Part shown: positions 1 through 64,000 of the stretch, piece after piece
Position numbering within the stretch: the first letter of the stretch is position 1
How the letters are laid out: every line of letters begins with the position of its first letter
DNA from: Escherichia coli
GTDB lineage: Bacteria; Pseudomonadota; Gammaproteobacteria; Enterobacterales; Enterobacteriaceae
Assembly (NCBI RefSeq): GCF_013315695.1
Contig: NZ_CP054353.1
Length of the DNA stretch: 64,000 nt
Strand: one strand, 5' to 3'
Notes under the pieces: model-generated
The model's database searches: none
What the model saw: only the letters and a program-made list of their open reading frames with translations
What the model was told of the DNA's origin: nothing
Made by a program: the position numbers and the translations under genes

Positions 1-215
1 TGTGACGCTGGCAGGCTCTGCCACGGAATATCCGGTGAAGTACCACCGCTGCGCTTTACGGTGAGTTTTTCGAAGCTCTCCAGCGTCGAGAAGGAGAGAC
101 TGCATTCGGGATTGTTGCACTGGTAGAGCTTCTGCCGGACAGTGCGTGAGTCGTTCGCGGCGCGGCTTGTGCGGGTGCGCGTGCTCGCACCACAAAAAGG
201 ACACGGAAAAGACAT
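1..215 (-). CDS. ogr: Ogr/Delta-family zinc-finger late-gene activator, 3' end runs off the window
   Basis: Minus-strand ATG at 215..213 preceded by AAGGAGG; translation MSFPCPFCGASTRTRTSR...YQCNNPECSLSF has C-x2-C...C-x4-C spacing like P2 Ogr; no stop reached before position 1. Confidence 0.6.
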   Translation of the reverse strand, partial: MSFPCPFCGASTRTRTSRAANDSRTVRQKLYQCNNPECSLSFSTLESFEKLTVKRSGGTSPDIPWQSLPAS

Positions 216-267
216 GACGGAGACCTCCTTTTTTTCATGAAGGTGAATCTCCGTGATTTTATTCCTG

Positions 268-1383
268 TTATTCCTGTTGCGCTATCCATTCAGGAATTTT
301 TAATTCCAGCTCAAGCCGCGTGGTGAAGCCGCTGTCGTCGATGTTGTGCTCCACCTTCGCCAGTACCCAGTCCTCCGCGTCGATGTCACTCTTGAAACCG
401 GATACCGTGCCGCGCATTTCGGGGTACAGGTCGGGGCGACCGCGTGCCAGCGTGATGGAGAACTCAGCCGCGCCGCGCTGTAGCTGCTGCCATTTTGCCG
501 CCGCTGCACGGCGTGCGGCCTCCTCGTTTTTGAAGGTTTTACGCATGACGTACACATTGCCGTCTGCGCCCTCCATGTAATCCCCCTCGCGGCTGCTGCT
601 TTTCTCCTTTTTTGTTTTTTGGGCAGAACCACGTTTTGTCACGCTGACTTTTTTCTTTTTGCCAAAGTCCAGATCCAGCCAGTAAGCGCGCACCCCCGTG
701 TACGCCTGCCGGTCTGCAATGCGGAAGTGATGGCTGTCACCGCTGCTGCGGGTGATGGCGAATGAGGGCAGCGGCTTTCCGCTGGCGCTCACCCCCTGTC
801 CGGGCACGATGAAAAGCAGGGCACCGTTTTTGACGGTGGCGATGGCGCCCAGCATGTCCGCCATGCGCGTGAGAAACGAGATGTCACTTTCCTCCGTCTG
901 GTCGGCGTGGTCGATTTCCACCTCTGCCAGCGAGGCGCTGATTTGTGCCTTCAGTCCGTAGCGGTACGCGATGGCAGAAACAACCTGTCCCACCGTCACG
1001 TCATGCCAGGACACTTCACGCTTCACGTTGAACTCCTGCCGGAAGTCTGCGCTGCTGGCCGTGATGGTGAGCCTATCCGGTGGTCCCTCATGTGTCACCT
1101 CGTCAACGATGAAGGTTCCCTTGTCTGTCAGCGCCTCACCTTTCCAGCCCAGCGCCAGACCCAGCGTCTGTCCGCGCTTCGGGAGTTGCACTCCGCCGTC
1201 GCAGTCGTCAATCGTGAGGGTTAACTGGTCCGCCTCAAATCCCCGGTTGTCGGTCATCGCCAGCGAGATGACCCGTCGGGTCAGCGCCGCGTTTTCCGTG
1301 CCCTTAACCGTGATGGAAAAATCAGGGATCTTCACGCACTCTGACAGACCGTTCAGGTATCCGCTTACGTCCGCAGGGTTCAT
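268..1383 (-). CDS. D: Tail protein D (late control gene D homologue)
   Basis: Translation from MNPADVSGYLNGLSECVKIP aligns by eye with P2 gpD (GWKGEALTDKG, SWHD, SFLTR, RAAQAKW..LQRG motifs); start chosen at internal ATG 1383 rather than track start 1566. Confidence 0.85.
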   Translation of the reverse strand: MNPADVSGYLNGLSECVKIPDFSITVKGTENAALTRRVISLAMTDNRGFEADQLTLTIDDCDGGVQLPKRGQTLGLALGWKGEALTDKGTFIVDEVTHEGPPDRLTITASSADFRQEFNVKREVSWHDVTVGQVVSAIAYRYGLKAQISASLAEVEIDHADQTEESDISFLTRMADMLGAIATVKNGALLFIVPGQGVSASGKPLPSFAITRSSGDSHHFRIADRQAYTGVRAYWLDLDFGKKKKVSVTKRGSAQKTKKEKSSSREGDYMEGADGNVYVMRKTFKNEEAARRAAAAKWQQLQRGAAEFSITLARGRPDLYPEMRGTVSGFKSDIDAEDWVLAKVEHNIDDSGFTTRLELELKIPEWIAQQE

Positions 1384-1455
1384 CGCAATTTCTCCGTCTG
1401 TGTCTTCGTCCGGCGAAATACTCCCACGCGCACGGAGGCGCTGTAATCCTGCGTA

Positions 1456-1481
1456 TGTTGTCGGAGAACGGTGAGAACAGG
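1456..1481 (+). promoter_or_regulatory. Candidate Ogr-dependent late promoter element upstream of FI
   Basis: TGTTGTCGGAGAACGGTGAGAACAGG lies about 65 bp upstream of FI start; a near-identical 26-mer (23 of 26 positions) recurs upstream of P at 20014..20039. Confidence 0.4.
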
Positions 1482-1545
1482 CAGCGCGTGAATGCGGGGC
1501 TGTTTTTCGGGAGGATGTCGCCACACAAAACACCAGGAGGTGCTC

Positions 1546-2727
1546 ATGAGTGAAACACGCTTTCACGGTGCACGCGTCAAAGAAAACACCGACCTTGTGA
1601 CCGCGATTAATGACATTGATTCCAGTGTCATCGGTATCGTGGCCACGGCGGACGATGCAGACAGCGACGCGTTCCCGTTAAACAAACCCGTATTGATCAC
1701 CCGCGTGGCGAATGTGCTGGGTAAGGCAGGCACAACAGGCACGCTGTACAAAACGCTCAAGGCGATTTCCGACCAGACCAGCCCGAAGGTTATCGTGGTG
1801 CGTGTGGCTGAAGCCGGAGAGGAAGGTGAGACACAGGATCAGCTTGTCATCGGTGGCTCGCAGGCTGACGGCAGCTACACGGGCATGTATGCCCTGCTGG
1901 TTGCTGAACAGGACGAGAGCATTGGTTACCGCCCGCGCATTCTGGCGGCTCCCGGCCTGGATACCGAAGCAGTCACATCCGCCCTGTGCGTCATTGCGGA
2001 CAAGCTCCGCGCCTTTGTGTACGCCGGATGTAACGGGTGCGACACGATGGCGGAGGCAATCACTTACCGTGCGAAGTTCTCCGCGCGTGAGCTGATGCTG
2101 CTGTGGCCTGACTTCATTGCCTACAACCCGGTGAGCGGAAATAACGAAACATTTCCGGCAGCGGCGTATGCGTGCGGGTTGCGTGCGCGGATTGACAGTG
2201 AACAGGGCTGGCACAAGTCACTGTCCAACGTGGCGCTGAAAAATGTTCTCGGTATGTCGCAGCAGGTGTTCTGGTCGTTGCAGGCCGAAGACAGTGATGC
2301 GAACAACCTGAACAACAAGGAAATCACCACGATTATTCGCCGTAACGGCTTCCGCTTCTGGGGGAACCGTACTGCCGAAACCAGCGACTACATCTTTGAG
2401 GTGTACACGCGCACAGCGCAGATTCTGGCAGATACCATCGCTGAGGCGCAGTTCGAAACCATTGACGAACCGCTGACCCCGGCGAACGTGAAGGACGTGA
2501 TTAGCGCCATCCGCGCAAAACTCAACGCCCTGGTCACCGCCGGGAAACTCATCGGTGCGGAGTGCTGGTATGACGTGCTGGACAACGGCACGACGGATTT
2601 GCGTCAGGGGCGCGTGCGCATCCGCTACAAGTACACGCCAGTGCCGCCGATGGAAGATCTGACGCTGTATCAGACCTTCACGGATGAGTATTTCGACTCC
2701 GCTTTTGCAACGCTGGGAGGTGCGTAA
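1546..2727 (+). CDS. FI: Contractile tail sheath protein FI
   Basis: MSETRFHGARV...FPLNKPVLI...GFRFWGNRT...YTPVPPMEDLTL closely resembles P2 FI; RBS GGAGG upstream of ATG 1546. Confidence 0.9.
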   Translation: MSETRFHGARVKENTDLVTAINDIDSSVIGIVATADDADSDAFPLNKPVLITRVANVLGKAGTTGTLYKTLKAISDQTSPKVIVVRVAEAGEEGETQDQLVIGGSQADGSYTGMYALLVAEQDESIGYRPRILAAPGLDTEAVTSALCVIADKLRAFVYAGCNGCDTMAEAITYRAKFSARELMLLWPDFIAYNPVSGNNETFPAAAYACGLRARIDSEQGWHKSLSNVALKNVLGMSQQVFWSLQAEDSDANNLNNKEITTIIRRNGFRFWGNRTAETSDYIFEVYTRTAQILADTIAEAQFETIDEPLTPANVKDVISAIRAKLNALVTAGKLIGAECWYDVLDNGTTDLRQGRVRIRYKYTPVPPMEDLTLYQTFTDEYFDSAFATLGGA

Positions 2728-3243
2728 ATGGCTGTACCACGTTACGTTCGCCAGTTCACGCTGTTTGTGAACGGCAAAAACAAAATCGGCACGGTGACAG
2801 GCGTCACTCTGCCCAAGCTGACCCGAAAAACCGAAGCCTATCGCGGTGGCGGGATGCTGGGTGCGGTGCATATTGACCTCGGACTGGATGACGGCGCACT
2901 GGATGCCTCGTTCACCACCGGTGGGGTTGAAAAAGAGCTGCTCCAGGAATACGCCACTGACATTAACGAAGTGGCGCTGCGCTTTGTGGGTGAGCTGTTC
3001 ACCGATGGTGAGGAAAGTCAGCTCCTTGAGGTGGAGATGCGCGGACGCATCACGGAAATCGACCGTGGCGAAACCAAACAGGGCGACACCACACAGTACA
3101 CCTTCGCCGTCAAAAACACCTACTACAAGGAGTCGGTGGATGACAGTGATGTGACAGAAATCGACCTGCTGAACTTCATCTACAAAAAAGACGGCCAGAA
3201 CGTCTTTGGTGACCGCGTGAGTTCGGCGCTCGGTCTGAACTGA
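2728..3243 (+). CDS. FII: Tail tube protein FII
   Basis: 171-aa ORF immediately after FI, as in the P2 FI-FII pair; size matches P2 FII. Confidence 0.85.
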   Translation: MAVPRYVRQFTLFVNGKNKIGTVTGVTLPKLTRKTEAYRGGGMLGAVHIDLGLDDGALDASFTTGGVEKELLQEYATDINEVALRFVGELFTDGEESQLLEVEMRGRITEIDRGETKQGDTTQYTFAVKNTYYKESVDDSDVTEIDLLNFIYKKDGQNVFGDRVSSALGLN

Positions 3244-3289
3244 CAGCATTAACAGGGCGGCACATTGTGCCGCCACAGGAGAAAGAAAA

Positions 3290-3673
3290 ATGGCAGCAAA
3301 GAAAGATGACATCATGAACAGCGAAATCGTCGCAGGTGACACCACCACTGAAAACATCGATGTGGCAGAGGAAAAAACGGGGGTGAAGTTATCCTGCCCG
3401 GTGGTGCGTGGCGAACGCGTTATTGACTACGTGGAGATTGGCGAGGAAATCCGTCAGGCAGGCTCGTTGCGCGGGCTGTCTCTGATTGAGGTGCTGAACC
3501 TCAAAACGGACCCGATGATGACGCTGCTTTCGCGCGTGACCGCACCACGCCTGAAGCTGGCAGAAATCCAGACACTGGACACCGGTGATTTCGTGGCGCT
3601 GGCGACTATGGCTGCGAATTTTTTTGCTCCCACGGAGTCTGCGAAACCGTCCGTGGCGGTGATGGAAGCGTAA
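3290..3673 (+). CDS. E: Tail assembly chaperone E
   Basis: Position between tube and tape measure; contains a run of seven T followed by G at 3619..3626, matching the P2 E/E' slippery site type. Confidence 0.75.
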   Translation: MAAKKDDIMNSEIVAGDTTTENIDVAEEKTGVKLSCPVVRGERVIDYVEIGEEIRQAGSLRGLSLIEVLNLKTDPMMTLLSRVTAPRLKLAEIQTLDTGDFVALATMAANFFAPTESAKPSVAVMEA

Positions 3674-3836
3674 TCACGCTGGCGAAGTTCGACAACGTTG
3701 AAGAACTGGTCGCTGATATAGCAGTCGTGTTTAACTGGTCGCCCGGCGAGATATTCTCAATGCCTCTCGTCGAGGTGATGAGCTGGCGTGAGCGGGCGGC
3801 GCAACGTAGCGGAGTCCGCAACAGTGAAATCCCTTG
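3290..3836 (+). CDS. E': E+E' fusion product predicted from -1 programmed frameshift at 3619..3626
   Basis: After a -1 slip on the T-run, the frame stays open to TGA at 3834..3836 and encodes ...VITLAKFDNVEELVADIAVVFNWSPGEIFSMPL..., resembling the conserved P2 E' extension. Confidence 0.55.
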
Positions 3837-6800
3837 ATATTCGTGTCAGCTTTGGCGCAATTGACCGGCTGACATGCCCGACCGAAAACGCCCGCCGTCA
3901 GGTGGGCGCTCTCACTGAATCCCTTCAGAAGACGCAGAACAACATACAGGCGCTCGACAGACAGTCGAAGGTGTTCGATCGTGCCGCCGGAAATCTCAGT
4001 AAATACCGCGAACAGATTGCCCGCGCGGAGCAGAGGCTCGCCGGGCTGCGAAAGGCAGAGCAGAACGGTAACATCCTCTCCGAAAAGCAGCGCGAAACGC
4101 TGGCGGCACTCTCCGCGCGGCTTGAGCGCCTGAACGAGCTGCGCACGCGCGAGCGCGAAAAACTCCAGGCGGCGGCTGGCGAAATGCGTAAACATGGCAT
4201 TCTGCTTTCCGGCAGCAGCCGCACCATCGAAAGTGCCGTTCGTCGCACGCAGCAGTACAACGAGCAGCTCGAGCGTGAACGGCAGGCTCTGGCTCGCGTG
4301 ACGCAGGCACAGAGCCGCTATGAGGCCGCGAAGGCACAGGCGGAAAAACTGCGCAACACAGGGGCTGTGGCGATGGCGGCGGGTACAGGCGGCCTGTATG
4401 CGGCGCAGCGCATGATGGCTCCGGCGATGGAGTCCGAACAGCACGGTGCGGTCATCGCAGCCGGTTCGGGGGAAGGCGCACAGGATGGCGCACGTTACAC
4501 CCACATCATCCGTAACATACAGGCTGACGGTCTCGCTGATTTTGCCGGTGCTGCGGAGGCCGTGAGTGCGGTACGCAGCACGCTCGGCGCACTGGGCGAC
4601 ACCGGTGACAGGGAGCTTGAGCGCATCAGCCGTCGTGCGCTGGATATGCGGACCGTCTTTGGTGTTGATGTGCCGCAGAGCATTCAGGCCGCTGCCATCA
4701 TGATGAAGAACGGGCTGGCCGCCAGCAGTGACGAGGCTACTAACCTGATGACGGCAGGGATGCAGCGCATGTCCGCTGAAATGCGCGATGAACTGCCGGA
4801 AATTCTGCATGAGTATTCCACCCACTTCCGCAACATGGGCTTCACCGGCAGCGAGACAATGAGTCTGCTGGTTGAGATGGCAAAGCAGGGCAAGTTTGCG
4901 CTGGACAAAACCGGCGATGCCGTGAAGGAGTTCAGTATCCGTGGTTCGGATATGTCGAAATCCAGTGTTTCAGCGTATGAGACACTTGGCCTGAATGCCG
5001 AACGGGTGTCTGCTGCCATTGCTCAGGGGGGCAGTACCGCACGCCAGGCGATGCAGGTGACCGCCCGTGCACTGCTGGCCATCCGTGACCCGGCAGAGCG
5101 GGCGAACACGGCCATTGCGTTATTCGGCACCCCCGTTGAAGACCTTTCCGTTGACCAGATCCCGCAGTTCCTGAGGGCGCTGGCTGATGTTCGTGACAAT
5201 CTGGGCGATGTCACCGGTGTGGCAGACCGCATGGGGCAGACGCTGCGCGGTAATCTCTCCGGCGATATTCAGGCGCTGAGTGGTGCGTTCTCAGGGCTAC
5301 GCACGGACATCTTCGGTACTGTGACCGAGGATTTGCGCGGGCTGGTTCAGACGGTGAGCGCGTGGGTGACCCGGATGCGCGAATGGGTCGGAGAGCATCA
5401 GGCGCTGGTCAGGGTGCTGGTACTGGCGGGCGGGAGTGTTCTGGCGCTGTCTTCTACGTTCGGTGCGCTGTCACTGACGCTCGGGCTGATTGCGGGGCCG
5501 CTGGCAAAACTGCAACTGGGACTGGGGCTGCTGACGGGGGGCGGCGGCATTGGTGGTGCTGTCCGGCTTGTGTCTGCGATGGCGCTGCGCCTGACGGGGC
5601 TGCCTGCGCTGTGGGGGCTGGTCACGGGGGCGGTGTCGGTACTGGGTGGTGCAGTGGGGGCGCTGTTCAGCCCGGTCGGGCTGATTGTTGCCGCCCTGGT
5701 GGGCGGCGCGGTTCTGGTGTGGAAATACTGGGATCAGATCAGTGCGTTTTTTTCCGGCTTTTTTGCCGGAGTGTGGGAGGCGCTGCAACCGCTGCGGGAA
5801 GCCTTTGCGTCGCTGGCTCCGGTGTTCGGGCTGATTGGCGATGGCATCAAAGCCGTGTGGGAATGGTTCACCCGCCTGCTTGAACCTGCAAACGCCTCAA
5901 AAGAGACACTCGACAAATGCACCAGCGCCGGGGAGTCGTTCGGGAAAACGCTGGGGTGGGTCATTCAGAACATTGTGCTGGGGCCGCTGACACTGCTTCT
6001 TGATGGCCTCGGCACAGTGCTGAAGTGGCTGGGTGTTATCCCGGATGGCATCAGGGAAGCGCAGAAGGAGACGCAAAAACTCCAGGAGAGCGCCGCAAAA
6101 CAGGCCACACAAAAAGCGCCGGTTGCGTGGGAGTGGGATCCTGCACAGAAAAAAATGGTGCAGAAAACATGGTCGTGGTCATCAGATGCAGCGGAAAACA
6201 ACGGTGACAATAAACCCGCAATACCTGCCCCTGCGGTTCCCGGAGAGGTGAAGGGAACGTCAGACAATCCGGTCGGCAAACCCGGTAGTAAATCCCCGCT
6301 GGATGAGGCATGGTTCCGGCAGGGGATACAGAAAACCGCCAGCAACACCGGCGGGCTGCTTGAGGAAACCAAAAAACGTACTGGTCCCGGCGATATTGTT
6401 TTCAAAAACCTGCCCGGACCCGAAATCATTCACGGCGAGTGGAAAGCACCGCAGGTTATCCGGACAGTGCAGGCGGTATCGGCGGGCGGAGGACTGGCGG
6501 ATGCGCTGACAACGCTCTGGCAGAAACTCACCGGAAGACAGACTGCTTCACCCGTTCCGGTCGTGAATATTCCTGCGCCAGTGGAGAGAGTGGCACGTCA
6601 GGTATCCACGCTGCCACAGCCGCAGCACAACGAGGCAAATACAGAACTGGTTGCCGGTATTCAGCGCGTGCATGAGGCTGTGAACAGTCCGGGGGGAGAG
6701 ACGGTATCGCCTCCACCTGTGGTGAACGTTCTGATGCCAGCAGTGAATGTTCCTGCGCCAGTGGTGAGTGTGGCGCGTCAGGTATCCACGCTGCCGCAGC

Positions 6801-7288
6801 ACAACGAGGCAAATACAGAACTGGTTGCCGGTATTCAGCGTGTGCATGAGGCGGTGAACAGTCCGGGTGGAGAGACGGTATCGCCTCCACCTGTGGTGAA
6901 CGTTCTGATGCCAGCAGTGAATGTTCCTGCGCCAGTGGTGAGCGTGGCCCGTCAGGTATCCACGCTGCCGCAGCACAACGAGGCAAATACAGAGCTGGCT
7001 GCCGGTATTCAGCGCGTGCGTGAGGCTGTGAACAGTCCGGGTGGAGATGTGGCTTTATCTGTTCCTGTTGCGGAGGTTATCCGTCCACCGCTGCGACCGG
7101 AGTCCGTCAAAAAAGAAACCGCGCCACAAACGCAGGCTGCGGTATTTTCCGGTGAGATACACGTGCATCTGCACAACGTCAACACGCAGAATCCGCGTGA
7201 ACTGGCAAAACTGGTTGGCGAGGCTGTCCGCGAAGAGATGCGCAGACAGGTGCGTACAGGCATGAACAGCTTCCGTGACAGGGACTAA
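3788..7288 (+). CDS. T: Tail tape measure protein T
   Basis: 1166-aa ORF after E/E' with coiled-coil N-terminal part, Gly/Ala/Leu-rich hydrophobic core and internal tandem repeats; start codon uncertain (GTG 3788 or a downstream GTG). Confidence 0.85.
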   Translation: MSGRRNVAESATVKSLDIRVSFGAIDRLTCPTENARRQVGALTESLQKTQNNIQALDRQSKVFDRAAGNLSKYREQIARAEQRLAGLRKAEQNGNILSEKQRETLAALSARLERLNELRTREREKLQAAAGEMRKHGILLSGSSRTIESAVRRTQQYNEQLERERQALARVTQAQSRYEAAKAQAEKLRNTGAVAMAAGTGGLYAAQRMMAPAMESEQHGAVIAAGSGEGAQDGARYTHIIRNIQADGLADFAGAAEAVSAVRSTLGALGDTGDRELERISRRALDMRTVFGVDVPQSIQAAAIMMKNGLAASSDEATNLMTAGMQRMSAEMRDELPEILHEYSTHFRNMGFTGSETMSLLVEMAKQGKFALDKTGDAVKEFSIRGSDMSKSSVSAYETLGLNAERVSAAIAQGGSTARQAMQVTARALLAIRDPAERANTAIALFGTPVEDLSVDQIPQFLRALADVRDNLGDVTGVADRMGQTLRGNLSGDIQALSGAFSGLRTDIFGTVTEDLRGLVQTVSAWVTRMREWVGEHQALVRVLVLAGGSVLALSSTFGALSLTLGLIAGPLAKLQLGLGLLTGGGGIGGAVRLVSAMALRLTGLPALWGLVTGAVSVLGGAVGALFSPVGLIVAALVGGAVLVWKYWDQISAFFSGFFAGVWEALQPLREAFASLAPVFGLIGDGIKAVWEWFTRLLEPANASKETLDKCTSAGESFGKTLGWVIQNIVLGPLTLLLDGLGTVLKWLGVIPDGIREAQKETQKLQESAAKQATQKAPVAWEWDPAQKKMVQKTWSWSSDAAENNGDNKPAIPAPAVPGEVKGTSDNPVGKPGSKSPLDEAWFRQGIQKTASNTGGLLEETKKRTGPGDIVFKNLPGPEIIHGEWKAPQVIRTVQAVSAGGGLADALTTLWQKLTGRQTASPVPVVNIPAPVERVARQVSTLPQPQHNEANTELVAGIQRVHEAVNSPGGETVSPPPVVNVLMPAVNVPAPVVSVARQVSTLPQHNEANTELVAGIQRVHEAVNSPGGETVSPPPVVNVLMPAVNVPAPVVSVARQVSTLPQHNEANTELAAGIQRVREAVNSPGGDVALSVPVAEVIRPPLRPESVKKETAPQTQAAVFSGEIHVHLHNVNTQNPRELAKLVGEAVREEMRRQVRTGMNSFRDRD
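6560..7060 (+). repeat. About 2.7 tandem copies of an in-frame ~174-bp unit inside T
   Basis: Peptide unit PAPVVSVARQVSTLPQHNEANTELVAGIQRVHEAVNSPGGETVSPPPVVNVLMPAVNV repeats near 6565, 6747 and 6921; the first copy carries an extra PQ. Confidence 0.8.
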
Positions 7289-7301
7289 AGGAGACGCAAT
7301 T

Positions 7302-7760
7302 ATGATGATGATTTTTGGCATGTTTGTGTTTGAACTGAAAACGCTGCCGCATCAACAGATTCAACAAAACAAAACGTGGCGGCATGTGAAAAATGAGCGA
7401 ATCAACCGTTCTGCGGCCTGGCAGTATATTGGCGCAGGTGACGACCAGATCACGCTGTCCGGTCTGCTGTACCCGGAAATTACCGGCGGTGAGGTGTCGC
7501 TGACACTGCTGAACACCCAGGCCTACACCGGATGTCCCTGGCCGCTGATTGATGGTACGGGGCAGATTTACGGAATGTACGTGATTACGGGATTACAGAC
7601 CACCCGCTCCGAACTGGATCGCTACGGGAAGGCAAAAAAGATTGAGTTCTCCATCAGCTTTCAGCGGTGTGATGAGGATATGCGGGAGAGGCTTCAGTCT
7701 GCTTCTGCAGGTGATTTACTGAACACGCTTAAAGACAAAATGGCGATAGCGGCATTCTGA
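7302..7760 (+). CDS. U: Tail protein U
   Basis: MMMIFGMFVFELKTLPHQQ...DDQITLSGLLYPEITGG... resembles P2 gpU; RBS AAGGAG before ATG 7302. Confidence 0.85.
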   Translation: MMMIFGMFVFELKTLPHQQIQQNKTWRHVKNERINRSAAWQYIGAGDDQITLSGLLYPEITGGEVSLTLLNTQAYTGCPWPLIDGTGQIYGMYVITGLQTTRSELDRYGKAKKIEFSISFQRCDEDMRERLQSASAGDLLNTLKDKMAIAAF

Positions 7761-7769
7761 ATAAAAAAA

Positions 7770-7796
7770 GAGGGAGTGTAAAAAGCACTCCCTTAT
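7770..7796 (+). terminator. Hairpin terminator candidate after U
   Basis: AGGGAGTG-loop-CACTCCCT followed by a T-containing tail. Confidence 0.45.
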
Positions 7797-7882
7797 TGCC
7801 TTCATGGAAAAGAAGCAAATGTTGTCAATACATTCTGACTATATATAAATCGCCCGATGAAGGCAATGGTGATGTTCGGGAA

Positions 7883-7908
7883 ATAAAAAAGCCCTCACAA
7901 AGAGGGCG
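7883..7908 (-). terminator. Rho-independent terminator candidate (minus strand)
   Basis: GCCCTC-ACAAA-GAGGGC preceded on the plus strand by an A8 run, i.e. hairpin plus U-run on the minus strand. Confidence 0.5.
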
Positions 7909-8070
7909 GCATGCATTGTGTGAAGATTTAATTTTTCTGCTTGCAGGGGGATTATATTGAACGGTATTCATTCAATGCAATATTTTTAATTGTCATTATC
8001 ATTAATGAAAATGTTTCTTGTGTTTTTGTTGCTCTGATTACAATCCCGTTTATTACTGTGTCTTTGCGGC

Positions 8071-8097
8071 AAAAAAAAAGCCCGCACGGGGCGGGCA
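8071..8097 (-). terminator. Rho-independent terminator candidate (minus strand), just downstream of the decayed G
   Basis: GCCCGC-ACGG-GGCGGG hairpin with an A9 run on the plus strand (U-run on minus). Confidence 0.6.
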
Positions 8098-8140
8098 AAG
8101 AATGTTTGCATGTGTAGAACAGTGCGGGATTATAAATATA

Positions 8141-8711
8141 TTATGCGTTCTGAAAAGTCCCCTTTGATGGAGATTCAGGCCATACCAGCGCATTATAACA
8201 ATCTTTATTCATCACGGAAGTGAACGTCAACTGCTGAAGTTCCCTAATATATTCAATCCACGTAGCCAACCTTCCCTTGTCTGCATTGCTGATGGTGCCG
8301 GGCAATAACTCAGATTGCCAGATTCTGATCCTCTCTTTTGCCTCCGGCAGCAGGGGATTTCGTTGTCATTCTGCTTTAGCCTGCCACTTTTCAGGTGGCA
8401 GCACATGACGAACAATATTTTCATCATCAAATATCCAGTTACCTGAGTCATCAGCACGTTGGTTAGCGTTAATATCAGAAGTATTAACAACACTAAAACC
8501 GACATGATTAAGTGTTGATGCCTCTCTGGTAATGGTGACAATAATATTATTTCGTTGTAAATCATTTTGATTTTATCTGGTCGAAAGGTCCCTGCTTCGT
8601 TATGTCAGTTTTATCGCCTTCAGAGGAAACCAGATTACTTTGTGCTTCTTTTTCTAACACATACAGTCCCGGAGTTAATATTGCCTGTTTTATGTTCTTG
8701 AGTGCATCATA
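8141..8711 (-). pseudogene. G: Decayed tail fibre assembly gene G (frameshifted, with an early in-frame stop)
   Basis: Minus-strand translations in two frames give NNIIVTITREASTLNHVGFSVVNTSDINANQRADDSGNWIFDDENIV and ...ADKGRLATWIEYIRELQQL...VWPESP, resembling P2 gpG; the N-terminal part reads MMHSRT-stop. Confidence 0.6.
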
Positions 8712-8767
8712 TTAATCTCTTACATATTGTATCTGGTGAAATTTATAATTTTCTGAAGCTGCCTGAA

Positions 8768-8898
8768 AGAATTGAGTTTCCTGCAGGCTTTCAATGGTGT
8801 GATGAGGATATGTGGGAGAAACTCCAGTCTGCTCCTGCAGGGGGGGCTTACTGAACACTATCAAAGACAAATCTTCGTCGTTGATCGCATTCCCTTAA
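8768..8898 (+). pseudogene. Diverged second copy of the 3' end of tail gene U (fragment)
   Basis: DNA is homologous to 7631..7760 (roughly four-fifths identical by eye, TGTGATGAGGATATG core conserved), with a G7 run causing a frame break; the 5' part of U is absent. Confidence 0.6.
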
Positions 8899-8903
8899 CC
8901 TGA

Positions 8904-8938
8904 CGCCACCACCCCACACAGATGACGGGGTGGTGGCG
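8904..8938. terminator. Strong GC hairpin between the U fragment and the tail-fibre operon
   Basis: CGCCACCACCCC-loop-GGGGTGGTGGCG perfect 12-bp stem; no clear U-run, so terminator function is uncertain. Confidence 0.35.
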
Positions 8939-8943
8939 TGATT

Positions 8944-9240
8944 TCACCAGTAACTAACCAGCAGCCAGAACAACAGGCATATTGCCACTGGTGCAGCAAA
9001 ATCCATCAGGCTTCCGGCATCCCACACGCGCGGATCAAAACCACCCCACCAGGGCATGTTAATTCGTTTCCCTTTCCCGAATTTTTCAATCCAGCGATAT
9101 TCTGCCTGGGTGTGTTCACGCGCAATGAAGAACGAGCAACCGGCTATCGCTCCGTAAACCCAGTTTCCCGTAAGAATGCCAGCCAGTACCTGCGCAGCCA
9201 CGGCACAAAGTGCATGAAGGACAGGCGTTATATCCATCAC
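8944..9240 (-). CDS. Small two-TM membrane protein of unknown function, last gene of the tail-fibre operon
   Basis: 98-aa ORF with hydrophobic N- and C-terminal segments; GGGAGG RBS 9 bp upstream; co-directional with and immediately downstream of H and orf92. Confidence 0.6.
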   Translation of the reverse strand: MMDITPVLHALCAVAAQVLAGILTGNWVYGAIAGCSFFIAREHTQAEYRWIEKFGKGKRINMPWWGGFDPRVWDAGSLMDFAAPVAICLLFWLLVSYW

Positions 9241-9249
9241 TCCCTCCCT

Positions 9250-9528
9250 TCAGCTCCATTCCCGAAGCGGTGCTTCCAGCTCCACCACATAATCAGAGAA
9301 CACAGAAACATCAAACGTATCATCAAGAATACGAATGTTGACAAAATAACCGTCATTCCGGATACAGACAGGTTCTCCCTCTTCATTTTCCCCTGTTTCT
9401 GTATAGGTGAAACCAATTTCATCGACTAACAGTTTGTTCTGGAGGTCTTCATTTTCCTCCCAGCCAAGAGATGACAGGAGGGCTTTAAACTGCTGTTTGT
9501 CATGAAACTTCAAAGTCAAATCTTTCAT
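9250..9528 (-). CDS. Acidic 92-aa protein translationally coupled to tail fibre H (candidate non-canonical fibre chaperone)
   Basis: ATGA start/stop overlap with H at 9525..9528; no resemblance to P2 gpG noticed; occupies the position G holds in P2. Confidence 0.55.
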   Translation of the reverse strand: MKDLTLKFHDKQQFKALLSSLGWEENEDLQNKLLVDEIGFTYTETGENEEGEPVCIRNDGYFVNIRILDDTFDVSVFSDYVVELEAPLREWS

Positions 9529-11306
9529 ATTGCCTCTCTTAATTGCCTGTCATTTAATTCTTTATGCCATATGCGGAAATTACGAATGTGACCAAACAGA
9601 TGTCGTTCTCCAGTACTCGTTCGCCCTCCAATACGGATAATTGCGGAGTTCTGAATATATGACCATGTGGTTTTTGTTTCGCCGGATAACCGTCCGTTAC
9701 TGACTGAGCATGTAGACTGATCTGACTTTACTCGCATCCCTATAACCATTTTTTCAAGTGATGCGTTTTCGTTTACCCGCATGTTAGCCCCGCCTATATC
9801 GCAATAAGGAAATCCGTCGTAATCCGTCGAACGACCGAATCCAAGAATAATTTCCTCTCCAGTTTGATGACCACTGGTATTAAGAACACGCGGTGCTGCA
9901 TTTGGCGTTTTATACCAGTTCTTATGTACCTCACAAAGAACAGTAAAAGGAGGATTATAAAGATTATTCTTAACCGGAACTGTCACAATATCACTTGCAC
10001 GTGTTGCTGGTGTTGCACCCGATATAATAAATGATGATGCGCAGGGGCCATTTTCAACCTGAGGGGTGGACAGGAAAACATAATCTCCTGATTCAACGAC
10101 ACCACCTTCTTTCGGAGTGTATTGTATTGCCGATGTTATGTAGGACTCATCAATTGCCTGAATCGTTGCCTCTGCAAAAATCCAGCCGGTAACCTCATCT
10201 TTGTTAACTCGGGCAGTGATCCTGTCGGCAGCTCCTCCTGTGATTTTAACTGATAAAGATCGCGTATTAACAATGGCATATCCAAGGTTAGATGATGTGT
10301 TGCCATCGTAAGATTCAAACCTGATCCTTAACATGAGTTCCAGATCAGTTTTAAATCTGCACGATGTCGTCACGCACTTATTATCGCCTGAAACATCGAC
10401 GGCTCCGGTTACTGCAACTGATGCCATGTTAACAGGCAGGGACTGCCCAATCAGAGAATCGTTACAGACGAACTTTCCATAGGTAAAACCAGAACTGTCC
10501 GTCCCGGTTTCGGGAACATCCATATTTACCGACTTGCCCCAGTTGACCGGGGTTTCCGAATTGAGCATGTAGTTTGTTCTTTGCCCTTCAATAAGCAGTC
10601 CATCGCGTTCAAATCGCGGCTCATTAATTTCAGCTATTTTCAGTTCACCGGATTTATTGATATAGGTTGCCGTTGATGCGCGACTGAAACTAACCTGTTT
10701 ATCACTGGCAACCTGAACCACATCGTCACCAATGGTGATTTTTTTATAGCCCGGTGCGAACCCCGTAAGCATATCCAGTGAATCGTTAAACGGTATCCAC
10801 ACATCAGGCAGCGGCGGTACAGACTCCTTTTCCTGCGCAACATATTCTTCAACATAGGCGCGGGTGGCGAGCACGACAGAGGGATCAACTTTCAGTTCGA
10901 CAGACGAAGCACTGGAAACCACAACAATCATGCGAATCGTCTGCGTGCGCCCGCTTCCCTCGGTGAGTACAGGCTTGTAGGTTTCGGGGCAGTTCGCCAC
11001 GGCAATCATCACGCCGTCGCTGTCAAAAAGCCCAATCTCGCGGATCCAGAACCCCCCTTTATCTTCCGGGATAATCATCTCGGCGATAAGCTGGCTGGCA
11101 TCAGACGCGCTGATGCTCAGTTGATTCAATGGGGCGCTGTATACCGTGTTCACCAGATTTTCCATGGAAGCCTCCGGTTCCGGCAGGCTGCCGCCGCCAT
11201 CCCCCAGTTTCATGGTGGTGATGGATATTTTCGAGCCGCTGGCCACCGCCTTTGCCAGACGGGCGGCACCCTTGTCAGTCAGAACAGAAAAATATTTTAC
11301 AGTCAT
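9525..11306 (-). CDS. H: Tail fibre protein H (conserved P2-like N-terminus, divergent C-terminal region)
   Basis: N-terminus ...ITTMKLGDGGGSLPEP...WIREIGLFDSDGVMIAVANCPETYKP...SGRTQTIRMIVVVSSASSVELKVDPSVVLATRAYV matches P2 gpH; the rest is unrelated, as expected for a receptor-binding part. Confidence 0.85.
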   Translation of the reverse strand: MTVKYFSVLTDKGAARLAKAVASGSKISITTMKLGDGGGSLPEPEASMENLVNTVYSAPLNQLSISASDASQLIAEMIIPEDKGGFWIREIGLFDSDGVMIAVANCPETYKPVLTEGSGRTQTIRMIVVVSSASSVELKVDPSVVLATRAYVEEYVAQEKESVPPLPDVWIPFNDSLDMLTGFAPGYKKITIGDDVVQVASDKQVSFSRASTATYINKSGELKIAEINEPRFERDGLLIEGQRTNYMLNSETPVNWGKSVNMDVPETGTDSSGFTYGKFVCNDSLIGQSLPVNMASVAVTGAVDVSGDNKCVTTSCRFKTDLELMLRIRFESYDGNTSSNLGYAIVNTRSLSVKITGGAADRITARVNKDEVTGWIFAEATIQAIDESYITSAIQYTPKEGGVVESGDYVFLSTPQVENGPCASSFIISGATPATRASDIVTVPVKNNLYNPPFTVLCEVHKNWYKTPNAAPRVLNTSGHQTGEEIILGFGRSTDYDGFPYCDIGGANMRVNENASLEKMVIGMRVKSDQSTCSVSNGRLSGETKTTWSYIQNSAIIRIGGRTSTGERHLFGHIRNFRIWHKELNDRQLREAI

Positions 11307-12079
11307 GAAAAAATCCTCAAAGAATCCTCCAGAAATACCACTGATGCTGTCAGGGTTCCGGTTGTGGCGGTCAGTTGCATCACCGCCTGTGGCTCCACGG
11401 TCACCGCATCATCGCCCGTAACCTGTAATCCCATGACAATCCCCGCATCGACAGATACCGACGGTGTCGGCGGGTAAATGGTGAGCATGTCGCCGTCAAA
11501 GAAAGCCGGAGATGCCCGGAACACCGAAACAGTCTCAACACCGGCAGAAGCGGCTGGCCAGATTGTTGTTTCACTGCCGTCGTGCATGCCGGAAAACACA
11601 CGTGCGACTCCCTGCGTATCCAGCATAATGTTCAGCGAGGCAAGGTGGCGGCTGACCGGACGGGCATCGTCGATCAGTCGTGTCAGCTCGGAGTACGTTT
11701 CCTCTGTGATACCCGCGTCCTGCACGCCAATATCAATGCGGAACGTGCCGCGCGGGTCGCCGTTCTGCCACCACTCCGTCACGTTAATGACATAGCCAAA
11801 GGGTTCAACCACACGCCTGATGGCGCTGATGGTTCCCTTATGGCGGTGGATTGCCCAGGCATCACGGATCACCTGGCGCTTTGTTTCTTCCGTCCAGTCA
11901 CGATCCCACCTGTCCACGGACAGCGCCCACGCCAGATAAGGCAGCAGGGCTGCCGGGCAGGTGTCAGGATCCCAGAGCTGGTTAAGGCTGACAGGTAATG
12001 CTGACAACCGGGCGGTTCCCCGCTCCACGCAGCGCATGAAATCGCTGGCTGAAGGGGGGAGAAGTGACGGTTCACTCAT
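11303..12079 (-). CDS. I: Baseplate protein I
   Basis: DTCPAALLPYLAWALSVDRWDRDWTE motif typical of P2 gpI; start placed at MSEPSLLPP. Confidence 0.8.
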   Translation of the reverse strand: MSEPSLLPPSASDFMRCVERGTARLSALPVSLNQLWDPDTCPAALLPYLAWALSVDRWDRDWTEETKRQVIRDAWAIHRHKGTISAIRRVVEPFGYVINVTEWWQNGDPRGTFRIDIGVQDAGITEETYSELTRLIDDARPVSRHLASLNIMLDTQGVARVFSGMHDGSETTIWPAASAGVETVSVFRASPAFFDGDMLTIYPPTPSVSVDAGIVMGLQVTGDDAVTVEPQAVMQLTATTGTLTASVVFLEDSLRIFS

Positions 12080-12968
12080 TGGTTCCCCCTGTGCTGACCG
12101 TGAACGATGTGCAGTACGCTGACTGCACATCACTGATAACAATATTCTGTGCGGGGCTGGTCAGTTCCACGCGCTGAACGCCCTGAACATGCAGTGCGGC
12201 CATGATGGCGGAGAGCGCGACATCGCGACCGATTTTGCCCTGTTCGGCAAGCCAGGTTTCCAGATTGTTTCTGGCGGCATTCAGGATGGGTTCCGACTCC
12301 GGCCCCGGATAAAAGTAAAGCCGGGCATCAATCTGATACCGTATGATTTCTGCGCTCTGCACCGTCAGACGGTCACCGACCGGGCGAACGTCTTCGGCAT
12401 TCAGCGCATTTCTGACCGTTGTCAGGAGTTCTTCGGTCGCCGTGCCGTCGCCTTCTGTGGACAACACTGTCACCACCACTTCCGCCGGTGCGGGGCTGGT
12501 TGCGCGCGCGTCCGCCACCTGACCGCTGGCACTGCGGGCAAAATATTCATACGCCCCGGTGGGACCGGCCACGCTGAGGCCATCAAATGCAGACTGCGCA
12601 CGCAGCCGCAGGGCGGAGTCGCTTTCCATGACGGCCTCCGTGGTGTCCATGGCCGGTGTGATGACCAGCCGCGCGGTGTTCATGTTGGCAGCGAGGTTGT
12701 CCAGGTCATCACCTGTGGAATGGCTCAGCATACAGGCCGCTGCGCCCTCATTAATGCGCTGGCGAAGCAGCAGTTCACGCAGCGCGAAAGCCTGGGCAAT
12801 GACCGTGAGCGGTTCGGACTCCAACGCCATGGCTGACCGGATGGCAGCCTGCTGTGTCTGTGGAAATGACGTAATGATGTCTTCTTTCACTTCCGCTAGG
12901 ATGACTTCAAAATCCGGCGTTTCAATAATCTGTGGTGTCGGCAGTTCCGACAGGTCAACGGCTGGCAT
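12072..12968 (-). CDS. J: Baseplate protein J
   Basis: 298-aa ORF at the P2 J position with matching size; overlaps W and I ends as in P2. Confidence 0.85.
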   Translation of the reverse strand: MPAVDLSELPTPQIIETPDFEVILAEVKEDIITSFPQTQQAAIRSAMALESEPLTVIAQAFALRELLLRQRINEGAAACMLSHSTGDDLDNLAANMNTARLVITPAMDTTEAVMESDSALRLRAQSAFDGLSVAGPTGAYEYFARSASGQVADARATSPAPAEVVVTVLSTEGDGTATEELLTTVRNALNAEDVRPVGDRLTVQSAEIIRYQIDARLYFYPGPESEPILNAARNNLETWLAEQGKIGRDVALSAIMAALHVQGVQRVELTSPAQNIVISDVQSAYCTSFTVSTGGTNE

Positions 12969-13320
12969 TGTCGCTCCTGAGTGTCAGTGTGTTCTGTACG
13001 GTTTCCAGGCTTTCTGTCAGTGTGCCGGTGAGGGTGATAACGGCTTTTCCGCCCGCCTCCCACTGAATGTCAACGGCATTCAGGGCGATGCGTGGCTCCC
13101 ACTGTGTCAGGGCAATCACCACGGCGCTCATGCACTGAAGGCGCGTGGTGGCATTCATCGGTGCATCCAGCAAATCCGGCAGCAGGCTGCCGTATTCCCG
13201 GCGCATCACCCGGCTGGCGAGCGGTGTTAACAGAATATCCCTCACGCTGTTCCACAGATGGTCCGTGTCGCTGAGCGTGCCGGTGGCCTCGGGGTTCATC
13301 CCCAGAAAACGGGCACTCAC
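12955..13320 (-). CDS. W: Baseplate protein W
   Basis: 121-aa ORF between V and J, size and position as P2 gpW. Confidence 0.8.
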   Translation of the reverse strand: MSARFLGMNPEATGTLSDTDHLWNSVRDILLTPLASRVMRREYGSLLPDLLDAPMNATTRLQCMSAVVIALTQWEPRIALNAVDIQWEAGGKAVITLTGTLTESLETVQNTLTLRSDNASR

Positions 13321-13898
13321 TGCGGGCCTCCTGTGCTGTCACCGCCGCTCTTCACGCCACTGTGTTTGTGCGTGTGCAGCGTCACACCGTTTGAGGTGAA
13401 ATCACCGCCGCTGTGCGAGATACTGCCACTCATGGTTCCGCCTTCTGTCACCTCAATCGTTGTCGTCTTCAGATGGTTTGTGCAGGTGACGGTGGGGGTA
13501 TCCAGCGTCACGCCTGTTCCGGCCTGAATGGTGGCAGTTTTGATTCCGCTGGCGCTCAGTGCGCCAGCGTCCGCATCGTAGCGGAACACCGCGCCGTCAG
13601 GCGCTGTAACCACGATTTCCGTCAGGCTGCTGCCGGGCGCCGGATGTTCGCTGCTCCAGAGACTGCCGATGACGGACGCGGTCGCGGGGTCGCCACCGAT
13701 GCAGGCAATCATGACCTGTTCGCCCACGGCAGGCGGCAGCCAGACGCTGAACGCGCCCGCGCGTGGTGTGTTCCAGCGCAGCCAGTCGGTTTCCAGCTCT
13801 CCGCTGCGCACGCGAACGCGCCACGTTGTTTCGTCCACGGCAAAAATCACGCCCGTGCGGATGATATTTGCAAGCAGTCGCATGATTTCCGCTGTCAT
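13317..13898 (-). CDS. V: Baseplate spike protein V
   Basis: 193-aa ORF at the P2 V position, Gly/Thr/Ser-rich C-terminus. Confidence 0.8.
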   Translation of the reverse strand: MTAEIMRLLANIIRTGVIFAVDETTWRVRVRSGELETDWLRWNTPRAGAFSVWLPPAVGEQVMIACIGGDPATASVIGSLWSSEHPAPGSSLTEIVVTAPDGAVFRYDADAGALSASGIKTATIQAGTGVTLDTPTVTCTNHLKTTTIEVTEGGTMSGSISHSGGDFTSNGVTLHTHKHSGVKSGGDSTGGPQ

Positions 13899-14533
13899 CG
13901 TGCTGCACTCCCCAGGGAACGGATAATCGCGTCACGCATCCGGCGTTCGTCGGCTGCGGTCACACCCAGCAGTTCACGCACCGGGTAGGTGGTCATCACG
14001 CCCGGTGTCACCTCGTCGCGTAACCCCGCCTGATGCACGCGGGCAATCCGCGCAGCCAGGCCATCAAAGCCCACCACAGCGCCTTCCGCATCTGAGCGCA
14101 TTTTTAACCAGCGATATGTGCGAAGACGCGCGAACATCGGCGTGCTTTTCTTGCTGGTCTGGCGGGCAGACATGGACGATACAGCGAGGTATCGTTCAAT
14201 ATCATCGCGGTAAAACGTCCTCAGTGCGCCGCCACGGTCAGGGTCGCGCCCGATGATGGCGCGGCCTTTCCGGTAACGTTTGTGCCCCCACTGGCGCAGC
14301 GTGCGGACCTCGCCGTTCCAGACAAACTTCACCTCCCGGCGGGTGTGCATTACCTGCTGTTTTCGCGCCGGATACGGCGAACCGTCTGCGTTCTTCTGCG
14401 TACGGATACGCGCCTGCTGGCTCTGGCGCAGCGCCTGCCCGACAGCCCTCGCCGTGCGTGCACGTCCGGCGGTGGAAAGTCCGTTCAGGATGTCGCGGAA
14501 AACCGCGTCCGGGTCATGCGTCGTCGTGTTCAT
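13895..14533 (-). CDS. S: Tail completion protein S
   Basis: Position between R and V; start uncertain (ORF is longer than P2 gpS). Confidence 0.7.
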   Translation of the reverse strand: MNTTTHDPDAVFRDILNGLSTAGRARTARAVGQALRQSQQARIRTQKNADGSPYPARKQQVMHTRREVKFVWNGEVRTLRQWGHKRYRKGRAIIGRDPDRGGALRTFYRDDIERYLAVSSMSARQTSKKSTPMFARLRTYRWLKMRSDAEGAVVGFDGLAARIARVHQAGLRDEVTPGVMTTYPVRELLGVTAADERRMRDAIIRSLGSAAR

Positions 14534-14996
14534 CCGTCAAATCCTTAAAGGTCACATCCTCAACAATCAGCTCTCCCCAGGCTCCTGTCAGTGCGGCAGG
14601 CGGGCGGGGTTCCGGCAGGTGCACCGGATACAGTTCCCCCTGTTCATTGCGACAGACTTTCACGCGCTCGCGCACGGGAATTTCCAGTAACAGGTCGGTG
14701 CTGTCGTCGTCATTGACGGCAACGGAAAACTTAACGTCCTTGTTTTTCTCCGGGTTGAGCAGCAAATCCGGCTGGTTGTGCATGAGCCAGACAATCAGCG
14801 GCAGCATCAGCTCGTCGATGTGTCCCGGAAAATCCATGACGAAGGCCACGAGCGTGTAACGGTAGACAAACGTCGGGGTTTCACCCGTGGTCTCAATACT
14901 TCCGCTTTCTGCAAACACGGTGAGTTTTTCCGGATTCGCGCGACACCACCGGGATGAGGCGGTGAGGGCTTCGCGCAGACGGTTCATTTTCAGCAT
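14514..14996 (-). CDS. R: Tail completion protein R
   Basis: 160-aa ORF at the P2 R position, size as P2 gpR. Confidence 0.7.
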   Translation of the reverse strand: MLKMNRLREALTASSRWCRANPEKLTVFAESGSIETTGETPTFVYRYTLVAFVMDFPGHIDELMLPLIVWLMHNQPDLLLNPEKNKDVKFSVAVNDDDSTDLLLEIPVRERVKVCRNEQGELYPVHLPEPRPPAALTGAWGELIVEDVTFKDLTDEHDDA

Positions 14997-15005
14997 GACT
15001 TCTCC

Positions 15006-15289
15006 TTACGGTCGCATCCGGCGTTGTTGTTCGGTTGCTTTAATGGCTGCCTTGTCAGCGTTGCAGCTCTCCAGTGCGTCCAGCAGCCGGTCACTCCAGA
15101 CGGCCAGTCCGCCCCACGTCAGCGGACGGGGCAGGGACGGCACCGGCGTTGGCTGTGTCAGACTTTCCGGCAGCGGTGCGTGCTGCGTCTGAGTGACCAC
15201 GACGGGGCGCGGCGCGCTGTTGCAGGCGGTCAGCAACAGCGGCAGGCACAGCAGCAGCCGCGCACGGATTTTCCCGGAGTGTGTTGCGT
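15006..15289 (-). CDS. lysC: o-spanin (LysC/Rz1-like outer-membrane lipoprotein), embedded out of frame in lysB
   Basis: GTG start with GGGAGA RBS; VKRYATHSGKIRARLLLCLPLLLTAC signal peptide with lipobox LTAC; Pro-rich mature part. Confidence 0.65.
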
Positions 15290-15537
15290 ATCTCTTCACG
15301 GCGTTTTTCTCCCTCCTGATTCCGGTGCTGCTCTGCGGCGCGGACCTGCGCCAGCAGGTCGCTGATGCCCCGGAGTTCCGCATGAAGTGCATCCACGGCG
15401 GCATTTGTTCCCGCCAGCGCCTGTTCGTGATATTCCCGGCGCGCCCGTTCATGCCCTGCCTGCCAGGCCAGACGCAGTGACACCAGATACAGCGCCCCCG
15501 AAAACAGGGCGACGACGGCGGCGGTGGTCAGCCTCAT
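15091..15537 (-). CDS. lysB: i-spanin (LysB/Rz-like)
   Basis: N-terminal TM segment MRLTTAAVVALFSGALYLVSL then charged coiled-coil-like region; overlaps the endolysin end and contains lysC. Confidence 0.7.
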   Translation of the reverse strand: MRLTTAAVVALFSGALYLVSLRLAWQAGHERARREYHEQALAGTNAAVDALHAELRGISDLLAQVRAAEQHRNQEGEKRREEIRNTLRENPCAAAAVPAAVADRLQQRAAPRRGHSDAARTAAGKSDTANAGAVPAPSADVGRTGRLE

Positions 15538-16076
15538 TTCTGTTTCTCCACATCCCGCAGACACCAGGCGCGAAAATCGCTGCGGCGGTTAACCAGTCCC
15601 TGACTGCGCTTCCCGCCTGCATTCACAAAATCAGTGAGGCGGGCACACATCCGCGCCCAGTTATGCGCCTGTGCCTGTTTCCAGATGGTGGTGCGCTGGC
15701 GCTTACCGTTGCGGTCCCTGAACCACATCAGACCGGAGCACCCCAGATTGAAGGCTGCATCCGTCATCGCCTCGAAGGCCGACTGCGGCATGGCTGCCCC
15801 CTGAAAATTCTGGTTAATACAGCTCTCCGCCCGCTGCATGTCATTCACCCAGCGACGGGCCACCTCCTGCTCGCTGTACAGGTGTTTCTGTACGTTCCCC
15901 GTGGAGCCGCAGCCCACGGTGGCAACACCCGCGATGTCCGTGTAGGGTGTGGCGCGGCAGTCTTCCCACGTGGCAATTTTTATCTGTGCCTCCTGTGAGG
16001 TGCGCAGTGCTTCAGGAGCCAGCGAGACACCCAGCGCCACAATCACGGCGGCGGCATATCGCTTAATGTTTTTCAT
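15534..16076 (-). CDS. K: Endolysin, lysozyme-like with N-terminal signal-anchor (SAR-type) segment
   Basis: MKNIKRYAAAVIVALGVSLAP hydrophobic N-terminus followed by ...ATPYTDIAGVATVGCGSTG... lysozyme-like motifs; start placed at the third in-frame ATG. Confidence 0.75.
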   Translation of the reverse strand: MKNIKRYAAAVIVALGVSLAPEALRTSQEAQIKIATWEDCRATPYTDIAGVATVGCGSTGNVQKHLYSEQEVARRWVNDMQRAESCINQNFQGAAMPQSAFEAMTDAAFNLGCSGLMWFRDRNGKRQRTTIWKQAQAHNWARMCARLTDFVNAGGKRSQGLVNRRSDFRAWCLRDVEKQK

Positions 16077-16356
16077 CGTTATCCCGTTGCAGTGCGGCAA
16101 GCGCCCGTTGTTCACTTTCATGAAGCCCGCGCGTTCCGGCCTGTGCCAGAATCTGTGCAATCAGCGCATTGCGGCGGACCTGCGCACGCTCCATGCGGCG
16201 ACGGTGAAGCCAGCCCTGAAAGAGTGAAAGCGCACCCAGCAGCAGCCCGGCCAGCGCGATTTTTTCGCTGATGGTCATCGCGCCAATCGTGACCGCAGAG
16301 ACGGAGGCGGCGAAGGCGATGTGGTCGTAAATACTGCGAAAAAAACCTAATCCCAT
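16063..16356 (-). CDS. Y: Holin candidate
   Basis: Two hydrophobic segments then charged C-terminus (HRRRMERAQVRRN), directly upstream of the endolysin. Confidence 0.6.
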   Translation of the reverse strand: MGLGFFRSIYDHIAFAASVSAVTIGAMTISEKIALAGLLLGALSLFQGWLHRRRMERAQVRRNALIAQILAQAGTRGLHESEQRALAALQRDNDEKH

Positions 16357-16553
16357 AACTGCACCGTCTCCCGTGTTTTTTTCTCTTCCTGCTCCGGTAA
16401 TTCCACTTCCTGTCCGGCCTCCAGAAAAATCTGTCCGCACAGCCCCGGATTGGCGGCCAGCACCTTTTCGGTCACGCCCTGCGTTGTGCCGTAGTGCCGG
16501 AAGCACAGCAGGTCAACGGTGTCGTCCTGTAATGCCTTCACCTTCATCAGCAC
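16347..16553 (-). CDS. X: Tail protein X
   Basis: 68-aa ORF at the P2 X position between L and the holin. Confidence 0.7.
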   Translation of the reverse strand: MLMKVKALQDDTVDLLCFRHYGTTQGVTEKVLAANPGLCGQIFLEAGQEVELPEQEEKKTRETVQLWD

Positions 16554-17041
16554 AGCCTCGCAAAGATGCGCGGTGCGCCCTGAATATCGGCAATGGCCCA
16601 GCGCACGTCGCGCCAGAGGTCACCGGTCTGGGCTTCCAGTGCGTCCGCTTTCCGGTCGCCCTGTTCGGTGGTGTCCACATCGCGCACGCGCTCCAGTATC
16701 AGGGCGCGGGTGGCGGCATACACCGCAAGACGGAAGCGGTGCACGTTGACGCTTTCGCCGTTCACGCGGGAAGCCGGAACGTCCGCCAGCGTGCGGTATC
16801 CGTCATTCATCTGCTGCGTCTGCCAGTTGCGCAGCTCACCGGTGACGTGTGCCACGGCTTCGGTTGCCGCGTGCATCAGGCGCGACGTGGTGGTGCGACC
16901 GGGCAGGCGCACGGCAAGACGCAGCGCGCGCAGTTCTGTCTCCGGCCAGAAGTCGTCCGTGGTGATGCGTGCATCACCGTCGTCCGTGTCCGCGACATCC
17001 TCCGTCGCGGCAGTGATACCGGGTTTTGCAATCATGCTCAT
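16547..17041 (-). CDS. L: Head completion protein L
   Basis: 164-aa ORF at the P2 L position. Confidence 0.8.
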   Translation of the reverse strand: MSMIAKPGITAATEDVADTDDGDARITTDDFWPETELRALRLAVRLPGRTTTSRLMHAATEAVAHVTGELRNWQTQQMNDGYRTLADVPASRVNGESVNVHRFRLAVYAATRALILERVRDVDTTEQGDRKADALEAQTGDLWRDVRWAIADIQGAPRIFARLC

Positions 17042-17160
17042 GACGAGCCTCCGTTAAAAAGTCAGGCGGTGGGCGAACGGTCAGAAGGTCGCGGAGTTAA
17101 AAAACCAGGTGACCGTTCGCGCCGCCTGTCGCCGGGGCGAAGTCGGTATGCGTGAGAGTC

Positions 17161-17958
17161 TCACGCGGATTTTTTGCTTTTCCGTGTGGCAGTGGCTTTT
17201 GTGGCGCTCTTTTTGCCTGCCTTTTTCGTCACGGTTTTCGCGGTACTTTTGCCTTCCGCGTTGTTCTCCGCACCGTCGGTACTGGTCAGCTTTTTCACTG
17301 CACGGGACAGCGTGGCAATCTCGCGCTTCACGCCCGCGTTCGGGTTCAGGTGCATCGCTTCGCGCAGCAGTTTCAATGATGAAGCCATACTGTCCGCATC
17401 GGTCAGACCACGGCGGGAAAAGGCGCACGCCTTGCAGAGTTTGGCGCGGACCTCGTCCGGCATGTCCCGACCGGCGATAATTTCCTGTAGCGTGTCCAGC
17501 GGGGCGATGTATCCGGACAAATCCGCGTCCTGGTCAGTGCCTGCCAGCGTCAGCACCGGGTTACAGATTTCCTCTGTCAGCAGCGTGGCGGCATCGCGCC
17601 CGAAGCTGTCCGGTGTGCTGAGGTTATGGCGTACCACGTACTCACCGATGCGCAGCGCCAGCGGCAAATCACCGCAGTCAACGGCCCAGACCATGAGGGT
17701 GACTATCACCTCATCCTGGCGTCCGCTGTCGCTCTCGAGCGTGCCGTCAATCCAGCCGGAAAAATCCGGCAGCAGCGTCTTTTTCAGTTCCGCTTTCGCT
17801 GCCTTTGACTGAATGCCTTTCAGTCGTGCCTGTGCCAGTCGCAGGCGATGCAGGATTTGTTCGTGAGCCGTGCGCACCGTCTGTGACTGACTGTCATCGG
17901 TCAGTCCGGCGCGTTGTGCCATCGTGCGCTGAAAATGCGCCTGTGCCGGTGTCAGCAT
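17161..17958 (-). CDS. M: Terminase small (endonuclease) subunit M
   Basis: 265-aa ORF at the P2 M position with Lys/Ala-rich C-terminal tail. Confidence 0.8.
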   Translation of the reverse strand: MLTPAQAHFQRTMAQRAGLTDDSQSQTVRTAHEQILHRLRLAQARLKGIQSKAAKAELKKTLLPDFSGWIDGTLESDSGRQDEVIVTLMVWAVDCGDLPLALRIGEYVVRHNLSTPDSFGRDAATLLTEEICNPVLTLAGTDQDADLSGYIAPLDTLQEIIAGRDMPDEVRAKLCKACAFSRRGLTDADSMASSLKLLREAMHLNPNAGVKREIATLSRAVKKLTSTDGAENNAEGKSTAKTVTKKAGKKSATKATATRKSKKSA

Positions 17959-18007
17959 TGTTCTCTCCTCTTACGGGCGGTCAGCGCCCGCCCGTGGTTC
18001 AGGTAAA

Positions 18008-25905: not shown

Positions 25906-28713
25906 GTTTCCACTGGTCAGGCTACCCCGCAGCAGGTCTGCTTTGCGGCGGGCGCGTTCAGTGGTTTCACTGATTCTCTGTGCGTGCTCTGCGTCACGGA
26001 TGGCGTGCAGCATGTCAGAAAGCACGGTAACAGGGGTTTTCATGGTGTTCTGGTCCTGCTGAAGTGTGGATGCCAGGCGTGCGGCGGCTTCGGGGTCTGA
26101 TGCCCCCAGCTGTTCCAGATAGCTGGCGACCGGGTTATGGCGGATCTCCGTGCTGCTTACGCCGTGATTACGGCTCAGGCGCTGCCAGAGCTGCGTGATT
26201 CGGCTGTCCGGGCGGGTATCCGGTTTGCGTACAATTTCAAATCCCTGCGGTGCAATGATGCTGCCGTCAACGTACAGACTGCCGCCCCGTAACAGGTGCT
26301 GCATCTGCTGTTCACCAATATGCAGGCCGAGAGATTCAGCAGACTCCCGCCATTCTTTTGCGAGTAACTCGTGGTTATCAGGCAAAGGCTGTGGCTGTTT
26401 GCGGCTCTGTGTCCAGCTCTGCATTTCATAACTGCTGTTTTTGGCCTGTTTGTCACGCAGCGAACGCATCAGCGCCCGGCGTTCGTGCCGTTTCAGTGAG
26501 CGCATCCATTCATTCACTTCAATTTCAATGCCGTCAGGAAGCTGCGGCCACTGTGCTGGCCGTTCTTCCGGCTGTTCTGTCCCGTTGTTGTCCGTTTCCT
26601 GTACACGGGGACAGTTATTGCCACGAGTCCAAGGGGCGGCAGGGCCGCCCTGAAGGTCAAAACCATTTTCGCGGGCGCTGTCTTCCGCTTCCGGTTTGCG
26701 TCTTACCAGCTTCCAGTTATCCGGATGCGTGCATACGCGGGAAGACTCCCCAATGAGCGGCGACCAGATCCCGTAAATCTGTACGCTCTGTTCACCGTAA
26801 TCGTTCAGCTCATCTGCGAGGTCGTAGGCGGTGCGAATCAGGTAGTCTTTGCGTGGAACAAGTACGCCACCCTGTTTCTCAATGTAGGTGGCAAAACATC
26901 CGGCATCAGCGGCAGCGAGTACCGCGTCCATTGCGTCATCCTTCAGCCGTTGCGGGCCTTCCGGGTTGCGTGCCATCTGGCTGGCAAGGCGGCGCAGTTC
27001 ACGCCACACCTGACGGGAGGGGATACCAAAGAACTGGAACTGGCGGACCCGGTGAAGGCGCGCCCAGCCGATGGCGCGTTCCACGCTCTCGGCCATTGAT
27101 TTTCCGGTTTCGTGGTCAACGCGTGGCTTGCCCGTTTTCGGGTCGATGCCATCCACGGCGCGGCTGTCCAGGTTCTTTCCGATGTAGGTGGCGATGTAGC
27201 TGGTTGGTGTGCCTTTTGAGCCGTCTACGTACTCCGCCTTAAAACGCGGAGTTATGTCATCGCCCAGCTCGTGGCGGTCTTCCTGAATGGCAATATCGCA
27301 GACGTGGGACACGATGGTTTCAATCTCGTCCTGATGTGCAAAGACCATCATATGCCAGTGCACAGTGCCGTCATGGTGAGGCTCCACCGTGCGGATGCCA
27401 TACCAGCGCAGACCGTCGCGGTTCAGTTTTTTGCGGACCGCCGCAAAAAACGTGTTAACCAGGTAATCGCTGGAGTCGCGCATGGTGGCCCCGTTCCATT
27501 TGGGATTCGGATGACCGTTCTCCGTTGTTGCGTGGTATTTTGACGGGCAGGTGACAGTCAGAAACACCGCTCTGTCGCCACGGGCTTCGGCCAGAAGTTC
27601 CAGTCCCTTCATGGTGGCCATCATTTCTGCCTTACGGTGAACCGGGTTACTTACTCCCGCGTAATACACTGTCTCGAGATCAATCGTGAACCCGTCTTCG
27701 TTTTCCAGCATGAAACTTTTCAGGAAATCGCGTGTTTTCTCGCGCTGTGCGCGAAACTCGCTTAACGCGTCCTGGCTCAGATAGGGTGATGTTTTTCTGG
27801 AAACCAGACAGGCGGCGCGGAGTTGTTCTTCTCTCCACTCGCAACGTAACAGCCACAGTTTGCGTTTCCACCATTCCGCACAGGTCAGGCGAAGGATTGC
27901 GCCCGGCAGCAGCTCCGTGTCCGGTTCGTTCCTCCGGTCTTTGTCTGTTGTCAGTGCGTCATAATGTGGAGGCATGGCGTGCAGGTGTAACGCCATGCGG
28001 GCCAGCATCTGATACGCCTTCAGCGTTACATCCATGGTCAGTTCGCCATCAGTCGCACCAAAGCCATCGCAGAGTTTTTCGAAGGTGCTGCTGAACATCG
28101 CCGCCGTCATGGTGGCCAGCGTCTGTATCTGGTGTTTGTTGAGCTGCGGCAGGTAAAGCAAATCGTCCAGGCGTTCGCGTCCGGCAAGGGAGCGATAACC
28201 CGGTGTCAGCCAGCGGTGATCGGTGCGGTCCAGGCGTTCGAATATTTTGCGCAGGGTTCCGCGCGCGTAGCGTTCAGCCTGCCAGCTCTTTTTGCCTTTC
28301 TGGCGATCGGCTTCCTGTTTTTTGCGCAGGAAAGAGAGGTGGCGGCTCAGAGGTTCACGCAGATAAACGGGAAGCACCTTCAGTGTGGCAAAAGCACGGG
28401 CCACCGGGTCTTGTTCTGTTGCCTGACGCTTGCTGATGATGCTTTGTGCCAGCTTTTCACGCTGTCCGGCTTCCTCAAGGGATGCCATGAGTTTTTTACC
28501 CACGGTGGATTGTGCGAAAAAGGCTTCCTCCTTCGCTTCCTGTTCTTCCAGAGCCTTTTTGTCTGCCTCAAGGTAGTAACGGATGGCGCGTTGTAGGTCG
28601 GTTTCAGTTTCCTGCCTGTGCTCCGTAAATCTGGCCGGATCAATGGCTGGCCGTGGTTCATTCCAGCTCCATGCAAACTCACTCATGGCTGGTATCCCGT
28701 CACGCGCTGCCAC
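25840..28713 (-). CDS. A: Rolling-circle replication initiator A
   Basis: Contains HUH-like VHWHMMVF and a YIATYIGKN Tyr-containing motif; position as P2 gene A; true start may be the ATG at 28686. Confidence 0.85.
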   Translation of the reverse strand: MAARDGIPAMSEFAWSWNEPRPAIDPARFTEHRQETETDLQRAIRYYLEADKKALEEQEAKEEAFFAQSTVGKKLMASLEEAGQREKLAQSIISKRQATEQDPVARAFATLKVLPVYLREPLSRHLSFLRKKQEADRQKGKKSWQAERYARGTLRKIFERLDRTDHRWLTPGYRSLAGRERLDDLLYLPQLNKHQIQTLATMTAAMFSSTFEKLCDGFGATDGELTMDVTLKAYQMLARMALHLHAMPPHYDALTTDKDRRNEPDTELLPGAILRLTCAEWWKRKLWLLRCEWREEQLRAACLVSRKTSPYLSQDALSEFRAQREKTRDFLKSFMLENEDGFTIDLETVYYAGVSNPVHRKAEMMATMKGLELLAEARGDRAVFLTVTCPSKYHATTENGHPNPKWNGATMRDSSDYLVNTFFAAVRKKLNRDGLRWYGIRTVEPHHDGTVHWHMMVFAHQDEIETIVSHVCDIAIQEDRHELGDDITPRFKAEYVDGSKGTPTSYIATYIGKNLDSRAVDGIDPKTGKPRVDHETGKSMAESVERAIGWARLHRVRQFQFFGIPSRQVWRELRRLASQMARNPEGPQRLKDDAMDAVLAAADAGCFATYIEKQGGVLVPRKDYLIRTAYDLADELNDYGEQSVQIYGIWSPLIGESSRVCTHPDNWKLVRRKPEAEDSARENGFDLQGGPAAPWTRGNNCPRVQETDNNGTEQPEERPAQWPQLPDGIEIEVNEWMRSLKRHERRALMRSLRDKQAKNSSYEMQSWTQSRKQPQPLPDNHELLAKEWRESAESLGLHIGEQQMQHLLRGGSLYVDGSIIAPQGFEIVRKPDTRPDSRITQLWQRLSRNHGVSSTEIRHNPVASYLEQLGASDPEAAARLASTLQQDQNTMKTPVTVLSDMLHAIRDAEHAQRISETTERARRKADLLRGSLTSGNKKQTETGFTNPVNEQKTCRDI

Positions 28714-29072
28714 TCCTGCGAGAAGAGGGCAGAAAGGCGGTTAAATTCAGCGGTGTATTCACTCAGCGAGGCACACCCGCCAGCAGTGCGATGCGCCAGC
28801 ATTGCCGCAAATACGGAGGCCGGGGAGTCGTAATACGCCAGCAGTGATTCTCCGTGTGGTGTCAGGCAATGCAACGCCAGCCCGTGTGGTGTGAAGTCCA
28901 CGCGGTAGCAGTCGTCTACTGTGAAATAAAGGGTGTCTGCATTTTCCGGTTTTGTGGTGCGTGCTCTGTTGTCACGACCACGGATGTAGAGATCAAATAA
29001 TCCCTGAAGAACGGGAGCCAGACGGGTGTCCTGTGTGCGCACCCATCTTGTGAAGTCATGAGCGTCAATCAT
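28683..29072 (-). CDS. Hypothetical early protein
   Basis: 129-aa ORF directly upstream of and slightly overlapping A. Confidence 0.5.
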   Translation of the reverse strand: MIDAHDFTRWVRTQDTRLAPVLQGLFDLYIRGRDNRARTTKPENADTLYFTVDDCYRVDFTPHGLALHCLTPHGESLLAYYDSPASVFAAMLAHRTAGGCASLSEYTAEFNRLSALFSQEWQRVTGYQP

Positions 29073-29144
29073 GCTGCAATTCTCTTTACTACAGATGTGC
29101 GAAGGCCTCCCGCCGCAAGGTGCAGGAAAGGCCCGGAACAGGAA

Positions 29145-29375
29145 TTAATGGAGTTTGTTTTGCTGCTGGAAGAGTTGTTGCAGCTCGCGCAGATCATCCG
29201 CCAGATAGCTGAAAACAGAGGCGGAATAGATGTTCGATAGCGCGTGGCTGCGCTCATGCAGCATATTGATGTGCATGATTTGCGCGACGCGTGATGCGCG
29301 GAAAAGTCTACGGTTGATTTCAGTCTGGATGTGACGACGCGCAGCGTATGCGCGCTGTTGTTTGCGGTTTGCCAT
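29145..29375 (-). CDS. Hypothetical basic 76-aa early protein
   Basis: ATG 29375 preceded by AAGAGG RBS; MANRKQQRAYAARRH... Confidence 0.55.
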   Translation of the reverse strand: MANRKQQRAYAARRHIQTEINRRLFRASRVAQIMHINMLHERSHALSNIYSASVFSYLADDLRELQQLFQQQNKLH

Positions 29376-29697
29376 GGTGTGGCCTCTTTGCTCGGTGATA
29401 GAAATAGCTCACCATCCAGAGTTGAGAATCTCGGGGTGGCGAGACGTACAGGGTTCTCAACACCGGAGAGCAAAGAATCCGGCCCGACCGAAGTCGGCCC
29501 CGTACGTCCCGCCATAATTCTGACGCGAAAAAGACGTGGCAATACAGTACGCACAAAAAAACCGCTGGCGCGGTTATGCGCTTTGCTCTGTATCGGGTTG
29601 AGAATCCCGGCACCCGTTTTATGAGGTGCAGCGGAAATGTAACCTGACCGATTGCGGCATGGCAAGCGGTTTTTTTGTGTGTGCATGTTCTGGTTTC

Positions 29698-29997
29698 TTA
29701 CTGGTTCAGAAAAAAATCAAAAACCTTGTCAATGCGTTGCAGCAGCTCTTGCTGTATTGCTTCCGGCGTTTCCGGTTCGCCGGGTGCCTCCAACGTCGCG
29801 CAGAAATCAGCGATTTCATGATGGAGTGTCAGGCGAATGGCAGGAGCCGTGGTTCTGGCGTGCTCCAGCTGATCCAGCAGTGCCAGCACAGCAGACGGCG
29901 AGAGCATTGCGCGAAATGCCAGTAATTTTTGAGGCGTTGCCATTCGTTGCAGGGCAAATGCCAGTTCGCGTAGCTTCTGGTGGTTGATGGTGCTCAT
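29698..29997 (-). CDS. Hypothetical early protein
   Basis: 99-aa ORF, stop overlaps the start of the downstream ORF. Confidence 0.55.
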   Translation of the reverse strand: MSTINHQKLRELAFALQRMATPQKLLAFRAMLSPSAVLALLDQLEHARTTAPAIRLTLHHEIADFCATLEAPGEPETPEAIQQELLQRIDKVFDFFLNQ

Positions 29998-30260
29998 GTT
30001 CTGGCTTCCTTCAGTAGCTGGTTAAACATGTGAGTAAGTGGATTGCTACACCCGAACGGCATCGGGTTTACGTGGTAAGAAGCCTGGCCTCCAGTTTTGC
30101 GAGCGCGACCACCTGTGCTGCGGTTTGTTCTGATGACTAAGCCGCCGCGCCAAAGTTGGCGTAACTCAGCATTAATGGCTGTGGTTGGAGTATTCAGTGC
30201 TGCGGCGATCTCTCCGCCGCTACAACCCGGATGAGTAGCGATGTAGTCCAGAATGGTCAT
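29994..30260 (-). CDS. Hypothetical early protein
   Basis: 88-aa ORF, overlapping start/stop with neighbours. Confidence 0.55.
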   Translation of the reverse strand: MTILDYIATHPGCSGGEIAAALNTPTTAINAELRQLWRGGLVIRTNRSTGGRARKTGGQASYHVNPMPFGCSNPLTHMFNQLLKEART

Positions 30261-30460
30261 CTGCGTGGCTCCTGTACCTGTCGGATAAGATTCACCCGCG
30301 CCACGTTGGTGGCGCAGAAGTAAGTGCCGTCAGTGAGGTAGATGTGGTGTGCATCCTTTTCCGAACGATGTTTGTCGATAGTGGTAATCAGGCGTTCGTC
30401 GACCTCGTATTCGCGCCCTCTGGAGGTAAAGCGAACGACGGGAAAATGCTTAATTGCCAT
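30257..30460 (-). CDS. Hypothetical early protein
   Basis: 67-aa ORF in the early operon. Confidence 0.5.
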   Translation of the reverse strand: MAIKHFPVVRFTSRGREYEVDERLITTIDKHRSEKDAHHIYLTDGTYFCATNVARVNLIRQVQEPRR

Positions 30461-30483
30461 TGCACCCCCTTTGTCCAGTAACC

Positions 30484-30894
30484 CTATGCGTTAAATACGG
30501 TGTGTCGGGCGTCATCAATGAATGCAACTTGAGAGCGCTCTATCAGGCGGAGATTTGTCAGAAGCGCTGATTCCCTTATGGGGTGAGGAGTGATCAGGTA
30601 TTTGTTCTGTAATCCGGCGATAATGGTGTATCGCTGTGGCTCCGAGCCAATAGTGTAAATAAGGCGTCCGGTGTCAGATAAATCCAGTCCGGTGACTGGT
30701 TTAGTTTTGAGAAGCGCAAGTTCCACACCCTGTTCTTCGATGATTTTGGCAGCTTCTGCCGTGACTTTTGCGACTATCATTGTGTGGGTTGCGACGTCCA
30801 TGTGAGCATTGGCCACGGCTTTTTTCGCTACTTCGCTTTCCATCTTTGAAATTTCTTTCAGTGCTCTGATGATACCTTCTTCTTTTGCGTGCAT
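30484..30894 (-). CDS. Hypothetical early protein
   Basis: 136-aa ORF with GGAG RBS. Confidence 0.55.
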   Translation of the reverse strand: MHAKEEGIIRALKEISKMESEVAKKAVANAHMDVATHTMIVAKVTAEAAKIIEEQGVELALLKTKPVTGLDLSDTGRLIYTIGSEPQRYTIIAGLQNKYLITPHPIRESALLTNLRLIERSQVAFIDDARHTVFNA

Positions 30895-30987
30895 TTTTGT
30901 ATCTCCGTTATTTGCGTGTGCGAATACCTCCGTTAATACGGATGGTTTTCACGTTTTCTTATTTAATTTGATGTTTTATTTGTATCG

Positions 30988-31101
30988 TTATTCATCAGAG
31001 AAAAAACGCTCGATCTTTTTCACTGAATTAATAATTCGCATAATCCCAATGGCGCAGGCCACCGAAATAATCAGAACAAGCCATGAGATAAATATACTCA
31101 T
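30988..31101 (-). CDS. Small 37-aa hydrophobic peptide (below the ORF track threshold)
   Basis: MSIFISWLVLIISVACAIGIMRIINSVKKIERFFSDE; ATG overlaps the stop of the upstream 80-aa ORF in an ATGA arrangement. Confidence 0.4.
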   Translation of the reverse strand: MSIFISWLVLIISVACAIGIMRIINSVKKIERFFSDE

Positions 31102-31340
31102 GCGATATTCCCCAGCTTATACGGTTCAATATGTTCTCCGCATTCTGCGGCACAGATCAGCTCGGAAAGTTCGTTAAGTGCATCCAGATCATCAGCGTAA
31201 AAAGCCACGTCATACAGACTCCGGATTGCCCTGGTCAATGAGTCACGGGCTGCACGTTCAGCATGAACGCCTGATGCACTTAAGCGAAAATAAAAACGCT
31301 CAAGTGCTTTGTTGATGAGTGTTTTATATTCTTTGTCCAT
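31098..31340 (-). CDS. Hypothetical early protein
   Basis: 80-aa ORF in the early operon. Confidence 0.55.
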   Translation of the reverse strand: MDKEYKTLINKALERFYFRLSASGVHAERAARDSLTRAIRSLYDVAFYADDLDALNELSELICAAECGEHIEPYKLGNIA

Positions 31341-31351
31341 TGCAACACCCT

Positions 31352-31639
31352 TTAATCTGCTTTCTGTATTTCAGCTTCTGAATCCATACAAATAATTTCG
31401 ATATAGGGTTCATCGCCATTAACTTGGCGTGCCTTTTCAGCTTCGCTAATGATTTCTCGTACGGTCTGGTACGGAAGTTCCACAAGCAGTCGCGTGCCGT
31501 TCAGATAGACGTAAGTGGCTTCGTCGGCTCCGTTTTTACCCGCCGGAGTCACTCCGTCAATAGCGGATGCACGTAATAACAGTTCACCGCGAAAATCAAT
31601 AAAACGGATAAATACACCTTGTGCATGGTCTTTGGTCAT
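31352..31639 (-). CDS. Hypothetical early protein
   Basis: Start placed at MTKDHAQGVF (internal ATG of track ORF 31352..31753). Confidence 0.5.
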   Translation of the reverse strand: MTKDHAQGVFIRFIDFRGELLLRASAIDGVTPAGKNGADEATYVYLNGTRLLVELPYQTVREIISEAEKARQVNGDEPYIEIICMDSEAEIQKAD

Positions 31640-31649
31640 AAAGCACCCG

Positions 31650-31988
31650 TTATAAATCAGCCTGTTTAATAAAACTTTGCCCGCGAAGCAGACGATCAAC
31701 CGTGCGAAGTGCTTCGTATAATGTGAAATCCTGCCCGAACTGATTGTCGCCACAGCTCAATGCAAAAATGCGGTTTCCGGTAAACGGATTGCGTGGGCAT
31801 TTGTGGATCACGATTCCAGCTTTCTCAATCAGCCAGGCGTGCTCGCCGATTTGTTTTACTGGGTAGCCATCCGGCGTTGCGTGTGTATCACTCAGGCTGT
31901 AGCGGATGTTGCTGCGTGATGCACTGGTAGTGAAACGGTTAGCGTGGCGTTCTGTTCCGGTACGAAAATTACGGCGTTGCTTCAGCAT
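31650..31988 (-). CDS. Hypothetical early protein
   Basis: 112-aa ORF, second gene of the early operon. Confidence 0.5.
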   Translation of the reverse strand: MLKQRRNFRTGTERHANRFTTSASRSNIRYSLSDTHATPDGYPVKQIGEHAWLIEKAGIVIHKCPRNPFTGNRIFALSCGDNQFGQDFTLYEALRTVDRLLRGQSFIKQADL

Positions 31989-32002
31989 AAAATGACACCT
32001 CG

Positions 32003-32281
32003 TTATTTTGTCATCTGCACGTATTTTTCTGCGCTCCTGATTGTTTTCAGGAAAAGAGCGAAGAGATTTACTGTGCGTCTTGAGTTCTTTTCATCCTGGT
32101 TGATGGGAATTGAACCTCTGTCAGCCTGTCTTTTCACTGTGTTAACAGCTTGGTTAGTACGCTTTGCGTAATCTTTCAGGCTTTCTTCAAGTACTGGTAA
32201 CCCATGCTCATCGCGGTAGGGATAGAACGCTGCTAAACGCTCAAAGTCTGCCTGTTCGTGTGTGTTCAGGACTTTTGCCAT
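32003..32281 (-). CDS. cox: Cox/Apl-like early regulator (first gene of early operon)
   Basis: Divergent from repressor C; internal segment YAKRTNQAVNTVKRQADRGSIP resembles the P2 Cox helix-turn-helix region. Confidence 0.5.
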   Translation of the reverse strand: MAKVLNTHEQADFERLAAFYPYRDEHGLPVLEESLKDYAKRTNQAVNTVKRQADRGSIPINQDEKNSRRTVNLFALFLKTIRSAEKYVQMTK

Positions 32282-32320
32282 GTGTGATAACCTGCGCTAT
32301 CTGTGGTTGTTTGTGATCTG

Positions 32321-32373
32321 GTGTACTTATAAGTACACCTTGTGCGCAAGCTTAGTGTACTTATAGGAACACT
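32321..32373. promoter_or_regulatory. Operator-like palindromes in the C/cox switch region
   Basis: GTGTACTTATAAGTACAC perfect 18-bp palindrome at 32321..32338 and related AGTGTACTTATAGGAACACT at 32354..32373, between divergent cox-like and C genes. Confidence 0.5.
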
Positions 32374-32377
32374 GTCA

Positions 32378-32686
32378 ATGCTTATCGGTGAAAAAATTAG
32401 AGTGATTCGTGAATCAGAGGATTTAACGCGCGAAGAATTTTGCGGCCTGATTGATGTGCCTATCGGCACTTTGCGTCGTTATGAAACGGGGCGGATTGAA
32501 AACATAGGGGGCGAAGTGCTTATCAAGATTGTTAATCACCCTCGCTTTTTTAAGTACATGAATTGGCTTATGACGGGAAAAACAAATGAGGCTGCTGGGC
32601 AGATCAGTCCGTCTCTCTCCCCTGATGGGCCAAAAAGCACATCGCCTTCTCAAAAACCCCGCAAGACTGGCACACAGCCCGGCTAA
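32378..32686 (+). CDS. C: Immunity repressor C
   Basis: MLIGEKIRVIRESEDLTREEF...GTLRRYETGR...HPRFFKYMNWLMTGK resembles P2 C repressor. Confidence 0.7.
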   Translation: MLIGEKIRVIRESEDLTREEFCGLIDVPIGTLRRYETGRIENIGGEVLIKIVNHPRFFKYMNWLMTGKTNEAAGQISPSLSPDGPKSTSPSQKPRKTGTQPG

Positions 32687-32735
32687 TCATGGAGCGCTGG
32701 GGGCATGGTGGTCTTGTAACGCTGGGGTTTCACGA

Positions 32736-33710
32736 ATGAGCATAAAATCAATTCCGGGAGGATATCTTCTTGACATGCGCCCGGAGGGGCGTAAAGGCAA
32801 ACGCATTCGTAAAAAATTTAAAACGAAATCGGATGCAGTTTTATATGAGCGGTGGGTGCTGGCGCAACAGCATAACAATGAGTGGAAAGGAAACTCCATT
32901 GATCGCCGTCCGCTGTCAGTGCTTATTGACTTGTGGTGGAAATACCACGGTCAGCTAATGAAGTCAGGGCATAACACGCGCCTTAAATTGCTGCGCTTGA
33001 GTGAGGCAATGGATGACCCGTGCGTGCATAAACTTAATACAACGATGCTCACCGAGCTACGTGTGTCCAGGATAGAGCAGGGGATACAGCCCAGCACCAT
33101 AAATCGAGAGATTGGGGCGTTAAGCGCGATGTTTACCGCACTCATCTCATCCGGCCATTTTCTTAACGATAACCCCGTTCAAGGCCTTAAAGGAATGAAG
33201 GTTAACGAGCGCGAAATGGGATATCTGAGTAAGTCTGAATGTGTTCAGTTGCTGGATGCACTGGCTGAAAATCCCGATGAACGGCTGGCTGTCGAAATCC
33301 TTCTGTCGACCGGGGCGCGATGGGGCGAGGTAGCGGCACTGGAGCAGCGCCGTGTTCTTCATTGTCGAATCACTTTTTCAAAAACGAAGAACAGCAAAAA
33401 CCGTACCGTTCCTATTTCTGAAAGCCTGTTTGAAAAGATCAAAAAACGGGGCGGGAAACTGGTGTTTCCGACGCTGGATTATCCATTGGTTCGCGATGTC
33501 ATCAAAACGGTCGCACCTGATGTTCCTGACGGCCAGGCTGTTCATGCGCTGCGCCACACCTTCGCCAGTCATTTCATGATGAACGGCGGCAATATTCTGA
33601 CGCTCCAGAAAATTCTGGGGCACGCAAAGATTCAGACAACGATGATTTATGCCCATCTTGCGCCGGATTACTTGCAGGATGCGGTGAGATTTAATCCTAT
33701 TGCTGGGTAA
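32736..33710 (+). CDS. int: Tyrosine integrase
   Basis: ...LSTGARWGEVAAL...HALRHTFASHFMMNGGNILTLQKILGHAKIQTTMIYAHLAPDYLQDAV closely resembles P2 Int. Confidence 0.9.
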   Translation: MSIKSIPGGYLLDMRPEGRKGKRIRKKFKTKSDAVLYERWVLAQQHNNEWKGNSIDRRPLSVLIDLWWKYHGQLMKSGHNTRLKLLRLSEAMDDPCVHKLNTTMLTELRVSRIEQGIQPSTINREIGALSAMFTALISSGHFLNDNPVQGLKGMKVNEREMGYLSKSECVQLLDALAENPDERLAVEILLSTGARWGEVAALEQRRVLHCRITFSKTKNSKNRTVPISESLFEKIKKRGGKLVFPTLDYPLVRDVIKTVAPDVPDGQAVHALRHTFASHFMMNGGNILTLQKILGHAKIQTTMIYAHLAPDYLQDAVRFNPIAG

Positions 33711-33720
33711 GGAGGATGTT

Positions 33721-34116
33721 GTGGAAAAAACAGTTAATAGCGATTTGCATTTAGGTCAGTACTGGAGAATAGACATTGTCTGCGATCCAGAACTTCGAGA
33801 TGAGGTTGAGCAATATTTTTCTCGACACGATGTTGGTTTTAGCAAAATTGAAGTTTTTTCCGTCGAAAATCCATATAAACTTGCTCTGTTCTTTGATTTC
33901 GCGAAGAAGGGTGTGGAGGTTGCAAAAGCCATTATGGGACTCTTAGACCGAAATGATATTGAAATAACGATGTATCGTGCTACGGACAGTAGCCCGCAGT
34001 CTGTAAAAAGCATCAAATTGCGTAAGTCTGAAGACGTAGAGAAATGTAAAGATTTGCTTAGTACGTGTGTCGCAATTGGCGTTCAACGAAATAAGGAAAA
34101 AGAGGGGAGCGAATGA
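33721..34116 (+). CDS. AT-rich cargo gene between int and the host junction, unknown function
   Basis: In-frame GTG 33721 five bp after AAGGAGGA RBS; 131-aa acidic protein; no family recognised. Confidence 0.55.
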   Translation: MEKTVNSDLHLGQYWRIDIVCDPELRDEVEQYFSRHDVGFSKIEVFSVENPYKLALFFDFAKKGVEVAKAIMGLLDRNDIEITMYRATDSSPQSVKSIKLRKSEDVEKCKDLLSTCVAIGVQRNKEKEGSE

Positions 34117-34178
34117 TCCACAAAGTGACCACATCCCTGTTATTTGTTGTGGTTGGCTGTGTTTTTGTGTGTCTGTAA
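34113..34178 (+). CDS. 21-aa hydrophobic peptide translationally coupled to the preceding gene
   Basis: ATG overlaps upstream stop in an ATGA arrangement; AGAGGGGAG RBS inside the upstream gene's last codons; MIHKVTTSLLFVVVGCVFVCL. Confidence 0.35.
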   Translation: MIHKVTTSLLFVVVGCVFVCL

Positions 34179-34230
34179 GTCTTTGATAATTATCTAACTT
34201 ATTGATTTTTGTTTGTGTTTATGGCCGCTC

Positions 34231-34258
34231 TGCGGCCTTTTTTCTTTTCACTGTCGAA
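34231..34258 (+). terminator. Rho-independent terminator
   Basis: GGCCGC-TCT-GCGGCC hairpin followed by TTTTTTCTTTT. Confidence 0.6.
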
Positions 34259-34305
34259 GAGTCACCGTAAAATCAACGCCATGACACTTCAGCAGAACGG
34301 ATACC

Positions 34306-35286
34306 ATGCTGACACTTGCCCGCCAACAACAGCGACAAAATATTCGCTGGTTATTATGCCTGTCAGTTTTGATGCTGCTGGCGCTTCTCTTAAGCCTTTG
34401 CGCCGGTGAACAATGGATCTCGCCAGGTGACTGGTTTACTCCTCGTGGCGAACTGTTCGTCTGGCAAATTCGCCTGCCACGTACGCTGGCTGTATTGCTG
34501 GTTGGTGCGGCGCTGGCTATATCCGGCGCTGTAATGCAGGCGTTGTTCGAAAATCCTCTGGCAGAACCTGGACTACTTGGCGTCTCTAACGGCGCAGGCG
34601 TGGGGCTTATCGCCGCGGTATTGCTTGGGCAAGGGCAACTCCCCAACTGGGCGCTGGGGCTGTGTGCGATTGCTGGCGCGCTTATCATCACTTTAATACT
34701 CTTACGTTTCGCCCGTCGTCATCTTTCGACCAGTCGGTTATTGCTGGCTGGCGTTGCATTAGGGATTATCTGTAGCGCACTAATGACGTGGGCTATCTAC
34801 TTTTCCACCTCTGTTGATTTACGTCAGCTGATGTACTGGATGATGGGCGGTTTTGGCGGCGTAGACTGGCGGCAAAGCTGGCTGATGCTGGCATTGATCC
34901 CCGTGTTGTTGTGGATCTGTTGTCAGTCCAGGCCAATGAATATGTTAGCACTTGGCGAGATCTCGGCGCGGCAACTGGGTTTACCCCTGTGGTTCTGGCG
35001 CAATGTGTTGGTGGCAGCGACCGGCTGGATGGTTGGCGTCAGTGTGGCGCTGGCGGGTGCTATCGGCTTTATTGGTCTGGTGATCCCACATATTCTCCGG
35101 CTGTGTGGTTTAACCGATCATCGCGTATTACTTCCCGGCTGCGCGTTGGCAGGGGCGAGCGCATTGCTGCTGGCCGATATTGTAGCGCGCCTGGCATTAG
35201 CTGCCGCAGAGCTGCCTATTGGCGTGGTCACCGCAACGTTGGGTGCGCCGGTGTTTATCTGGTTATTGTTAAAAGCAGGACGTTAG
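34306..35286 (+). CDS. btuC: Vitamin B12 ABC transporter permease
   Basis: [29 protein letters not shown]... recognised as E. coli BtuC. Confidence 0.95.
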
Positions 35287-35348
35287 CCGCAAAAAGACGG
35301 TCTATGATTAAAAGCTAAGATTTTTACTGACCACACCCAGGAGAAACG

Positions 35349-35900
35349 ATGCAAGATTCCATTCTGACGACCGTAGTGAAAGATATCGACGGTGAAGTGA
35401 CCACGCTGGAGAAGTTCGCCGGTAATGTGCTGTTGATTGTCAATGTCGCCTCAAAGTGTGGCTTAACGCCGCAATATGAGCAGTTGGAGAATATTCAGAA
35501 AGCCTGGGCCGATCGTGGTTTTGTGGTGCTGGGATTCCCGTGCAACCAGTTTCTGGAACAAGAACCGGGCAGCGATGAAGAGATTAAAACTTACTGTACC
35601 ACCACATGGGGGGTGACGTTCCCGATGTTCAGTAAGATTGAAGTTAATGGCGAAGGACGCCATCCGCTGTATCAAAAATTGATTGCCGCAGCGCCGACCG
35701 CAGTCGCGCCGGAAGAGAGCGGATTCTATGCCCGTATGGTCAGCAAAGGTCGTGCACCGCTGTACCCTGATGATATTTTATGGAATTTTGAGAAATTTTT
35801 AGTTGGCAGGGACGGATTGGTCATCCAGCGTTTTTCCCCGGATATGACGCCGGAAGATCCCATTGTGATGGAAAGCATTAAACTGGCGTTGGCAAAATAA
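35349..35900 (+). CDS. btuE: Glutathione peroxidase-like BtuE
   Basis: 183-aa ORF with [11 protein letters not shown] motif between btuC and btuD. Confidence 0.9.
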
Positions 35901-36649
35901 TGTCTATTGTGATGCAGTTACAGGATGTTGCGGAATCTACCCGCCTGGGGCCGCTTTCTGGCGAGGTTCGGGCTGGGGAGATCCTGCACCTGGTGGGGCC
36001 GAACGGCGCGGGTAAGAGTACCTTGCTTGCACGAATGGCCGGAATGACCAGCGGTAAGGGAAGCATTCAGTTCGCGGGGCAACCACTGGAAGCATGGTCC
36101 GCAACAAAACTCGCGCTGCATCGCGCCTATCTTTCACAACAGCAGACGCCGCCGTTTGCAATGCCGGTCTGGCACTACCTGACACTGCATCAGCACGATA
36201 AAACGCGTACCGAACTACTGAATGATGTCGCAGGGGCGCTGGCTCTTGATGACAAACTCGGACGTAGCACCAATCAACTTTCCGGCGGCGAATGGCAACG
36301 CGTACGTCTTGCTGCGGTGGTGCTGCAAATCACACCACAAGCCAATCCCGCAGGCCAATTACTACTTCTTGATGAGCCTATGAACAGTCTTGATGTTGCG
36401 CAACAAAGTGCATTAGACAAAATTCTGAGCGCGCTGTGTCAGCAAGGACTGGCGATTGTGATGAGCAGTCACGATCTCAACCATACATTGCGTCATGCGC
36501 ATCGGGCGTGGTTGCTAAAAGGTGGAAAAATGCTGGCCAGTGGACGCAGGGAAGAGGTGCTCACGCCGCCAAATCTGGCGCAGGCCTATGGGATGAATTT
36601 TCGCCGTCTGGATATCGAAGGTCACAGAATGCTGATTTCGACCATCTGA
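35900..36649 (+). CDS. btuD: Vitamin B12 ABC transporter ATP-binding protein
   Basis: Walker [10 protein letters not shown], signature LSGGEWQR, Walker B LLLLDEP. Confidence 0.95.
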
Positions 36650-36726
36650 TTTCATTAGTATCTTGAAAATCGGGTAATTACGACGCTAAATTAATGCAAG
36701 AATAAAAAACAGAGGAACCGTACGGA

Positions 36727-37191
36727 ATGCGTTTCTGCCTTATTTTGATCACAGCACTGTTTCTGGCCGGGTGTAGCCACCATAAAGCACCGCCGCCAAA
36801 TGCCAGACTTTCTGATTCGATTACCGTTATTGCCGGTTTGAACGACCAGCTACAGAGCTGGCATGGCACGCCGTATCGTTATGGTGGCATGACGCGGCGC
36901 GGTGTGGACTGTTCGGGGTTTGTGGTTGTGACGATGCGCGATCGTTTCGATTTGCAGCTGCCCCGAGAAACCAAAGAACAAGCCTCTATCGGCACGCAAA
37001 TTGATAAAGACGAGTTGCTGCCTGGTGACCTGGTCTTTTTCAAAACGGGCTCCGGACAAAATGGTTTGCATGTAGGTATTTACGATACCAACAACCAATT
37101 TATCCACGCCTCTACCAGCAAGGGAGTGATGCGTTCCTCACTCGATAATGTTTATTGGCAGAAAAATTTCTGGCAGGCGAGACGAATCTAG
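36727..37191 (+). CDS. nlpC: NlpC/P60 lipoprotein
   Basis: Lipoprotein signal LFLAGCSHH; NlpC/P60 Cys motif DCSGFV; K-12 gene order. Confidence 0.9.
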   Translation: MRFCLILITALFLAGCSHHKAPPPNARLSDSITVIAGLNDQLQSWHGTPYRYGGMTRRGVDCSGFVVVTMRDRFDLQLPRETKEQASIGTQIDKDELLPGDLVFFKTGSGQNGLHVGIYDTNNQFIHASTSKGVMRSSLDNVYWQKNFWQARRI

Positions 37192-37437
37192 TATGTCGAA
37201 AAATTGACGGCGATGATACATCGCCGTCAATTTACTCCAGAATACAGTAGTATTTTGCAGACAAAAATTCCGTAAATGGATTATTCGTTTATAATCAGGA
37301 TAATCTAAAAAAAGGACCCCTGAAAAAGTGGTTAACATGGAACAAATGAAAGTTACTCCTTCTGTAATTGTTATGTCTTATGGCCTCATCCCTTTTAGCC
37401 GGATACTGAAAAACATCCTTCGAGAGGGACGGTTACC

Positions 37438-38106
37438 ATGAAGATTTTTTTGGAGAATCTTTATCATTCTGATTGCTATTTCCTGCCGATAAGAGATAAC
37501 CAGCAAGACCTTGTCGGCGTTGAGTTAATTACCCATTTCTCCAGTGAAGATGGTACGGTTCGTATACCGACGAGTCGGGTTATAGCGCAACTTACCGAGG
37601 AGCAACATTGGCAATTATTTTCTGAGCAGTTGGAATTGCTAAAATCATGCCAACACTTTTTTATTCAACATAAACTCTTTGCCTGGCTTAATTTAACCCC
37701 ACAAGTGGCTACTTTATTATTAGACAGGGATAATTACGCGGGCGAACTATTAAAATATCCGTTTATTGAACTGTTGATTAATGAGAATTACCCGCATCTC
37801 GATGAAGGAAAAGATAATCGCGATCTTTTGTCCTTATCGCAAATGTATCCCCTTGTGTTAGGTAATTTGGGCGCAGGCAATAGCACAATGAGAGCGGTTT
37901 TTGATGGTCTTTTCACCCGCGTCATGCTGGATAAAAGTTTTATTCAGCAACAAATCACGCATCGCTCCTTCGAACCGTTTATTCGTGCGATCCAGGCGCA
38001 AATTTCCCCATGTTGCAATTGCATCATCGCGGGGGGCATTGATACGCCAGAAATAATGGCACAGATTACCCCCTTTGATTTCCATGCTCTCCAGGGATGC
38101 CTGTAG
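37438..38106 (+). CDS. ydiV: Anti-FlhDC factor YdiV, ends at an in-frame TAG about 15 codons earlier than I recall for K-12
   Basis: MKIFLENLYHSDCYFLPIRDNQQ...; after TAG at 38104..38106 the same frame continues PAVPVNQITTLVQR then TAA. Confidence 0.85.
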   Translation: MKIFLENLYHSDCYFLPIRDNQQDLVGVELITHFSSEDGTVRIPTSRVIAQLTEEQHWQLFSEQLELLKSCQHFFIQHKLFAWLNLTPQVATLLLDRDNYAGELLKYPFIELLINENYPHLDEGKDNRDLLSLSQMYPLVLGNLGAGNSTMRAVFDGLFTRVMLDKSFIQQQITHRSFEPFIRAIQAQISPCCNCIIAGGIDTPEIMAQITPFDFHALQGCL

Positions 38107-38174
38107 CCTGCCGTTCCTGTAAATCAGATAACGACGTTGGTTCAGCGATAACCCTCCTGTTTGCTGGTGTTTAA

Positions 38175-39650
<1,476 letters not shown>

Positions 39651-39653
39651 AGG

Positions 39654-39845
39654 CTACTTGGTCAACAGCAGCTTGCCAGCCTGAGTTTTACGGAGCAGAT
39701 ATTCTTGCCCGTCATGATCGATAATCAGTTTGCCATCCGGACCTAACAGTGTCTGGCTGGTAATTCGCCGAATGGGCTGCGGGGAAGCGGTCTTGTGATT
39801 GGCATCCGTTTCAGGCGTGAGTTTTCTGCTATCCGTATAACGCAT
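39654..39845 (-). CDS. hemP: Hemin uptake protein HemP (YdiE)
   Basis: [28 protein letters not shown]... Confidence 0.8.
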
Positions 39846-39976
39846 AAAAATTAATAATAATTGATATAACAATAATTCTTATTATCAATATTCTGGCGGG
39901 CCAGAGCAAGCAGTAATGTGTTGAGAAGACAACAAGTTGCGCGGAAATGCCCATCCCATCAGGAATGGGCACGCAT

Positions 39977-41023
39977 TCAGAAGCGGGTATCTACCGCAGA
40001 GGCGAGTTTTTCGACCAGGCGTTCGGTATCTTCCCAGCCCAGACACGGGTCGGTAATGGATTGACCGTAAGTGAGCGGCTGACCGCCGACGATTTTTTGC
40101 GTTCCTTCGCGCAGGAAACTTTCCGCCATAATTCCAGCAATCGCCGTAGAGCCATTGCGGATTTGCTGACAAATATCCTCACAAACTTCTAACTGGCGAC
40201 GGTGCTGCTTCTGGCAGTTACCGTGGCTGAAATCCACCACCAGATGTTCAGGTAAATCAAACTCGTGCAGCGTATCGCAGGCTGCGGCGATATCATCGGC
40301 ATGATAATTCGGTTTTTTGCCGCCACGCATAATAATGTGGCCATACGGGTTGCCGCTGGTCTGATAGATGGTCATCTGACCATTTTTGTCTGGCGAGAGG
40401 AACATATGGCTGGCGCGGGCTGCGCGGATAGCATCCACAGCAATCCGCGTGTTGCCATCGGTACCATTTTTAAAACCTACCGGACAGGAGAGTGCCGAAG
40501 CCATTTCACGGTGGATCTGACTTTCGGTAGTACGTGCGCCAATCGCGCCCCAACTGATTAAATCAGCAATAAACTGACCGGTCACCATATCGAGGAACTC
40601 AGTCGCGGTAGGGACGCCCAGCTCATTTACCTGTAAAAGTAATTTGCGCGCCAGCTCCAGACCGTGATTTACCCGATAGCTACCGTTTAAATCTGGATCG
40701 GAGATTAGTCCTTTCCAGCCGACAACAGTTCGTGGTTTTTCAAAATAGGTGCGCATTACGATTTCCAGCCGTGACTGGTACTGGTTGCGCAGCGACTGCA
40801 GACGGGTGGCGTACTCCATTGCAGCGGTGAGATCGTGGATCGAGCAGGGGCCAATAATGACCAACAGTCGCTTATCTTCACCATTGAGTATTTTTTCAAT
40901 TCTGCGGCGGGAGTCGGTGACATGGGTGGCGACGCCAGTCGTTACGGGATACCGTAGCGCGAGTTCGGCGGGCGTTACCAGGCTCTCAATACGCGCAGTA
41001 CGGAGTTCGTCAGTTCTGTTCAT
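39977..41023 (-). CDS. aroH: DAHP synthase, Trp-sensitive
   Basis: 348-aa ORF MNRTDELRTARIESLVTPAEL..., K-12 gene order. Confidence 0.95.
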   Translation of the reverse strand: MNRTDELRTARIESLVTPAELALRYPVTTGVATHVTDSRRRIEKILNGEDKRLLVIIGPCSIHDLTAAMEYATRLQSLRNQYQSRLEIVMRTYFEKPRTVVGWKGLISDPDLNGSYRVNHGLELARKLLLQVNELGVPTATEFLDMVTGQFIADLISWGAIGARTTESQIHREMASALSCPVGFKNGTDGNTRIAVDAIRAARASHMFLSPDKNGQMTIYQTSGNPYGHIIMRGGKKPNYHADDIAAACDTLHEFDLPEHLVVDFSHGNCQKQHRRQLEVCEDICQQIRNGSTAIAGIMAESFLREGTQKIVGGQPLTYGQSITDPCLGWEDTERLVEKLASAVDTRF

Positions 41024-41179
41024 TACAAGTCTCAGAAATTTGTTGCTTCTACGGCAGGACTACCGGGAAGTGATGCGCATCACGATAAACCAATCGCAGC
41101 TGATTTCAAGTGCGAGGTGTGTCACACCTCGCCGGGTGGTTAGCATGATAACAAAAAAGCAAGCCAATGCACTAGTTTT

Positions 41180-42013
41180 CTAGTACATTCGACGGCTAAG
41201 GCCCATGATATCGAGGATCTTGGTGGCAATCTCTTCTACCGAATAATTGGTACTGTTAATCCACGGGATCTGATTTTTACGGTACAACGCTTCCACTTCC
41301 GCGACTTCCATCCTGCACTGACGAAGCGAGGCATAGCGACTGTTCTCCCGACGTTCCTCGCGAATCGCCGCCAGACGTTCCGGGTCGATAGTCAGGCCGA
41401 ACAATTTGTGCTGAAGCGGTTTGAGCGACGCGGGTAGCACCAGATTATCCATATCGTCGGCAATAAAGGGGTAGTTTGCCGCGCGGATACCAAATTGCAT
41501 TGCCAGATACAGACTGGTGGGGGTTTTACCACAGCGAGAAACACCGAGCAGGATCACCTGAGCCTGGTCCAGATTGCGCAACGAAATGCCGTCGTCATGG
41601 GCAAGGGTGTAATCAATCGCCGCAATACGCGCATCATATTTATTGAGGTTATTAGGGTTCAGGCCATGGGTACGATGAGCAATCGGCGTGGGATCCAGTT
41701 TCATCTCTTGTTGTAGCGGGGCAACCAGCGCCTGAACGATATCCTGGCAAAAGCCCTCACTTTGCAAGATGATGGCGCGAATCTCCGGCAACACGATGGA
41801 GTAGAAGACCAGCGGGCGCACACCTGTCTGGTGATAAATTGCGTCAATCTGATCCTTCACTGCCCGTGCACGGCTCTCATTTTCGACAAACGGCAGCGTA
41901 ATGCTGCTGATAGTGACGGGAAATTGTGACATTACTGCGTGTCCTAATACCTCCGCAGTTATTGCCGTACCATCAGAAATATAAAAAACGTGGCGATCAA
42001 CAGCATTATCCAT
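41180..42013 (-). CDS. ppsR: PEP synthase regulatory protein
   Basis: 277-aa ORF divergent from ppsA, P-loop GVSRCGKT. Confidence 0.9.
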
Positions 42014-42344
42014 TTTGTTCTTCCCGTGATGCAGACATAATTCTATGAAAGCATAAATTAAAAACGCACAGAAGCGTAGAACGTTATGTCTGGTTTATAA
42101 AATGAAACTTAAATTTTATTTTTTATGAAAACAGCATTTCATTTTTATGGTTTCGTTTATACCGATGGTTTATGTGGAAATTGTCGAAGAGAGCAGATTT
42201 GCGCAACGCTGGGATCAGTCTTAAAAAGTAAAAAATATATTTGCTTGAACGATTCACCGTTTTTTTCATCCGGTTAAATATGCAAAGATAAATGCGCAGA
42301 AATGTGTTTCTCAAACCGTTCATTTATCACAAAAGGATTGTTCG

Positions 42345-44723
42345 ATGTCCAACAATGGCTCGTCACCGCTGGTGCTTTGGTATAACCAACTCGGCATGAA
42401 TGATGTAGACAGGGTTGGGGGCAAAAATGCCTCCCTGGGTGAAATGATTACTAACCTTTCCGGAATGGGTGTTTCCGTTCCGAATGGTTTCGCCACAACC
42501 GCCGACGCGTTTAACCAGTTTCTGGACCAAAGCGGCGTAAACCAGCGCATTTATGAACTGCTGGATAAAACGGATATTGACGATGTTACCCAGCTTGCGA
42601 AAGCGGGCGCGCAAATCCGCCAGTGGATTATCGACACTCCCTTCCAGCCTGAGCTGGAAAACGCCATCCGCGAAGCCTATGCACAGCTTTCCGCCGATGA
42701 CGAAAACGCCTCGTTTGCGGTGCGTTCCTCCGCTACTGCAGAAGATATGCCGGACGCTTCTTTTGCCGGTCAGCAGGAAACCTTCCTCAACGTTCAGGGT
42801 TTTGACGCCGTTCTCGTGGCAGTGAAACATGTATTTGCTTCTCTGTTTAACGATCGCGCCATCTCTTATCGTGTGCACCAGGGTTACGATCACCGTGGCG
42901 TGGCGCTCTCCGCCGGTGTTCAGCGGATGGTGCGCTCCGACCTCGCATCTTCTGGCGTGATGTTCTCCATTGATACCGAATCCGGCTTTGACCAGGTGGT
43001 GTTTATCACTTCCGCATGGGGCCTTGGTGAAATGGTCGTGCAGGGTGCGGTTAACCCGGATGAGTTTTACGTGCACAAACCGACACTGGCGGCGAATCGC
43101 CCGGCTATCGTGCGCCGCACCATGGGGTCGAAAAAAATCCGCATGGTTTACGCGCCGACCCAGGAGCACGGCAAGCAGGTTAAAATCGAAGACGTACCGC
43201 AGGAACAGCGTGACATCTTCTCGCTGACCAACGAAGAAGTGCAGGAACTGGCAAAACAGGCCGTACAAATTGAGAAACACTACGGTCGCCCGATGGATAT
43301 TGAGTGGGCGAAAGATGGCCACACCGGCAAACTGTTCATTGTGCAGGCGCGTCCGGAAACCGTGCGCTCACGCGGTCAGGTCATGGAGCGTTATACGCTG
43401 CATTCACAGGGTAAGATTATCGCCGAAGGCCGTGCTATCGGTCATCGCATCGGCGCGGGTCCGGTGAAAGTCATCCATGACATCAGCGAAATGAACCGCA
43501 TCGAACCTGGTGACGTGCTGGTTACTGACATGACCGACCCGGACTGGGAACCGATCATGAAGAAAGCATCTGCCATCGTCACCAACCGTGGCGGTCGTAC
43601 CTGTCACGCGGCGATCATCGCTCGTGAACTCGGCATTCCGGCGGTAGTGGGCTGTGGTGATGCAACAGAACGGATGAAAGACGGTGAGAACGTCACTGTT
43701 TCTTGTGCCGAAGGTGATACCGGTTATGTCTATGCGGAGTTGCTGGAATTTAGCGTGAAAAGCTCCAGCGTAGAAACGATGCCGGACCTGCCGTTGAAGG
43801 TGATGATGAACGTCGGTAACCCGGATCGTGCTTTCGACTTCGCCTGCCTGCCGAACGAAGGCGTGGGCCTTGCGCGTCTGGAATTTATCATCAACCGTAT
43901 GATTGGCGTCCACCCACGCGCACTGCTTGAGTTTGACGATCAGGAACCGCAGTTGCAAAACGAAATCCGCGAGATGATGAAAGGTTTTGATTCTCCGCGT
44001 GAATTTTACGTTGGGCGTTTGACTGAAGGGATCGCGACGCTGGGTGCCGCGTTTTATCCGAAGCGCGTCATTGTCCGTCTCTCTGATTTTAAATCGAACG
44101 AATATGCCAACCTGGTCGGTGGTGAGCGTTACGAGCCAGATGAAGAGAACCCGATGCTCGGCTTCCGTGGCGCGGGCCGCTATGTTTCCGACAGCTTCCG
44201 CGACTGCTTCGCGCTGGAGTGTGAAGCAGTGAAACGTGTGCGCAACGACATGGGGCTGACCAACGTTGAGATCATGATCCCGTTCGTGCGTACCGTAGAT
44301 CAGGCGAAAGCGGTGGTTGAGGAACTGGCGCGTCAGGGGCTGAAACGTGGTGAGAACGGGCTGAAAATCATCATGATGTGTGAAATCCCGTCCAACGCCT
44401 TGCTGGCCGAGCAGTTCCTCGAATATTTCGACGGCTTCTCAATTGGCTCAAACGACATGACGCAGCTGGCGCTCGGTCTGGATCGTGACTCCGGCGTGGT
44501 ATCTGAACTGTTCGATGAGCGCAACGATGCGGTGAAAGCACTGCTGTCGATGGCGATTCGTGCCGCGAAGAAACAGGGCAAATATGTCGGGATTTGCGGT
44601 CAGGGTCCATCCGACCACGAAGACTTTGCTGCATGGTTGATGGAAGAGGGGATCGATAGCCTGTCTCTTAACCCGGACACCGTGGTGCAAACCTGGTTAA
44701 GTCTGGCTGAACTTAACAAGTAA
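42345..44723 (+). CDS. ppsA: Phosphoenolpyruvate synthase
   Basis: 792-aa ORF; PEP-utilising motifs [17 protein letters not shown]. Confidence 0.95.
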
Positions 44724-44726
44724 ATA

Positions 44727-44760
44727 AAAACCCGGCGGCGTTCAGTCGCCGGGTCCATTT
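44727..44760 (+). terminator. Terminator after ppsA
   Basis: A-run then CCCGGCGG-loop-CGCCGGG hairpin. Confidence 0.6.
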
Positions 44761-45205
44761 CTATATCCCCACCTTTTAACAACCTGCTTTGGGCAAACGC
44801 GCTCATGCAATATAAAAAGTTTCCGGACATCATCTGAATAATTGGCTGCTGTTCTTTCTGATTTTAATTTGTTTGCGATCCTCTCCACAGAATAATTCTC
44901 GATACCGTTTTTTCTCAAAGCCGAATGTGACCACACGTCAATTTCCTTAAGCATATGCGTAATTTTTTCGTCCAGAGTTCGTTGGATTGCACGAAGTCAC
45001 TGATGAGTCCCGTTTTTATACTATCTTCAACCACAGCATAAAAAGGGATATGGCCATGAAAAATTACCGCACCGTTATTCAGACATAAGCGCAGATTATG
45101 TAATTCAGAGAATTTATTCGAACTAAAACCGATTTTCTGATTTGTCTGGCTGTACAGAAAACAGGATAAATTCCCTCCGCGAGCGGTGGGAAACAGCTAC
45201 AGGGA

Positions 45206-46612
45206 TTGCATATGAGTTGCTATTTGAAAGTCCTGATTTGTGCGATTGTCGCACTCGCTATATGGTTTTTCCCCGTCCCCGACGGATTAACACCCTTAAC
45301 CTGGCACATTCTGGCCATATTTATCACCACTGTGGTGGCGTTTATTCTGCAACCGTTGCCGGTGGGCGCTATCGCGTTAATAGCCATCAGTTTTATTATG
45401 CTGACCGGTATGATGAAAACCAGCGAAGCCTTAAAAGGTTTCAGCAGCACGACGGTATGGCTTATTGTCGCCGCATTCCTGTACGCGAAAGGATTCATCA
45501 AAACGGGGTTGGGGCGGCGTATCGCCTATTTGCTGATTCGCGGATTTGGCGGCAGCTCGTTGCGTCTGGGTTATACATTGGCGCTAAGCGATATGATTAT
45601 CGCGCCCGCAACGCCATCAAACACAGCGCGAGCAGGAGGGATTTTGTTCCCGATTGTTCGCAGTGTCTCTAACAGCTTTGGATCTGAACCGGATCAAGGG
45701 CCGCGTAAAATAGGCGCTTATCTGATGCAGACGGTGTTCCATTCCAACTGCCTCTCATCCTCGATGTTTATGACGGCCAGCGCGCCAAATGCACTCATTG
45801 TATCTCTGGCGGCCAGCACTTTATTTGTCGATATCTCATGGGGGATGTGGACGCTAAGCGCACTGGTGCCGGGCATTATCGCTTTTATCACTATGCCGTT
45901 GGTCATTTACAAACTCTACCCGCCAGAGATCAAAAAGACGCCAGAAGCCAAAGCGTTGGCACAGGAAGAACTTATCAAAATGGGGCCGGTAACCCGTGAT
46001 GAGCGCGTGACGATTGGCATTTTCCTGCTTTCATTATTGGCCTGGAGTACATCGAAATGGACTGGCCTGGATGCGACGGCTGTTGCGCTTTCTGGCGTCT
46101 GTTTAATGTTGATGACCCGGATTATCACCTGGCAGGATGTGCAGTCAGAGAAGGGGGCCTGGGACATTCTGGTCTGGCTGGGAGTCATGATCTGTATGGC
46201 AGATAAGCTCAATCAGCTTGGCCTGTTCAAATGGTTTGCCGTCACAACCTCGGCGCTGTTCACCGGCATTCCGTGGGAGATAACGTTGACGGTGTTGCTG
46301 ATAGTTTACTGCTATTCCCACTATTTCTTTGCCGGAAGTACGCCGCATGTAGTGGCGATGTATGCCGCTTTTGGCAGCGTCTCGGTTGCTGCTGGCGCAC
46401 CGCCGATGATGGCGGCTCTGTCACTGGCGTTCGTCACTAACCTGATGAGCGGCATTTCGCATTATGGCAACGGACCCGCAGTGATCTATTACGGCGCTGG
46501 CTATGTCTCGCAACGAGAATGGTGGCGGCTGGGCTTTATCGTCATGTTGTTGAACATTGTCATCTGGTTCGGACTGGGGGCGGTGTGGTGGAAAATTCTT
46601 GGCCTGTGGTAA
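45206..46612 (+). CDS. Anion permease, DASS/SLC13-like (organic acid transporter candidate)
   Basis: 468-aa polytopic membrane protein with SNTARAGGI motif; not in the K-12 ppsA-fadK interval as I recall it. Confidence 0.65.
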   Translation: MHMSCYLKVLICAIVALAIWFFPVPDGLTPLTWHILAIFITTVVAFILQPLPVGAIALIAISFIMLTGMMKTSEALKGFSSTTVWLIVAAFLYAKGFIKTGLGRRIAYLLIRGFGGSSLRLGYTLALSDMIIAPATPSNTARAGGILFPIVRSVSNSFGSEPDQGPRKIGAYLMQTVFHSNCLSSSMFMTASAPNALIVSLAASTLFVDISWGMWTLSALVPGIIAFITMPLVIYKLYPPEIKKTPEAKALAQEELIKMGPVTRDERVTIGIFLLSLLAWSTSKWTGLDATAVALSGVCLMLMTRIITWQDVQSEKGAWDILVWLGVMICMADKLNQLGLFKWFAVTTSALFTGIPWEITLTVLLIVYCYSHYFFAGSTPHVVAMYAAFGSVSVAAGAPPMMAALSLAFVTNLMSGISHYGNGPAVIYYGAGYVSQREWWRLGFIVMLLNIVIWFGLGAVWWKILGLW

Positions 46613-46647
46613 GTGGCCTGCGACAAACATCAATCAAGGAATAGTGT

Positions 46648-47607
46648 ATGAACTTAAAAGATATTCAAGTGGCGATCGTCGGCAAACTAAGTGATCGCTT
46701 AATGGCTAAAGTTGAATCTACCTTCACCGCATATCGCCTGTGGGAACTGGCTGATGAAGGCGCTTTTTACACGCAAATCGCGCCGGATATTCAGGCGCTG
46801 GTGACCAGTGGTAATCCGGTAATGGGGGCTTCTCGGGCGCTAATAGAAAAATTTCCGAATCTGAAGATTATTGCCAGCAACGGTGTGGGTTATGACCCTA
46901 TTGATATCGTGGCAGCCAGGGAGCATGGCGTTATCGTCACCAACACACCTGGCGTGCTTAATGACTGTGTCGCAGACATTGGTATAGCGTTGTTACTCAA
47001 TGTTGCCCGACGTATTAACATTGCCGATCGTTATGTTCGTGACGGCCGTTGGCCAAACGAGGGGCGTTTCCCGATGGCGACGAAAGTGAGTGGCAAACGT
47101 TGCGGAATTGTCGGTCTGGGGAACATTGGTAACGCAGTAGCCCGCCGTGCAGCAGCATTTGAAATGGAAATTCACTATTTCGACCCAAAACCGCATAACA
47201 AACCTGATTGGACGGCGCATGATTCGTTGGTTTCTCTGGCGCAAGCGGTGGACTTCCTCGTTCTGACGCTGCCAGGCGGCGCGAGTACGCGCGGCGTTAT
47301 TGACAAAACGGTGCTGCAGGCTCTGGGGAAAACCGGGCATTTGATCAGTATTTCCCGGGGATCAGTGGTGAACGAAACCGATCTGATTGATGCTCTGCAA
47401 AATAACATTATTGCTGGTGCGGCACTGGACGTTTATGCCAACGAACCACATGTGCCAGAACAATTAATGTCGCTGGATAACGTTGTCCTTACGCCACATA
47501 TCGCCAGTGGTACGAGCGAAACGTTTAATGCGATGGCGGATTTGGTATTTGATAACTTACAGGCTTTCTTTAGCGGACAGCCAGTTATTACCCCTGTTAC
47601 TCAATAA
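46648..47607 (+). CDS. D-isomer-specific 2-hydroxyacid dehydrogenase
   Basis: NAD-binding GIVGLGNIGNAVARR and catalytic-region motifs typical of glyoxylate/hydroxypyruvate reductases. Confidence 0.8.
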   Translation: MNLKDIQVAIVGKLSDRLMAKVESTFTAYRLWELADEGAFYTQIAPDIQALVTSGNPVMGASRALIEKFPNLKIIASNGVGYDPIDIVAAREHGVIVTNTPGVLNDCVADIGIALLLNVARRINIADRYVRDGRWPNEGRFPMATKVSGKRCGIVGLGNIGNAVARRAAAFEMEIHYFDPKPHNKPDWTAHDSLVSLAQAVDFLVLTLPGGASTRGVIDKTVLQALGKTGHLISISRGSVVNETDLIDALQNNIIAGAALDVYANEPHVPEQLMSLDNVVLTPHIASGTSETFNAMADLVFDNLQAFFSGQPVITPVTQ

Positions 47608-47617
47608 GGCGGAAAAT

Positions 47618-48097
47618 ATGATTTATGGTGATATCGCGTATCTTAGTGAACAACAAAAGCGGACATTTCATCCTGTCATCACTCGTGTCATTGAGTATCT
47701 TTCACAACATGATCTGAATAGTCTTCCTGTGGGAGAGAAGGTTTTTATTCAGGATGACTCAATATTTTATACCGTGGTTGAACCGATGACTAAACCACTA
47801 CATGAATGTCGACCGGAAGTTCATCGTAAATATCTTGATGTCCATTTTTTAATTGCCGGAGAAGAGCGGATTTGTGTGGATTTTGATGATGGGGAAAACT
47901 CGGTTGTAGAAAGCCACCTGGGCGACCGTGATGTTATTTTTTATGCTGATGAACGTATTAATGATCGAATCATCACGCTGACACCAGGACAGTTTGTGGT
48001 GGTCTTTCCGGAAGAAGTGCATCGGGCATGCTATAAAATCGATAACGTGGAAAAAATCAAAAAAACAGTCGTGAAAATCGACATGAGTTTATTATAG
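47618..48097 (+). CDS. YhcH/YjgK/YiaL-family protein
   Basis: 159-aa ORF (start at MIYGDIAYL with AAGGCGGA RBS); C-terminal ...KKTVVKIDMSLL resembles family members. Confidence 0.65.
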   Translation: MIYGDIAYLSEQQKRTFHPVITRVIEYLSQHDLNSLPVGEKVFIQDDSIFYTVVEPMTKPLHECRPEVHRKYLDVHFLIAGEERICVDFDDGENSVVESHLGDRDVIFYADERINDRIITLTPGQFVVVFPEEVHRACYKIDNVEKIKKTVVKIDMSLL

Positions 48098-48109
48098 GCG
48101 GAGCTGGCT

Positions 48110-48853
48110 ATGACAAAAATTGCCCTGGTGACGGGGGGAAGTAAAGGCATCGGCTACGCAGCAGCAAAGGCACTCTATGACATTGGATATACAGTTATTG
48201 TTGCCGCGCGTAACGAAGAAACCTTACAGCAATGTGCACAAGGATTAGCCAAGGAACGCTTTATTCCTCTGGTTGCCGATGTCACGGATGAGTCCGCTGT
48301 CGTTGCGCTATTTGCCGAGATTAAGGCTCTTTTTGGTCGACTGGATCTCTTGTTCAATAATGCGGGCAATAATAGTCCGGCAAAAAGTATTGAAGAGGTT
48401 GAGTTTACTGAGTGGACGCGCGTGTTTAACGCCAATATTCATTCGACATTTTTGTGTTCGAAAGAGGCGATTAAAATCATGAAAGCGCAGCAGCCAATGG
48501 GAGGACGTATTATTAACAATGCGTCGATTTCTGCACTGACGCCGCGCCTCTATACTGCGCCATACACGGCGTCGAAACATGCTGTTACCGGGTTGACCAA
48601 GGCCATTTCCCTGGATTGTCGCAAATTTAATATCGCTTGCGGGCAAATTAATATCGGCAATGCGGAAACGACATTATCGAATCGGATGCGTAAGGGCGTT
48701 TATCAGGCAGATGGTGCTATTAAAGCGGAAGATATGATGAATGTTGCTGATGTTGCAGCGACCATTCAGATGATGGCTCAGTTGCCAGTAACCACGAATG
48801 TGCTGGAAATAACGATTATGGCAAATAATATGCCGTATGTCGGACGTGGTTAA
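48110..48853 (+). CDS. Short-chain dehydrogenase/reductase
   Basis: N-terminal TGGSKGIGYA Rossmann motif; YTASK catalytic motif. Confidence 0.8.
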   Translation: MTKIALVTGGSKGIGYAAAKALYDIGYTVIVAARNEETLQQCAQGLAKERFIPLVADVTDESAVVALFAEIKALFGRLDLLFNNAGNNSPAKSIEEVEFTEWTRVFNANIHSTFLCSKEAIKIMKAQQPMGGRIINNASISALTPRLYTAPYTASKHAVTGLTKAISLDCRKFNIACGQINIGNAETTLSNRMRKGVYQADGAIKAEDMMNVADVAATIQMMAQLPVTTNVLEITIMANNMPYVGRG

Positions 48854-48865
48854 TCGAGATTGAAT

Positions 48866-48897
48866 AAAGCACCTTGCGTGTAAGGTGCTTTATTATT
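48866..48897. terminator. Bidirectional hairpin terminator
   Basis: AAAGCACCTT-GCGTGTA-AGGTGCTTT flanked by A/T runs. Confidence 0.6.
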
Positions 48898-48903
48898 TAT
48901 GAC

Positions 48904-49120
48904 TTATGCCTCAACGCATGTTTGTTCCAGCCGTTGAAGAATATCTTTACGTAACAAAAATTTTTGTATTTTACCGGAGGCAGTGCGCGGTAGTTTTTCG
49001 ATTACCACGATATGTTCAGGATATTTATATTTCGCGACCCGTTTACGGCTAAAAAATGCCACTACATCTTCCAGCGATAATGAATGATGCGGTGCTTTCA
49101 GCACGACATAAGCGCATGAA
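48904..49120 (-). pseudogene. fadK: fadK 3' fragment, separated from the 5' part by IS1
   Basis: Encodes ...YVVLKAPHHSLSLEDVVAFFSRKRVAKYKYPEHIVVIEKLPRTASGKIQKF..., the acyl-CoA synthetase C-terminus. Confidence 0.85.
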
Positions 49121-49175
49121 GGTGATGCTGCCAACTTACTGATTTAGCGTATGATGGTGTTTTTGAGGTGCTCCA

Positions 49176-49451
49176 GTGGCTTCTGTTTCTATCAGCTGTC
49201 CCTCCTGTTCAGCTACTGACGGAGTGGTGCGTAACGGCAAAAGCACCGCCGGACATCAGCGCTATCTCTGCTCTCACTGCCGTAAAACATGGCAACTGCA
49301 GTTCACTTACACCGCTTCTCAACCCGGTACGCACCAGAAAATCATTGATATGGCCATGAATGGCGTTGGATGCCGGGCAACAGCCCGCATTATGGGCGTT
49401 GGCCTCAACACGATTTTACGTCACTTAAAAAACTCAGGCCGCAGTCGGTAA
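49176..49451 (+). CDS. insA: IS1 InsA
   Basis: [43 protein letters not shown]... Confidence 0.95.
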
Positions 49452-49873
49452 CCTCGCGCATACAGCCGGGCAGTGACGTCATCGTCTGCGCGGAAATGGA
49501 CGAACAGTGGGGCTATGTCGGGGCTAAATCGCGCCAGCGCTGGCTGTTTTACGCGTATGACAGGCTCCGGAAGACGGTTGTTGCGCACGTATTCGGTGAA
49601 CGCACTATGGCGACGCTGGGGCGTCTTATGAGCCTGCTGTCACCCTTTGACGTGGTGATATGGATGACGGATGGCTGGCCGCTGTATGAATCCCGCCTGA
49701 AGGGAAAGCTGCACGTAATCAGCAAGCGATATACGCAGCGAATTGAGCGGCATAACCTGAATCTGAGGCAGCACCTGGCACGGCTGGGACGGAAGTCGCT
49801 GTCGTTCTCAAAATCGGTGGAGCTGCATGACAAAGTCATCGGGCATTATCTGAACATAAAACACTATCAATAA
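49370..49873 (+). CDS. insB: IS1 InsB (normally expressed as InsAB' by frameshift)
   Basis: 167-aa ORF overlapping insA in another frame. Confidence 0.9.
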
Positions 49874-49888
49874 GTTGGAGTCATTACC

Positions 49889-51375
49889 GCGCATGAACGT
49901 TCACCTAAACGTTCATCGGGCATCGCAACCACACAGGCATCGTGAATTTTAGGATGCTGCAATAAAATATCTTCTACTTCACGGCTGCTAATATTTTCGC
50001 CGCCGCGGACAATAATATCTTTCTTGCGCCCGGTTATTTTTATATAGCCAGCCTCATCCATGCGGCAGAGATCGCCGCTGTAATACCAGCCTTCTTCATC
50101 CAGCGCACGGGCGGTTAATTCAGGTTCATCAAAATACCCCATAAACACATTGGGGCCACGCGAGGCTTCTTCACCTTCGCAACCTGGCGGTAAGGTCTTG
50201 CGTGCGTCATCGACCACTTTAATCTCTACACCTGCGGCAGCGTAACCATCGGTGTGCATAAAGCGCGACAAAGGATCATCGAGATTCACCACCGCATGCG
50301 GCGAACTTTCTGTGGAACCATAAACACTTAATAATTTAATGCCGCGCTGCTGGCATTCACGCGCCACTTTTTTGGGGATTGTGGTACCGCCGCAAAGAAA
50401 GAAACGCAGCGCTGAAAGGTCTGCGGGCTGTTTCTCTAGTAAATTCAAAAGATCATAGACAAACGGCGTTGCGCCGAGCATACAGGTGCAACGCTGCTGC
50501 TCAAGCAGCGCGAGACACGCAGCAGGAGTGAAAATATCTAACAACACGCTGCGAGCACCAATTAAAAATGGTGCTGTTACGCCATGCAGAAAGCCCGTTG
50601 CGTGACCAAGTGGCGCAGGCATCATAAAGACATCCTGCCAGGTCAGATTCAGCCGCGCGCAATAAGCCCGCTCACTGGCGAGAATATTGTTATGCGTTAG
50701 CATCACGCCCTTTGGCAGACCCTCGGTTCCGGAGGTAAACAGCACCGCGGCTAATTCATCGCCGTGGACCGTTATCGCCGTGGTCAGAGGAGTATTGTCG
50801 GCGATAATCTGACTTAATGAGAGGGAAGAGGTGGCGGGAGCCAGTTTGTCCACGCCGACAATTTGTTGTAGTTGTGGAAGCTGATTTTGCAGTGGCAGGA
50901 TTAAATCTACCGGACGCGTTTGTTTAAACAACGTCGGTGCAAAGAACATTTTTGCCTGACACTTATTGAGCACCCACACCAGTTCTGCTTCCCGCCAGGA
51001 AGGTAACAGCGGCACGGAAACCGCACCGGTTTTCAGGCAGGCAAGATAGATAACGGTAAATTCACACCAGCCTGGCAGTTGAAATGCGATGCGATCGCCT
51101 GATTCAATACCCTTCGCTAACATCCAGTTTGCCAGACAGCTCGCGGCGTGATCGAGCGCGCTATAGGTGTACGTTGCACCATGATTGTCGACCACGGCAA
51201 TTTTGTCTGGCATCGCACGAGCGGTCTGCTGCCAGTAATCGGCCAGTGAAGCATCGCCCCATAACCCTTGCTGACGATACGCCGCACGACGTTGTTCGTT
51301 AAACGTTAATGTCACTTTCATTTTGGACTCTCGAAACAGAACATCAGGCCCGAGATGCGGGCCTGTGGGATGCAT
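49889..51375 (-). pseudogene. fadK: fadK 5' part (short-chain acyl-CoA synthetase), interrupted at its 3' end by IS1
   Basis: AMP-binding motifs TSGTEGLPKG, YGSTE; reading frame runs into IS1. Confidence 0.85.
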
Positions 51376-51377
51376 GA

Positions 51378-51671
51378 TTAGCCGTAGCGAAAATCAATAC
51401 CGAAGGTGCCTGCGGGATATTGCCACTGTTCGAGAATAGTGTTACCGCACAGCACCCGACAGGTGCCGCACTCCAGACAACCGGCGGAATCGAAATGAAT
51501 GTTTCCTGCGTCATCCTGCTTATAAAGTCCGGCAGGGCAGGCTTTCATTAATTTACGGAATTCATTGATATCGGGATTTGCCGCCAAAATGATATGCGGG
51601 TGGCCCTCATCAACATGGAATTTATTGACGCCTAATTTGATGTCGACGTTAACCGTAGCGTTCTGGCTCAT
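51378..51671 (-). CDS. ydiT: Ferredoxin-like protein (FixX-like)
   Basis: 97-aa ORF with Cys cluster CLECGTCRVLC, K-12 gene order. Confidence 0.85.
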   Translation of the reverse strand: MSQNATVNVDIKLGVNKFHVDEGHPHIILAANPDINEFRKLMKACPAGLYKQDDAGNIHFDSAGCLECGTCRVLCGNTILEQWQYPAGTFGIDFRYG

Positions 51672-52957
51672 AGCGCGGTTGCTCCCTTAATGCCATCTTT
51701 CAGCAAGTTGATCAGCCCAATTTTCTTCGCGTGTCCCATGATCATTTTGCGTACCGGCTGGTTTGGTTTGCCGTCAATGGTGAACATCTCGTTCATGATG
51801 TCGGCTACCATTCGTGGGTATTGGCTAAACAGGCGCGGGTTTTCCATCAGCGCCGGGATCTTGCGGAAATGCTGCATATCGCGCATAACACAACTTTGTT
51901 CCAGCTCACGTTTGTATTGCGCAAGACTGCTGGCGGAGAAATCCGCGCGTTCTTTGGCGGCAATCACTGTTGTGGCGGCAGCCTGAGCTGATGCAATGGC
52001 TAAATCCATGCCGCGAACTGTAAAACCCAAATTCAGGCAGAAGCCTGCGGCGTCACCAACGATAATCACGCCATCGTTAACCAGCTGCGGCACCATCGCC
52101 AGACCGCCTTCCGGTACCATATGCGCGGAGTATTCAAGCAGTTTGCCGCCGCTAATCAGCGGGCGAATGGCGGGGTGTTGTTTAAAATCTTCCAGCATTT
52201 GCGGCACACTTTTTTGCGCATGGGCGATATCACCCAATCCACAAACCAGCCCCAACGATACGGAATCCTTGTTGGTATAGAGAAATCCGCCACCCATCAG
52301 GCCGTCCGAAGGGGAACCGGCAAACAGCCAGGCGGCACCTTCCTCGCCCGTAATATTAAAGCGATCGTTGATCTGTTCTGGTGTGAGGCCAATAACCTCT
52401 TTAACACCAACAGCGTAATGATGCGGATCGGAAGCGGGAACCATTCCCAGCGAGCGGCCAAGCATCGAGTTAACGCCATCAGCCAGAATCACCACATTCG
52501 CTTCAAGAACATCATCCCCGGCCTGAACGCCAGTGACCTTGTTTCCTTCACGAACCAGCGCATCGACACGAACGCCCGGGATAAACTGCGCGCCAGCCTG
52601 TTCGGCTTGTTCCATCAACCACGGGTCCAGACGATTACGCAATACGGTATAAGACGCGTGTTGCGGAACATCTGATTGCTCGCGGTGAAAATCGAGGGTA
52701 ACGGCACTCTCTTTGGTTAAGAAGGAGATTTTCTCGCGTGTGACCTTGCGTTCTACTGGCGCTGATGCTGCAAAGCCTGGAATGATTGCTTCAAGTGTGT
52801 GGGCATAAAGACGCCCGCCGGTCATGTTTTTACATCCGGCACTGTCGCCGCGTTCTATCACCAGGACATCCAGCCCGGCTCGCGCCATGACCAGTGCGGC
52901 AACGCTACCGGCAACGCCCGCACCGACCACAATGGCATCAAATTTGTCATCCGACAT
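51668..52957 (-). CDS. ydiS: FixC-like flavoprotein dehydrogenase
   Basis: N-terminal FAD motif FDAIVVGAGVAGS. Confidence 0.85.
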   Translation of the reverse strand: MSDDKFDAIVVGAGVAGSVAALVMARAGLDVLVIERGDSAGCKNMTGGRLYAHTLEAIIPGFAASAPVERKVTREKISFLTKESAVTLDFHREQSDVPQHASYTVLRNRLDPWLMEQAEQAGAQFIPGVRVDALVREGNKVTGVQAGDDVLEANVVILADGVNSMLGRSLGMVPASDPHHYAVGVKEVIGLTPEQINDRFNITGEEGAAWLFAGSPSDGLMGGGFLYTNKDSVSLGLVCGLGDIAHAQKSVPQMLEDFKQHPAIRPLISGGKLLEYSAHMVPEGGLAMVPQLVNDGVIIVGDAAGFCLNLGFTVRGMDLAIASAQAAATTVIAAKERADFSASSLAQYKRELEQSCVMRDMQHFRKIPALMENPRLFSQYPRMVADIMNEMFTIDGKPNQPVRKMIMGHAKKIGLINLLKDGIKGATAL

Positions 52958-53012
52958 GCGTTATGCTCCCTTCCCGCTGCGTTTACAGCGGGAGATGTGG
53001 TTGAAAGGGGAA

Positions 53013-53951
53013 TTAGCGGCTCAACTGGCTAATCAGGGCAGGGACGACTTTGTAGATATCGCCCACCAGACCGTAGTCGGCATAGTTGAAGATTGGCGCA
53101 TTTTTATCTTTATTGATGGCGACAATCACTTTTGCGCCGTTGCCGCCAACCATATGTTGGATCTGCCCGGAGATCCCCAGCGTCAGGTAGAGATCGGATT
53201 TCAGCAACACGCCGGAGACACCGATATAACGTTCACGCTCCATCCAGTTCTCGCCTTCGGCAATTGGACGTGAACAGCCGACTTCAGCATTCAGCACTGC
53301 CGCCAGTTCGTGGACCATTTTCAGGTCATCCTGCGCCGCCAGACCACGACCGACGCCAACCACACGTTTTGCTTTGCTCAGGTCCACGCTGCTTGCCGCT
53401 TTCGCACGGCGTTCGCGACAGAGAATTTCATGACGCGGGGCAACATAAGGTACCGTTTCTGTCGGGCACTGATGAGAGATATCACTGGTGCACGGTTCCT
53501 GAACACCGGGTGCAAGGGTAATGATTGCCAGCGGGCTGTTGATCTTTTCCTGAGCGAACGCTAACCCGCCATACATCCGGTGTTCGGCGCAAATGTGACC
53601 ATCGACAATATCCACCGCAGTGGCATCGTTCACCAGCGCCGCATTCAGTTGCACACTTAACCGTGCTGCCAGAGCTTTACCACGTTTCGTCGCGGCCAGC
53701 AGCAACATAGAAGGGTGTTTATCTTTCAGCAGGGCAGCAATGCTTTCGGCGTAATTTTCAGTACGTTGCAGCGCGTCGTTTTGCTCAAGAACATAAATGC
53801 ATTTTGGCCCATAAGGCATAACTGTCTGCGCCTGGTCGGTATTTTGTACAATGGCATACACCTGTTGGCCCCATTGCTGAGCGCCGCCAAACAGTTCAGC
53901 ATAACGTTCAGGATTATCGCTAAAGACCCAGACGCTGTTTAATTGACTCAT
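53013..53951 (-). CDS. ydiR: Electron transfer flavoprotein alpha subunit-like
   Basis: 312-aa ORF, K-12 gene order. Confidence 0.85.
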   Translation of the reverse strand: MSQLNSVWVFSDNPERYAELFGGAQQWGQQVYAIVQNTDQAQTVMPYGPKCIYVLEQNDALQRTENYAESIAALLKDKHPSMLLLAATKRGKALAARLSVQLNAALVNDATAVDIVDGHICAEHRMYGGLAFAQEKINSPLAIITLAPGVQEPCTSDISHQCPTETVPYVAPRHEILCRERRAKAASSVDLSKAKRVVGVGRGLAAQDDLKMVHELAAVLNAEVGCSRPIAEGENWMERERYIGVSGVLLKSDLYLTLGISGQIQHMVGGNGAKVIVAINKDKNAPIFNYADYGLVGDIYKVVPALISQLSR

Positions 53952-53970
53952 CGTTTCTTCTCCGTAGGCT

Positions 53971-54735
53971 TCAGTTCAGGGCTTTCTTCAGATGTTCCAC
54001 CAGCTCGGCAATGGCCTCCGGCGAATCGTTATCGAGAATGATGTGCTTACGTTCTGTTTGCGGCGGTACGCGAATGCCGGTCAGTTCAGCAAGTGGCGCG
54101 CTCTGGCTCCAGCCAATGTCACTTGCCTGCCACTGATTTACCGGTTTTTTACCCGCGCCGAGAATGGCTTTCATCGAAGGAATGCGTGGCATGTTAATAT
54201 CGGAGGTGACGCAGAGCACGGCTGGAACAGAGAGCTCAATAACTTCAACATCATCTTCAAGCGTGCGTTCAATCACCAGTGTATTGCCCTGACGCTGAAT
54301 AGCACTCACTGCATTAATCACCGGAAGTTGCAGAATTTCTCCGACCAGCAAGCCAACCTGCTGGGCATAAAGGTCGCCGGAACCTTCACCAAAGATCAGT
54401 AAATCGAAGCCGATCTTTTCAACTGCTGCCGCCAGCGCCTTTGCGGTATCGAGAGGCAGTGCATGTTCAAGTTGCGCATCCTGCACCAAATACAGGCTAT
54501 GCGGCCCGCGGGATAGCACGTCTTTACGCACTTTCGAGTTCTGCAACAATGAGCCGCCAATGGTCAGCGCGGCTATCTCATCGTCATCTGTTGCAATCTG
54601 GCTTGCAGCTTCAATGGCATTGAGATCGAACTGGCTGATTTTGGCGTCGGCATTGTCGAAATTCAGGGTATATTCTGGAGTGACAACAATGTCCTGTTCT
54701 TCAGGCACCAGCTTAAAGCAGGTTATTATTTTCAT
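53971..54735 (-). CDS. ydiQ: Electron transfer flavoprotein beta subunit-like
   Basis: Start placed at MKIITCFKLVPEEQD. Confidence 0.85.
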   Translation of the reverse strand: MKIITCFKLVPEEQDIVVTPEYTLNFDNADAKISQFDLNAIEAASQIATDDDEIAALTIGGSLLQNSKVRKDVLSRGPHSLYLVQDAQLEHALPLDTAKALAAAVEKIGFDLLIFGEGSGDLYAQQVGLLVGEILQLPVINAVSAIQRQGNTLVIERTLEDDVEVIELSVPAVLCVTSDINMPRIPSMKAILGAGKKPVNQWQASDIGWSQSAPLAELTGIRVPPQTERKHIILDNDSPEAIAELVEHLKKALN

Positions 54736-55050
54736 GATTTCTCCTGTGAGTCGCATACGGAACCATCTCCGATGGAAGGTAAAAATGGCCTGAAAATAGT
54801 GTGCGATAGCGGTGCGGGGTTTTCGACGGAGCAAGCTGTTTTCCTTGCCAACAATCTTGCAAAAAAAATGCGATCGCTAAAACAAAAGTGCAATTTGCGG
54901 CAATATAGTTATTCCATGACCGTACAATCTTGCATTCAGTGTAAATAATCTTGTTTAGCTCTCGCTAAACGCGGTTGTATAACCGCAATACACGCCGTAT
55001 TTTATCCGGCATATATTGTTTTTGCTTGCTCATGGAATAGGGAGGTTGTC

Positions 55051-55748
55051 ATGTATCAACGCTGTTTTGATAACGCCAGTGAAACGCTGTTTGTCGCCGG
55101 TAAAACGCCACGGCTTTCACGTTTCGCATTTAGCGATGATCCAAAATGGGAGTCCGGACATCACGTTCATGACAATGAAACCGAGCTGATTTACGTCAAG
55201 AAAGGGGTAGCAAGGTTTACCATCGATTCTTCGTTATATGTCGCGCATGCCGATGACATTGTGGTGATAGAACGTGGCAGGCTGCATGCGGTGGCCTCTG
55301 ACGTTAACGATCCGGCAACGACGTGTACCTGTGCGCTGTACGGCTTTCAGTTTCAGGGGGCTGAGGAAAATCAGCTACTGCAACCGCATTCTTGCCCGGT
55401 AATTGCCGCAGGGCAGGGAAAAGAAGTCATTAAAACCTTATTTAATGAGCTAAGTGTGATTTTGCCGCAAAGTAAAAATAGCCAAACATCTTCGTTATGG
55501 GACGCATTTGCCTATACGTTAGCAATTCTTTACTATGAAAACTTTAAAAATGCTTATCGTTCGGAGCAGGGATATATTAAAAAAGATGTTCTGATAAAAG
55601 ATATTCTTTTCTATCTGAATAATAACTATCGCGAAAAAATCACTTTAGAGCAGTTATCGAAAAAGTTTCGTGCCAGCGTCAGTTATATTTGCCATGAATT
55701 TACCAAAGAGTATCGCATTTCCCCTATTAACTATGTTATTCAACGGCG
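55051..55748 (+). pseudogene. ydiP: ydiP 5' part (AraC-family regulator), interrupted by IS1
   Basis: Reading frame continues into IS1; the C-terminal HTH part lies beyond the IS. Confidence 0.8.
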
Positions 55749-55803
55749 GGTGATGCTGCCAACTTACTGATTTAGTGTATGATGGTGTTTTTGAGGTGCT
55801 CCA

Positions 55804-56079
55804 GTGGCTTCTGTTTCTATCAGCTGTCCCTCCTGTTCAGCTACTGACGGGGTGGTGCGTAACGGCAAAAGCACCGCCGGACATCAGCGCTATCTCTGCT
55901 CTCACTGCCGTAAAACATGGCAACTGCAGTTCACTTACACCGCTTCTCAACCCGGTACGCACCAGAAAATCATTGATATGGCCATGAATGGCGTTGGATG
56001 CCGGGCAACAGCCCGCATTATGGGCGTTGGCCTCAACACGATTTTACGTCACTTAAAAAACTCAGGCCGCAGTCGGTAA
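55804..56079 (+). CDS. insA: IS1 InsA
   Basis: Identical protein to insA of copy 1. Confidence 0.95.
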
Positions 56080-56501
56080 CCTCGCGCATACAGCCGGGCA
56101 GTGACGTCATCGTCTGCGCGGAAATGGACGAACAGTGGGGCTATGTCGGGGCTAAATCGCGCCAGCGCTGGCTGTTTTACGCGTATGACAGGCTCCGGAA
56201 GACGGTTGTTGCGCACGTATTCGGTGAACGCACTATGGCGACGCTGGGGCGTCTTATGAGCCTGCTGTCACCCTTTGACGTGGTGATATGGATGACGGAT
56301 GGCTGGCCGCTGTATGAATCCCGCCTGAAGGGAAAGCTGCACGTAATCAGCAAGCGATATACGCAGCGAATTGAGCGGCATAACCTGAATCTGAGGCAGC
56401 ACCTGGCACGGCTGGGACGGAAGTCGCTGTCGTTCTCAAAATCGGTGGAGCTGCATGACAAAGTCATCGGGCATTATCTGAACATAAAACACTATCAATA
56501 A
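55998..56501 (+). CDS. insB: IS1 InsB
   Basis: Identical protein to insB of copy 1. Confidence 0.9.
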
Positions 56502-56516
56502 GTTGGAGTCATTACC

Positions 56517-56739
56517 TCAACGGCGTATGACGGAAGCGAAATGGTCACTCACTAATACTGAATTATCACAGACAGAGATCTCCTGGCGTGTGGGTTATGA
56601 AAATGTCGATCACTTTGCCAAACTGTTTTTGCGCCATGTCGGCTGTTCGCCCAGCGATTACCGCAGGCAATTTAAAAACTGTTTTGCGGAACAAGAAATC
56701 TTATCTGAATTTCCTCAACCGGTAAGTCTTGCCGGATAA
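56517..56739 (+). pseudogene. ydiP: ydiP 3' fragment (AraC-type HTH region)
   Basis: Frame continuing after the target duplication encodes ...TELSQTEISWRVGYENVDHFAKLFLRHVGCSPSDYRR. Confidence 0.75.
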
Positions 56740-56781
56740 ATCTGGCGGCGCAGTTTGTTAAGAAGCTGCGCCGCCTGCAGA

Positions 56782-57933
56782 TTATTTGTTCTGATAATCT
56801 TTCAGGATCTGCCGACCTGCTACGTAAATCATAATTTCGTCTGTACCGCCGCCGATACGTTCACAACGGACATCACGCCAGAAGCGGGAGACGCGCGCCT
56901 CATCGGTATAGCCCAGACCGCCCATGATTTGAATCGCATCATCAATAACTTCCATTGCGGTACGTGCGCAGTACAGTTTTGCCAGCGCCGCGCTGGTGCG
57001 CAGTGACTGATGCTGATCGGCTTGCCATGCCACTTTCAACACCATGTTGCGCATGTTGTCGATCTTAATCGCCATCAGCGCCAGTTTTTCCTGGATCATC
57101 TGGTTATGACCAATGGGCTTACCAAAAGCGATACGCTGGTTGGCATAGCGGGCGGCATCTTCGAATGCGCATTCGGCAAAGCCGGTGCTGCGCGCGGCGT
57201 TGATCAGGCGCTCCATCTCAAAGTTGTACATCACATTGAGGAAACCCATTCCTTCTTCGCCCACCATGTCGCTCTCTTCAACTTCCACGTTGTCGAGATA
57301 GACTTCGCAGGTGCTGAGCATATGCCAGCCGATTTTATGCAGTGGATTGATTTTAATGCCGGGCTTACTGGAGTCGACCCACCACAGAGTAAAGGCCTTT
57401 TTCGGATCTTTCGGTTGCGGATCGCGCGCCAACACCAGCATATATGGATACTCTTTCGCACCGGTAATAAAGGTTTTCTGTCCGTTGATGTAAACCTTGC
57501 CGTTTTTACGCGTGTAAGTGGTAGTGGCACTGTTGTTGTCTGAGCCTGCGCCTGGCTCCGTCAATGCCAGGGCATAGGCGGGATCACCCGTTTCCAGTGT
57601 GCTCTCTGCCGTTTTACGTAGCTGCTCTGCAGAACCGAAACGGCGCATACTGTGAATACATTGACCGTTGGTAATCAAAAATGCCGGAGCACCGCATTTT
57701 GACACTTCCATCAGCGCCAGCATTTGGGTGACGTAATCCGCAGGGATACCACCAAATTCTTCCGGCACGCCAAGCATGGAAATACCGTTATCCGCCAGTG
57801 CCCGCATAAACTCACGCGGGTATGTCCCGTTTTGATCGCAGGTGCGGAAATACTCTTCCGGAAAGTTAGTCGTAATCAGTTCGCGAATACTGGCCAGCAG
57901 CAGTTCTTGTTCTTCAGTTAAAGAAAAATCCAT
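56782..57933 (-). CDS. ydiO: Acyl-CoA dehydrogenase
   Basis: Start at MDFSLTEEQELL; 383 aa. Confidence 0.9.
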   Translation of the reverse strand: MDFSLTEEQELLLASIRELITTNFPEEYFRTCDQNGTYPREFMRALADNGISMLGVPEEFGGIPADYVTQMLALMEVSKCGAPAFLITNGQCIHSMRRFGSAEQLRKTAESTLETGDPAYALALTEPGAGSDNNSATTTYTRKNGKVYINGQKTFITGAKEYPYMLVLARDPQPKDPKKAFTLWWVDSSKPGIKINPLHKIGWHMLSTCEVYLDNVEVEESDMVGEEGMGFLNVMYNFEMERLINAARSTGFAECAFEDAARYANQRIAFGKPIGHNQMIQEKLALMAIKIDNMRNMVLKVAWQADQHQSLRTSAALAKLYCARTAMEVIDDAIQIMGGLGYTDEARVSRFWRDVRCERIGGGTDEIMIYVAGRQILKDYQNK

Positions 57934-57946
57934 CATTATACTCCTG

Positions 57947-64000: not shown

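Follow-up and report, generated by a model that had tools for sequence, protein, structure and literature searches.

A peptide of 37 residues, encoded on the minus strand of the window (the whole stretch of 64,000 nucleotides of Escherichia coli DNA that was analysed), is the product of a gene under purifying selection, as judged from the way its codons vary, and it is very likely that this gene is real and is translated into a membrane peptide. The gene lies in the early operon of a P88-like Xuanwuvirus prophage of the P2 family, found beside btuC, and it overlaps the end of a gene for an 80-residue DUF4754 protein. The architecture of this DUF4754-peptide pair appears to be the strongest clue to what the peptide does, and the constancy of the pairing would fit a module of two genes better than a toxin that acts alone. 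A preliminary description of the same DNA had recognised a real peptide gene with one transmembrane (TM) helix, coupled to an upstream ORF of a phage early operon, and had called it unannotated. The gene, its predicted helix, its overlap with the upstream ORF and its operon are borne out below; the last claim is not, since the ORF is present in RefSeq, in GenBank phage records and in UniRef. The features concerned are the following:

30988 to 31101, minus strand: the gene of the 37-amino-acid micropeptide (stop codon included), supported by its translation, hydropathy, coding signature, the comparison of 86 loci and the RefSeq and phage P88 annotations.
31098 to 31340, minus strand: the DUF4754 gene (80 amino acids), the upstream candidate partner, recognised by Pfam PF15946 (E 5e-54) and modelled with AF2.
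31098 to 31113, minus strand: the putative translational-coupling junction, with an SD-like GGGGAA motif and the ATGA overlap, seen in the sequence.

Translation of positions 30988-31101 on the minus strand gives MSIFISWLVLIISVACAIGIMRIINSVKKIERFFSDE, followed by a stop codon. Residues 2 to 21, approximately, form a predicted TM helix (mean Kyte-Doolittle hydropathy of 2.68 over residues 3-21), and residues 22-37 form an amphipathic basic tail that is predicted to be cytoplasmic (muH of 0.67 over residues 21-35, with four K/R and three D/E), in agreement with the single helix and charged tail described at the outset. The AF2 model of the peptide is one continuous helix spanning residues 1-34. 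As there are no charged residues before the helix and the basic residues come after it, the positive-inside rule would place the N-terminus in the periplasm and the C-terminus in the cytoplasm. Within the helix, a small-xxx-small spacing (S/A13...A17) is conserved, together with G19. With its 37 amino acids and a single TM helix (KD19 of 2.68), the peptide has the properties of a small single-TM membrane protein (up to about 50 amino acids, one TM helix). A lipoprotein or secreted precursor was considered and rejected, given the uncharged stretch before the helix, the replacement of Cys16 by Met in the P0005 type of the peptide and the Ser at residue -3.

The length of the ORF alone is unremarkable, because the window holds 550 ORFs of 25-60 amino acids over its six frames. 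This abundance and the lack of a match in the profile libraries are what one would expect if it were not a gene, but an ORF that arose by chance in an AT-rich spacer and was spread by annotation pipelines. Against this, the peptide ORF ranks first in hydrophobicity among the 550, just four of which have a KD19 of 2.3 or more, and it is the sole member of the set whose ATG overlaps the stop codon of a long ORF on the same strand. The pattern of substitutions is also specific to its frame. We compared 85 related loci with the window, giving 86 loci and 33 nucleotide haplotypes. Variable sites at codon positions 1, 2 and 3 numbered 9, 6 and 19, and pN/pS was 0.24 in the peptide frame compared to 1.31 and 1.27 in the other sense frames, these counts being drawn from few sites in the 33 haplotypes, which are related and recombining sequences. 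A gene on the opposite strand was rejected as an explanation of this pattern: the mirror frame has a low pN/pS, as expected, but its consensus is interrupted by stops and it is open in 11 of the 33 haplotypes, while the remaining antisense frames are closed in every haplotype.

The 37-codon frame is intact in 78 of the 86 loci. The other eight comprise six with an indel in a T6 run, one truncated at 30 amino acids and one, in phage 503458, where the peptide gene and its DUF4754 gene are degraded together. Between lineages, the dN/dS of the peptide is 0.2-0.35, at a pS of 0.5-0.8 where synonymous sites are near saturation, and S6, W7, L10, I11, G19, I23, I24, K28, I30 and F34 are invariant across the peptide types. 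Hence, the reading frame is conserved in relatives, which was the check that the preliminary description had set for its own proposal. With this conservation across lineages, and with the start codon and SD-like motif conserved as well, a chance ORF is hardly credible.

Two further elements lie at the end of the gene and just beyond it:

31001 to 31006, minus strand: the T6 run, in codons 32-34 of the peptide ORF, a recurrent site of 1-nt indels.
30929 to 30942, minus strand: a 5-bp hairpin, TCCGT-ATTA-ACGGA, in the 93-nt spacer after the peptide gene, recognised by covariation.

The 1-nt indel in the T6 run (6/86 loci) replaces the last four residues by an alternative tail of 12 residues, giving variants of 45 amino acids, which are also found in the clusters P0002, P0003 and P0167, one cluster having 63 member sequences. 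It seems that either the last four residues of the peptide are dispensable or the T6 tract is prone to slippage. The hairpin lies 45 nt 3′ of the peptide stop codon. In an alignment of 21 distinct sequences from 89 loci, 99% of the cells are paired, none of 500 shuffles reached the covariation score and slid controls were poor. Compensatory changes occurred twice independently (T:A to C:G and C:G to T:A), and the G.U wobble variants pair on the operon strand only. A U-run is absent 3′ of the hairpin on the sense strand, and terminators are annotated at the corresponding point in the early operons of P2 and 186. The hairpin probably belongs to the early mRNA and could act as a site of processing, protein binding or antitermination.

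The conserved hairpin, the terminators of P2 and 186 and the tolerance of the C-terminal tail to frameshifts would all suit an ORF that matters through its translation alone, where the passage of ribosomes between DUF4754 and the next gene serves to avoid Rho-dependent polarity or to control the hairpin and the product itself is irrelevant. However, purifying selection acts here at the level of amino acids, with conservative substitutions across the TM helix, and the ten invariant residues are kept between lineages whose synonymous sites are saturated. Moreover, ribosome occupancy alone needs no extreme hydrophobicity. We therefore regard an irrelevant product as very unlikely.

The gene has been catalogued already under several names; it belongs to a known kind of product, the single-TM micropeptides of phages or bacteria (PMC12648545). 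RefSeq places WP_000021659.1, a “hypothetical protein”, on the matching ORF of strain O55:H7 CB9615. Phage P88 encodes a “membrane protein” (AIZ95115.1) that is 92% identical and occupies the same place in the early operon, following DUF4754; in vB_EcoM-569R5, the peptide is listed as a “putative membrane protein”. The exact peptide of the window is the UniRef “Prophage membrane protein” A0A0F3SAN6, whose cluster is found on at least 1000 contigs. These records (AIZ95115.1, WP_000021659.1 and A0A0F3SAN6) describe the same gene as ours with no substantive difference and give a predicted name only, and the gene is left out of some records, such as those of Citrobacter phiSM and phage 520873. No functional work was found in a literature search on the peptide sequence, its accessions and UniProt identifiers, DUF4754 and the genus Xuanwuvirus.

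By tblastn, the peptide is 81-97% identical to 12 phage records, which comprise the Xuanwuvirus phages P88, 520873, P884B11 and Citrobacter phiSM and also unclassified Peduoviridae. An exhaustive phmmer search of 1.84 billion representatives yielded seven clusters, in which the 41-amino-acid types P0004 and P0005 are 57-62% identical to the peptide. A profile of 41 columns, searched against 5.8 billion proteins, yielded 151 clusters at 90% identity; among the matches listed, these came from E. coli, E. albertii or E. fergusonii and were each a “hypothetical protein” with no Pfam domain. Members of the peptide cluster also occur in Shigella and Salmonella. The peptide had no match at E ≤ 0.1 in Pfam, PHROG or NCBIfam and nothing significant in PADLOC, and no Rfam family overlaps its ORF. 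In summary, sequence comparison places the peptide in an orphan family that is centred on Escherichia and restricted in lineage. A DNA-level scan anchored on DUF4754, with one genome per species, found E. albertii and a single contig from a “Collinsella sp.” metagenome-assembled genome (MAG). This 4-kb contig (JAIJJM010000267.1) carries an E. coli-type DUF4754 gene, the product of which is 96% identical to that of the window, and it is most likely a binning contaminant.

The ORF and its surroundings, a stretch of 1.4 kb, have matches in 1395 of 5426 complete E. coli genomes, and in 825 of these the match covers at least 80% of the stretch. The copy in O55:H7 CB9615 is 99.7% identical and lies in the P2-family prophage beside btuC. 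The gene order is int, an HTH repressor gene (C) and then a divergent cox-like gene, which opens an early operon that runs towards gpA:

32321 to 32378, minus strand: the predicted early promoter/operator region, between the C-repressor-like gene (plus strand) and the cox-like gene (minus strand), seen in the sequence.
32003 to 32281, minus strand: the Cox-like gene, first in the early operon.
31650 to 31988, minus strand: the DUF4761 gene, second in the operon.
31352 to 31639, minus strand: the phrog_3800 gene, third in the operon.
25840 to 28713: the gpA replication endonuclease gene, at the far end of the operon.

The peptide gene is the fifth of this operon, after the cox-like, DUF4761, phrog_3800 and DUF4754 genes, and it is followed by the 93-nt spacer, a 136-amino-acid gene, a 67-amino-acid gene, MarR-like and Ead/Ea22-like genes and others up to gpA. 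Its place between cox and gpA in a P2-family prophage supports the phage early operon proposed earlier. The switch region contains a TTGACA hexamer (32378-32373), an 18-bp perfect palindrome, GTGTACTTATAAGTACAC (32338-32321), and an imperfect copy of the palindrome (32372-32355) that abuts the hexamer. By their sequence and placement, these palindromes are probably the operators of the C repressor around the early promoter. No promoter or terminator signals above chance were found between the start of the operon and the peptide ORF (four promoter-like sites in the region compared to 4.1 expected), from which we infer, as the simplest reading, that the peptide would be translated from an internal cistron of a C-repressed early lytic transcript. 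A lysis-cassette protein (holin, antiholin or spanin) was rejected, as the gene is in the early operon, and the late genes are on the other strand and on the other side of the switch.

Other parts of this operon carry features of their own. The 136-amino-acid gene 3′ of the peptide gene (phrog_9338, 30484-30894, minus strand) is variable cargo: it is present in the window, vB_EcoM-569R5 and Citrobacter phiSM, absent from P88 and swapped in other lineages for unrelated genes of 71, 92, 97 or 162 amino acids. Because this gene varies between lineages, the spacer seems to be a point of insertion or exchange. Further downstream, still within the early operon, a full-length Rfam match to the Hfq-binding sRNA isrK (RF01394) was found at 29555-29629 on the minus strand (62.8 bits compared to a gathering threshold of 50, E 2e-12), just 5′ of a 76-amino-acid homologue of the “derepression protein” (29145-29375) and with a terminator-like hairpin at 29575-29560. 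IsrK of Salmonella Gifsy-1 is a regulator of an antirepressor operon. Just past gpA, the CB9615 copy (L001 3095-4370, about 24494-25769 of the window, minus strand) carries annotations for ParM and for a “plasmid partitioning/stability” gene; going by this annotation, partition genes lie next to the replication gene, which is unusual cargo for an integrated P2-family prophage.

At the junction with the upstream gene, the ATG of the peptide (31101-31099) overlaps the TGA of the 80-amino-acid DUF4754 ORF (31100-31098), giving ATGA at 31101-31098 and a 4-nt overlap, as had been described. The SD-like GGGGAA (31113-31108) lies 6-7 nt 5′ of the peptide start. The GCATGA junction is conserved in 85 of the 86 loci. 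In divergent lineages, the SD-like motif takes the form GAGGAG, GAGGTGG or AGGAGG and is retained despite differing C-terminal codons of DUF4754. A masking of the peptide start codon by mRNA structure was not supported (z-score of -0.48). Wherever the context was examined (the 86 loci and the three most divergent peptide types), the peptide gene follows an 80-amino-acid DUF4754 or DUF4754-like gene with the 4-nt overlap; at one of these loci (L086), the 80-amino-acid upstream protein has no recorded Pfam match. The overlap persists where DUF4754 is down to 28-33% identity and the peptide is still 50-65% identical. By comparison, the genes flanking the pair vary between loci, the downstream genes encoding 136, 67, 71, 92, 162 or 97 amino acids. 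Since the pair, the overlap and the SD-like motif outlast both deep divergence and the turnover of the flanking genes, we favour a two-gene module.

The DUF4754 protein itself is predicted by AF2 to be a small helical bundle (pLDDT of 91, helices at residues 3-48 and 52-66), and its model, a generic helical bundle, had no match among PDB folds at E < 1. The label “DNA modification methyltransferase” that it carries in P88 was rejected as unsupported, the sole match being in PADLOC at E 0.033. DUF4754 proteins of 103-116 amino acids, which look like fusions with the peptide, were also set aside: they are frameshifted read-throughs into the wrong frame, mostly singletons from read-level assemblies.

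In the partnership that we tentatively propose, and which may well fail, the peptide would be the membrane half of a two-gene DUF4754-peptide cassette. The gene would be silent in the lysogen through C repression and expressed immediately on infection or induction. Ribosomes ending the translation of DUF4754 would probably re-initiate at the ATGA, aided by the SD-like motif, and this coupling would give roughly coupled amounts of the two proteins. The 37-residue product would then insert into the inner membrane as a single helix, with its N-terminus in the periplasm and its C-terminus in the cytoplasm, and its amphipathic basic tail would rest on the cytoplasmic face of this membrane. There, it may tether the soluble, helical DUF4754 protein or direct it to a target in the host inner membrane during early lytic development. 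A bolder version would be a two-component host-takeover module specific to P88-like phages, with the peptide as an inner-membrane receptor that recruits DUF4754 to disable a membrane machine of the host (divisome, protease, translocon or DNA-entry route) and with the hairpin marking the end of the cassette. In this complete form, we consider it improbable.

Several observations speak against a partnership. The constant adjacency of the two genes could be inherited synteny without any physical interaction, and the natural fusions are the frameshift artefacts noted above. AF2, a method poorly suited to this question, gave no confident docking in a DUF4754-linker-peptide fusion modelled from a paired alignment (pTM of 0.46, peptide pLDDT of about 60). 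Furthermore, one locus (L091, GCA_900536625.1) joins a window-type DUF4754 (85% identical) to a 41-amino-acid peptide of the P0005 type (65% identical), and because of this mixture, the two proteins do not seem to be tightly co-adapted. The same locus is unusual in its setting: over positions 1-2800, MuA/MuB-like genes of a Mu-type transposase precede the DUF4761-DUF4754-peptide block, replacing int, C and cox, and the mosaic of window-type DUF4754 and 41-amino-acid peptide type lies within this cassette.

Alternatively, the peptide might act by itself, as the preliminary description had supposed, that is, as a host-directed effector that perturbs the function of the inner membrane and slows or kills the host early in lytic growth, by targeting the divisome, respiration, transport or membrane integrity, with DUF4754 as a mere neighbour. 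The exchange of the peptide independently of DUF4754 in L091 and the lack of docking in the fusion model (for which AF2 is poorly suited) agree with this, as does the better conservation of the peptide than of DUF4754 between lineages. The S/A13...A17 spacing and G19 may also fit helix-helix packing with another membrane protein, and the position in the early lytic operon is the one where 186 has Fil, an inhibitor of cell division, and Dhr, an inhibitor of host replication. On the other hand, the peptide shows no similarity to toxins, to proteins of the Kil/DicB type or to defence families in Pfam, PHROG, NCBIfam and PADLOC, and neither Fil nor Dhr is a TM peptide. A peptide acting alone would also give no account of the 4-nt overlap with DUF4754, which stays invariant through deep divergence, and we consider such an effector somewhat unlikely.

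The comparison with early host-takeover proteins, which also include lambda Kil, Rac KilR, DicB and T7 Gp0.4, shows what is shared and what is not. Like the peptide, Fil and Dhr of 186 are small and non-structural, and their genes lie in the part of the early lytic operon that separates the switch from the replication gene. However, these takeover proteins are soluble, with a maximal KD19 of 1.26 for Fil and 0.49 for Dhr compared to 2.68 for the peptide. The peptide shows neither sequence similarity to Fil, Dhr, Kil, KilR or DicB nor a connection to them through Pfam or PHROG, and the early operons of P2 and 186 contain no small TM ORF and no equivalent of the peptide.

Type I toxin-antitoxin systems provide another comparison, with membrane toxins such as Hok, TisB and Ldr. 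BsrG, TxpA, YonT and CD/RCd are membrane toxins of the same class, some of them borne by prophages (PMC12648545). The peptide resembles type I toxins in size, in having a charged tail behind a hydrophobic helix and in residing in a prophage. In contrast, each of these toxins has a locus to itself, with a promoter of its own and an antisense sRNA, and stabilises the element, whereas the peptide gene is an internal cistron of a polycistronic unit. Neither an antisense RNA family in Rfam nor an antisense promoter above chance was found at the peptide gene. A type I toxin was thus rejected, the gene being internal, overlapping its upstream neighbour and free of any Rfam family on its ORF.

A closer parallel in form is found in small single-TM proteins that bind larger membrane proteins, among them AcrZ, MgtS, MgrB and CydX. 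CcoQ and CcoS are also of this kind and have the N-out/C-in orientation (PMC12648545). Like them, the peptide is shorter than 50 amino acids and has a single TM helix with conserved small residues and, on its predicted cytoplasmic side, a basic flank. It has no sequence relationship to them and differs in being encoded by a phage, in a lytic early operon, by a gene that overlaps the gene of a soluble protein. By analogy with small membrane proteins, its topology and an insertion by YidC/SecYEG would be expected to be the same (PMC12648545).

A small single-TM peptide of the inner membrane, made early and restricted to one phage lineage, might also be imagined to alter the membrane of the infected cell against further phage genomes, as an early superinfection exclusion or block of DNA entry. 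T4 Imm and HK97 gp15 are comparable proteins. However, the lytic operon should be silenced by C in lysogens, and the lysogen would therefore be left unprotected; the peptide resembles none of the known Sie proteins of PHROGs or PADLOC, and the idea is pure analogy. We consider such a role quite unlikely, and the DUF4754-peptide cassette remains our tentative preference.

In summary, a tiny ORF that was chosen from raw sequence is a real and selected gene, of an ordinary sort for a temperate phage and already catalogued. The cassette that carries it is common, as roughly one in four complete E. coli genomes has a match to the 1.4-kb stretch, and this frequency implies that an early membrane peptide of this type is very common in clinical and commensal strains. 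The non-essential early genes of the P2 family are largely unexplored. If it is true that the peptide or DUF4754 blocks a membrane process of the host, the pair would provide a compact natural inhibitor of that process and a handle on how phages of the P2 family take over the cell.

Follow-up and report, generated by a model that had tools for sequence, protein, structure and literature searches.

The best-described relatives of the switch analysed here are the immunity regions of the phages P2, P2 Hy dis and WPhi. The repeats published for their C repressors are 8 bp long and 22 bp apart in P2, 8 bp long and 26 bp apart in P2 Hy dis, and 10 bp long and 34 bp apart in WPhi. At the promoter Pe, these sites flank the -10 element in P2 and WPhi and the -35 element in P2 Hy dis. 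In the P2 record, the Pe -35 is annotated as overlapping the C start codon and is followed by O1 (within the -35/-10 spacer), the -10 and finally O2. WPhi C can bind a single site, whereas P2 C needs both. In its crystal structure, P2 C is a symmetric dimer with recognition helices 26 Å apart, like the palindrome-binding P22 c2 (PMC2995052), and NMR likewise shows a dimer of two-fold symmetry. The sites of the family are described as non-palindromic direct repeats, and the binding of a symmetric C dimer to such DNA has been called puzzling (PMC2995052); the P2 C family is accordingly cited as a rare symmetric dimer reading non-palindromic direct repeats.

Our window, meaning the whole 64-kb stretch of DNA analysed, holds a comparable locus, which is organized around three genes.

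32378..32686, plus strand: immunity repressor gene C (102 aa, XRE-type helix-turn-helix; Pfam HTH_3)
32003..32281, minus strand: Cox-like gene, first of the early operon (92 aa; PHROG 575 'Cox-like excisionase and repressor', E 1.1e-7)
32736..33710, plus strand: tyrosine integrase gene, second of the C operon (Pfam Int_N and Phage_integrase)

C and int lie on one strand and cox and the early genes on the opposite strand, with a C-cox spacer of 96 bp. The 102-aa repressor matches the P2 C repressor (PDB 2XCJ/2L49) over residues 3-98 with an E-value of 2.5e-15, and on this sequence comparison the right-hand gene is a true P2 C homologue. In the alignment, the residues at the P2 specificity positions (positions from PMC2995052) are I29, T31, R33, R34 and R39, and R11, Y35 and E36 correspond to the strictly conserved R13, Y37 and E38 of P2. 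The closest C in the phage collection is 52% identical, P2 C about 46% and WPhi C 38% (E 1e-24). The Cox-like protein connects to P2 Cox through intermediates; its match to P2's own Cox is confined to 25 residues (E 0.001), a BLAST comparison with the Cox of the P2-like phage L004 gave no direct match, and a Pfam search with the 92-aa ORF returned nothing.

The prophage is adjoined by btuC, beyond the integrase. Many E. coli chromosomes, O157:H7 among them, contain the same 901 bp (identity at least 97%), there as part of a complete P2-family prophage beside btuC. The backbone is P88-like (Xuanwuvirus), with 84-92% identity over the replication and structural genes. The repressor protein is found on at least 1000 contigs, mostly of E. 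coli (including O26 and O45 strains) and some of Shigella and Citrobacter, and is annotated with generic names alone, such as 'helix-turn-helix transcriptional regulator'. The switch itself is absent from every record of the phage collection (50,697 records): when its DNA was searched against them, the spacer and C gene were unmatched and the neighbouring DUF4761 gene alone gave a match. As a result, the comparison was made through proteins and prophages.

About 34 kb of the prophage lie to the left of btuC, and its left end is probably beyond the window start. No attL/attR direct repeat of at least 14 nt turned up when the int-btuC region was searched against the first 30 kb. A 138-aa ORF lies between the integrase and btuC (within 33700-34116), for which PADLOC gave no match. 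The content of this slot differs among relatives: O157:H7 FRIK2069 (L001) has two other genes there, for a hypothetical protein and a DUF1640 protein, and two further relatives (L002 and L003) carry a 131-aa ORF. Cargo or moron genes may be housed in this slot, at the end of the prophage.

Two related sequences occupy the C-cox spacer.

32320..32339, unstranded: putative distal operator copy (away from C; P2 O2 equivalent), a perfect 20-bp palindrome with halves GGTGTACTTA and TAAGTACACC
32354..32373, unstranded: putative proximal operator copy (next to C; P2 O1 equivalent), AGTGTACTTATAGGAACACT, with an 18-nt core at 32355-32372

The distal copy, GGTGTACTTATAAGTACACC, is the longest perfect palindrome in the window and consists of GGTGTAC arms around an AT-rich TTATAA centre. 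It is also the only one with arms of at least 10 nt, of which 0.06 are expected per window on the basis of 200 dinucleotide-preserving shuffles. Its 18-bp core (32321-32338, exact 18-mer GTGTACTTATAAGTACAC) is matched at 16 of 18 positions by the second copy, GTGTACTTATAGGAACAC, at 32355-32372, which is itself an imperfect palindrome with 6 of 8 pairs symmetric. The two copies start 34 bp apart, with a gap of 16 nt between the 18-mers. When up to three mismatches are allowed, the 18-mer occurs twice in the window compared with 0.01 occurrences expected, a count reached in none of 100 shuffles. Exact identity between the copies is limited to the left arm and centre, which form an 11-bp direct repeat (GTGTACTTATA, at 32321-32331 and 32355-32365); the perfect right arm is the addition of the distal copy. 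The original prediction had reported a perfect 18-bp palindrome and an imperfect copy 15 bp downstream, between divergent cox-like and C genes. The palindrome is present and perfect, but its true length is 20 bp and the 18-mer is its core; the copy is likewise present, but at a gap of 16 nt. The placement between these genes is borne out by the PHROG, Pfam and PDB matches of the flanking genes.

Elsewhere in the prophage, a perfect 16-bp palindrome (AAAAAACGCGTTTTTT, 23177-23192) is the second-longest in the window and looks like the core of a bidirectional terminator.

For comparison across the family, we collected 80 viral loci encoding C relatives, together with P2, WPhi and several named phages, and anchored their C-cox spacers on TGTCAA, the reverse complement of the Pe -35. 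This hexamer is kept in all 23 anchored representative spacers, which cover about 12 immunity classes. All 23 share a layout of TGTCAA, an 18-nt block, a -10-like hexamer, about 7 nt and a block of about 22 nt, the block after TGTCAA being 17 nt rather than 18 in P2 and WPhi. The corresponding signals in the window are as follows.

32373..32378, minus strand: predicted Pe -35, TTGACA, overlapping the first base of the C start codon
32349..32354, minus strand: predicted Pe -10, TAAGCT, at an 18-nt spacer; 3 of 6 consensus positions (T1, A2 and T6) kept
32265..32293, plus strand: candidate Pc (tentative), with -35 TTCAGG (32265-32270), a 17-nt spacer and extended -10 TGaTAACCT (32285-32293)
32365..32368, plus strand: likely Shine-Dalgarno sequence of C, AGGA, 9 nt before the ATG; read from the sequence, with a presumed function
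32283..32317, plus strand: three TGTGRT direct repeats (tentative) at 32283, 32302 and 32312, spaced 19 and 10 nt apart, in the cox-proximal part of the spacer

In a weight-matrix scan, the predicted Pe is the top match on the minus strand (11.8 bits, compared with 6.2 for the next). The scan was checked on P2, where it recovers the annotated Pe (14.5 bits) and the Pc -10. A promoter and terminator scan at default threshold reported no promoter at the switch and no terminator-like site. At the position of the predicted -10, other classes carry TAAATT, TATATT, TAAGAT or TATACT. The core of the proximal copy (32355-32372) fills exactly the 18-nt spacer between the predicted Pe -35 and -10, and the distal palindrome lies at about +4 to +23 of the predicted Pe transcript. 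By position homology and promoter prediction, the two copies would therefore flank the Pe -10 at the positions of P2 O1 and O2. The AGGA of the likely ribosome-binding site arises from the G at 32366 and the A at 32368, the two bases that break the symmetry of the proximal copy.

On the plus strand, the best match is the candidate Pc (8.3 bits). L002 and L003 conserve it, and in the anchored spacers the Pc -10 of P2 falls no more than about 7 nt away. TATAAG at the palindrome centre was considered as a Pc -10 and rejected, since it lacks a usable -35 and classes C and D do not conserve it. The TGTGRT repeats overlap the extended -10 of the candidate Pc and are largely conserved in L002 and L003, which have the same Cox-like protein. 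In classes whose Cox is of another type, CCGGATT repeats take their place. The TGTGRT repeats are possibly the binding boxes of the Cox-like protein.

The sites follow the C gene rather than the Cox-like gene. In L034/L130, the Cox-like protein is only 38% identical to that of the window, yet C helix 3 (PIGTLRRYETGR) and the two operator sequences are the same. In L052, the Cox-like protein is 96% identical, yet C is of a different class and the operator sequences are unrelated. The exact 18-mer is present on 45 viral contigs, 37 of which have it in the C-cox spacer and always beside a C with helix 3 PIGTLRRYETGR. The other eight matches are outside any C-cox spacer. In the three of these that were inspected (L094 1102-1119, L095 1082-1099 and L111 595-612), the 18-mer is inside an ORF and encodes VLISTP, preceded by G in L111 and L094 and by R in L095; in L095 and L111 the ORF product, about 237 aa long, is antirepressor-like. 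These three were rejected as operators and represent a coding coincidence in unrelated viral contigs.

Comparison with heteroimmune relatives, namely L002 (HUSEC2011) and L003, shows how far this linkage extends. Identity to the window is 33-63% within one block and mostly 80-100% on either side. Divergence sets in at about 32315, the left edge of the distal palindrome, and continues to about C codon 65.

32315..32570, unstranded: exchangeable immunity cassette of about 250 bp, containing both predicted operators, the Pe core and C codons 1 to about 65

Because the divergence forms a single block, the predicted operators, Pe core and helix-turn-helix domain make up one exchangeable unit. From about residue 66 onward (TGKTNEAAGQISPSLSPDGP..., 32570-32686), the final third of C shows near-identity in DNA sequence between heteroimmune classes, whereas the N-terminal domains of C are only about 40-55% identical across the same classes, which points to a recombination breakpoint inside the C gene. 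The C tail and integrase are common to the window, L002 and L003. In P2 C, the extreme C-terminus is disordered and the last nine residues are dispensable for repression.

Within the class, the polymorphism of about 30 near-identical loci was too sparse to reveal constraint, and the diverged L130 and L134 were used instead. In the window, L130 and L134 backgrounds, 76 of 80 operator positions (95%) are identical, compared with 59 of 106 for other spacer DNA; the segment between the sites is identical at 8 of 14 positions in each of the two comparisons. The distal 20-mer is kept at 20/20 and 19/20 positions in these two diverged backgrounds, the one change being its leftmost base, and the proximal 20-mer at 19/20 and 18/20. 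Among the IMG/VR relatives of the window class, two rare natural variants have operator substitutions: in L027 the distal left arm reads GTGTGC and the proximal copy GGGACAC, and in L024 the proximal copy reads GGAATAC. These could be decaying prophages or tolerated operator variants.

Symmetry at the operator position recurs in other immunity classes. We scored nine-pair symmetry along the anchored spacers of 13 class representatives. Seven of the 13 reach at least 7/9 at 41-44 nt from TGTCAA, a level attained elsewhere only once at 10 nt (the proximal site) and once at 20 nt. The following palindromes illustrate the range.

L081 (G class): ATGGAGCTAATTAGCTCCAT, perfect, 20 bp
L004 / L-413C type (J class): GGAACCTATATAGGTTCC, perfect, 18 bp
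L078: CAAGGGATACATATGTAACCCTTG, 11/12 pairs
L062: CTAAAAGTCGTCTATAGGCGACTTTTAG, 13/14 pairs
Klebsiella element: TTGGTTCAT..ATGAACCAA, 9/11 pairs

Arm complementarity holds in 95 of 130 cells, compared with 54 +/- 6 when the right arms are permuted among classes, and none of 5000 permutations reach 95. The arms covary, with up to four pair types per position. Little symmetry is seen at the distal anchored position in P2 or in class D (L003 type). In WPhi (L086 at about 1061-1078, beside the Pe -35), the C-proximal copy, with halves GTCACCAA and TAGGTTAC, is symmetric in 6 of 8 pairs and shares the register of the palindromes found in other classes; symmetry is weak in the distal block of WPhi, where the outer arms AAGGT...ACCTT are symmetric. 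Immunity classes I-VII were reportedly defined by Karlsson et al. in 2006. Palindromic P2 C-type operators are not described in the literature searched, a search that did not extend to Karlsson et al. 2006.

Taken together, we consider that the two repeats are probably the operators of the prophage's C immunity repressor and define its immunity, with a probability of roughly 0.78. This agrees with the original prediction that they are likely C repressor operators, which is supported by the homology of C, the P2 O1/O2 positions, the 34-bp spacing of WPhi and the covariation with the C helix-turn-helix. The accompanying proposal that they set immunity specificity has comparative support, in that the sites covary with the DNA-binding domain of C and not with the Cox-like gene. 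When compared with known P2-family half-sites, as had been suggested, the locus proved to have the same architecture, but there is no sequence match and the palindromy is unusual. Several observations count against the operator reading. The predicted Pe -10 matches the consensus at only three of six positions, the promoter scan at default threshold missed Pe, the characterised P2, P2 Hy dis and WPhi repressors are reported to act on non-palindromic direct repeats, and 34 bp is a non-integral number of helical turns. In addition, P2 and class D are little symmetric, and L027 and L024 are substituted within the sites.

For the family as a whole, we suggest tentatively, and at slightly less than even odds, that symmetric recognition is common and probably ancestral, with one C dimer per palindrome of about 18-20 bp and two sites flanking the Pe -10. 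The sites of P2, P2 Hy dis and WPhi would then be decayed forms in which one arm was lost to promoter or ribosome-binding-site constraints. If true, an ancestral symmetric mode would account for the reading of asymmetric DNA by a C dimer with two-fold symmetry. The ability of WPhi C, but not of P2 C, to bind a single site would be explained as well, since the two differ in degree of symmetry and the proximal WPhi site is symmetric in 6 of 8 pairs.

The main competing account is the model published for P2 C, under which the 11-bp direct repeat GTGTACTTATA alone would be read specifically, by one monomer of each dimer, with the other monomer bound non-specifically and the distal symmetry incidental. 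The sole experimental data in the family support this model, and the window offers it some backing: the exact identity of the copies is confined to the left arm and centre, the WPhi half-site is in the same register (left arm and centre), and the right arm of the proximal copy is degenerate. We nevertheless regard it as unlikely here. It leaves unexplained the covarying symmetry at the same anchored position in most independent classes, the perfect 10+10 symmetry is beyond chance, and the right arm is conserved as well as the left in diverged backgrounds (20/20 and 19/20). That such palindromes arose by chance and lack function is close to negligible in probability. The only point in favor of chance is that AT-rich centres are common in promoter regions, and it is contradicted by the shuffle statistics, the conservation in diverged backgrounds and the recurrent covarying symmetry.

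A role in RNA is very unlikely, although the distal copy lies within the predicted leaders of both transcripts. It could form a 5' hairpin in the Pe and/or Pc transcript, with a stem of 8 bp, a loop of 4 nt and folding energies of -11.5 kcal/mol for the Pe strand (z -4.1) and -13.3 kcal/mol for the Pc strand, and so affect stability, attenuation or interference by convergent transcription. However, any DNA palindrome folds in this way automatically, the proximal copy folds no better than shuffles (z -0.5), and the hairpin is accompanied by neither a T-run nor a terminator-like site. Moreover, an RNA element need not covary with the recognition helix of a repressor. This covariation also bears on whether the sites are bound by the Cox-like protein, or by a host factor such as IHF, instead of C. 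Cox proteins also act in the C-cox spacer and the Cox-like gene is adjacent, but the operator sequences are unchanged where the Cox-like proteins are 38% identical and wholly changed where they are 96% identical. Known Cox and Apl sites are short direct repeats with helical-turn spacing on the Pc side, and candidate boxes of that kind are present separately, at 32283-32317. We therefore judge this assignment to be highly improbable.

If the repeats are C operators, the following mechanism can be proposed. A single C dimer of two-fold symmetry would occupy each 18-20 bp palindrome, placing a recognition helix (I29/T31/R33/R34/R39) on each GGTGTAC arm around the TTATAA centre. Two dimers, 34 bp apart (32-34 bp across classes), would bind together and bend the DNA, the bending being proposed by analogy with P2 and WPhi. 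Located on the -35/-10 spacer and the initial transcribed region, the dimers would exclude RNA polymerase from Pe. With Pe blocked, the Cox-like early operon would be silent, and lysogeny and superinfection immunity would be maintained. The proximal copy may be imperfect because it doubles as promoter spacer and ribosome-binding site of C. A single cassette of about 250 bp carries the predicted operators together with the C helix-turn-helix domain, is inherited as a unit and would define the immunity class. More speculatively, the distal site is about 20-40 nt into the candidate Pc transcript, and C at high levels could roadblock its own synthesis.

Recognition of each palindrome by one dimer makes clear predictions: the isolated distal palindrome should tightly bind one dimer, right-arm mutations should be as harmful as left-arm ones, and the window, L130 and L134 should be homoimmune. 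The operators would define an uncharacterised immunity class of P2-family prophages and predict which phages are homoimmune. As biology the switch is textbook; palindromy at the operator position across the family, however, goes undescribed in the literature searched. The many palindromes at this position provide a simple, testable answer to the puzzle of the symmetric dimer. In addition, the perfect 20-bp palindromes are ideal substrates for the still-missing C-DNA co-crystal.

Other described switches resemble the locus in part. The controller of the Esp1396I restriction-modification system, C.Esp1396I, resembles P2 C structurally and binds cooperatively, with one dimer per directly repeated palindrome (PMC2995052), which is how C is proposed to bind here. 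Its palindromes are 15 bp apart centre to centre compared with 34 bp here, it serves a different biological system, and the likeness is structural and by way of P2 C. The lambdoid repressors P22 c2 (18 bp, PDB 2R1J) and 434 cI (14 bp) are likewise symmetric helix-turn-helix dimers on palindromes with an AT-rich, non-contacted centre, and P22 c2 superposes on P2 C with the same 26 Å spacing of recognition helices. Lambdoid switches differ in having three adjacent operators that two repressors, CI and Cro, share at divergent promoters, in contrast to the two copies and (predicted) face-to-face promoters of this locus, where the second repressor, the Cox-like protein, has its own candidate sites. 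An operator of the lambdoid OR/OL type was rejected given that there are two copies only and a P2-type face-to-face promoter arrangement. Phage 186 belongs to the P2 family and its CI immunity repressor reads inverted repeats at pR. However, CI is unrelated to the repressor here: it has 196 aa in two domains, assembles into 14-mers and has an establishment promoter that depends on CII; a switch of this type was rejected, as the repressor here has 102 aa and is of the P2 C type.

WPhi is close in architecture. It shares with the window a homologous repressor, the 34-bp spacing, one copy in the -35/-10 spacer and one after the -10, and the register of the core. The operator sequences are unrelated, however, and the backbone is P2-like in WPhi and P88-like here; the sites of the window are palindromes of 18-20 bp, one of them perfect, whereas those of WPhi are described as non-palindromic. 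P2 itself has a homologous C, a Pe -35 over the C start, a first site within the spacer and a second beyond the -10, and the same order of C-int and cox. Its O1 and O2 are asymmetric 8-bp direct repeats (GTTTAGAT) 22 bp apart, compared with the symmetric sites of 18-20 bp at 34 bp here, and the Cox-like protein of the window is from another subfamily than P2 Cox. The window thus has the hallmarks of the P2 C type in its C homologue of about 100 aa with an N-terminal helix-turn-helix, its C-int versus cox/early gene order with the operator in the C-cox spacer, its direct-orientation copies within 22-34 bp centre to centre (here 34 bp) and, by prediction and position homology, its sites flanking the Pe -10. 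It departs from the type in one respect: in place of non-palindromic half-sites, the distal site is perfect over 20 bp and the proximal site is symmetric in 6 of 8 pairs. For this reason, the sites of the window are best viewed as a variant, rather than a plain member, of the P2 C-type operators.

What the first reader, a model, noticed from the sequence alone, without database searches (positions are those of the whole stretch)
33721..34258. AT-rich two-gene moron between int and the host junction: 131-aa protein plus coupled 21-aa hydrophobic peptide
P2 has no gene between int and attP. Here an AT-rich 131-aa acidic protein starts 11 bp after int with a strong RBS, and its last codons carry the RBS for an overlapping (ATGA) 21-aa hydrophobic peptide MIHKVTTSLLFVVVGCVFVCL, followed by a strong terminator. 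A lysogen-expressed pair of soluble protein plus tiny membrane peptide is reminiscent of toxin/effector modules or exclusion systems. I recognise neither protein.
Basis: inference. Interest (0 to 1): 0.65.

Follow-up and report, generated by a model that had tools for sequence, protein, structure and literature searches.

The report
Prophage accessory gene beside attP arm
The 131-aa ORF is a real but uncharacterised accessory gene in a swappable slot at the end of a P2-like prophage, whereas the "21-aa membrane peptide" is most likely a chance reading frame across the integrase- and IHF-binding arm of the phage attachment site, and the "terminator" is the host ihfA terminator that serves as the integration core.

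Summary

- **The 131-aa gene (33721-34116).** It is a genuine gene under purifying selection (dN/dS 0.19-0.32). It belongs to phrog_14142, an Enterobacterales-wide family of P2-like prophage proteins with no known function, domain or informative fold match.
- **The slot it occupies.** It lies between int and the attachment site. In 305 E. coli genomes with the same attachment arm, 158 carry this gene and the others carry at least three unrelated cassettes.
- **The 110 bp that follow (34113-34222).** They stay conserved whatever the cargo. I read them as the P arm of attP: two P2-type integrase arm repeats (codons 1-7 of the "peptide"), two IHF consensus sites (one contains the stop codon), then the 25-bp core (34223-34247). 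The core is the ihfA terminator.
- **The peptide frame.** It shows no coding selection (dN/dS 0.9-2.0). It is lost in one lineage and absent after distant homologues of the gene. The frame +2 nt downstream is just as open.
- **Function of the protein.** It is probably co-transcribed with C-int in lysogens, which is inferred, and its function is unknown. A role in phage-phage conflict is my best guess, at low confidence.

Overall this is an ordinary feature and a modest candidate for follow-up.

The parts
32378..32686 (+). C-type immunity repressor (HTH), first gene of the presumed lysogenic C-int operon (context)
   Evidence: Annotated as an HTH protein in the matching RefSeq locus. phrog_147 transcriptional regulator, E 3e-30.
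32736..33710 (+). Tyrosine integrase, 324 aa (context)
   Evidence: phrog_1 integrase, E 4e-73. RefSeq 'tyrosine-type recombinase/integrase'.
33711..33715 (+). Shine-Dalgarno GGAGG, 5 nt before the GTG start. No promoter-like or terminator-like site between int and the gene.
   Evidence: Sequence. Promoter/terminator scan.
33721..34116 (+). 131-aa accessory gene, member of phrog_14142 (unknown function). Cargo of the variable int-att slot.
   Evidence: phrog_14142, E 1e-69, full length. dN/dS 0.19-0.32 against E. coli and Salmonella homologues. 68 clusters across Enterobacterales, all named hypothetical. AF2 model pLDDT 79, pTM 0.72. No Pfam, NCBIfam, PADLOC or PDB match.
34113..34178 (+). 21-codon open frame (MIHKVTTSLLFVVVGCVFVCL). 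Judged a by-product of the attP arm, not a gene.
   Evidence: dN/dS 0.9-2.0 for codons 8-21, with codons 1-7 invariant at the DNA level. Lost in lineage L006, which has AAG at the start and TAG at codon 10. Not in a collection of about 15 billion predicted proteins. Absent after distant homologues.
34113..34222 (.). P arm of attP (phage arm of attR), conserved independently of the upstream cargo
   Evidence: Present in 305 of 5426 E. coli genomes, of which only 158 carry the 131-aa gene. Alignments with alternative-cargo prophages start exactly at 34113.
34115..34133 (-). Two direct repeats of the P2-type Int arm-site motif, read on the minus strand as TGTGGTCA (34126-34133) and TGTGGATC (34115-34122), 11 bp apart
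   Evidence: They match the published consensus tgTGGaCa in 7/8 and 6/8 positions (PMC3448106). The same pair with the same spacing lies in the P' arm of CB9615. A near-identical 18-mer lies in the P' arm of strain 23CRST011. Invariant in 5 arm lineages.
34176..34188 (-). IHF consensus site TATCAAAGACTTA. Its TTA is the complement of the 'peptide' stop codon TAA.
   Evidence: Exact match to WATCAANNNNTTR. TAAGT is invariant even in the lineage that has lost the ORF.
34195..34207 (-). IHF consensus site AATCAATAAGTTA
   Evidence: Exact consensus match. Consensus positions are largely kept while the NNNN positions vary among 5 lineages. A matching site lies 4-16 nt beyond the core in the P' arm.
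34223..34247 (+). 25-bp att core GGCCGCTCTGCGGCCTTTTTTCTTT, which is the intrinsic terminator of host ihfA
   Evidence: Identical in attR (window), attL (L007) and the empty K-12 site. Flagged by the terminator scan. A 25-nt duplication is reported for the P2-like prophage between btuC and ihfA in strain SE11 (PMC2608844).
34306..35286 (+). Host btuC (context, marks the host side of the junction)
   Evidence: RefSeq annotation of the matching locus.

Best explanation
The finding covers the last ~530 bp of a P2-like prophage integrated between ihfA and btuC. It contains one gene and one recombination site, not two genes.

1. **The gene (33721-34116).** It encodes a 131-aa soluble alpha/beta protein of family phrog_14142. 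It occupies a swappable cargo slot between int and attP. It has a strong ribosome-binding site 5 nt upstream and no promoter or terminator between it and int. It is therefore most likely the last cistron of the lysogenic C-int transcript and made in lysogens. This step is inferred from P2 biology, not shown.

2. **The attP P arm (34113-34222).** It carries two P2-type Int arm repeats, a T/G-rich spacer and two IHF sites.

3. **The core (34223-34247).** It is the 25-bp ihfA terminator. Integration duplicates it, so it ends both the host ihfA transcript at attL and, probably, the phage C-int-cargo transcript at attR. The second role is inferred.

4. **The 21-codon frame.** It is what the arm repeats, the spacer and the IHF site spell when translated.

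5. **Function of the protein.** This is not established. My best guess (about 0.35) is a standalone protein-binding factor used in phage-phage conflict, either exclusion/defence or counter-defence. The guess rests on what other P2 hotspots and the att-flanking slots carry.
For: Junction and core:
- Empty-site genomes match only from 34223 on.
- attL, attR and attB share exactly 25 bp. This agrees with PMC2608844.

Slot variability:
- The arm is present in 305 genomes.
- 158 carry the 131-aa gene.
- 86 carry a 120+145-aa pair.
- 39 carry a DUF1640 gene, 23 of them together with a 166-aa gene.
- At least one carries a 257+125-aa pair.
- A 2026 preprint lists int-att as a minor P2 defence hotspot.

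Arm anatomy:
- Conservation begins exactly at 34113 regardless of cargo.
- TCCAC-N7-CCACAT occurs once in the window (P arm) and once in 20 kb around attL (P' arm), in the same orientation.
- The P' arm of 23CRST011 repeats ATGATCCACAAATTGACC.
- The repeats match the published P2 arm consensus.
- Three exact IHF consensus sites flank the core. At the best-conserved of them (34195-34207) the consensus positions are largely kept across lineages while the N positions vary.

Real gene versus non-gene:
- dN/dS is 0.19-0.32 for the 131-aa gene.
- dN/dS is 0.9-2.0 for peptide codons 8-21.

Standalone gene:
- In 9 loci of distant homologues the gene ends in its own terminator with no coupled ORF.

Family context:
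- The gene always lies next to att in P2-like prophages.
Against: - No binding, transcription or translation data exist here. Int and IHF sites are inferred from motifs and conservation.
- The arm-repeat pattern used was derived from the same two sites, so those counts show uniqueness and are not an independent test.
- The P' arm comes from strains CB9615 and 23CRST011, because attL lies outside the window.
- The 21-codon frame, its ATG and its length are kept in four lineages, including two Salmonella ones at 27-33% nucleotide divergence, and it stays hydrophobic. Dual use of the arm is therefore not excluded.
- For the protein, no defence HMM, domain, solved-structure or viral-structure match supports any function.
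- Every other cassette seen in this slot is also uncharacterised.
Confidence: 0.75

Rival explanations
1. One reading: a two-gene lysogen-expressed module in which the 131-aa protein is translationally coupled (ATGA) to a 21-aa membrane peptide, acting like a toxin/effector or exclusion pair.
For: - The ATGA overlap and a purine-rich SD-like tract lie upstream.
- The ATG, the 21-codon length and a hydrophobic composition (GRAVY 1.1-2.1) are kept in all four lineages that carry a homologue of the 131-aa gene, including Salmonella.
- The alternative cargo genes in 2D and O103 also end in an overlap with this ATG (TGATG).
Against: - dN/dS is 0.9-2.0 and there is no third-position bias.
- F11 becomes E or Q in the Salmonella versions.
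- Codons 1-7 are Int arm repeats that also occur in P' arms.
- The stop codon lies inside an IHF site and is conserved even where the ORF is lost.
- The ORF is lost in L006.
- The same ORF follows unrelated cargo genes, including ones with no SD-like tract.
- Distant homologues of the 131-aa gene have no such ORF.
- The frame offset by +2 nt is equally open.
- No gene caller has ever predicted it.
Confidence: 0.07
2. The 131-aa protein is an accessory factor of site-specific recombination, such as a directionality factor or Int regulator, which would explain why it always sits beside attP.
For: - It is adjacent to att in every lineage examined, on the int side here and on the ogr side elsewhere.
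- Here it starts 11 bp after int with no intervening promoter.
Against: - Prophages with the same integrase and a >=97% identical arm replace it with unrelated cassettes.
- The family travels with at least six different integration sites: ihfA/btuC, fabF, raiA, dsbB, mlaA and yccJ.
- It shows no DNA-binding domain or fold.
- P2-type phages use Cox/Apl as the directionality factor, and a small gene occupies that position at 32003-32281 (established P2 biology).
Confidence: 0.06
3. The 131-aa protein is a lysogenic-conversion factor that changes host physiology or fitness, for example stress tolerance or colonisation, and has no role in phage-phage conflict.
For: - Its position implies expression in lysogens (inference).
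- It is widespread in E. coli pathotypes and in Salmonella.
- It matches no defence model.
Against: - Nothing positive supports it: no signal peptide, transmembrane segment, enzyme motif or similarity to a virulence factor.
- The neighbouring att-flanking slots mostly hold toxin-antitoxin modules: Hok, HicAB and a PemK pair.
Confidence: 0.2
4. The region is host DNA or a degraded island rather than part of the prophage.
For: The hairpin and everything from 34223 onward are indeed host sequence.
Against: - 33721-34222 is absent from about 5100 of 5426 E. coli genomes.
- It is found only downstream of this integrase at this site.
Confidence: 0.01

Closest known systems
P2 attP (heterobivalent tyrosine integrase site with arm repeats, IHF site and core)
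   Same: - Direct arm repeats lie on both sides of the core and match the P2-type consensus tgTGGaCa (PMC3448106).
- IHF consensus sites lie between the arm repeats and the core.
- int lies next to attP and is read towards it.
- The core is identical to attB.
   Different: - The core and integration site differ: here the ihfA terminator, 25 bp.
- A cargo gene is inserted between int and the P arm, which P2 lacks.
- No sequenced phage in the phage collection carries this int/arm module.
- Binding was not tested.
P2 lysogenic-conversion genes old, tin and Z/fun, and the P2/P4 defence hotspots (Rousset et al. 2022, PMC9122126; 2026 preprint 10.64898/2026.02.27.708500)
   Same: - It is a non-essential, lower-GC accessory gene in a slot whose content differs between otherwise syntenic P2-like prophages.
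- The int-att interval is listed as a minor hotspot holding 3% of P2 systems.
   Different: - It shows no sequence or fold similarity to any known or candidate defence protein.
- No phenotype is known for it.
- It is a single small protein without an enzymatic motif.
PHROG phrog_14142 (unknown function)
   Same: Full-length HMM match, E 1e-69. Distant homologues match the same family.
   Different: Nothing is different, since this is the family the protein belongs to. The family has no annotation.
Type I toxin peptides such as Hok/Gef, Ibs and Ldr (for the 21-aa frame)
   Same: A very short, strongly hydrophobic predicted peptide on a prophage edge.
   Different: - It has no conserved peptide sequence, no purifying selection and no dedicated locus.
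- It overlaps protein-binding DNA motifs.
- A genuine Hok/Gef gene sits at the opposite end of the related prophage.

Membership tests
attP arm of a P2-type tyrosine integrase | At least two direct arm repeats on each side of the core matching tgTGGaCa | tested here: met
   The P arm has TGTGGTCA (7/8) and TGTGGATC (6/8), 11 bp apart. The P' arm of CB9615 has a pair with the same spacing and orientation. Consensus taken from PMC3448106. The P' arm comes from related strains, not from the window.
attP arm of a P2-type tyrosine integrase | Core sequence identical in attL, attR and attB | tested here: met
   A 25-bp identical block. PMC2608844 reports a 25-nt duplication at this site.
attP arm of a P2-type tyrosine integrase | IHF site(s) between arm repeats and core | tested here: met
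   Exact WATCAANNNNTTR matches at 34176-34188 and 34195-34207, plus one in the P' arm. At 34195-34207 the consensus bases are largely conserved while the N positions vary.
attP arm of a P2-type tyrosine integrase | Physical binding of Int and IHF, and a requirement for recombination | not testable with these tools
   Needs EMSA or footprinting and recombination assays.
Prophage moron / hotspot cargo | Present or absent, or replaced, among otherwise syntenic prophages | tested here: met
   158 of the 305 genomes with the arm carry it. At least three other cassettes occupy the same slot.
Prophage moron / hotspot cargo | Base composition deviating from the surrounding phage genes | tested here: met
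   40% GC, against 49% for int and 55% for the prophage.
Prophage moron / hotspot cargo | Own promoter and terminator (classical moron definition) | tested here: not met
   No promoter-like site lies between int and the gene. The only terminator is the att core. In other lineages the gene does have its own terminator.
Prophage moron / hotspot cargo | Expression in the lysogen | not testable with these tools
   Inferred from its position as the last cistron after C-int. Needs RNA-seq.
Known or candidate anti-phage defence system (PADLOC) | HMM match to a defence protein model | tested here: not met
   No PADLOC match even at E<=10 for this protein or at E<=1 for four homologues.
Small hydrophobic toxin or membrane peptide gene | Peptide sequence conserved under purifying selection | tested here: not met
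   dN/dS 0.9-2.0 for codons 8-21. Substitutions by codon position are 8/5/8, 7/4/6 and 4/7/5.
Small hydrophobic toxin or membrane peptide gene | ORF maintained in all related loci | tested here: not met
   Start and frame are lost in L006. It is absent downstream of distant homologues.
Small hydrophobic toxin or membrane peptide gene | Translation in vivo | not testable with these tools
   Needs Ribo-seq or tagging.
phrog_14142 | Full-length profile match | tested here: met
   E 1e-69, residues 1-128 against profile positions 1-128 of 128.

The most novel reading that the evidence does not exclude
The P arm of attP doubles as a coding sequence. Whichever cargo gene occupies the int-att slot would be translationally coupled to a 21-aa membrane peptide, whose first codons are the Int arm repeats and whose stop codon lies in an IHF site. 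The peptide would then be made from the lysogenic transcript and would be common to several different cargo cassettes. In support, the ATG, the frame length and the hydrophobicity persist in four lineages, and two unrelated cargo genes also end in an overlap with the ATG. Against it stand neutral-looking substitutions, loss in one lineage and an equally open alternative frame.
Probability: 0.05. Interest if true: 0.7.

Novelty: new member of a known kind. Interest (0 to 1): 0.3.

Why it matters
The practical value is mostly corrective. It shows how an attachment-site arm and a host terminator at a prophage edge can look like a coupled small-protein gene with its own terminator.

It also defines an integration module that is not represented among sequenced phages in the collection searched. 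The module comprises the ihfA-terminator core, the arm repeats and the IHF sites.

It documents that the int-att interval of this lineage is a cassette-exchange slot with at least four alternative contents in E. coli.

The 131-aa family (phrog_14142) is widespread next to the att sites of P2-like prophages in Enterobacterales and is under purifying selection, yet nothing is known about it. That makes it a reasonable, low-cost candidate for defence or counter-defence screens. The zinc-ribbon plus tail-anchored DUF1640 pair that replaces it in about 100 genomes (86 with the 120+145-aa pair, 23 with the 166+145-aa pair) is a similar candidate.

Tried and rejected
- **Function by homology for the 131-aa protein.** All of these gave nothing usable.
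  - No match: Pfam, NCBIfam, PADLOC, PDB sequences by phmmer and by profile and tblastn against 50,697 phage records.
  - Foldseek against AFDB50: only uncharacterised 110-130-aa proteobacterial proteins.
  - Foldseek against BFVD: nothing at E<=0.001.
- **Collecting more divergent arms.** A genome-contig scan with GATCCACAAARTGRCCAC gave only chance hits in unrelated taxa. A metagenome scan with GATCCACAAAKTGACC gave 120 loci, of which only two were real, and both were identical to the window. The peptide test therefore rests on five arm lineages.
- **Searching for the module in sequenced phages.** Only the conserved 3' part of int matched, at 70-79% identity.
- **Literature.** There are no papers mentioning WP_000416306.
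- **RNA-gene explanation for 34113-34222.** Rfam gave only a sub-threshold partial STnc540 hit, which belongs to the host intergenic region.
- **Treating the window as strain CB9615.** I first did so because the 671-nt query is 100% identical. Coordinates elsewhere in the prophage do not transfer. CB9615 was therefore used only for the att ends.

Full report
**What is in the sequence.**
- int (324 aa, 32736-33710) ends with TAA. GGAGG follows at 33711-33715, and a GTG at 33721 opens a 131-codon ORF ending with TGA at 34116.
- RefSeq annotates the same ORF as hypothetical protein WP_000416306.1 in genomes that are 100% identical over 33650-34320.
- Salmonella homologues have ATG at the same position, which supports this start.
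- The gene is 40% GC, against 49% for int and 55% for the prophage. The protein has pI 5.3.
- ATG 34113 overlaps the stop (ATGA) and opens the 21-codon frame MIHKVTTSLLFVVVGCVFVCL.
- A GC hairpin plus T-run lies at 34223-34247.

**Where the phage ends.**
- A search of 5,426 complete E. coli genomes found 158 with the whole 671-nt query. Almost all others match only from query position 574, which is window 34223.
- The empty K-12 site reads ihfA-TAA-tctgatctaactaaaaa-GGCCGCTCTGCGGCCTTTTTTCTTT-tcactg...btuC.
- attL of a strain with an identical right end (O55:H7 CB9615) reads ...aaaaa-GGCCGCTCTGCGGCCTTTTTTCTTT-caataac....
- The att core is thus the 25-bp ihfA terminator, window 34223-34247. This agrees with the 25-nt duplication reported for the P2-like prophage 'between btuC and ihfA' of strain SE11 (PMC2608844).
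- attL is outside the window.

**The int-att interval is a cassette slot.**
- The 110 bp between the 131-aa gene and the core (34113-34222) occur in 305 genomes, always at this site. Only 158 of them carry the 131-aa gene.
- The alternative contents are:
  - a 145-aa DUF1640 protein alone (strain 2D);
  - a 166-aa plus DUF1640 pair (O103:H2 12009; 39 genomes, 23 of them with both genes);
  - a 120-aa plus 145-aa pair (AR_0128; 86 genomes);
  - a 257-aa plus 125-aa pair (23CRST011).
- Alignments show that similarity to the window begins exactly at 34113, whatever lies upstream.
- None of the cassettes seen here matches a known defence model. All fall in PHROGs of unknown function.

**What the conserved 110 bp are.**
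- *The arm repeats.* The first 20 nt (ATGATCCACAAAGTGACCAC) are almost invariant across five arm lineages: window type, a 77%-identity E. coli variant, two Salmonella variants and 23CRST011. The only changes are at the ATG (AAG in 23CRST011) and two bases in the 77% variant. The next ~43 nt differ at up to half of their positions.
- On the minus strand this stretch reads TGTGGTCA and TGTGGATC, 11 bp apart. These match the published P2-type Int arm-site consensus tgTGGaCa in 7/8 and 6/8 positions. P2-like phages are described as having at least two such direct repeats on each side of the core (PMC3448106).
- The P' arm of CB9615 has the same arrangement (TCCACgatgcgTCCACAT) in the same orientation, about 40 nt beyond the core.
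- The pattern TCCAC-N7-CCACAT occurs once in the 64-kb window and once in 20 kb around attL, both times in the arms. Shuffles expect 0.04 and 0.02. The pattern was derived from these two sites, so this shows uniqueness and is not an independent test.
- Independently, the P' arm of 23CRST011 contains ATGATCCACAAATTGACC. That is a near-exact copy of the P-arm motif, including the 'start codon'.
- *The IHF sites.* Exact matches to the IHF consensus WATCAANNNNTTR lie at 34176-34188 and 34195-34207 (minus strand), and 4-16 nt beyond the core in the P' arm.
- At 34195-34207 the consensus bases are largely kept across lineages while the four N positions vary.
- The TAA 'stop codon' of the peptide frame is the complement of the TTR part of the first IHF site. 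TAAGT is invariant even in the lineage that has lost the ORF.
- I conclude that 34113-34222 is the P arm of attP. Binding itself was not tested.

**Is the 21-codon frame a gene?**
- *For.* The ATG, the 21-codon length and a hydrophobic composition persist in the four lineages that carry a homologue of the 131-aa gene. In 2D and O103 the unrelated upstream gene also ends in an overlap with the ATG.
- *Against.*
  - Nei-Gojobori dN/dS is 0.9-2.0 for codons 8-21 in E. coli-Salmonella comparisons.
  - Substitutions are spread 8/5/8, 7/4/6 and 4/7/5 over codon positions.
  - The central F becomes E or Q in Salmonella.
  - The frame is destroyed in 23CRST011, which has AAG instead of ATG and TAG at codon 10.
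  - The frame offset by +2 nt is open over the same stretch in 4 of 5 lineages, as expected for T/G-rich DNA.
  - The exact peptide is absent from a collection of about 15 billion predicted proteins.
  - In nine loci with distant homologues of the 131-aa gene, the gene is followed directly by its own hairpin terminator, with no coupled ORF.
- I rate a functional peptide at about 5-7%.

**The 131-aa gene.**
- It is clearly a real gene. dN/dS is 0.19-0.32 at dS 0.6-1.7 against E. coli and Salmonella homologues.
- It matches phrog_14142 (unknown function) over its full length.
- An exhaustive HMMER scan of 1.8 billion representatives found only 11 relatives. A profile search found 68 clusters across Salmonella, Citrobacter, Enterobacter, Klebsiella, Yersinia, Pectobacterium, Pantoea and others, all named hypothetical.
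- Conserved positions include H10, C21, the IMGLL-R-D-E motif (residues 71-81) and C109. A near-invariant Cys at position 45 is Val in the window's protein.
- The AF2 model (pLDDT 79, pTM 0.72) is beta-alpha-beta-beta-alpha-beta-beta-alpha-beta.
- No Pfam, NCBIfam, PADLOC or PDB-sequence match exists.

**Genomic behaviour of the family.**
- Close homologues (60-98% identity) always lie between int and btuC, as here, including in Salmonella.
- Distant homologues (about 30-40% identity) are the first gene inside the opposite, ogr-side end of P2-like prophages. The order is host gene (fabF, raiA, dsbB, mlaA or yccJ), then att, then the gene, then often hok on the other strand, then ogr and gpD.
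- In the CB9615 relative of the window's prophage, hok and ogr lie just beyond the att core on the other side.
- On the circular phage map the order int, gene, hok, ogr is therefore kept, and attP sits either after the gene (this lineage) or before it (the others).
- The gene is thus an att-proximal accessory gene of P2-like phages that travels with at least six different integration modules. Within this lineage it can be replaced. This argues against a role in recombination itself.

**How it most likely works.**
- *Shown.* The gene is intact, selected, non-core, and placed 11 bp after int with a strong SD and no intervening promoter-like or terminator-like site.
- *Inferred from P2 biology,* where int is transcribed with C from Pc. 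The gene is the last cistron of the lysogenic transcript. That transcript would then cross the P arm and stop at the core hairpin, which would insulate btuC.
- *Guess.* The protein is a small cytoplasmic binding module without catalytic motifs.
- The known P2 hotspots carry exclusion or defence genes (PMC9122126). The att-flanking slots here carry Hok, HicAB and a PemK pair. I therefore give about 0.35 to a role in phage-phage conflict (defence, exclusion or counter-defence).
- I give about 0.2 to another lysogenic-conversion role, about 0.06 to a recombination accessory role, and the rest to unknown.

**Verdict.**
- The feature is one uncharacterised accessory gene in a recognised, minor P2 hotspot, followed by the attP arm and the host terminator core.
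- It is a new member of a known kind and of modest interest. Its main value is as a screening candidate and as a worked example of an att arm that looks like a coupled small ORF.

Noticed in passing
window 23450-24256 (+): A 268-aa ORF between the portal gene and the ParM-like/replication-endonuclease genes (the classical P2 hotspot) matches the PADLOC candidate defence family PDC-M04A (E 2.6e-35). CB9615, which is identical at the att end, carries different genes at this place (a ClpX-type zinc-finger protein and a hypothetical protein). The window therefore comes from another strain, and this hotspot has been swapped independently.
   Followed up: partly
window 24491-25763 (-): A ParM-like actin-type segregation gene (weak NCBIfam ParM/PRTRC-D hits; annotated ParM in CB9615) and a small partition/stability gene sit inside an integrating P2-like prophage, next to the replication endonuclease.
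   Followed up: no
window 34182-34305; empty site L003 525-683: The ihfA 3' end to btuC intergenic region of prophage-free K-12 matches Rfam sRNA family STnc540 above threshold (67 bits). In the window only a sub-threshold remnant remains (22.5 bits), because the prophage is inserted at the terminator inside this locus and splits it between attL and attR.
   Followed up: partly
L007 15572-15712 (CB9615 attL side); L049 6852-7452; L053 4127-4737: The slot on the other side of att (att to ogr) is also variable and holds toxin-antitoxin modules: Hok/Gef in CB9615, HicA/HicB in 23CRST011, and a PemK toxin pair in a Yersinia prophage.
   Followed up: partly
L004 1689-2485; L005 1463-2501: The commonest alternative cargo is a two-gene cassette. 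It pairs a 120-166-aa protein (phrog_4293) that has paired Cys motifs suggestive of a zinc ribbon (by eye) with a 145-aa coiled-coil protein (DUF1640/CCDC90-like, phrog_9415) that has a C-terminal hydrophobic, tail-anchor-like stretch (by eye). It occurs in 86 genomes (120+145 aa) and 23 genomes (166+145 aa).
   Followed up: partly
L006 2137-2514: In strain 23CRST011 the 125-aa cargo CDS reads through the position of the 'peptide' ATG (here AAG) and stops at the TGA inside the Int arm repeats. A real coding sequence there overlaps the arm site by about 14 nt.
   Followed up: no
window 34245-34273 (+): A sigma-70-like promoter match (TTTTCA-17-TAAAAT, 9/12) starts inside the last bases of the att core and points at btuC. 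If this is the btuC promoter, integration leaves it intact but places it directly behind the phage transcript's terminator.
   Followed up: no
window 33853-33855 (codon 45 of the 131-aa gene): A Cys that is nearly invariant in the family (alignment position 45) is Val in the window's protein, and also in the cluster representative P0001. Three other conserved positions (H10, C21, C109) are kept. A four-ligand metal site is therefore unlikely to be essential.
   Followed up: no

Follow-up and report, generated by a model that had tools for sequence, protein, structure and literature searches.

The right junction of a P2-family prophage between ihfA and btuC of Escherichia coli: an attR site with the predicted ihfA terminator as core

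Integration of a phage between ihfA and btuC of Escherichia coli has been recorded before. PP_SE11-4, a 35.8-kb P2-like prophage of E. coli SE11, was listed as lying 'between btuC and ihfA' and as being flanked by a 25-nt duplication (Oshima et al. 2008, DNA Res 15:375, PMC2608844). The entry is a table row, and core, arms and the identity of the terminator are not dissected there (PMC2608844). For the attachment sites of P2-type phages, the consensus of the arm-type integrase sites has been defined as tgTGGaCa (Nilsson et al., PMC3448106). The 3'UTR of ihfA is also known as the source of a small RNA, STnc540, which is bound by ProQ in Salmonella (PMC6315103, PMC2515195).

The locus described here is part of a 64-kb stretch of E. 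coli DNA (64,000 nucleotides of contig NZ_CP054353.1), referred to as the window. With PP_SE11-4 it shares the integration site and, as checked in the SE11 genome, the identical 25-nt sequence. In both, ogr and hok belong to one end and int and cargo to the other. The differences concern the cargo, a module of two genes in SE11 and one ORF of 131 aa in the window, and the interior modules. With P2 and Wphi the locus has in common a heterobivalent tyrosine integrase with an arm-binding N-terminal domain, direct repeats of the tgTGGaCa type (PMC3448106), IHF consensus sites in the arm, the gene order ogr - att - int - C - cox, and a core that is identical in phage and host. It differs from them in the core itself, in the host site, in the presence of two IHF consensus sites in the arm, and in the integrase, which is 48% identical to the Int proteins of P2 and Wphi. 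In Wphi, moreover, int abuts the att region, whereas an extra cargo gene lies in between in the window. Phages like P88 (Xuanwuvirus, Peduoviridae; NC_049391.1) resemble the prophage in having cargo close to int, ParM/ParR-like genes that follow the replication gene, and a hok-type gene beside ogr, the latter being seen in the relatives of the window prophage. Similarity to deposited phages at the DNA level is low; for P88 itself, megablast matched about 360 nt of gene D only, at about 74% identity. Its integrase is absent from the closest integrase matches, and its att specificity presumably differs. The integration site is therefore already known from SE11, and the junction is a routine prophage-host junction, which is now resolved to the nucleotide. 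No description of the core as the ihfA terminator, of the anatomy of the arm, or of a secondary site was found in the searchable literature.

The interval 34117..34305 had been flagged in an earlier note, based on the letters of the sequence, as a junction at which the integration site could not be resolved. The gene assignments in that note proved correct. The gene for the permease of the vitamin B12 ABC transporter, btuC, does begin at 34306 and is an intact ORF of 326 aa (34306..35286, + strand), and NC_013361.1 contains the identical sequence under the name btuC. The position of ihfA before btuC in K-12 was confirmed in the K-12 derivative BW25113 and in other prophage-free genomes, where ihfA is located directly upstream of btuC with a spacer of 100 bp. 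As stated in the note, an IhfA-like frame is absent from 34117..34305, and tblastn with IhfA yielded no match at E<=10 in the entire 64-kb window. The insertion that had been suspected in the ihfA-btuC neighbourhood could be placed between these two genes, with the right end of the prophage inside the flagged interval. We are nearly certain that 34117..34305 contains the attR site of a P2-family temperate phage, which arose when the tyrosine integrase of this phage joined attP to a bacterial site of 25 nt, the predicted rho-independent terminator of ihfA.

The position of the boundary was determined with three probes in 5426 complete E. coli genomes. A 601-nt probe spanning the flagged interval matched all genomes but one, in most cases from 34223 rightwards only. 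An empty-site probe of 451 nt, reaching from the 3' end of ihfA to the 5' end of btuC, was unbroken in 5120 genomes and split at one identical base in about 305. The third probe (34117..34420), in which arm, core and btuC are joined, was contiguous in 303. Comparison of the latter two numbers indicates that essentially all occupied sites carry the same phage arm. Alignment to prophage-free sequence had been proposed as a check; with the 5120 empty-site genomes, host homology begins exactly at 34223. The same boundary was also detected in 52 IMG/VR contigs, and its recurrence in hundreds of genomes and in these contigs is far beyond chance. To the right of the core, 34248..34305 (+ strand) is native ihfA-btuC intergenic DNA, the btuC leader, which equals the empty site and corresponds to the right half of the STnc540 model. 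To the left, 34117..34222 is DNA of phage origin. The earlier note had named the finding of native host sequence throughout the region, with the prophage ending elsewhere, as its refutation, and such an end could be sought further left, for example at the stop codon of the integrase gene or of the cargo ORF. This applies to 34223..34305, which is identical to the empty sites, but to this part only. The remaining 106 nt, 34117..34222, lack a counterpart in the 5120 empty-site genomes, occur only in genomes with a related prophage (303 of 5426), and bear integrase arm motifs and IHF sites, so that an entirely native interval is next to impossible.

A core could be assigned by a three-way alignment of the empty site of strain 675SK2, attL of the O26:H11 strain 11368, and the window, the O26 genome being 100% identical to the window across 33900..34500. 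The three sequences have a common block of 25 nt, GGCCGCTCTGCGGCCTTTTTTCTTT, at 34223..34247 (+ strand). It is identical in attB, attL and attR, and its flanks differ on the appropriate sides. The caution in the earlier note that the att core cannot be called from one junction was justified, since the empty site, attL of O26 and the SE11 genome were needed to define the 25 nt. The direct repeat that had been suggested as a second check is indeed present at both prophage ends in the relatives. In O26:H11 11368, the prophage has these 25 nt on either side, and in SE11 they are found at 1928706-1928730 and 1964508-1964532, where they constitute the longest exact repeat common to both junction zones. 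One IMG/VR contig (L048) also contains both junctions with the same 25 nt at each end. The window harbors a single copy at 34223..34247 and no second one. A repeat family with members at 643, 17165 and 34232 was rejected as core copies, since its similarity of 82-88% over 17 nt is a chance likeness of T-rich sequences.

That the left flank is off-window had been noted before and is evident from the genes: the window starts inside ogr and does not include ihfA. In P2-type phages, ogr is the late activator gene adjoining att. In the window, a gene for an ogr/delta-type late activator (1..215, - strand) is cut by the window start, leaving residues 1-71 of about 86. It was identified by tblastn with the Ogr protein of the O26 prophage (63% identity, E=1e-29); the match runs off the left end, and the window starts about 45 nt before the ogr stop codon. 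In O26 11368, the core is located 17 nt past the ihfA stop codon; next come the ogr-side arm, a hok gene, and ogr. By analogy with these relatives, in which the 25-nt repeat is seen at both ends, attL and ihfA should lie a few hundred bases beyond the left end of the window. A core common to attP and attB that is duplicated upon insertion, as in P2-type modules, is thus documented by O26 and SE11, and the window supplies attR only. A free phage with an intact attP was not detected: a megablast search with the segment from int through cargo to the arm against 50,697 phage records (INPHARED) produced one weak match from Klebsiella. The 59 IMG/VR contigs with the core all represent attL, attR or a hybrid at a secondary site, with no arm-core-arm arrangement and no circular attP contig among them. 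The attP sequence is consequently a reconstruction and not an observed sequence.

To define the arm adjoining the core, the 160 nt that precede the core were compared among 56 loci, in an alignment of 26 distinct sequences. The conserved part sets in abruptly with GATCCACAAAG, at a distance of about 108 nt from the core and irrespective of the upstream gene or cargo. The int-proximal arm of the phage attachment site therefore extends from 34115 to 34222. At its outer end, a putative arm-type integrase site, TGTGGATC (34115..34122, - strand), fits the consensus tgTGGaCa and is invariant in the alignment. A second putative site, TGTGGTCA (34126..34133, - strand), is a direct repeat of the first at a distance of 11 nt, and a third motif of similar type, TGTGGTTG (34148..34155, + strand), is inverted relative to these two. 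In total, three TGTGG[AT][CT] motifs were observed in the arm versus 0.078 expected. The ogr-side arm is available from the relatives and contains TGTCCACA, the exact reverse complement of the consensus, and in addition TTCCAC. Arm repeats typical of a P2-type module are accordingly present on both sides, in the window for the int-side arm and in the relatives for the ogr-side arm. Closer to the core, two IHF sites are predicted, TATCAAAGACTTA at 34176..34188 and AATCAATAAGTTA at 34195..34207, both on the - strand and both perfect matches to the consensus WATCAANNNNTTR. Only four perfect matches to this consensus exist in the whole 64-kb window, two of them within the arm. Among the relatives, the consensus positions of the IHF sites are invariant and the N positions variable. 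Core and arm of the window correspond to the population consensus.

The genes expected for integration are located next to this arm. A tyrosine integrase of 324 aa is encoded at 32736..33710 (+ strand), reading toward the att site. It contains the arm-binding domain Int_N (PF24624; E=1.5e-28, residues 56-155) and the catalytic domain Phage_integrase (PF00589; E=7.9e-20), with the motifs ARWGE...HALRHT...GH...TTMIYAH visible. The best match among deposited phage records shows 56% identity, and across 52 IMG/VR loci with the same att site the integrases are at least 97.8% identical. Such divergence from other integrases would fit an att specificity of its own within the P2 family. Upstream, a gene for a C-type immunity repressor with a helix-turn-helix (32375..32686, + strand; Pfam HTH_3 and HTH_31; phrog_147, transcriptional regulator, E=3e-30) opens the C-int operon. 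Divergent from it, a candidate for a Cox-like excisionase/repressor (32003..32281, - strand) occupies the position of cox in Wphi. Its matches are phrog_11533 and, weakly, phrog_575 ('Cox-like excisionase and repressor', E=1.1e-07), and it would be the putative directionality factor. The layout of arm, integrase and Cox appears to be that of a standard P2-type module, and from this layout we infer the binding events. The N-terminal domain of the integrase would bind the TGTGG(A/T)(C/T) repeats of the arm, IHF would bend the arm at the two consensus sites, and the core-binding and catalytic domains would act on the palindromic hairpin GGCCGC-TCT-GCGGCC. Strand exchange would occur inside the first 20 nt of the core, and excision would use Int together with the Cox-like protein.

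Judged by sequence, the att core and the rho-independent terminator of ihfA are one and the same element. At the empty site, RNA folding predicts a stem of 11 bp, AAAAAGGCCGC/GCGGCCUUUUU, of -16.7 kcal/mol (z = -5.3), which is followed by a U tract. At attR, the terminator scan and the RNA folds reveal a copy of this terminator at 34223..34237 (+ strand), a hairpin of six G-C pairs with the 3-nt loop UCU, followed by TTTTTTCTTT. A G+C-rich hairpin and a T tract, the hallmarks of a rho-independent terminator, are thus both present; the z-score of the fold is -2.7 at attR versus -5.3 for the native one. The 6-bp G-C stem and the T tract retained at attR are now located 3' of the C-int-cargo operon. 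At attL, the ihfA terminator remains whole because the phage brings the identical right half with its own copy of the core. A promoter-like site for btuC, TTTTCA and TAAAAT with a 17-nt spacer (34245..34273, + strand), was predicted by a promoter scan. It lies on the host side, is identical to the empty-site sequence, and shares with the core only the final 3 nt of the latter. We infer that neither ihfA nor btuCED loses its signals by the insertion; no host gene would be damaged, ihfA keeping its terminator and btuCED the promoter-like site.

The insertion also affects the region covered by the Rfam model of STnc540 (RF02082), for which the sRNA work was done in Salmonella and not in E. coli. 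The empty ihfA-btuC spacer scored 67.4 bits with this model (L003 1425..1583), and the att core coincides with the terminator hairpin of the model. The insertion splits this region. The left part, which bears the sRNA, is found at attL of O26 with 42.9 bits (L002 16586..16730), where the 3' hairpin of the RNA itself is intact. What is left in the window starts, in the model, with the terminator hairpin; with 22.5 bits for 34182..34305 it falls below the gathering cut-off of 38 bits, and this match is regarded as a leftover part of the native spacer. A match to the Rfam family Histone3 (18.5 bits) was likewise dismissed, being merely the hairpin read on the opposite strand.

Additional information on the recombination came from a secondary site. 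In two IMG/VR contigs (L047 and L057) and in ETEC1738, the left neighbour of the core is a lambdoid prophage instead of ihfA. The unoccupied lambdoid site, available from BCE049 (L064 2856..2875), reads aaaccataaaGGCCGCTCTGCGGCCTTTTTcatgtt and matches 20 of the 25 core positions. It is a terminator between lysis/moron genes and the gene for the small terminase subunit. In ETEC1738, a sister P2-like prophage resides in this lambdoid terminator, a prophage within a prophage. Its left junction (L065; also seen in L047) consists of the full 25 nt and the ogr-side arm, its right junction (L066 6884..6865) of the int-side arm, 20 nt and catgtt. These hybrid junctions are the reciprocal products expected of strand exchange inside the shared 20 nt, that is, the hairpin and five T, and support such an exchange. 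They therefore also support an integrase-mediated, sequence-directed insertion, and show that the last five positions of the core need not match.

The secondary insertion bears as well on the possibility that the junction in the window originated from homologous recombination between prophages or from a chromosomal rearrangement without participation of the integrase. Prophages of E. coli do recombine, and the prophage in the window is a mosaic: the best match among the 5426 complete genomes covers 81% of 10000..34500 with 94% identity. A junction of such origin is nevertheless extremely unlikely. The boundary is identical to the nucleotide in the 303 genomes and 52 IMG/VR contigs despite diverse interiors and cargo, the element is bounded by the 25-nt direct repeat, the hybrid junctions at the secondary site are exactly reciprocal, and the flanking host genes, compared with empty sites, are colinear in both pheT-ihfA and btuCED. 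Integrase-mediated insertion into the ihfA terminator is accordingly the preferred reading. The ihfA terminator also includes the 20-mer in representatives of species of Escherichia and Citrobacter, as well as in the Enterobacteriaceae isolate RIT691, none of these sites being occupied. Matches of the 20-mer in other phyla were discarded as unrelated hairpins.

The body of the prophage occupies 1..34222 and belongs to the P2 family (P88/Xuanwuvirus-like) according to PHROG matches, the annotation of the O26 relative, and the gene order of P88 (NC_049391.1). PHROG matches include tail protein D, sheath, tape measure, U, tail fibre, and the replication nickase gpA. The genes for sheath, tube, E, tape measure and U (1492..7760, + strand) are oriented opposite to D and ogr (268..1566, - strand) and to the tail-fibre genes H and G (9250..11306, - strand). 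An inversion of the sheath-to-U block relative to P2/Wphi was considered and rejected, since the same strand arrangement is the normal order in the P88-like Xuanwuvirus NC_049391.1 and is therefore a lineage trait. In the segment between U and the tail-fibre assembly gene (7760..9250), no ORF with a PHROG match was found. At the corresponding position, P88 and SE11 carry a DNA invertase and alternative tail-fibre segments, and the segment in the window may be degenerate.

A segment without recognizable genes raises the question of whether the junction is a fossil, left by a defective prophage that no longer excises, so that the att site is without current function. Other observations point in the same direction: the phage collection contains no matching free phage, the relatives include a 12-kb remnant with both cores (L048), and the annotations of O26 and SE11 give gpD as truncated. 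Set against this are the long open frames maintained in the window for int, the Cox-like protein, repressor, gpA, terminase, portal, capsid, sheath, tape measure, D and tail fibre, as well as a core and an arm that are identical to the population consensus. On balance, a fossil site is considered rather unlikely.

With the boundary at 34223, the annotation question of where the prophage ends and host DNA resumes is settled. This site is occupied by a P2-family prophage in about 5.6% of the complete E. coli genomes. Since the site is recurrent, core (25 nt) and arm (108 nt) can serve as markers for prophage boundary calling and typing. Beyond the published table row, the gains are the recognition of the core as the predicted ihfA terminator, the narrowing of the probable crossover to 20 nt, and the variable cargo slot. 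They are modest, and the understanding of P2-type integration is unchanged.

The cargo slot comprises the sequence from the int stop codon to the arm (33711..34116 in the window; IMG/VR loci L007-L063) and is exchangeable. In the window, it contains one ORF of 131 aa (33721..34116, + strand), which belongs to phrog_14142 (unknown function; E=1e-69) and gave no match in Pfam, PADLOC, NCBIfam or PDB. Slot lengths in the 52 IMG/VR loci are 407, 689, about 825, 941, about 972, about 1048, 1060 and 1075 nt, eight classes behind nearly identical integrases. Most of the other slots encode a zinc-ribbon-like protein and a coiled-coil protein with a C-terminal membrane helix, and the stop codon of every cargo lies directly at the arm. 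The 12-kb element L048 (IMG/VR 3300014970_000032), in which the cores of the two att junctions are 12,068 nt apart, has int and the 131-aa cargo ORF in common with the window and is apparently what deletion has left of a prophage of this type.

The choice of the site could be functional rather than incidental. The core would act both as terminator of the C-int-cargo operon and as 3' end of the ihfA mRNA, the source of STnc540 in Salmonella, and a lysogen would therefore produce a second transcript with the same hairpin. This transcript could tie the expression of int and cargo to RNA-level control of IHF, and the interval between int and arm might be an undescribed exchangeable cargo slot of this P2-like lineage, possibly for exclusion or defence genes. 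If so, the expression of int and cargo would be linked to a host factor that the integrase presumably needs. This proposal is speculative, and we consider it improbable.

A number of further features were observed in the interior of the prophage. In the interval that separates the replication gene A from the portal gene, an ORF of 268 aa (23450..24256, + strand) matches the PADLOC candidate defence family PDC-M04A (E=2.6e-35) and also phrog_3732, of unknown function; a ParM-like partition protein (phrog_691) is encoded in the same region (24804..25763, - strand). An hxsDBCA cluster (His-Xaa-Ser radical-SAM) is located between D and ogr in O26 11368 (L002 12125..15522) and in ETEC1738 (L065 4488 onwards); the window prophage is devoid of it, and D and ogr are adjacent (1..1566). 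A 76-nt copy of the 3' end of gene U (7636..7711) with 79% identity is located at 8766..8841. Finally, the tape-measure ORF contains three tandem repeats of 174 nt (6563..7140; 100%, 97% and 62% identity to the reference copy) and specifies 1166 aa, compared with genes of 2808 nt (about 935 aa) in the O26 and SE11 relatives and in P88.

Follow-up and report, generated by a model that had tools for sequence, protein, structure and literature searches.

YdiV, currently named RflP, is an EAL-like protein that binds FlhD and, at high stoichiometry, opens the FlhD4C2 ring and abolishes its DNA binding (PMC3510510). In Salmonella, YdiV sequesters FlhDC and targets it for degradation (summarised in PMC7157525), and in pathogenic E. 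coli YdiV/RflP is the switch by which flagella are kept off both in liquid culture and within host cells (PMC7157525). Deletion of ydiV increases motility and FliC in CFT073 (PMC3484386), causes hypermotility in the ST131 strain EC958 (PMC5425062), and derepresses fliA and fliC in liquid culture in strain Z36 (PMC7157525). The K-12 gene is poorly translated and its deletion is without phenotype (PMC3484386, PMC5425062, PMC7157525). YdiV also relieves Fur repression via SlyD under iron limitation (PMC7515728). In the YdiV-FlhD complex, residues 51-233 were built by Li et al., and the FlhD-contact residues are F155, F168, H175, E179, F181, R183, A184 and Q188 (PMC3510510).

The ydiV locus and codon 223

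How does the ydiV gene analysed here compare with these systems? Within the window, which is the whole 64-kb stretch of E. coli DNA that was analysed, the ORF list and translation place a truncated ydiV/rflP coding sequence at 37438..38106 on the plus strand, with 222 codons followed by TAG and a C-terminus reading ...FHALQGCL. It lies downstream of nlpC (36727-37191, from the ORF list) and upstream of an intact selO (ydiU; 38214..39650, plus strand, from the ORF list and annotation in relatives), and the annotated gene order nlpC-ydiV-selO is common to the window, LF82, MSB1_4I and K-12. By position, sequence identity, ELI motif and interface residues, the gene is identified as a bona fide ydiV/rflP orthologue, the only departure being that its chain ends at L222 and is not the complete chain of 236-237 amino acids. 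Residues 1-222 are approximately 96% identical to K-12 YdiV and to PDB 4ES4/3TLQ, with eight substitutions relative to K-12, and in a phmmer search the sequence read through the stop matches the characterised YdiV (PDB 3TLQ/4ES4) with E = 6.6e-157. The Pfam EAL model (PF00563, cut-off 31.3 bits) spans residues 13-222, ending four positions short of the profile end, and its score is hardly altered by the truncation (33.3 bits for the 222-aa chain and 33.8 bits for the full-length chain). The catalytic signature is degenerate, being ELI instead of EAL (GVELITHF at residues 26-33), and the ydiV of CFT073 has likewise been entered as 'ELIH' (PMC3484386). All eight FlhD-contact residues are kept in the truncated protein, including A184, which is listed as conserved, and so are the alpha6-alpha8 helices (residues 155-192) that form the FlhD interface.

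The preliminary description of this DNA had ydiV ending at an in-frame TAG that replaced a tryptophan codon, and this was borne out. The TAG at 38104..38106 (plus strand) stands in place of Trp223, with the derived base A at 38105 where the ancestral base is G, and codon 223 is TGG in LF82, in the MSB1_4I ydiV and in K-12 MG1655 rflP. The reading that the reference gene also ends here is rejected: the K-12, LF82 and MSB1_4I genes all encode 237 amino acids, and the K-12 protein runs on to ...LQGCLWPAVPINQITTLVQR, as do the entries PDB 4ES4 and 3TLQ. Beyond the stop, the frame encodes PAVPVNQITTLVQR at 38107-38148 and then reaches TAA at 38149-38151, so that the orphaned and now untranslated 3' end of the gene (38107..38151, plus strand) consists of 14 sense codons and the original TAA. 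The earlier statement that the frame stays open for 14 more codons therefore stands, although its end coordinate of 38150 falls one base before the end of the TAA at 38151. Owing to the early stop, the untranslated gap between ydiV and selO has grown from 62 to 107 nt. A promoter and terminator scan found no terminator-like site on the plus strand of that gap, and together with an Rfam scan it detected neither an RNA family nor any promoter-like or terminator-like feature at or near the stop; no alternative RNA element therefore accounts for the site.

The region between nlpC and ydiV, which includes the ydiV 5' leader (37192..37437, plus strand), was compared with K-12 and LF82. The leader is identical to both from 37240 to the start codon, and the sequence therefore gives no clue to the level of ydiV translation. 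This region also contains an upstream ORF of 37 codons (37328-37441, plus strand; MVNMEQMKVTPSVIVMSYGLIPFSRILKNILREGRLP), the TGA of which shares bases with the start codon of ydiV (ATGA). K-12 and LF82 have the same sequence for this ORF, and no convincing ribosome-binding site was seen for it. The upstream ORF might bear on the poor translation of ydiV known in K-12.

Reality, rarity and age of the allele

One reading is that the base at 38105 is a mistake, the true base being G; in its favour, none of the 5,280 matching complete RefSeq genomes was a 100% match to a 61-bp TAG probe. The 61-bp probe alone leaves possible carriers that have a second SNP, and a 33-bp TAG probe was therefore used, on which any 28-mer seed has to include the TAG; the K-12 haplotype shares the first 28 bases of this probe and is thus also covered. 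By megablast, the 33-bp probe had zero matches among 5,426 complete E. coli genomes. Against an error, however, stands a look-up in NCBI, ENA and Logan, in which exactly the same 222-aa protein was found to be already public (WP_174183231.1, QKM91144.1, HAH6023185.1 and MEG9612687.1), always with the label 'anti-FlhDC factor' and in one case on a 5.17-Mb contig. Public contigs that encode it number 22 and derive from independent samples, both isolate read sets and assemblies of gut or other metagenomes, the sources including ERR8574652, ERZ28586735, ERR4229482, SRR25445764, SRR8428005, ERR12454647, SRR15832845, ERZ1748944 and ERZ19666002. Nine loci from separate samples (L004-L012) were compared with the window by blastn: they are 99.93-100% identical to it, all nine have A at the site, and wherever the contig is long enough they share the same junction of prophage, integrase and btuC. 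Since nine independently assembled loci carry the same A, the comparison effectively excludes a one-off sequencing error and shows that the carriers belong to one circulating clone. The reading as a sequencing or assembly error, which the preliminary description had named as a possible refutation, is accordingly rejected on the protein look-up, contig retrieval and blastn results, and we regard it as extremely improbable. By the probe counts, the W223* allele is rare among complete E. coli genomes. A 31-mer search of JGI metagenomes returned 0 contigs with TAG and 7 with the TGG control, a denominator too small to inform. The allele has thus been deposited in public protein databases yet is without discussion in the literature that we searched, in which we found no paper on W223* or on any experiment with a C-terminal truncation of YdiV.

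The age of the change can be judged from its nearest relatives. Aligned with E. coli LF82 over 1001 bp, the window shows a single difference, the G->A at 38105 that converts TGG to TAG. Residues 1-222 are identical to the widespread 237-aa allele WP_001330300.1, which LF82, MSB1_4I and GPEC1186 share with many others. Among complete genomes, the closest are OZ547117.1 and MSB1_4I, the latter an Australian isolate from a rectal swab. Over the 29.8 kb from 34223 to 64000, the window departs from MSB1_4I by two SNPs (38105 and 48569) and one extra IS1 (49121-49888), and by nothing more. Because there are so few differences, the amber change is, on this comparison, a derived and very recent G:C->A:T transition, and as a single derived substitution it raises no issue of chance. 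The orphaned tail is base for base the same as in the intact genes of MSB1_4I and LF82, and a search for further decay (extra stops or frameshifts) in the gene and its tail, relative to the genomes encoding WP_001330300.1, found none; there has therefore been no decay since the stop arose. This absence of decay fits a very recent event and says nothing either way on function. The most economical account would be a spontaneous and recent G->A at 38105 that turned the Trp223 codon of ydiV/rflP into an amber codon in one E. coli clone, the carrier being a close relative of MSB1_4I with a P2-family prophage beside btuC. An in-frame stop at a position that is a sense codon in the intact orthologues, and that is absent from the nearest relatives, marks W223* as an apparently young truncation allele.

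Could the stop be read through? A suppressor tRNA, or leaky termination at UAG-C, would still allow full-length YdiV to be made in useful quantity. Neither the 14 codons beyond the stop nor the original TAA is damaged, and the base after the stop is C; in E. coli, UAG followed by C terminates comparatively weakly. When no suppressor is present, basal readthrough is of the order of a percent or less. The undamaged tail is, however, explained by the youth of the mutation, no tRNA gene was found within the 64-kb window, and two other genes of the window, btuC and ppsR, end normally at TAG. Furthermore, the stop is confined to one clone, whereas the sister genomes and 25 orthologues encode Trp at this codon, and it is therefore not a conserved recoding site. 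A functional contribution of readthrough is very unlikely, and the caveat that the strain might suppress amber codons, attached to the original observation, is without support.

Several other features distinguish the surroundings of ydiV. The left half of the window (1-34222) is filled by a P2-family prophage with tail, capsid and terminase genes, a gpA replication endonuclease gene (25840-28713, minus strand) and an integrase gene (32586-33710, plus strand). On the right, the prophage meets the chromosome within the terminator hairpin of ihfA (GGCCGCTCTGCGGCC), immediately upstream of btuC, and the left junction lies beyond the window. The prophage is absent from this position, left of btuC, in MSB1_4I, and no complete E. 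coli genome matches it at more than approximately 95% identity over most of its length. In its early region (minus strand, 29432-29629), Rfam places a C4 antisense RNA (29432-29519, 79 bits) beside isrK (29555-29629, 63 bits), and this pair adjoins a gene with a product matching the Pfam family 'Derepression' (PF25738). The region looks like a P1-type antisense-RNA/antirepressor immunity module within a P2-like prophage.

To the right of selO, a four-gene insert (44755-48939) between ppsA and fadK is shared with MSB1_4I and is not present in LF82; it encodes an anion permease, a 2-hydroxyacid dehydrogenase, a YhcH/YjgK/YiaL-family protein and an SDR oxidoreductase. The SNP at 48569, which is G in the window and T in MSB1_4I, lies within the SDR-family oxidoreductase gene. 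The IS1 at 49121-49888, which has a target duplication of 9 bp (GCGCATGAA), interrupts fadK near codon 475 of 546 and is absent from MSB1_4I; because of this insertion, fadK is probably inactivated in this clone. A second IS1 (55749-56516, target duplication TCAACGGCG) splits ydiP, which encodes an AraC-family regulator. The ydiP insertion is common to MSB1_4I, where RefSeq labels both halves as partial pseudogenes.

The lost C-terminal segment and YdiV function

The preliminary description proposed that the stop takes about 15 residues off the end of the anti-FlhDC factor and may alter flagellar regulation; comparison with the 237-aa K-12 protein confirms a loss of 15 residues. To judge the importance of the lost segment, we considered an alignment of 25 orthologues (41-100% identity) from Escherichia, Citrobacter, Salmonella, Yokenella, Intestinirhabdus, Buttiauxella and others. 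Just 24 columns are invariant, W223 and P224 being two of them, the tail is conserved as WPAVxxxQITTLVQR, and nearly every protein has a length of exactly 237 aa. W223-P224 stands at the end of the last EAL signature motif, QG-x-L-aromatic. A profile search against the PDB places W223 opposite the aromatic residue ending this signature in RocR (QGYLF), BifA (QGYLY) and STM1697 (QGTLF), and in STM1697 and BifA the aligned segment runs past that aromatic to the profile end, across the region of the terminal helix. The AlphaFold model of the full-length protein (mean pLDDT 90, with 93 and 83 in the last two blocks) has a strand at 217-219, a short bridge at 226-227 and a helix at 228-234. It matches 3TLQ with a TM score of 0.90-0.92 over 235 columns, so that the tail is ordered in the crystal. 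What the stop removes is the final conserved aromatic-proline pair and the terminal helix (~228-234) that closes the EAL-like, TIM-like barrel.

The 222-aa chain is predicted by AlphaFold to adopt the same fold, with the mean pLDDT falling from 90.0 to 87.6, the number of residues at pLDDT >=90 from 154 to 103, and the N-terminal block from 83 to 73. AlphaFold is not a stability predictor, and this drop might at most hint at packing of the tail on the N-terminal segment, with which it would fit.

Does the truncation matter to the cell? It could be near-neutral, either by virtue of a 222-aa protein that folds, binds FlhD and represses, or by ydiV being barely expressed, and W223* would then be a harmless polymorphism drifting in one clone. 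The intact interface helices and contact residues, the Pfam score, the predicted fold and the presence of the clone in many samples are all in keeping with this, as is the leader, which is identical to that of K-12. Since the K-12 gene is poorly translated and without a deletion phenotype, and the leader here is the same, the lesion could be phenotypically silent. However, the invariance of W223-P224 and the conservation of both the tail and the 237-aa length across genera, down to 41% identity, argue that the tail is needed. W223 is the counterpart of a conserved core aromatic of the EAL fold, and the tail is ordered in crystals, which also speaks against neutrality. We consider a near-neutral truncation possible but the less likely outcome. 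The persistence of the clone in many samples fits neutrality as well as advantage.

A loss or clear reduction of YdiV function is the reading that we favour, and we consider it probable given the conserved and structured nature of the lost segment. A barrel that lacks its closing helix and a core aromatic is likely to lose stability or to misfold, and for that reason a weakened or null YdiV seems the most probable outcome. Ribosomes terminate at the TAG and release a 222-aa YdiV that keeps the FlhD-binding helices (155-192). Lacking W223-P224 and the terminal helix, this anti-FlhD4C2 factor would most likely be destabilised, reduced in activity or null. Less FlhD4C2 would in that case be sequestered and less of it passed on to ClpXP, with derepression of the class II and III flagellar genes under those conditions in which the parent strain expresses YdiV. 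The relief of Fur repression under iron limitation might also weaken. The predicted phenotype is thus greater flagellar expression in liquid culture or within the host, and possibly a blunted induction of iron uptake. Since the lost segment is conserved and structured, in part invariant, and since deletion of ydiV makes non-K-12 strains hypermotile, altered flagellar regulation is plausible; a motility consequence of W223* is, by analogy with those deletions, likewise plausible.

An adaptive separation of function can also be imagined, in which FlhD binding through alpha6-alpha8 is kept, a tail-dependent activity is lost, and the allele has been selected. Such an activity might be, for instance, the delivery of FlhD4C2 to ClpXP, the insertion of YdiV into the FlhD4C2 ring, or an interaction with SlyD/Fur. 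If true, motility or iron uptake would have been retuned in a gut-resident, human-associated clone. The retention of the FlhD interface is part of what it supposes, nothing points to it, and we think it improbable.

If YdiV is instead simply crippled in this clone, as we favour, more flagellin would be expected, which would affect motility, TLR5 recognition and possibly siderophore uptake. W223* also provides a natural minimal test of the need for the conserved C-terminal helix in an EAL-like fold, a need that no published YdiV experiment we found addresses. Otherwise, it is an ordinary strain-level nonsense polymorphism.

Comparison with known systems and other ydiV lesions

Among the homologues retrieved were many clusters of truncated or frameshifted E. 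coli YdiV. One example is the complete genome CP024278.1, in which an IS1 is inserted at about codon 178 of ydiV. A run of six G residues in ydiV (G6, 38032-38037, codons 198-200) is G8 in GCA_965179245.1, which shifts the frame near codon 200, and this frameshift corresponds to a cluster (P0025) of 463 member sequences. From these sequences ydiV seems to have been disrupted repeatedly in E. coli, with the count possibly inflated by long-read homopolymer errors or assembly artefacts. Published cases are ydiV E116*, reported in a mutant selected with cefiderocol (PMC11513634), and an early stop codon in ydiV of Salmonella Saintpaul (PMC8731237). Like W223*, these other lesions are specific to their lineages and disrupt the same motility repressor, which is non-essential. 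Of the lesions compared, W223* lies farthest downstream in the gene, sparing approximately 94% of the protein and the whole FlhD interface, and loss of function is therefore less certain for it than for the others.

The paralogous Salmonella protein STM1697 (PDB 5HXG) is an EAL-like FlhD4C2 inhibitor with the same fold, and its tail, QGTLFPSVALEEIETLL, aligns with QGCLWPAVPVNQITTLV. It is encoded by a different gene, is 28% identical and is full length; the homologous tail in STM1697 makes the tail a family feature. The closest comparison is with WP_001330300.1, in which residues 1-222 and the DNA of the orphaned tail are the same, a single base making the difference between TGG and TAG at codon 223. 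The best characterised counterpart is the K-12 RflP/YdiV (b1707; PDB 3TLQ and 4ES4), which shares the locus, the ELI signature and all of the FlhD-contact residues with the protein encoded in the window. The K-12 protein has 237 amino acids, whereas the protein encoded in the window has 222 and is without W223-P224 and the terminal helix.

Follow-up and report, generated by a model that had tools for sequence, protein, structure and literature searches.

What do four genes lying between ppsA and fadK in an Escherichia coli chromosome do, and on which compound would they act? We analyzed a window of 64,000 nucleotides (contig NZ_CP054353.1), for which the original prediction, made from the letters alone, had proposed that they form a small module for the catabolism of a hydroxy- or sugar-acid. 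A 4.1-kb insert (about 44,755-48,896) separates ppsA from fadK in the window and carries four intact co-directional genes, in the order DASS permease, D-2-hydroxyacid dehydrogenase, DUF386 (YiaL-like) protein and SDR. The features of the locus are:

44730-44754, plus strand: ppsA intrinsic-terminator hairpin, left boundary (terminator scan: 10 pairs, 8 of them G-C)
44755-45211, plus strand: AT-rich non-coding leader (about 40% GC), with homologous sequence ahead of the permease gene in Citrobacter and Salmonella
45212-46612, plus strand: DASS-family anion permease, 466 aa (PF00939, 527.5 bits, full length)
46648-47607, plus strand: 2-hydroxyacid dehydrogenase, 319 aa (PF02826 and PF00389 matches)
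47618-48097, plus strand: DUF386 (YhcH/YjgK/YiaL) metalloprotein, 159 aa (PF04074, 125.6 bits)
48110-48853, plus strand: classical SDR, 247 aa (adh_short, 167 bits)
48866-48891, no strand assigned: hairpin between the SDR gene and the convergent fadK, right boundary (13-bp stem, then ATTATTT)
48904-51375, minus strand: fadK, the neighbouring gene, split in this strain by an IS1 at 49121-49888

Comparison with K-12 confirmed the site of the insert and its absence from that strain, as originally predicted: in MG1655 the stop codons of ppsA and fadK are separated by 56 bp, and a search of this genome for the four genes returned zero matches. The boundaries derived from the comparison (about 44755/44772 to about 48896) agree with the predicted span of 44761-48900. 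On the left, K-12 ppsA has the same downstream hairpin, and homology to K-12 stops just past it. On the right, homology restarts at about 48897, past a hairpin (dG -17.3 kcal/mol, z = -4.63; 0 of 200 shuffles fold equally well) that a simple terminator scan overlooked because of its interrupted T-run, and that is probably a bidirectional terminator. The cluster is thus bounded by terminators, as predicted, and compact, with intergenic gaps of 35, 10 and 12 bp and a Shine-Dalgarno-like purine run ahead of all four start codons. The RefSeq annotations of NZ_OZ547117 and IAI39 contain genes identical to the four. Given their common direction, the 10-35 bp gaps and the terminators at both ends, the four genes constitute a single operon, an accessory module.

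The leader presumably contains the promoter and operator of the cassette. It moves together with it, as Citrobacter and Salmonella have homologous sequence before their permease gene despite different flanking genes. Blocks conserved among the enterobacterial copies are GCATATGCG (44951-44959), TGCACGAAGTCAC (44988-45000), TTTTTATACT (45013-45022) and GCTGTACAGAAAACAGGAT (45149-45167), the last with the palindrome CTGTACAG inside. The leader had no match in Rfam, nor its minus-strand ORFs in Pfam. As for the neighbouring gene, the IS1 in fadK has its terminal inverted repeats and a 9-bp target duplication (GCGCATGAA), and comparison with the collinear E. whittamii sequence gives an overlap of 9 bp where the element went in; fadK is unbroken in IAI39 and AF3.

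The insert was present in 114 of 5,426 complete E. coli genomes (about 2%), including IAI39, CE10 and SMS-3-5, and E. whittamii carries it at the same ppsA-fadK site. Five chromosomal contexts, unrelated to one another, were found to have the same four genes in the same order: between ppsA and fadK in Escherichia, near pal-cpoB/nadA in Salmonella, and further ones in Citrobacter, Celerinatantimonas and one more bacterium. Protein lengths across contexts are 466, 318-319, 158-159 and 247-248 aa, and the proteins of the other contexts are 48% to 95% identical to those of E. coli. All four ORFs are intact in the window as well as in the copies of IAI39 and O157:H16 Santai, and the same holds for the cassettes examined from Citrobacter, Salmonella and Celerinatantimonas. 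The cassette is under strong purifying selection, with dN/dS of 0.01-0.09 (0.009-0.089 between the two E. coli alleles compared). It encodes no regulator, and in the contexts examined it has no kinase, aldolase, dehydratase or decarboxylase gene.

Homology searches with each gene upheld the four families originally assigned (Na_sulph_symp/TIGR00785, both 2-Hacid_dh domains, DUF386 and adh_short). The permease reaches 448.8 bits against TIGR00785 (cutoff 198.6), Na_sulph_symp being the PF00939 match. Among solved homologues it scores best against chloroplast DiT1 (437 bits) and LaINDY (358 bits), it is 38.7%, 37.6% and 35.2% identical to K-12 YbhI, CitT and TtdT, respectively, and it has a PSNTA motif at residue 136; these similarities place it in the CitT/TtdT/YbhI/plant-DiT exchanger branch of DASS. 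We know of no DASS member that transports a monocarboxylic aldonate.

Of the solved homologues, the 2-keto-L-gulonate reductase of Ketogulonicigenium vulgare (4LSW; 272.6 bits, 47% identity) matches the dehydrogenase best, and there is also a match to the Vitis 2-keto-L-gulonate reductase 6PEX (245 bits); reductases of this type are described in PMC6827314 and PMC12994016. Next among PDB matches come glyoxylate/hydroxypyruvate reductases, and glyoxylate, hydroxypyruvate and pyruvate are further substrates of dehydrogenases in the clade (PMC6827314). The protein has a GLGNIG motif at 156 and catalytic R237, E266 and H284. Its D179-P180 aligns with the Asp175-Ile176 NAD site of Kv2KGR, and the enzyme is probably NADH-linked. 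It was ruled out as a GhrB orthologue (175 bits against an equivalog cutoff of 492), and its score also falls under the GhrA equivalog cutoff.

Among K-12 paralogues the DUF386 protein is nearest to YiaL (35% identity), with 30% to TabA and 27% to NanQ. Its metal tetrad E67/H69/D74/H135, corresponding to the ligands named for the family in PMC12517248, is invariant across these three proteins. The YiaL-like subfamily is rare (2 of 1.84 billion representative proteins at E<=1e-30). Identity with NanQ itself was rejected (equivalog score of 101 bits, cutoff 160). By analogy with NanQ, the sole characterised member of the family, which converts a 2-keto sugar acid to its ring-opened form for use by the following enzyme (PMC8141875), the protein is a putative ring-opening anomerase. 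More distant DUF386 genes accompany KduI, a KduD-like SDR and KdgT, or, elsewhere, a GntR regulator together with a 2HADH and a TTT carboxylate transporter; the combination of DUF386, keto-acid reductase and carboxylate transporter thus recurs.

At E<=1e-25 the SDR matched only 4DYV, 4DRY and 9X6I (242 bits) in the PDB. The last is PlLtn3D, 50.2% identical over 243 aa; Ltn3D is an L-threonate/sugar-acid 3-dehydrogenase characterised in 2026 (Watanabe et al., JBC 2026, PMC12994016). PlLtn3D residues S136, S138, R143, Y149, K153, N181, E204, M238, R33 and D54 correspond to S139, S141, R146, Y152, K156, N184, E207, M241, R34 and D57 of the SDR, and the only compared residues that differ are R34 (N35 in the SDR) and M186 (L189). 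Every residue whose alanine mutant was inactive or strongly impaired in the PlLtn3D mutagenesis (PMC12994016) is retained. On this evidence the SDR is a member of the Ltn3D clade, and it is probably NADP-linked. An IdnO-like identity was rejected (gluconate 5-dehydrogenase model, 111 bits against a cutoff of 279). Orthologues 69-82% identical occur as stand-alone genes in Klebsiella, C. koseri and others, so the SDR clade is bound to no single pathway. In Paracoccus, Ltn3D adjoins a 2HADH-family 2-keto-D-gluconate/2-keto-L-gulonate reductase about 45% identical to 4LSW (PMC12994016).

Because the dehydrogenase and the SDR are homologous to this characterised neighbouring pair (PMC12994016), and the one characterised DUF386 protein is a ring opener for a 2-keto sugar acid (PMC8141875), the predicted hydroxy- or sugar-acid module can now be narrowed. 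With moderate confidence, we infer that a keto (or diketo) sugar acid is taken up by means of the module and undergoes ring opening and two redox steps. Likely substrates would be ketoaldonates such as 2-keto-D-gluconate, 2-keto-L-gulonate, 2,5-diketo-D-gluconate or 2,3-diketo-L-gulonate. Such ketoaldonates stem from incomplete glucose oxidation or vitamin C breakdown. The DASS permease would take up the anion; the YiaL-like metalloprotein would accelerate opening of the hemiketal ring, as NanQ does with N-acetylneuraminate; the dehydrogenase would reduce the free keto group at C2, forming a (2R)-hydroxyl and hence products of the D-gluconate or L-idonate type; and the Ltn3D-type SDR would interconvert the (3S)-hydroxyl and 3-oxo forms of the same acid. 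Since the cassette lacks a kinase, aldolase, decarboxylase and regulator, the product must feed existing host pathways, for example Gnt/Idn, or YgbK/YgbL if present. In keeping with such use of host pathways, up to 105 of the 114 island genomes carry the L-idonate genes idnO-idnD (9 of the 12 listed do), versus 37% of other genomes, in raw counts that ignore phylogeny. K-12-like ygbK-ygbL occur in at most 11 of the 114, versus about 86% of island-free genomes, and were not found at megablast sensitivity in IAI39, CE10 and SMS-3-5; the genomes nearest the window, including NZ_OZ547117, have both the island and ygbKL. This scarcity of ygbK-ygbL, the promiscuity of the dehydrogenase clade and the unspecific SDR clade all count against a keto sugar acid.

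So do the place of the permease in a dicarboxylate/tricarboxylate exchanger branch and the company kept by its nearest relatives, which is that of C4-dicarboxylate enzymes. Two of the closest relatives that are not part of a cassette (57-58% identical; one belongs to the Negativicute Sporomusa malonica) have as neighbours either fumarase/TtdAB-like (tartrate-dehydratase-like) and fumarate reductase genes or genes for LarA, an aconitase-like protein and oxaloacetate decarboxylase, and relatives bear source names such as "2-oxoglutarate translocator" and "malate transporter YflS". The permease might instead exchange anion for anion, its substrate being a dicarboxylate of the malate, tartrate, 2-oxoglutarate or aldarate type, with the two dehydrogenases interconverting keto and hydroxy forms (oxaloglycolate or diketosuccinate and tartrate, or keto-aldarate and aldarate). 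This is a rather unlikely alternative, although 2-oxoglutarate/malate translocators and the dicarboxylate exchanger LaINDY lead its solved homologues, the K-12 paralogues are citrate:succinate and tartrate:succinate antiporters, and the dicarboxylate tartronate binds the PlLtn3D active site tightly (Ki 55 µM; PMC12994016): PlLtn3D is inactive on L-tartrate (PMC12994016), C4 dicarboxylates are unable to cyclise, which leaves no obvious role for the conserved DUF386 protein, all informative DUF386 contexts are those of C6 or C9 keto sugar acids, and the nearest characterised homologues of the dehydrogenase act on hexonates. A C6 aldarate-type dicarboxylate would fit both the permease and the DUF386/dehydrogenase evidence; to our knowledge, no keto-aldarate pathway of this kind has been described. 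The exchanger might also serve redox balance, an oxidised acid entering, being reduced with NAD(P)H and leaving by the same protein, to the benefit of an electron sink rather than carbon in the anaerobic gut. The pairing, in all five contexts, of a transporter from an obligate-exchanger branch (CitT, TtdT, LaINDY) with two oxidoreductases, and the lack of enzymes leading toward central metabolism, are consistent with such an antiport. We nevertheless consider it improbable, as the cofactor preferences seem different (Asp179 of the dehydrogenase at an NAD site, Arg34 of the SDR at an NADP site), the characterised SDR homologue was assayed chiefly in the oxidative direction (PMC12994016), and host gluconate and idonate pathways exist that would consume the product.

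The exact Paracoccus-type route, in which 2-ketogluconate yields D-gluconate or L-idonate by reduction, the SDR oxidises this product at C3, and the host kinase YgbK (OtnK) and decarboxylase YgbL (OtnC) turn the 3-oxo acid into a pentulose 5-phosphate, draws on the homology to Pl2KGR and PlLtn3D, whose reaction sequence was reconstituted in vitro (PMC12994016), on ygbK and ygbL being encoded in K-12, and on their presence beside the island in the genomes closest to the window. Their rarity among island genomes, their apparent absence from IAI39, CE10 and SMS-3-5 and the lack of a kinase or decarboxylase in any cassette nonetheless make it an improbable account. Decay of an ancestral locus into a silent remnant is disfavoured and highly improbable: while 97.5% of E. 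coli lack the insert, the cassette has no regulator and a few genomes (CS5L, 88COLEC and DSM 103246 among them) have it broken by IS elements, the intact ORFs, the low dN/dS and the preservation of the unit between genera all speak against it.

Import and conversion of a keto sugar acid can be set beside several known systems. With CitT, TtdT, YbhI and plant DiT1 the permease shares the full-length DASS profile match, the PSNTA hairpin motif and the exchanger branch, but it is only 35-39% identical to the K-12 paralogues and below every equivalog model, and its partners are sugar-acid-type redox enzymes, not citrate lyase or tartrate dehydratase. NanQ (YhcH) has the DUF386 fold and the Glu/His/Asp/His metal site (PMC12517248) and offers a mechanistic precedent, providing its partner enzyme with a cyclic 2-keto sugar acid in open-chain form (PMC8141875); that partner is an aldolase, whereas the island protein, at 27% identity, is paired with a dehydrogenase and has no nan genes near it. 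GhrB/TkrA (YiaE), with the IdnD/IdnO pathway, belongs to the same dehydrogenase superfamily and catalyzes the type of reaction predicted here, 2-keto-aldonate to (2R)-aldonate (PMC6827314); idn genes accompany the island in most genomes that bear it, and the homologue of the island SDR acts at C3, not at C5 as IdnO.

The Paracoccus litorisediminis genes GL300_RS07940/RS07945 (Pl2KGR and PlLtn3D) show the same pairing of a 2HADH 2-keto-aldonate reductase with an Ltn3D-clade SDR. They sit in a large C4/C5/C6 sugar-acid cluster, a "metabolic funnel" that also encodes kinases, decarboxylases, dehydratases and regulators and for which no DUF386 gene is named (PMC12994016), whereas the island is a minimal four-gene cassette that includes a DASS permease and has its DUF386 gene between dehydrogenase and SDR. 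The cofactor sites also differ: Asp-Pro (NADH-type, as in Kv2KGR) against Ser-Arg (NADPH-type) in Pl2KGR, and Arg-Asn against Arg-Arg in PlLtn3D. The E. coli yiaK-yiaL-yiaMNO genes for 2,3-diketo-L-gulonate utilisation have a TRAP rather than a DASS transporter, and their operon continues with a kinase, a decarboxylase and epimerases that the island lacks. Their reductase YiaK carries the annotation 2,3-diketo-L-gulonate reductase; its fold family is another one (Ldh_2), and its product is the (2S) compound 3-keto-L-gulonate. The logic is shared, with a carboxylate transporter, a keto-acid reductase and an adjacent DUF386 gene, and YiaL and the island protein, 35% identical, have the PEVHRxYxD motif in common.

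We found four co-directional ORFs in the segment between ppsA and fadK of this E. coli chromosome, with hairpins on both sides, just as the original prediction had described. The locus is laid out as follows:

39977-44723, aroH, ppsR and ppsA, the left flank of the insert
44730-44754, ppsA terminator hairpin, 5' of the insert
45212-46612, DASS permease, 466 aa, co-directional with the other three ORFs
46648-47607, D-2-hydroxyacid dehydrogenase, 319 aa, co-directional
47618-48097, DUF386 protein, 159 aa, co-directional
48110-48853, SDR, 247 aa, co-directional
48866-48891, strong hairpin between the SDR gene and the convergent fadK (dG -17.3 kcal/mol, z -4.6)
48904-52957, fadK, ydiT and ydiS, the right flank, on the opposite strand to the insert genes

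The intergenic spacings within this cassette are 35, 10 and 12 bp, and there is an RBS-like purine run at each of the four starts. The dehydrogenase and SDR genes belong to one operon, with the 480-bp DUF386 gene as their sole separator. All four genes carry only generic labels in RefSeq. The insert spans approximately 44755-48896, so that the predicted limits (44761-48900) were correct. Its absence from K-12, part of the original prediction, was also borne out: in MG1655 the stop codons of ppsA and fadK are 56 bp apart, and none of the four genes was found in that genome. Homology between MG1655 and the window stops just past the ppsA hairpin and restarts a few bases before the fadK stop codon. 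At the 3' end of fadK (window 48904-48945), about a dozen codons are strongly divergent between island-bearing genomes, where the protein ends in KDILQRLEQTCVEA, and K-12, where it ends in KDIMRRLTQDVCEEIE, while the remaining gene is ~98% identical; the divergent tract therefore reaches slightly past the insert.

Several insertions were seen in the surroundings. An IS1 with typical terminal inverted repeats (49121-49888) interrupts fadK (48904-51375), with a 9-bp target duplication, GCGCATGAA. IAI39 and NZ_OZ547117, the latter near-identical in other respects, both have an intact fadK. IS1 lies in or adjoins fadK in 13 genomes, and the junctions of this copy were found at 100% identity in no complete genome of the collection. 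A second IS1 (approximately 55051-56600, with an InsB-like ORF at 55998-56501) seems to disrupt ydiP, which encodes an AraC-type regulator; NZ_OZ547117 is annotated in RefSeq with the same arrangement of cupin fragment, IS1 and HTH fragment. Upstream of the studied region, at 23450-28713, the window has P2-family prophage or plasmid-like genes, encoding a replication protein of 957 aa (Phage_GPA, 430 bits), a segregation ATPase of the ParM type and a DUF3800 protein. NZ_OZ547117 has espL1-thrS at the matching position, without these genes.

The insert is present, invariably in single copy, in 114 of 5,426 complete E. coli genomes, and 5,288 have the empty junction of the K-12 type. The 114 genomes divide into two alleles: one shares at least 99% identity with the window (80 genomes, IAI39, CE10 and SMS-3-5 among them), and the other ~96% (34 genomes, such as O157:H16 Santai and numerous isolates from poultry). 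E. whittamii and Escherichia sp. MOD1-EC7003 also have the order ppsA-insert-fadK. The E. whittamii insert shares 95.6-96.6% identity with that of the window, compared to 91-94% for the flanking core genes. The two E. coli alleles (window and O157:H16 Santai) diverge by 2.5-5% over the four genes, against just 0.4-2% in the same pair for aroH, ppsR, ppsA and the 5' part of fadK. From these patterns of identity in insert and flanks, we infer that the locus is old in the genus Escherichia. The contrast in divergence suggests either an old polymorphism or inter-lineage recombination at the locus, and the distribution of the insert may reflect repeated loss, or transfer between lineages by homologous recombination. 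A plasmid origin was rejected, since 72,556 plasmids contained no copy (weak SDR fragments only) and all E. coli copies are chromosomal. We also rejected a mobile island of the integrase, tRNA and direct-repeat type: no integrase ORF was present in the insert region, no tRNA was found at the insert, and no direct repeats were found at its boundaries.

Outside Escherichia, we found the four genes in identical order and with near-equal lengths in differing chromosomal neighbourhoods. The carriers include Citrobacter, Salmonella, the marine gammaproteobacterium Celerinatantimonas and one more bacterium (sequencing-run assemblies). In Salmonella enterica, the cassette is located near pal-cpoB and nadA, and adjoins a transposase fragment.

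Protein identity of cassettes from other genera to that of E. coli
Citrobacter (youngae/werkmanii group): permease 95%, dehydrogenase 83%, DUF386 protein 72%, SDR 85%
Salmonella: permease 94%, dehydrogenase 83%, DUF386 protein 69%, SDR 85%
Celerinatantimonas: permease 51%, dehydrogenase 68%, DUF386 protein 48%, SDR 73%

Between the two E. coli alleles, dN/dS was 0.009 for the permease, 0.067 for the dehydrogenase, 0.060 for the DUF386 protein and 0.089 for the SDR. Given these values and the conservation of the unit across contexts, the cassette is functional and under selection. A scan of genome contigs with narrow peptide patterns gave no matches beyond Escherichia, Citrobacter and a single distant locus in Clostridiaceae; the small number of loci is explained by the narrowness of the patterns. 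No regulator, kinase, aldolase or decarboxylase gene was found beside the cassette in any of its five contexts (the Escherichia ppsA-fadK junction included).

The permease gene is preceded by an AT-rich leader of 457 bp (~40% GC), homologous across Escherichia, Citrobacter and Salmonella. One of its conserved blocks, approximately 45 bp ahead of the start codon at 45149-45167, is GCTGTACAGAAAACAGGAT, with the 8-bp palindrome CTGTACAG inside. The block is kept in the cassettes of these three genera, and is not conserved in the two distant ones. We consider it a candidate operator for a regulator that would be encoded elsewhere. A search with Rfam gave no riboswitch or other known RNA in the leader or elsewhere (0 matches at E<=1). 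We rejected the idea of a degraded divergent regulator upstream, as the minus-strand ORFs there (44742-44954 and a neighbouring frame) have no Pfam match at E<=10. The minus-strand ORF at 44742-44954 (70 aa) is not conserved in Citrobacter, and neither is a plus-strand mini-ORF of 12 codons, MAMKNYRTVIQT, at 45054-45092, which has a purine run before it.

The dehydrogenase contains the domains PF02826 (172.9 bits) and PF00389 (77.4 bits), and both the GLGNIG motif at 156 and the R237/E266/H284 triad (aligned with Kv2KGR) identify it as a member of the 2HADH family. Its top PDB match is 4LSW, Kv2KGR from Ketogulonicigenium vulgare (272.6 bits, 47% identity), described as a 2-keto-L-gulonate reductase that yields L-idonate (PMC6827314, PMC12994016). 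The top seven matches also include the Vitis 2-keto-L-gulonate reductase Vv2KGR (6PEX, 245 bits), as well as hydroxyphenylpyruvate and glyoxylate/hydroxypyruvate reductases, whose scores (256-257 bits) are close to that of 4LSW; the clade is known to be promiscuous (PMC6827314). The protein is neither GhrB nor GhrA, reaching 175.2 bits against an equivalog cutoff of 492 for the former, and 61.3 against 403 for the latter. Asp179-Pro180 aligns with Asp175-Ile176 of Kv2KGR, which suggests, by analogy with PMC12994016, that the enzyme may use NADH.

The SDR has only three PDB matches at E<=1e-25 (4DYV, 4DRY and 9X6I), all from the Ltn3D clade. The last is the L-threonate 3-dehydrogenase of Paracoccus litorisediminis, PlLtn3D, published in February 2026 (PMC12994016), and is 50.2% identical to the SDR over 243 aa. 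Residues S139/Y152/K156/R146/N184/E207/M241/R34 match the Ltn3D triad, the residues contacting the carboxylate and C2-OH, and the NADP-binding Arg33, placing the protein in this clade. In PlLtn3D numbering, the SDR conserves Arg143, Tyr149, Asn181 and Glu204, whose alanine mutants are inactive, and Ser136 and Met238, whose mutants are strongly impaired (PMC12994016); Ser138, Lys153, the NADP-binding Arg33 and Asp54 are conserved as well. PlLtn3D oxidises the 3-hydroxyl of (2R,3S) C4-C6 sugar acids, with the lowest Km for D-gluconate, and the gene beside it encodes an NADPH-dependent 2-keto-D-gluconate/2-keto-L-gulonate reductase of the 2HADH family, ~45% identical to 4LSW (PMC12994016). This adjacent Paracoccus pair (GL300_RS07940/07945; PMC12994016) is mirrored by the dehydrogenase and SDR genes of the island in one operon. 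Since each resembles one of the Paracoccus neighbours, the island has homologues of both members of a characterised pair. Orthology of the SDR to IdnO was rejected, as the match is below equivalog level. Stand-alone SDR orthologues (69-82% identity) exist in Klebsiella, C. koseri and others, so that the Ltn3D-type clade is not bound to one pathway. Those of the Klebsiella oxytoca group and Citrobacter koseri are 75-82% identical, with the Klebsiella gene flanked by ybcI-like and ybcJ-folD genes; some enterobacteria thus have an SDR of the Ltn3D type as a core or independent gene.

The DUF386 protein matches PF04074 (125.6 bits) and TIGR00022 (129.8 bits). It shares with NanQ, YiaL and TabA the invariant metal tetrad E67/H69/D74/H135, corresponding to the Glu-His-Asp-His ligands defined crystallographically in YjgK and YhcH (PMC12517248). 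NanQ, the only characterised member of the family, is a metal-dependent anomerase that passes open-chain N-acetylneuraminate, a cyclic 2-keto sugar acid, to the following enzyme (PMC8141875). The island protein itself is not NanQ: it scores 101.2 bits against a cutoff of 160 for NF040884, is 27% identical to K-12 NanQ, and has no nan genes nearby. The closest K-12 paralogue is YiaL (35% identity), whose gene lies directly 3' of yiaK (2,3-diketo-L-gulonate reductase) and ahead of yiaMNO, the 2,3-diketo-L-gulonate transporter genes. A word-index search for homologues gave 4 matches only. This reflects real rarity of the subfamily, because an exhaustive HMMER search of 1.84 billion representative proteins agrees, with 2 clusters at E<=1e-30, both from this cassette. 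The next relative (40% identical) is grouped with IclR, KduI, a KduD-like SDR and KdgT, and another (32%) with a TTT carboxylate transporter, a 2HADH and a GntR regulator. By analogy and from its context, the island protein is a putative anomerase or ring-opening enzyme.

Three independent pointers indicate that the substrates are most likely keto sugar acids of the gluconate/gulonate/idonate series, as judged from homology: the closest match to the dehydrogenase; the relationship between the SDR and Ltn3D, with its conserved active site and identical gene pairing; and the YiaL-like nature of the DUF386 protein, together with the recurring contexts of its family. The permease would take up the keto sugar acid, the DUF386 protein would open its ring, the dehydrogenase would reduce C2 to give a (2R)-hydroxy acid, and the SDR would interconvert hydroxyl and oxo groups at C3, with host pathways taking over the product.

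The main weakness of this reading is the permease, whose lineage points to a dicarboxylate. The protein matches PF00939 at 527.5 bits (cutoff 27; residues 7-468 on profile positions 5-472) and TIGR00785 at 448.8 bits (cutoff 198.6). This full-length match above curated cutoffs makes it a member of DASS, the divalent anion:Na+ symporter family (TC 2.A.47 / PF00939), and the family's Ser-Asn-Thr motif, which binds substrate and cation at a hairpin tip, is present (PSNTA, residues 134-138). In the PDB it matches chloroplast DiT1 (437 bits) and LaINDY (358 bits). Its identity to the K-12 paralogues is 38.7% for YbhI, 37.6% for CitT and 35.2% for TtdT; orthology to any of these was rejected given this level of identity (35-39%), the lack of an equivalog match and the absence of their partner genes (citrate lyase, tartrate dehydratase and ybhH/J). 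The nearest relatives outside the cassette are 55-60% identical, and belong to Negativicutes and other anaerobes. We inspected two: one adjoins class-I fumarase/TtdAB-like and fumarate reductase genes, the other LarA, aconitase-like and oxaloacetate-decarboxylase genes, and both contexts are those of C4-dicarboxylate metabolism. No DASS protein known to us transports a monocarboxylic aldonate, and a monocarboxylic substrate would make this an unusual case for the family. A module for a hydroxy- or keto-dicarboxylate is a less likely explanation in our view. A C6 keto-aldarate would reconcile the transporter with the enzymes; to our knowledge, no pathway of this sort has been described. By its sequence, the permease falls in the exchanger branch of DASS, and the cassette could also be read as a redox-balancing antiport of precursor and product, which we consider improbable.

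Concerning the fate of the product, we searched for two host routes across the E. coli genome collection using chimeric queries. The genes for the kinase and decarboxylase of the Ltn3D pathway (3OtnK and 3OtnC) are in none of the five cassette contexts. K-12-like ygbK-ygbL, the 3-oxo-tetronate kinase and decarboxylase genes of the variable mutS-rpoS region, are negatively associated with the island, being found in no more than 11 of the 114 island genomes, compared with ~86% of the others (raw counts, ignoring kinship). A Paracoccus-type continuation is therefore not generally available, and we rejected its completion by host YgbK/YgbL as a general explanation. The L-idonate pathway genes idnO-idnD, on the other hand, are positively associated with the island (at most 105 of the 114 island genomes, and 9 of the 12 listed, compared with 37% in the remaining genomes; again raw counts, ignoring kinship). 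Products such as L-idonate or D-gluconate would be in keeping with this pattern.

One specific form of the keto sugar acid reading, prompted by this pattern, is that the cassette constitutes a self-contained and previously undescribed route by which 2,3-diketo-L-gulonate would be reduced to L-idonate. The starting compound arises by hydrolysis of dehydroascorbate, the oxidised form of vitamin C. In such a route, opening or dehydration of the cyclic, hydrated diketo acid would fall to the YiaL-like DUF386 protein; the (2R)-hydroxyl would be set by the dehydrogenase, and the (3S)-hydroxyl by the Ltn3D-type SDR working in reverse. The (2R,3S) configuration of both homologues is, by our own stereochemical reasoning, presumably the exact C2/C3 configuration of L-idonate. 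We regard this route as speculative and rather improbable. If true, it would feed the GntII/Idn pathway, and DUF386/YiaL proteins would be general ring-openers for keto-acid reductases.

Should the broader keto sugar acid reading be right, a minority of E. coli would use an oxidised sugar acid that K-12-type strains can neither import nor convert, and the cassette would be a compact determinant of niche adaptation. Among its carriers are extraintestinal pathogens (IAI39 and CE10, for example), numerous isolates from poultry, and certain Citrobacter and Salmonella. The same reading would place the YiaL branch of DUF386 in a functional context for the first time, and would extend the 2KGR/Ltn3D enzyme pair to enterobacteria. 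The cassette is readily testable, being small (four genes, no dedicated regulator) and missing from K-12.

A full-text search of the literature returned no paper on this four-gene combination. The families of the components are already known, two of the components now have characterised close relatives, and a small sugar-acid operon follows a familiar overall logic. Three points are new: a DASS permease of the exchanger type, a 2KGR-like dehydrogenase, a rare DUF386 protein resembling YiaL and an Ltn3D-like SDR form a fixed combination; this combination occurs in several gammaproteobacteria as a portable unit; and its distribution in Escherichia is patchy and ancient.
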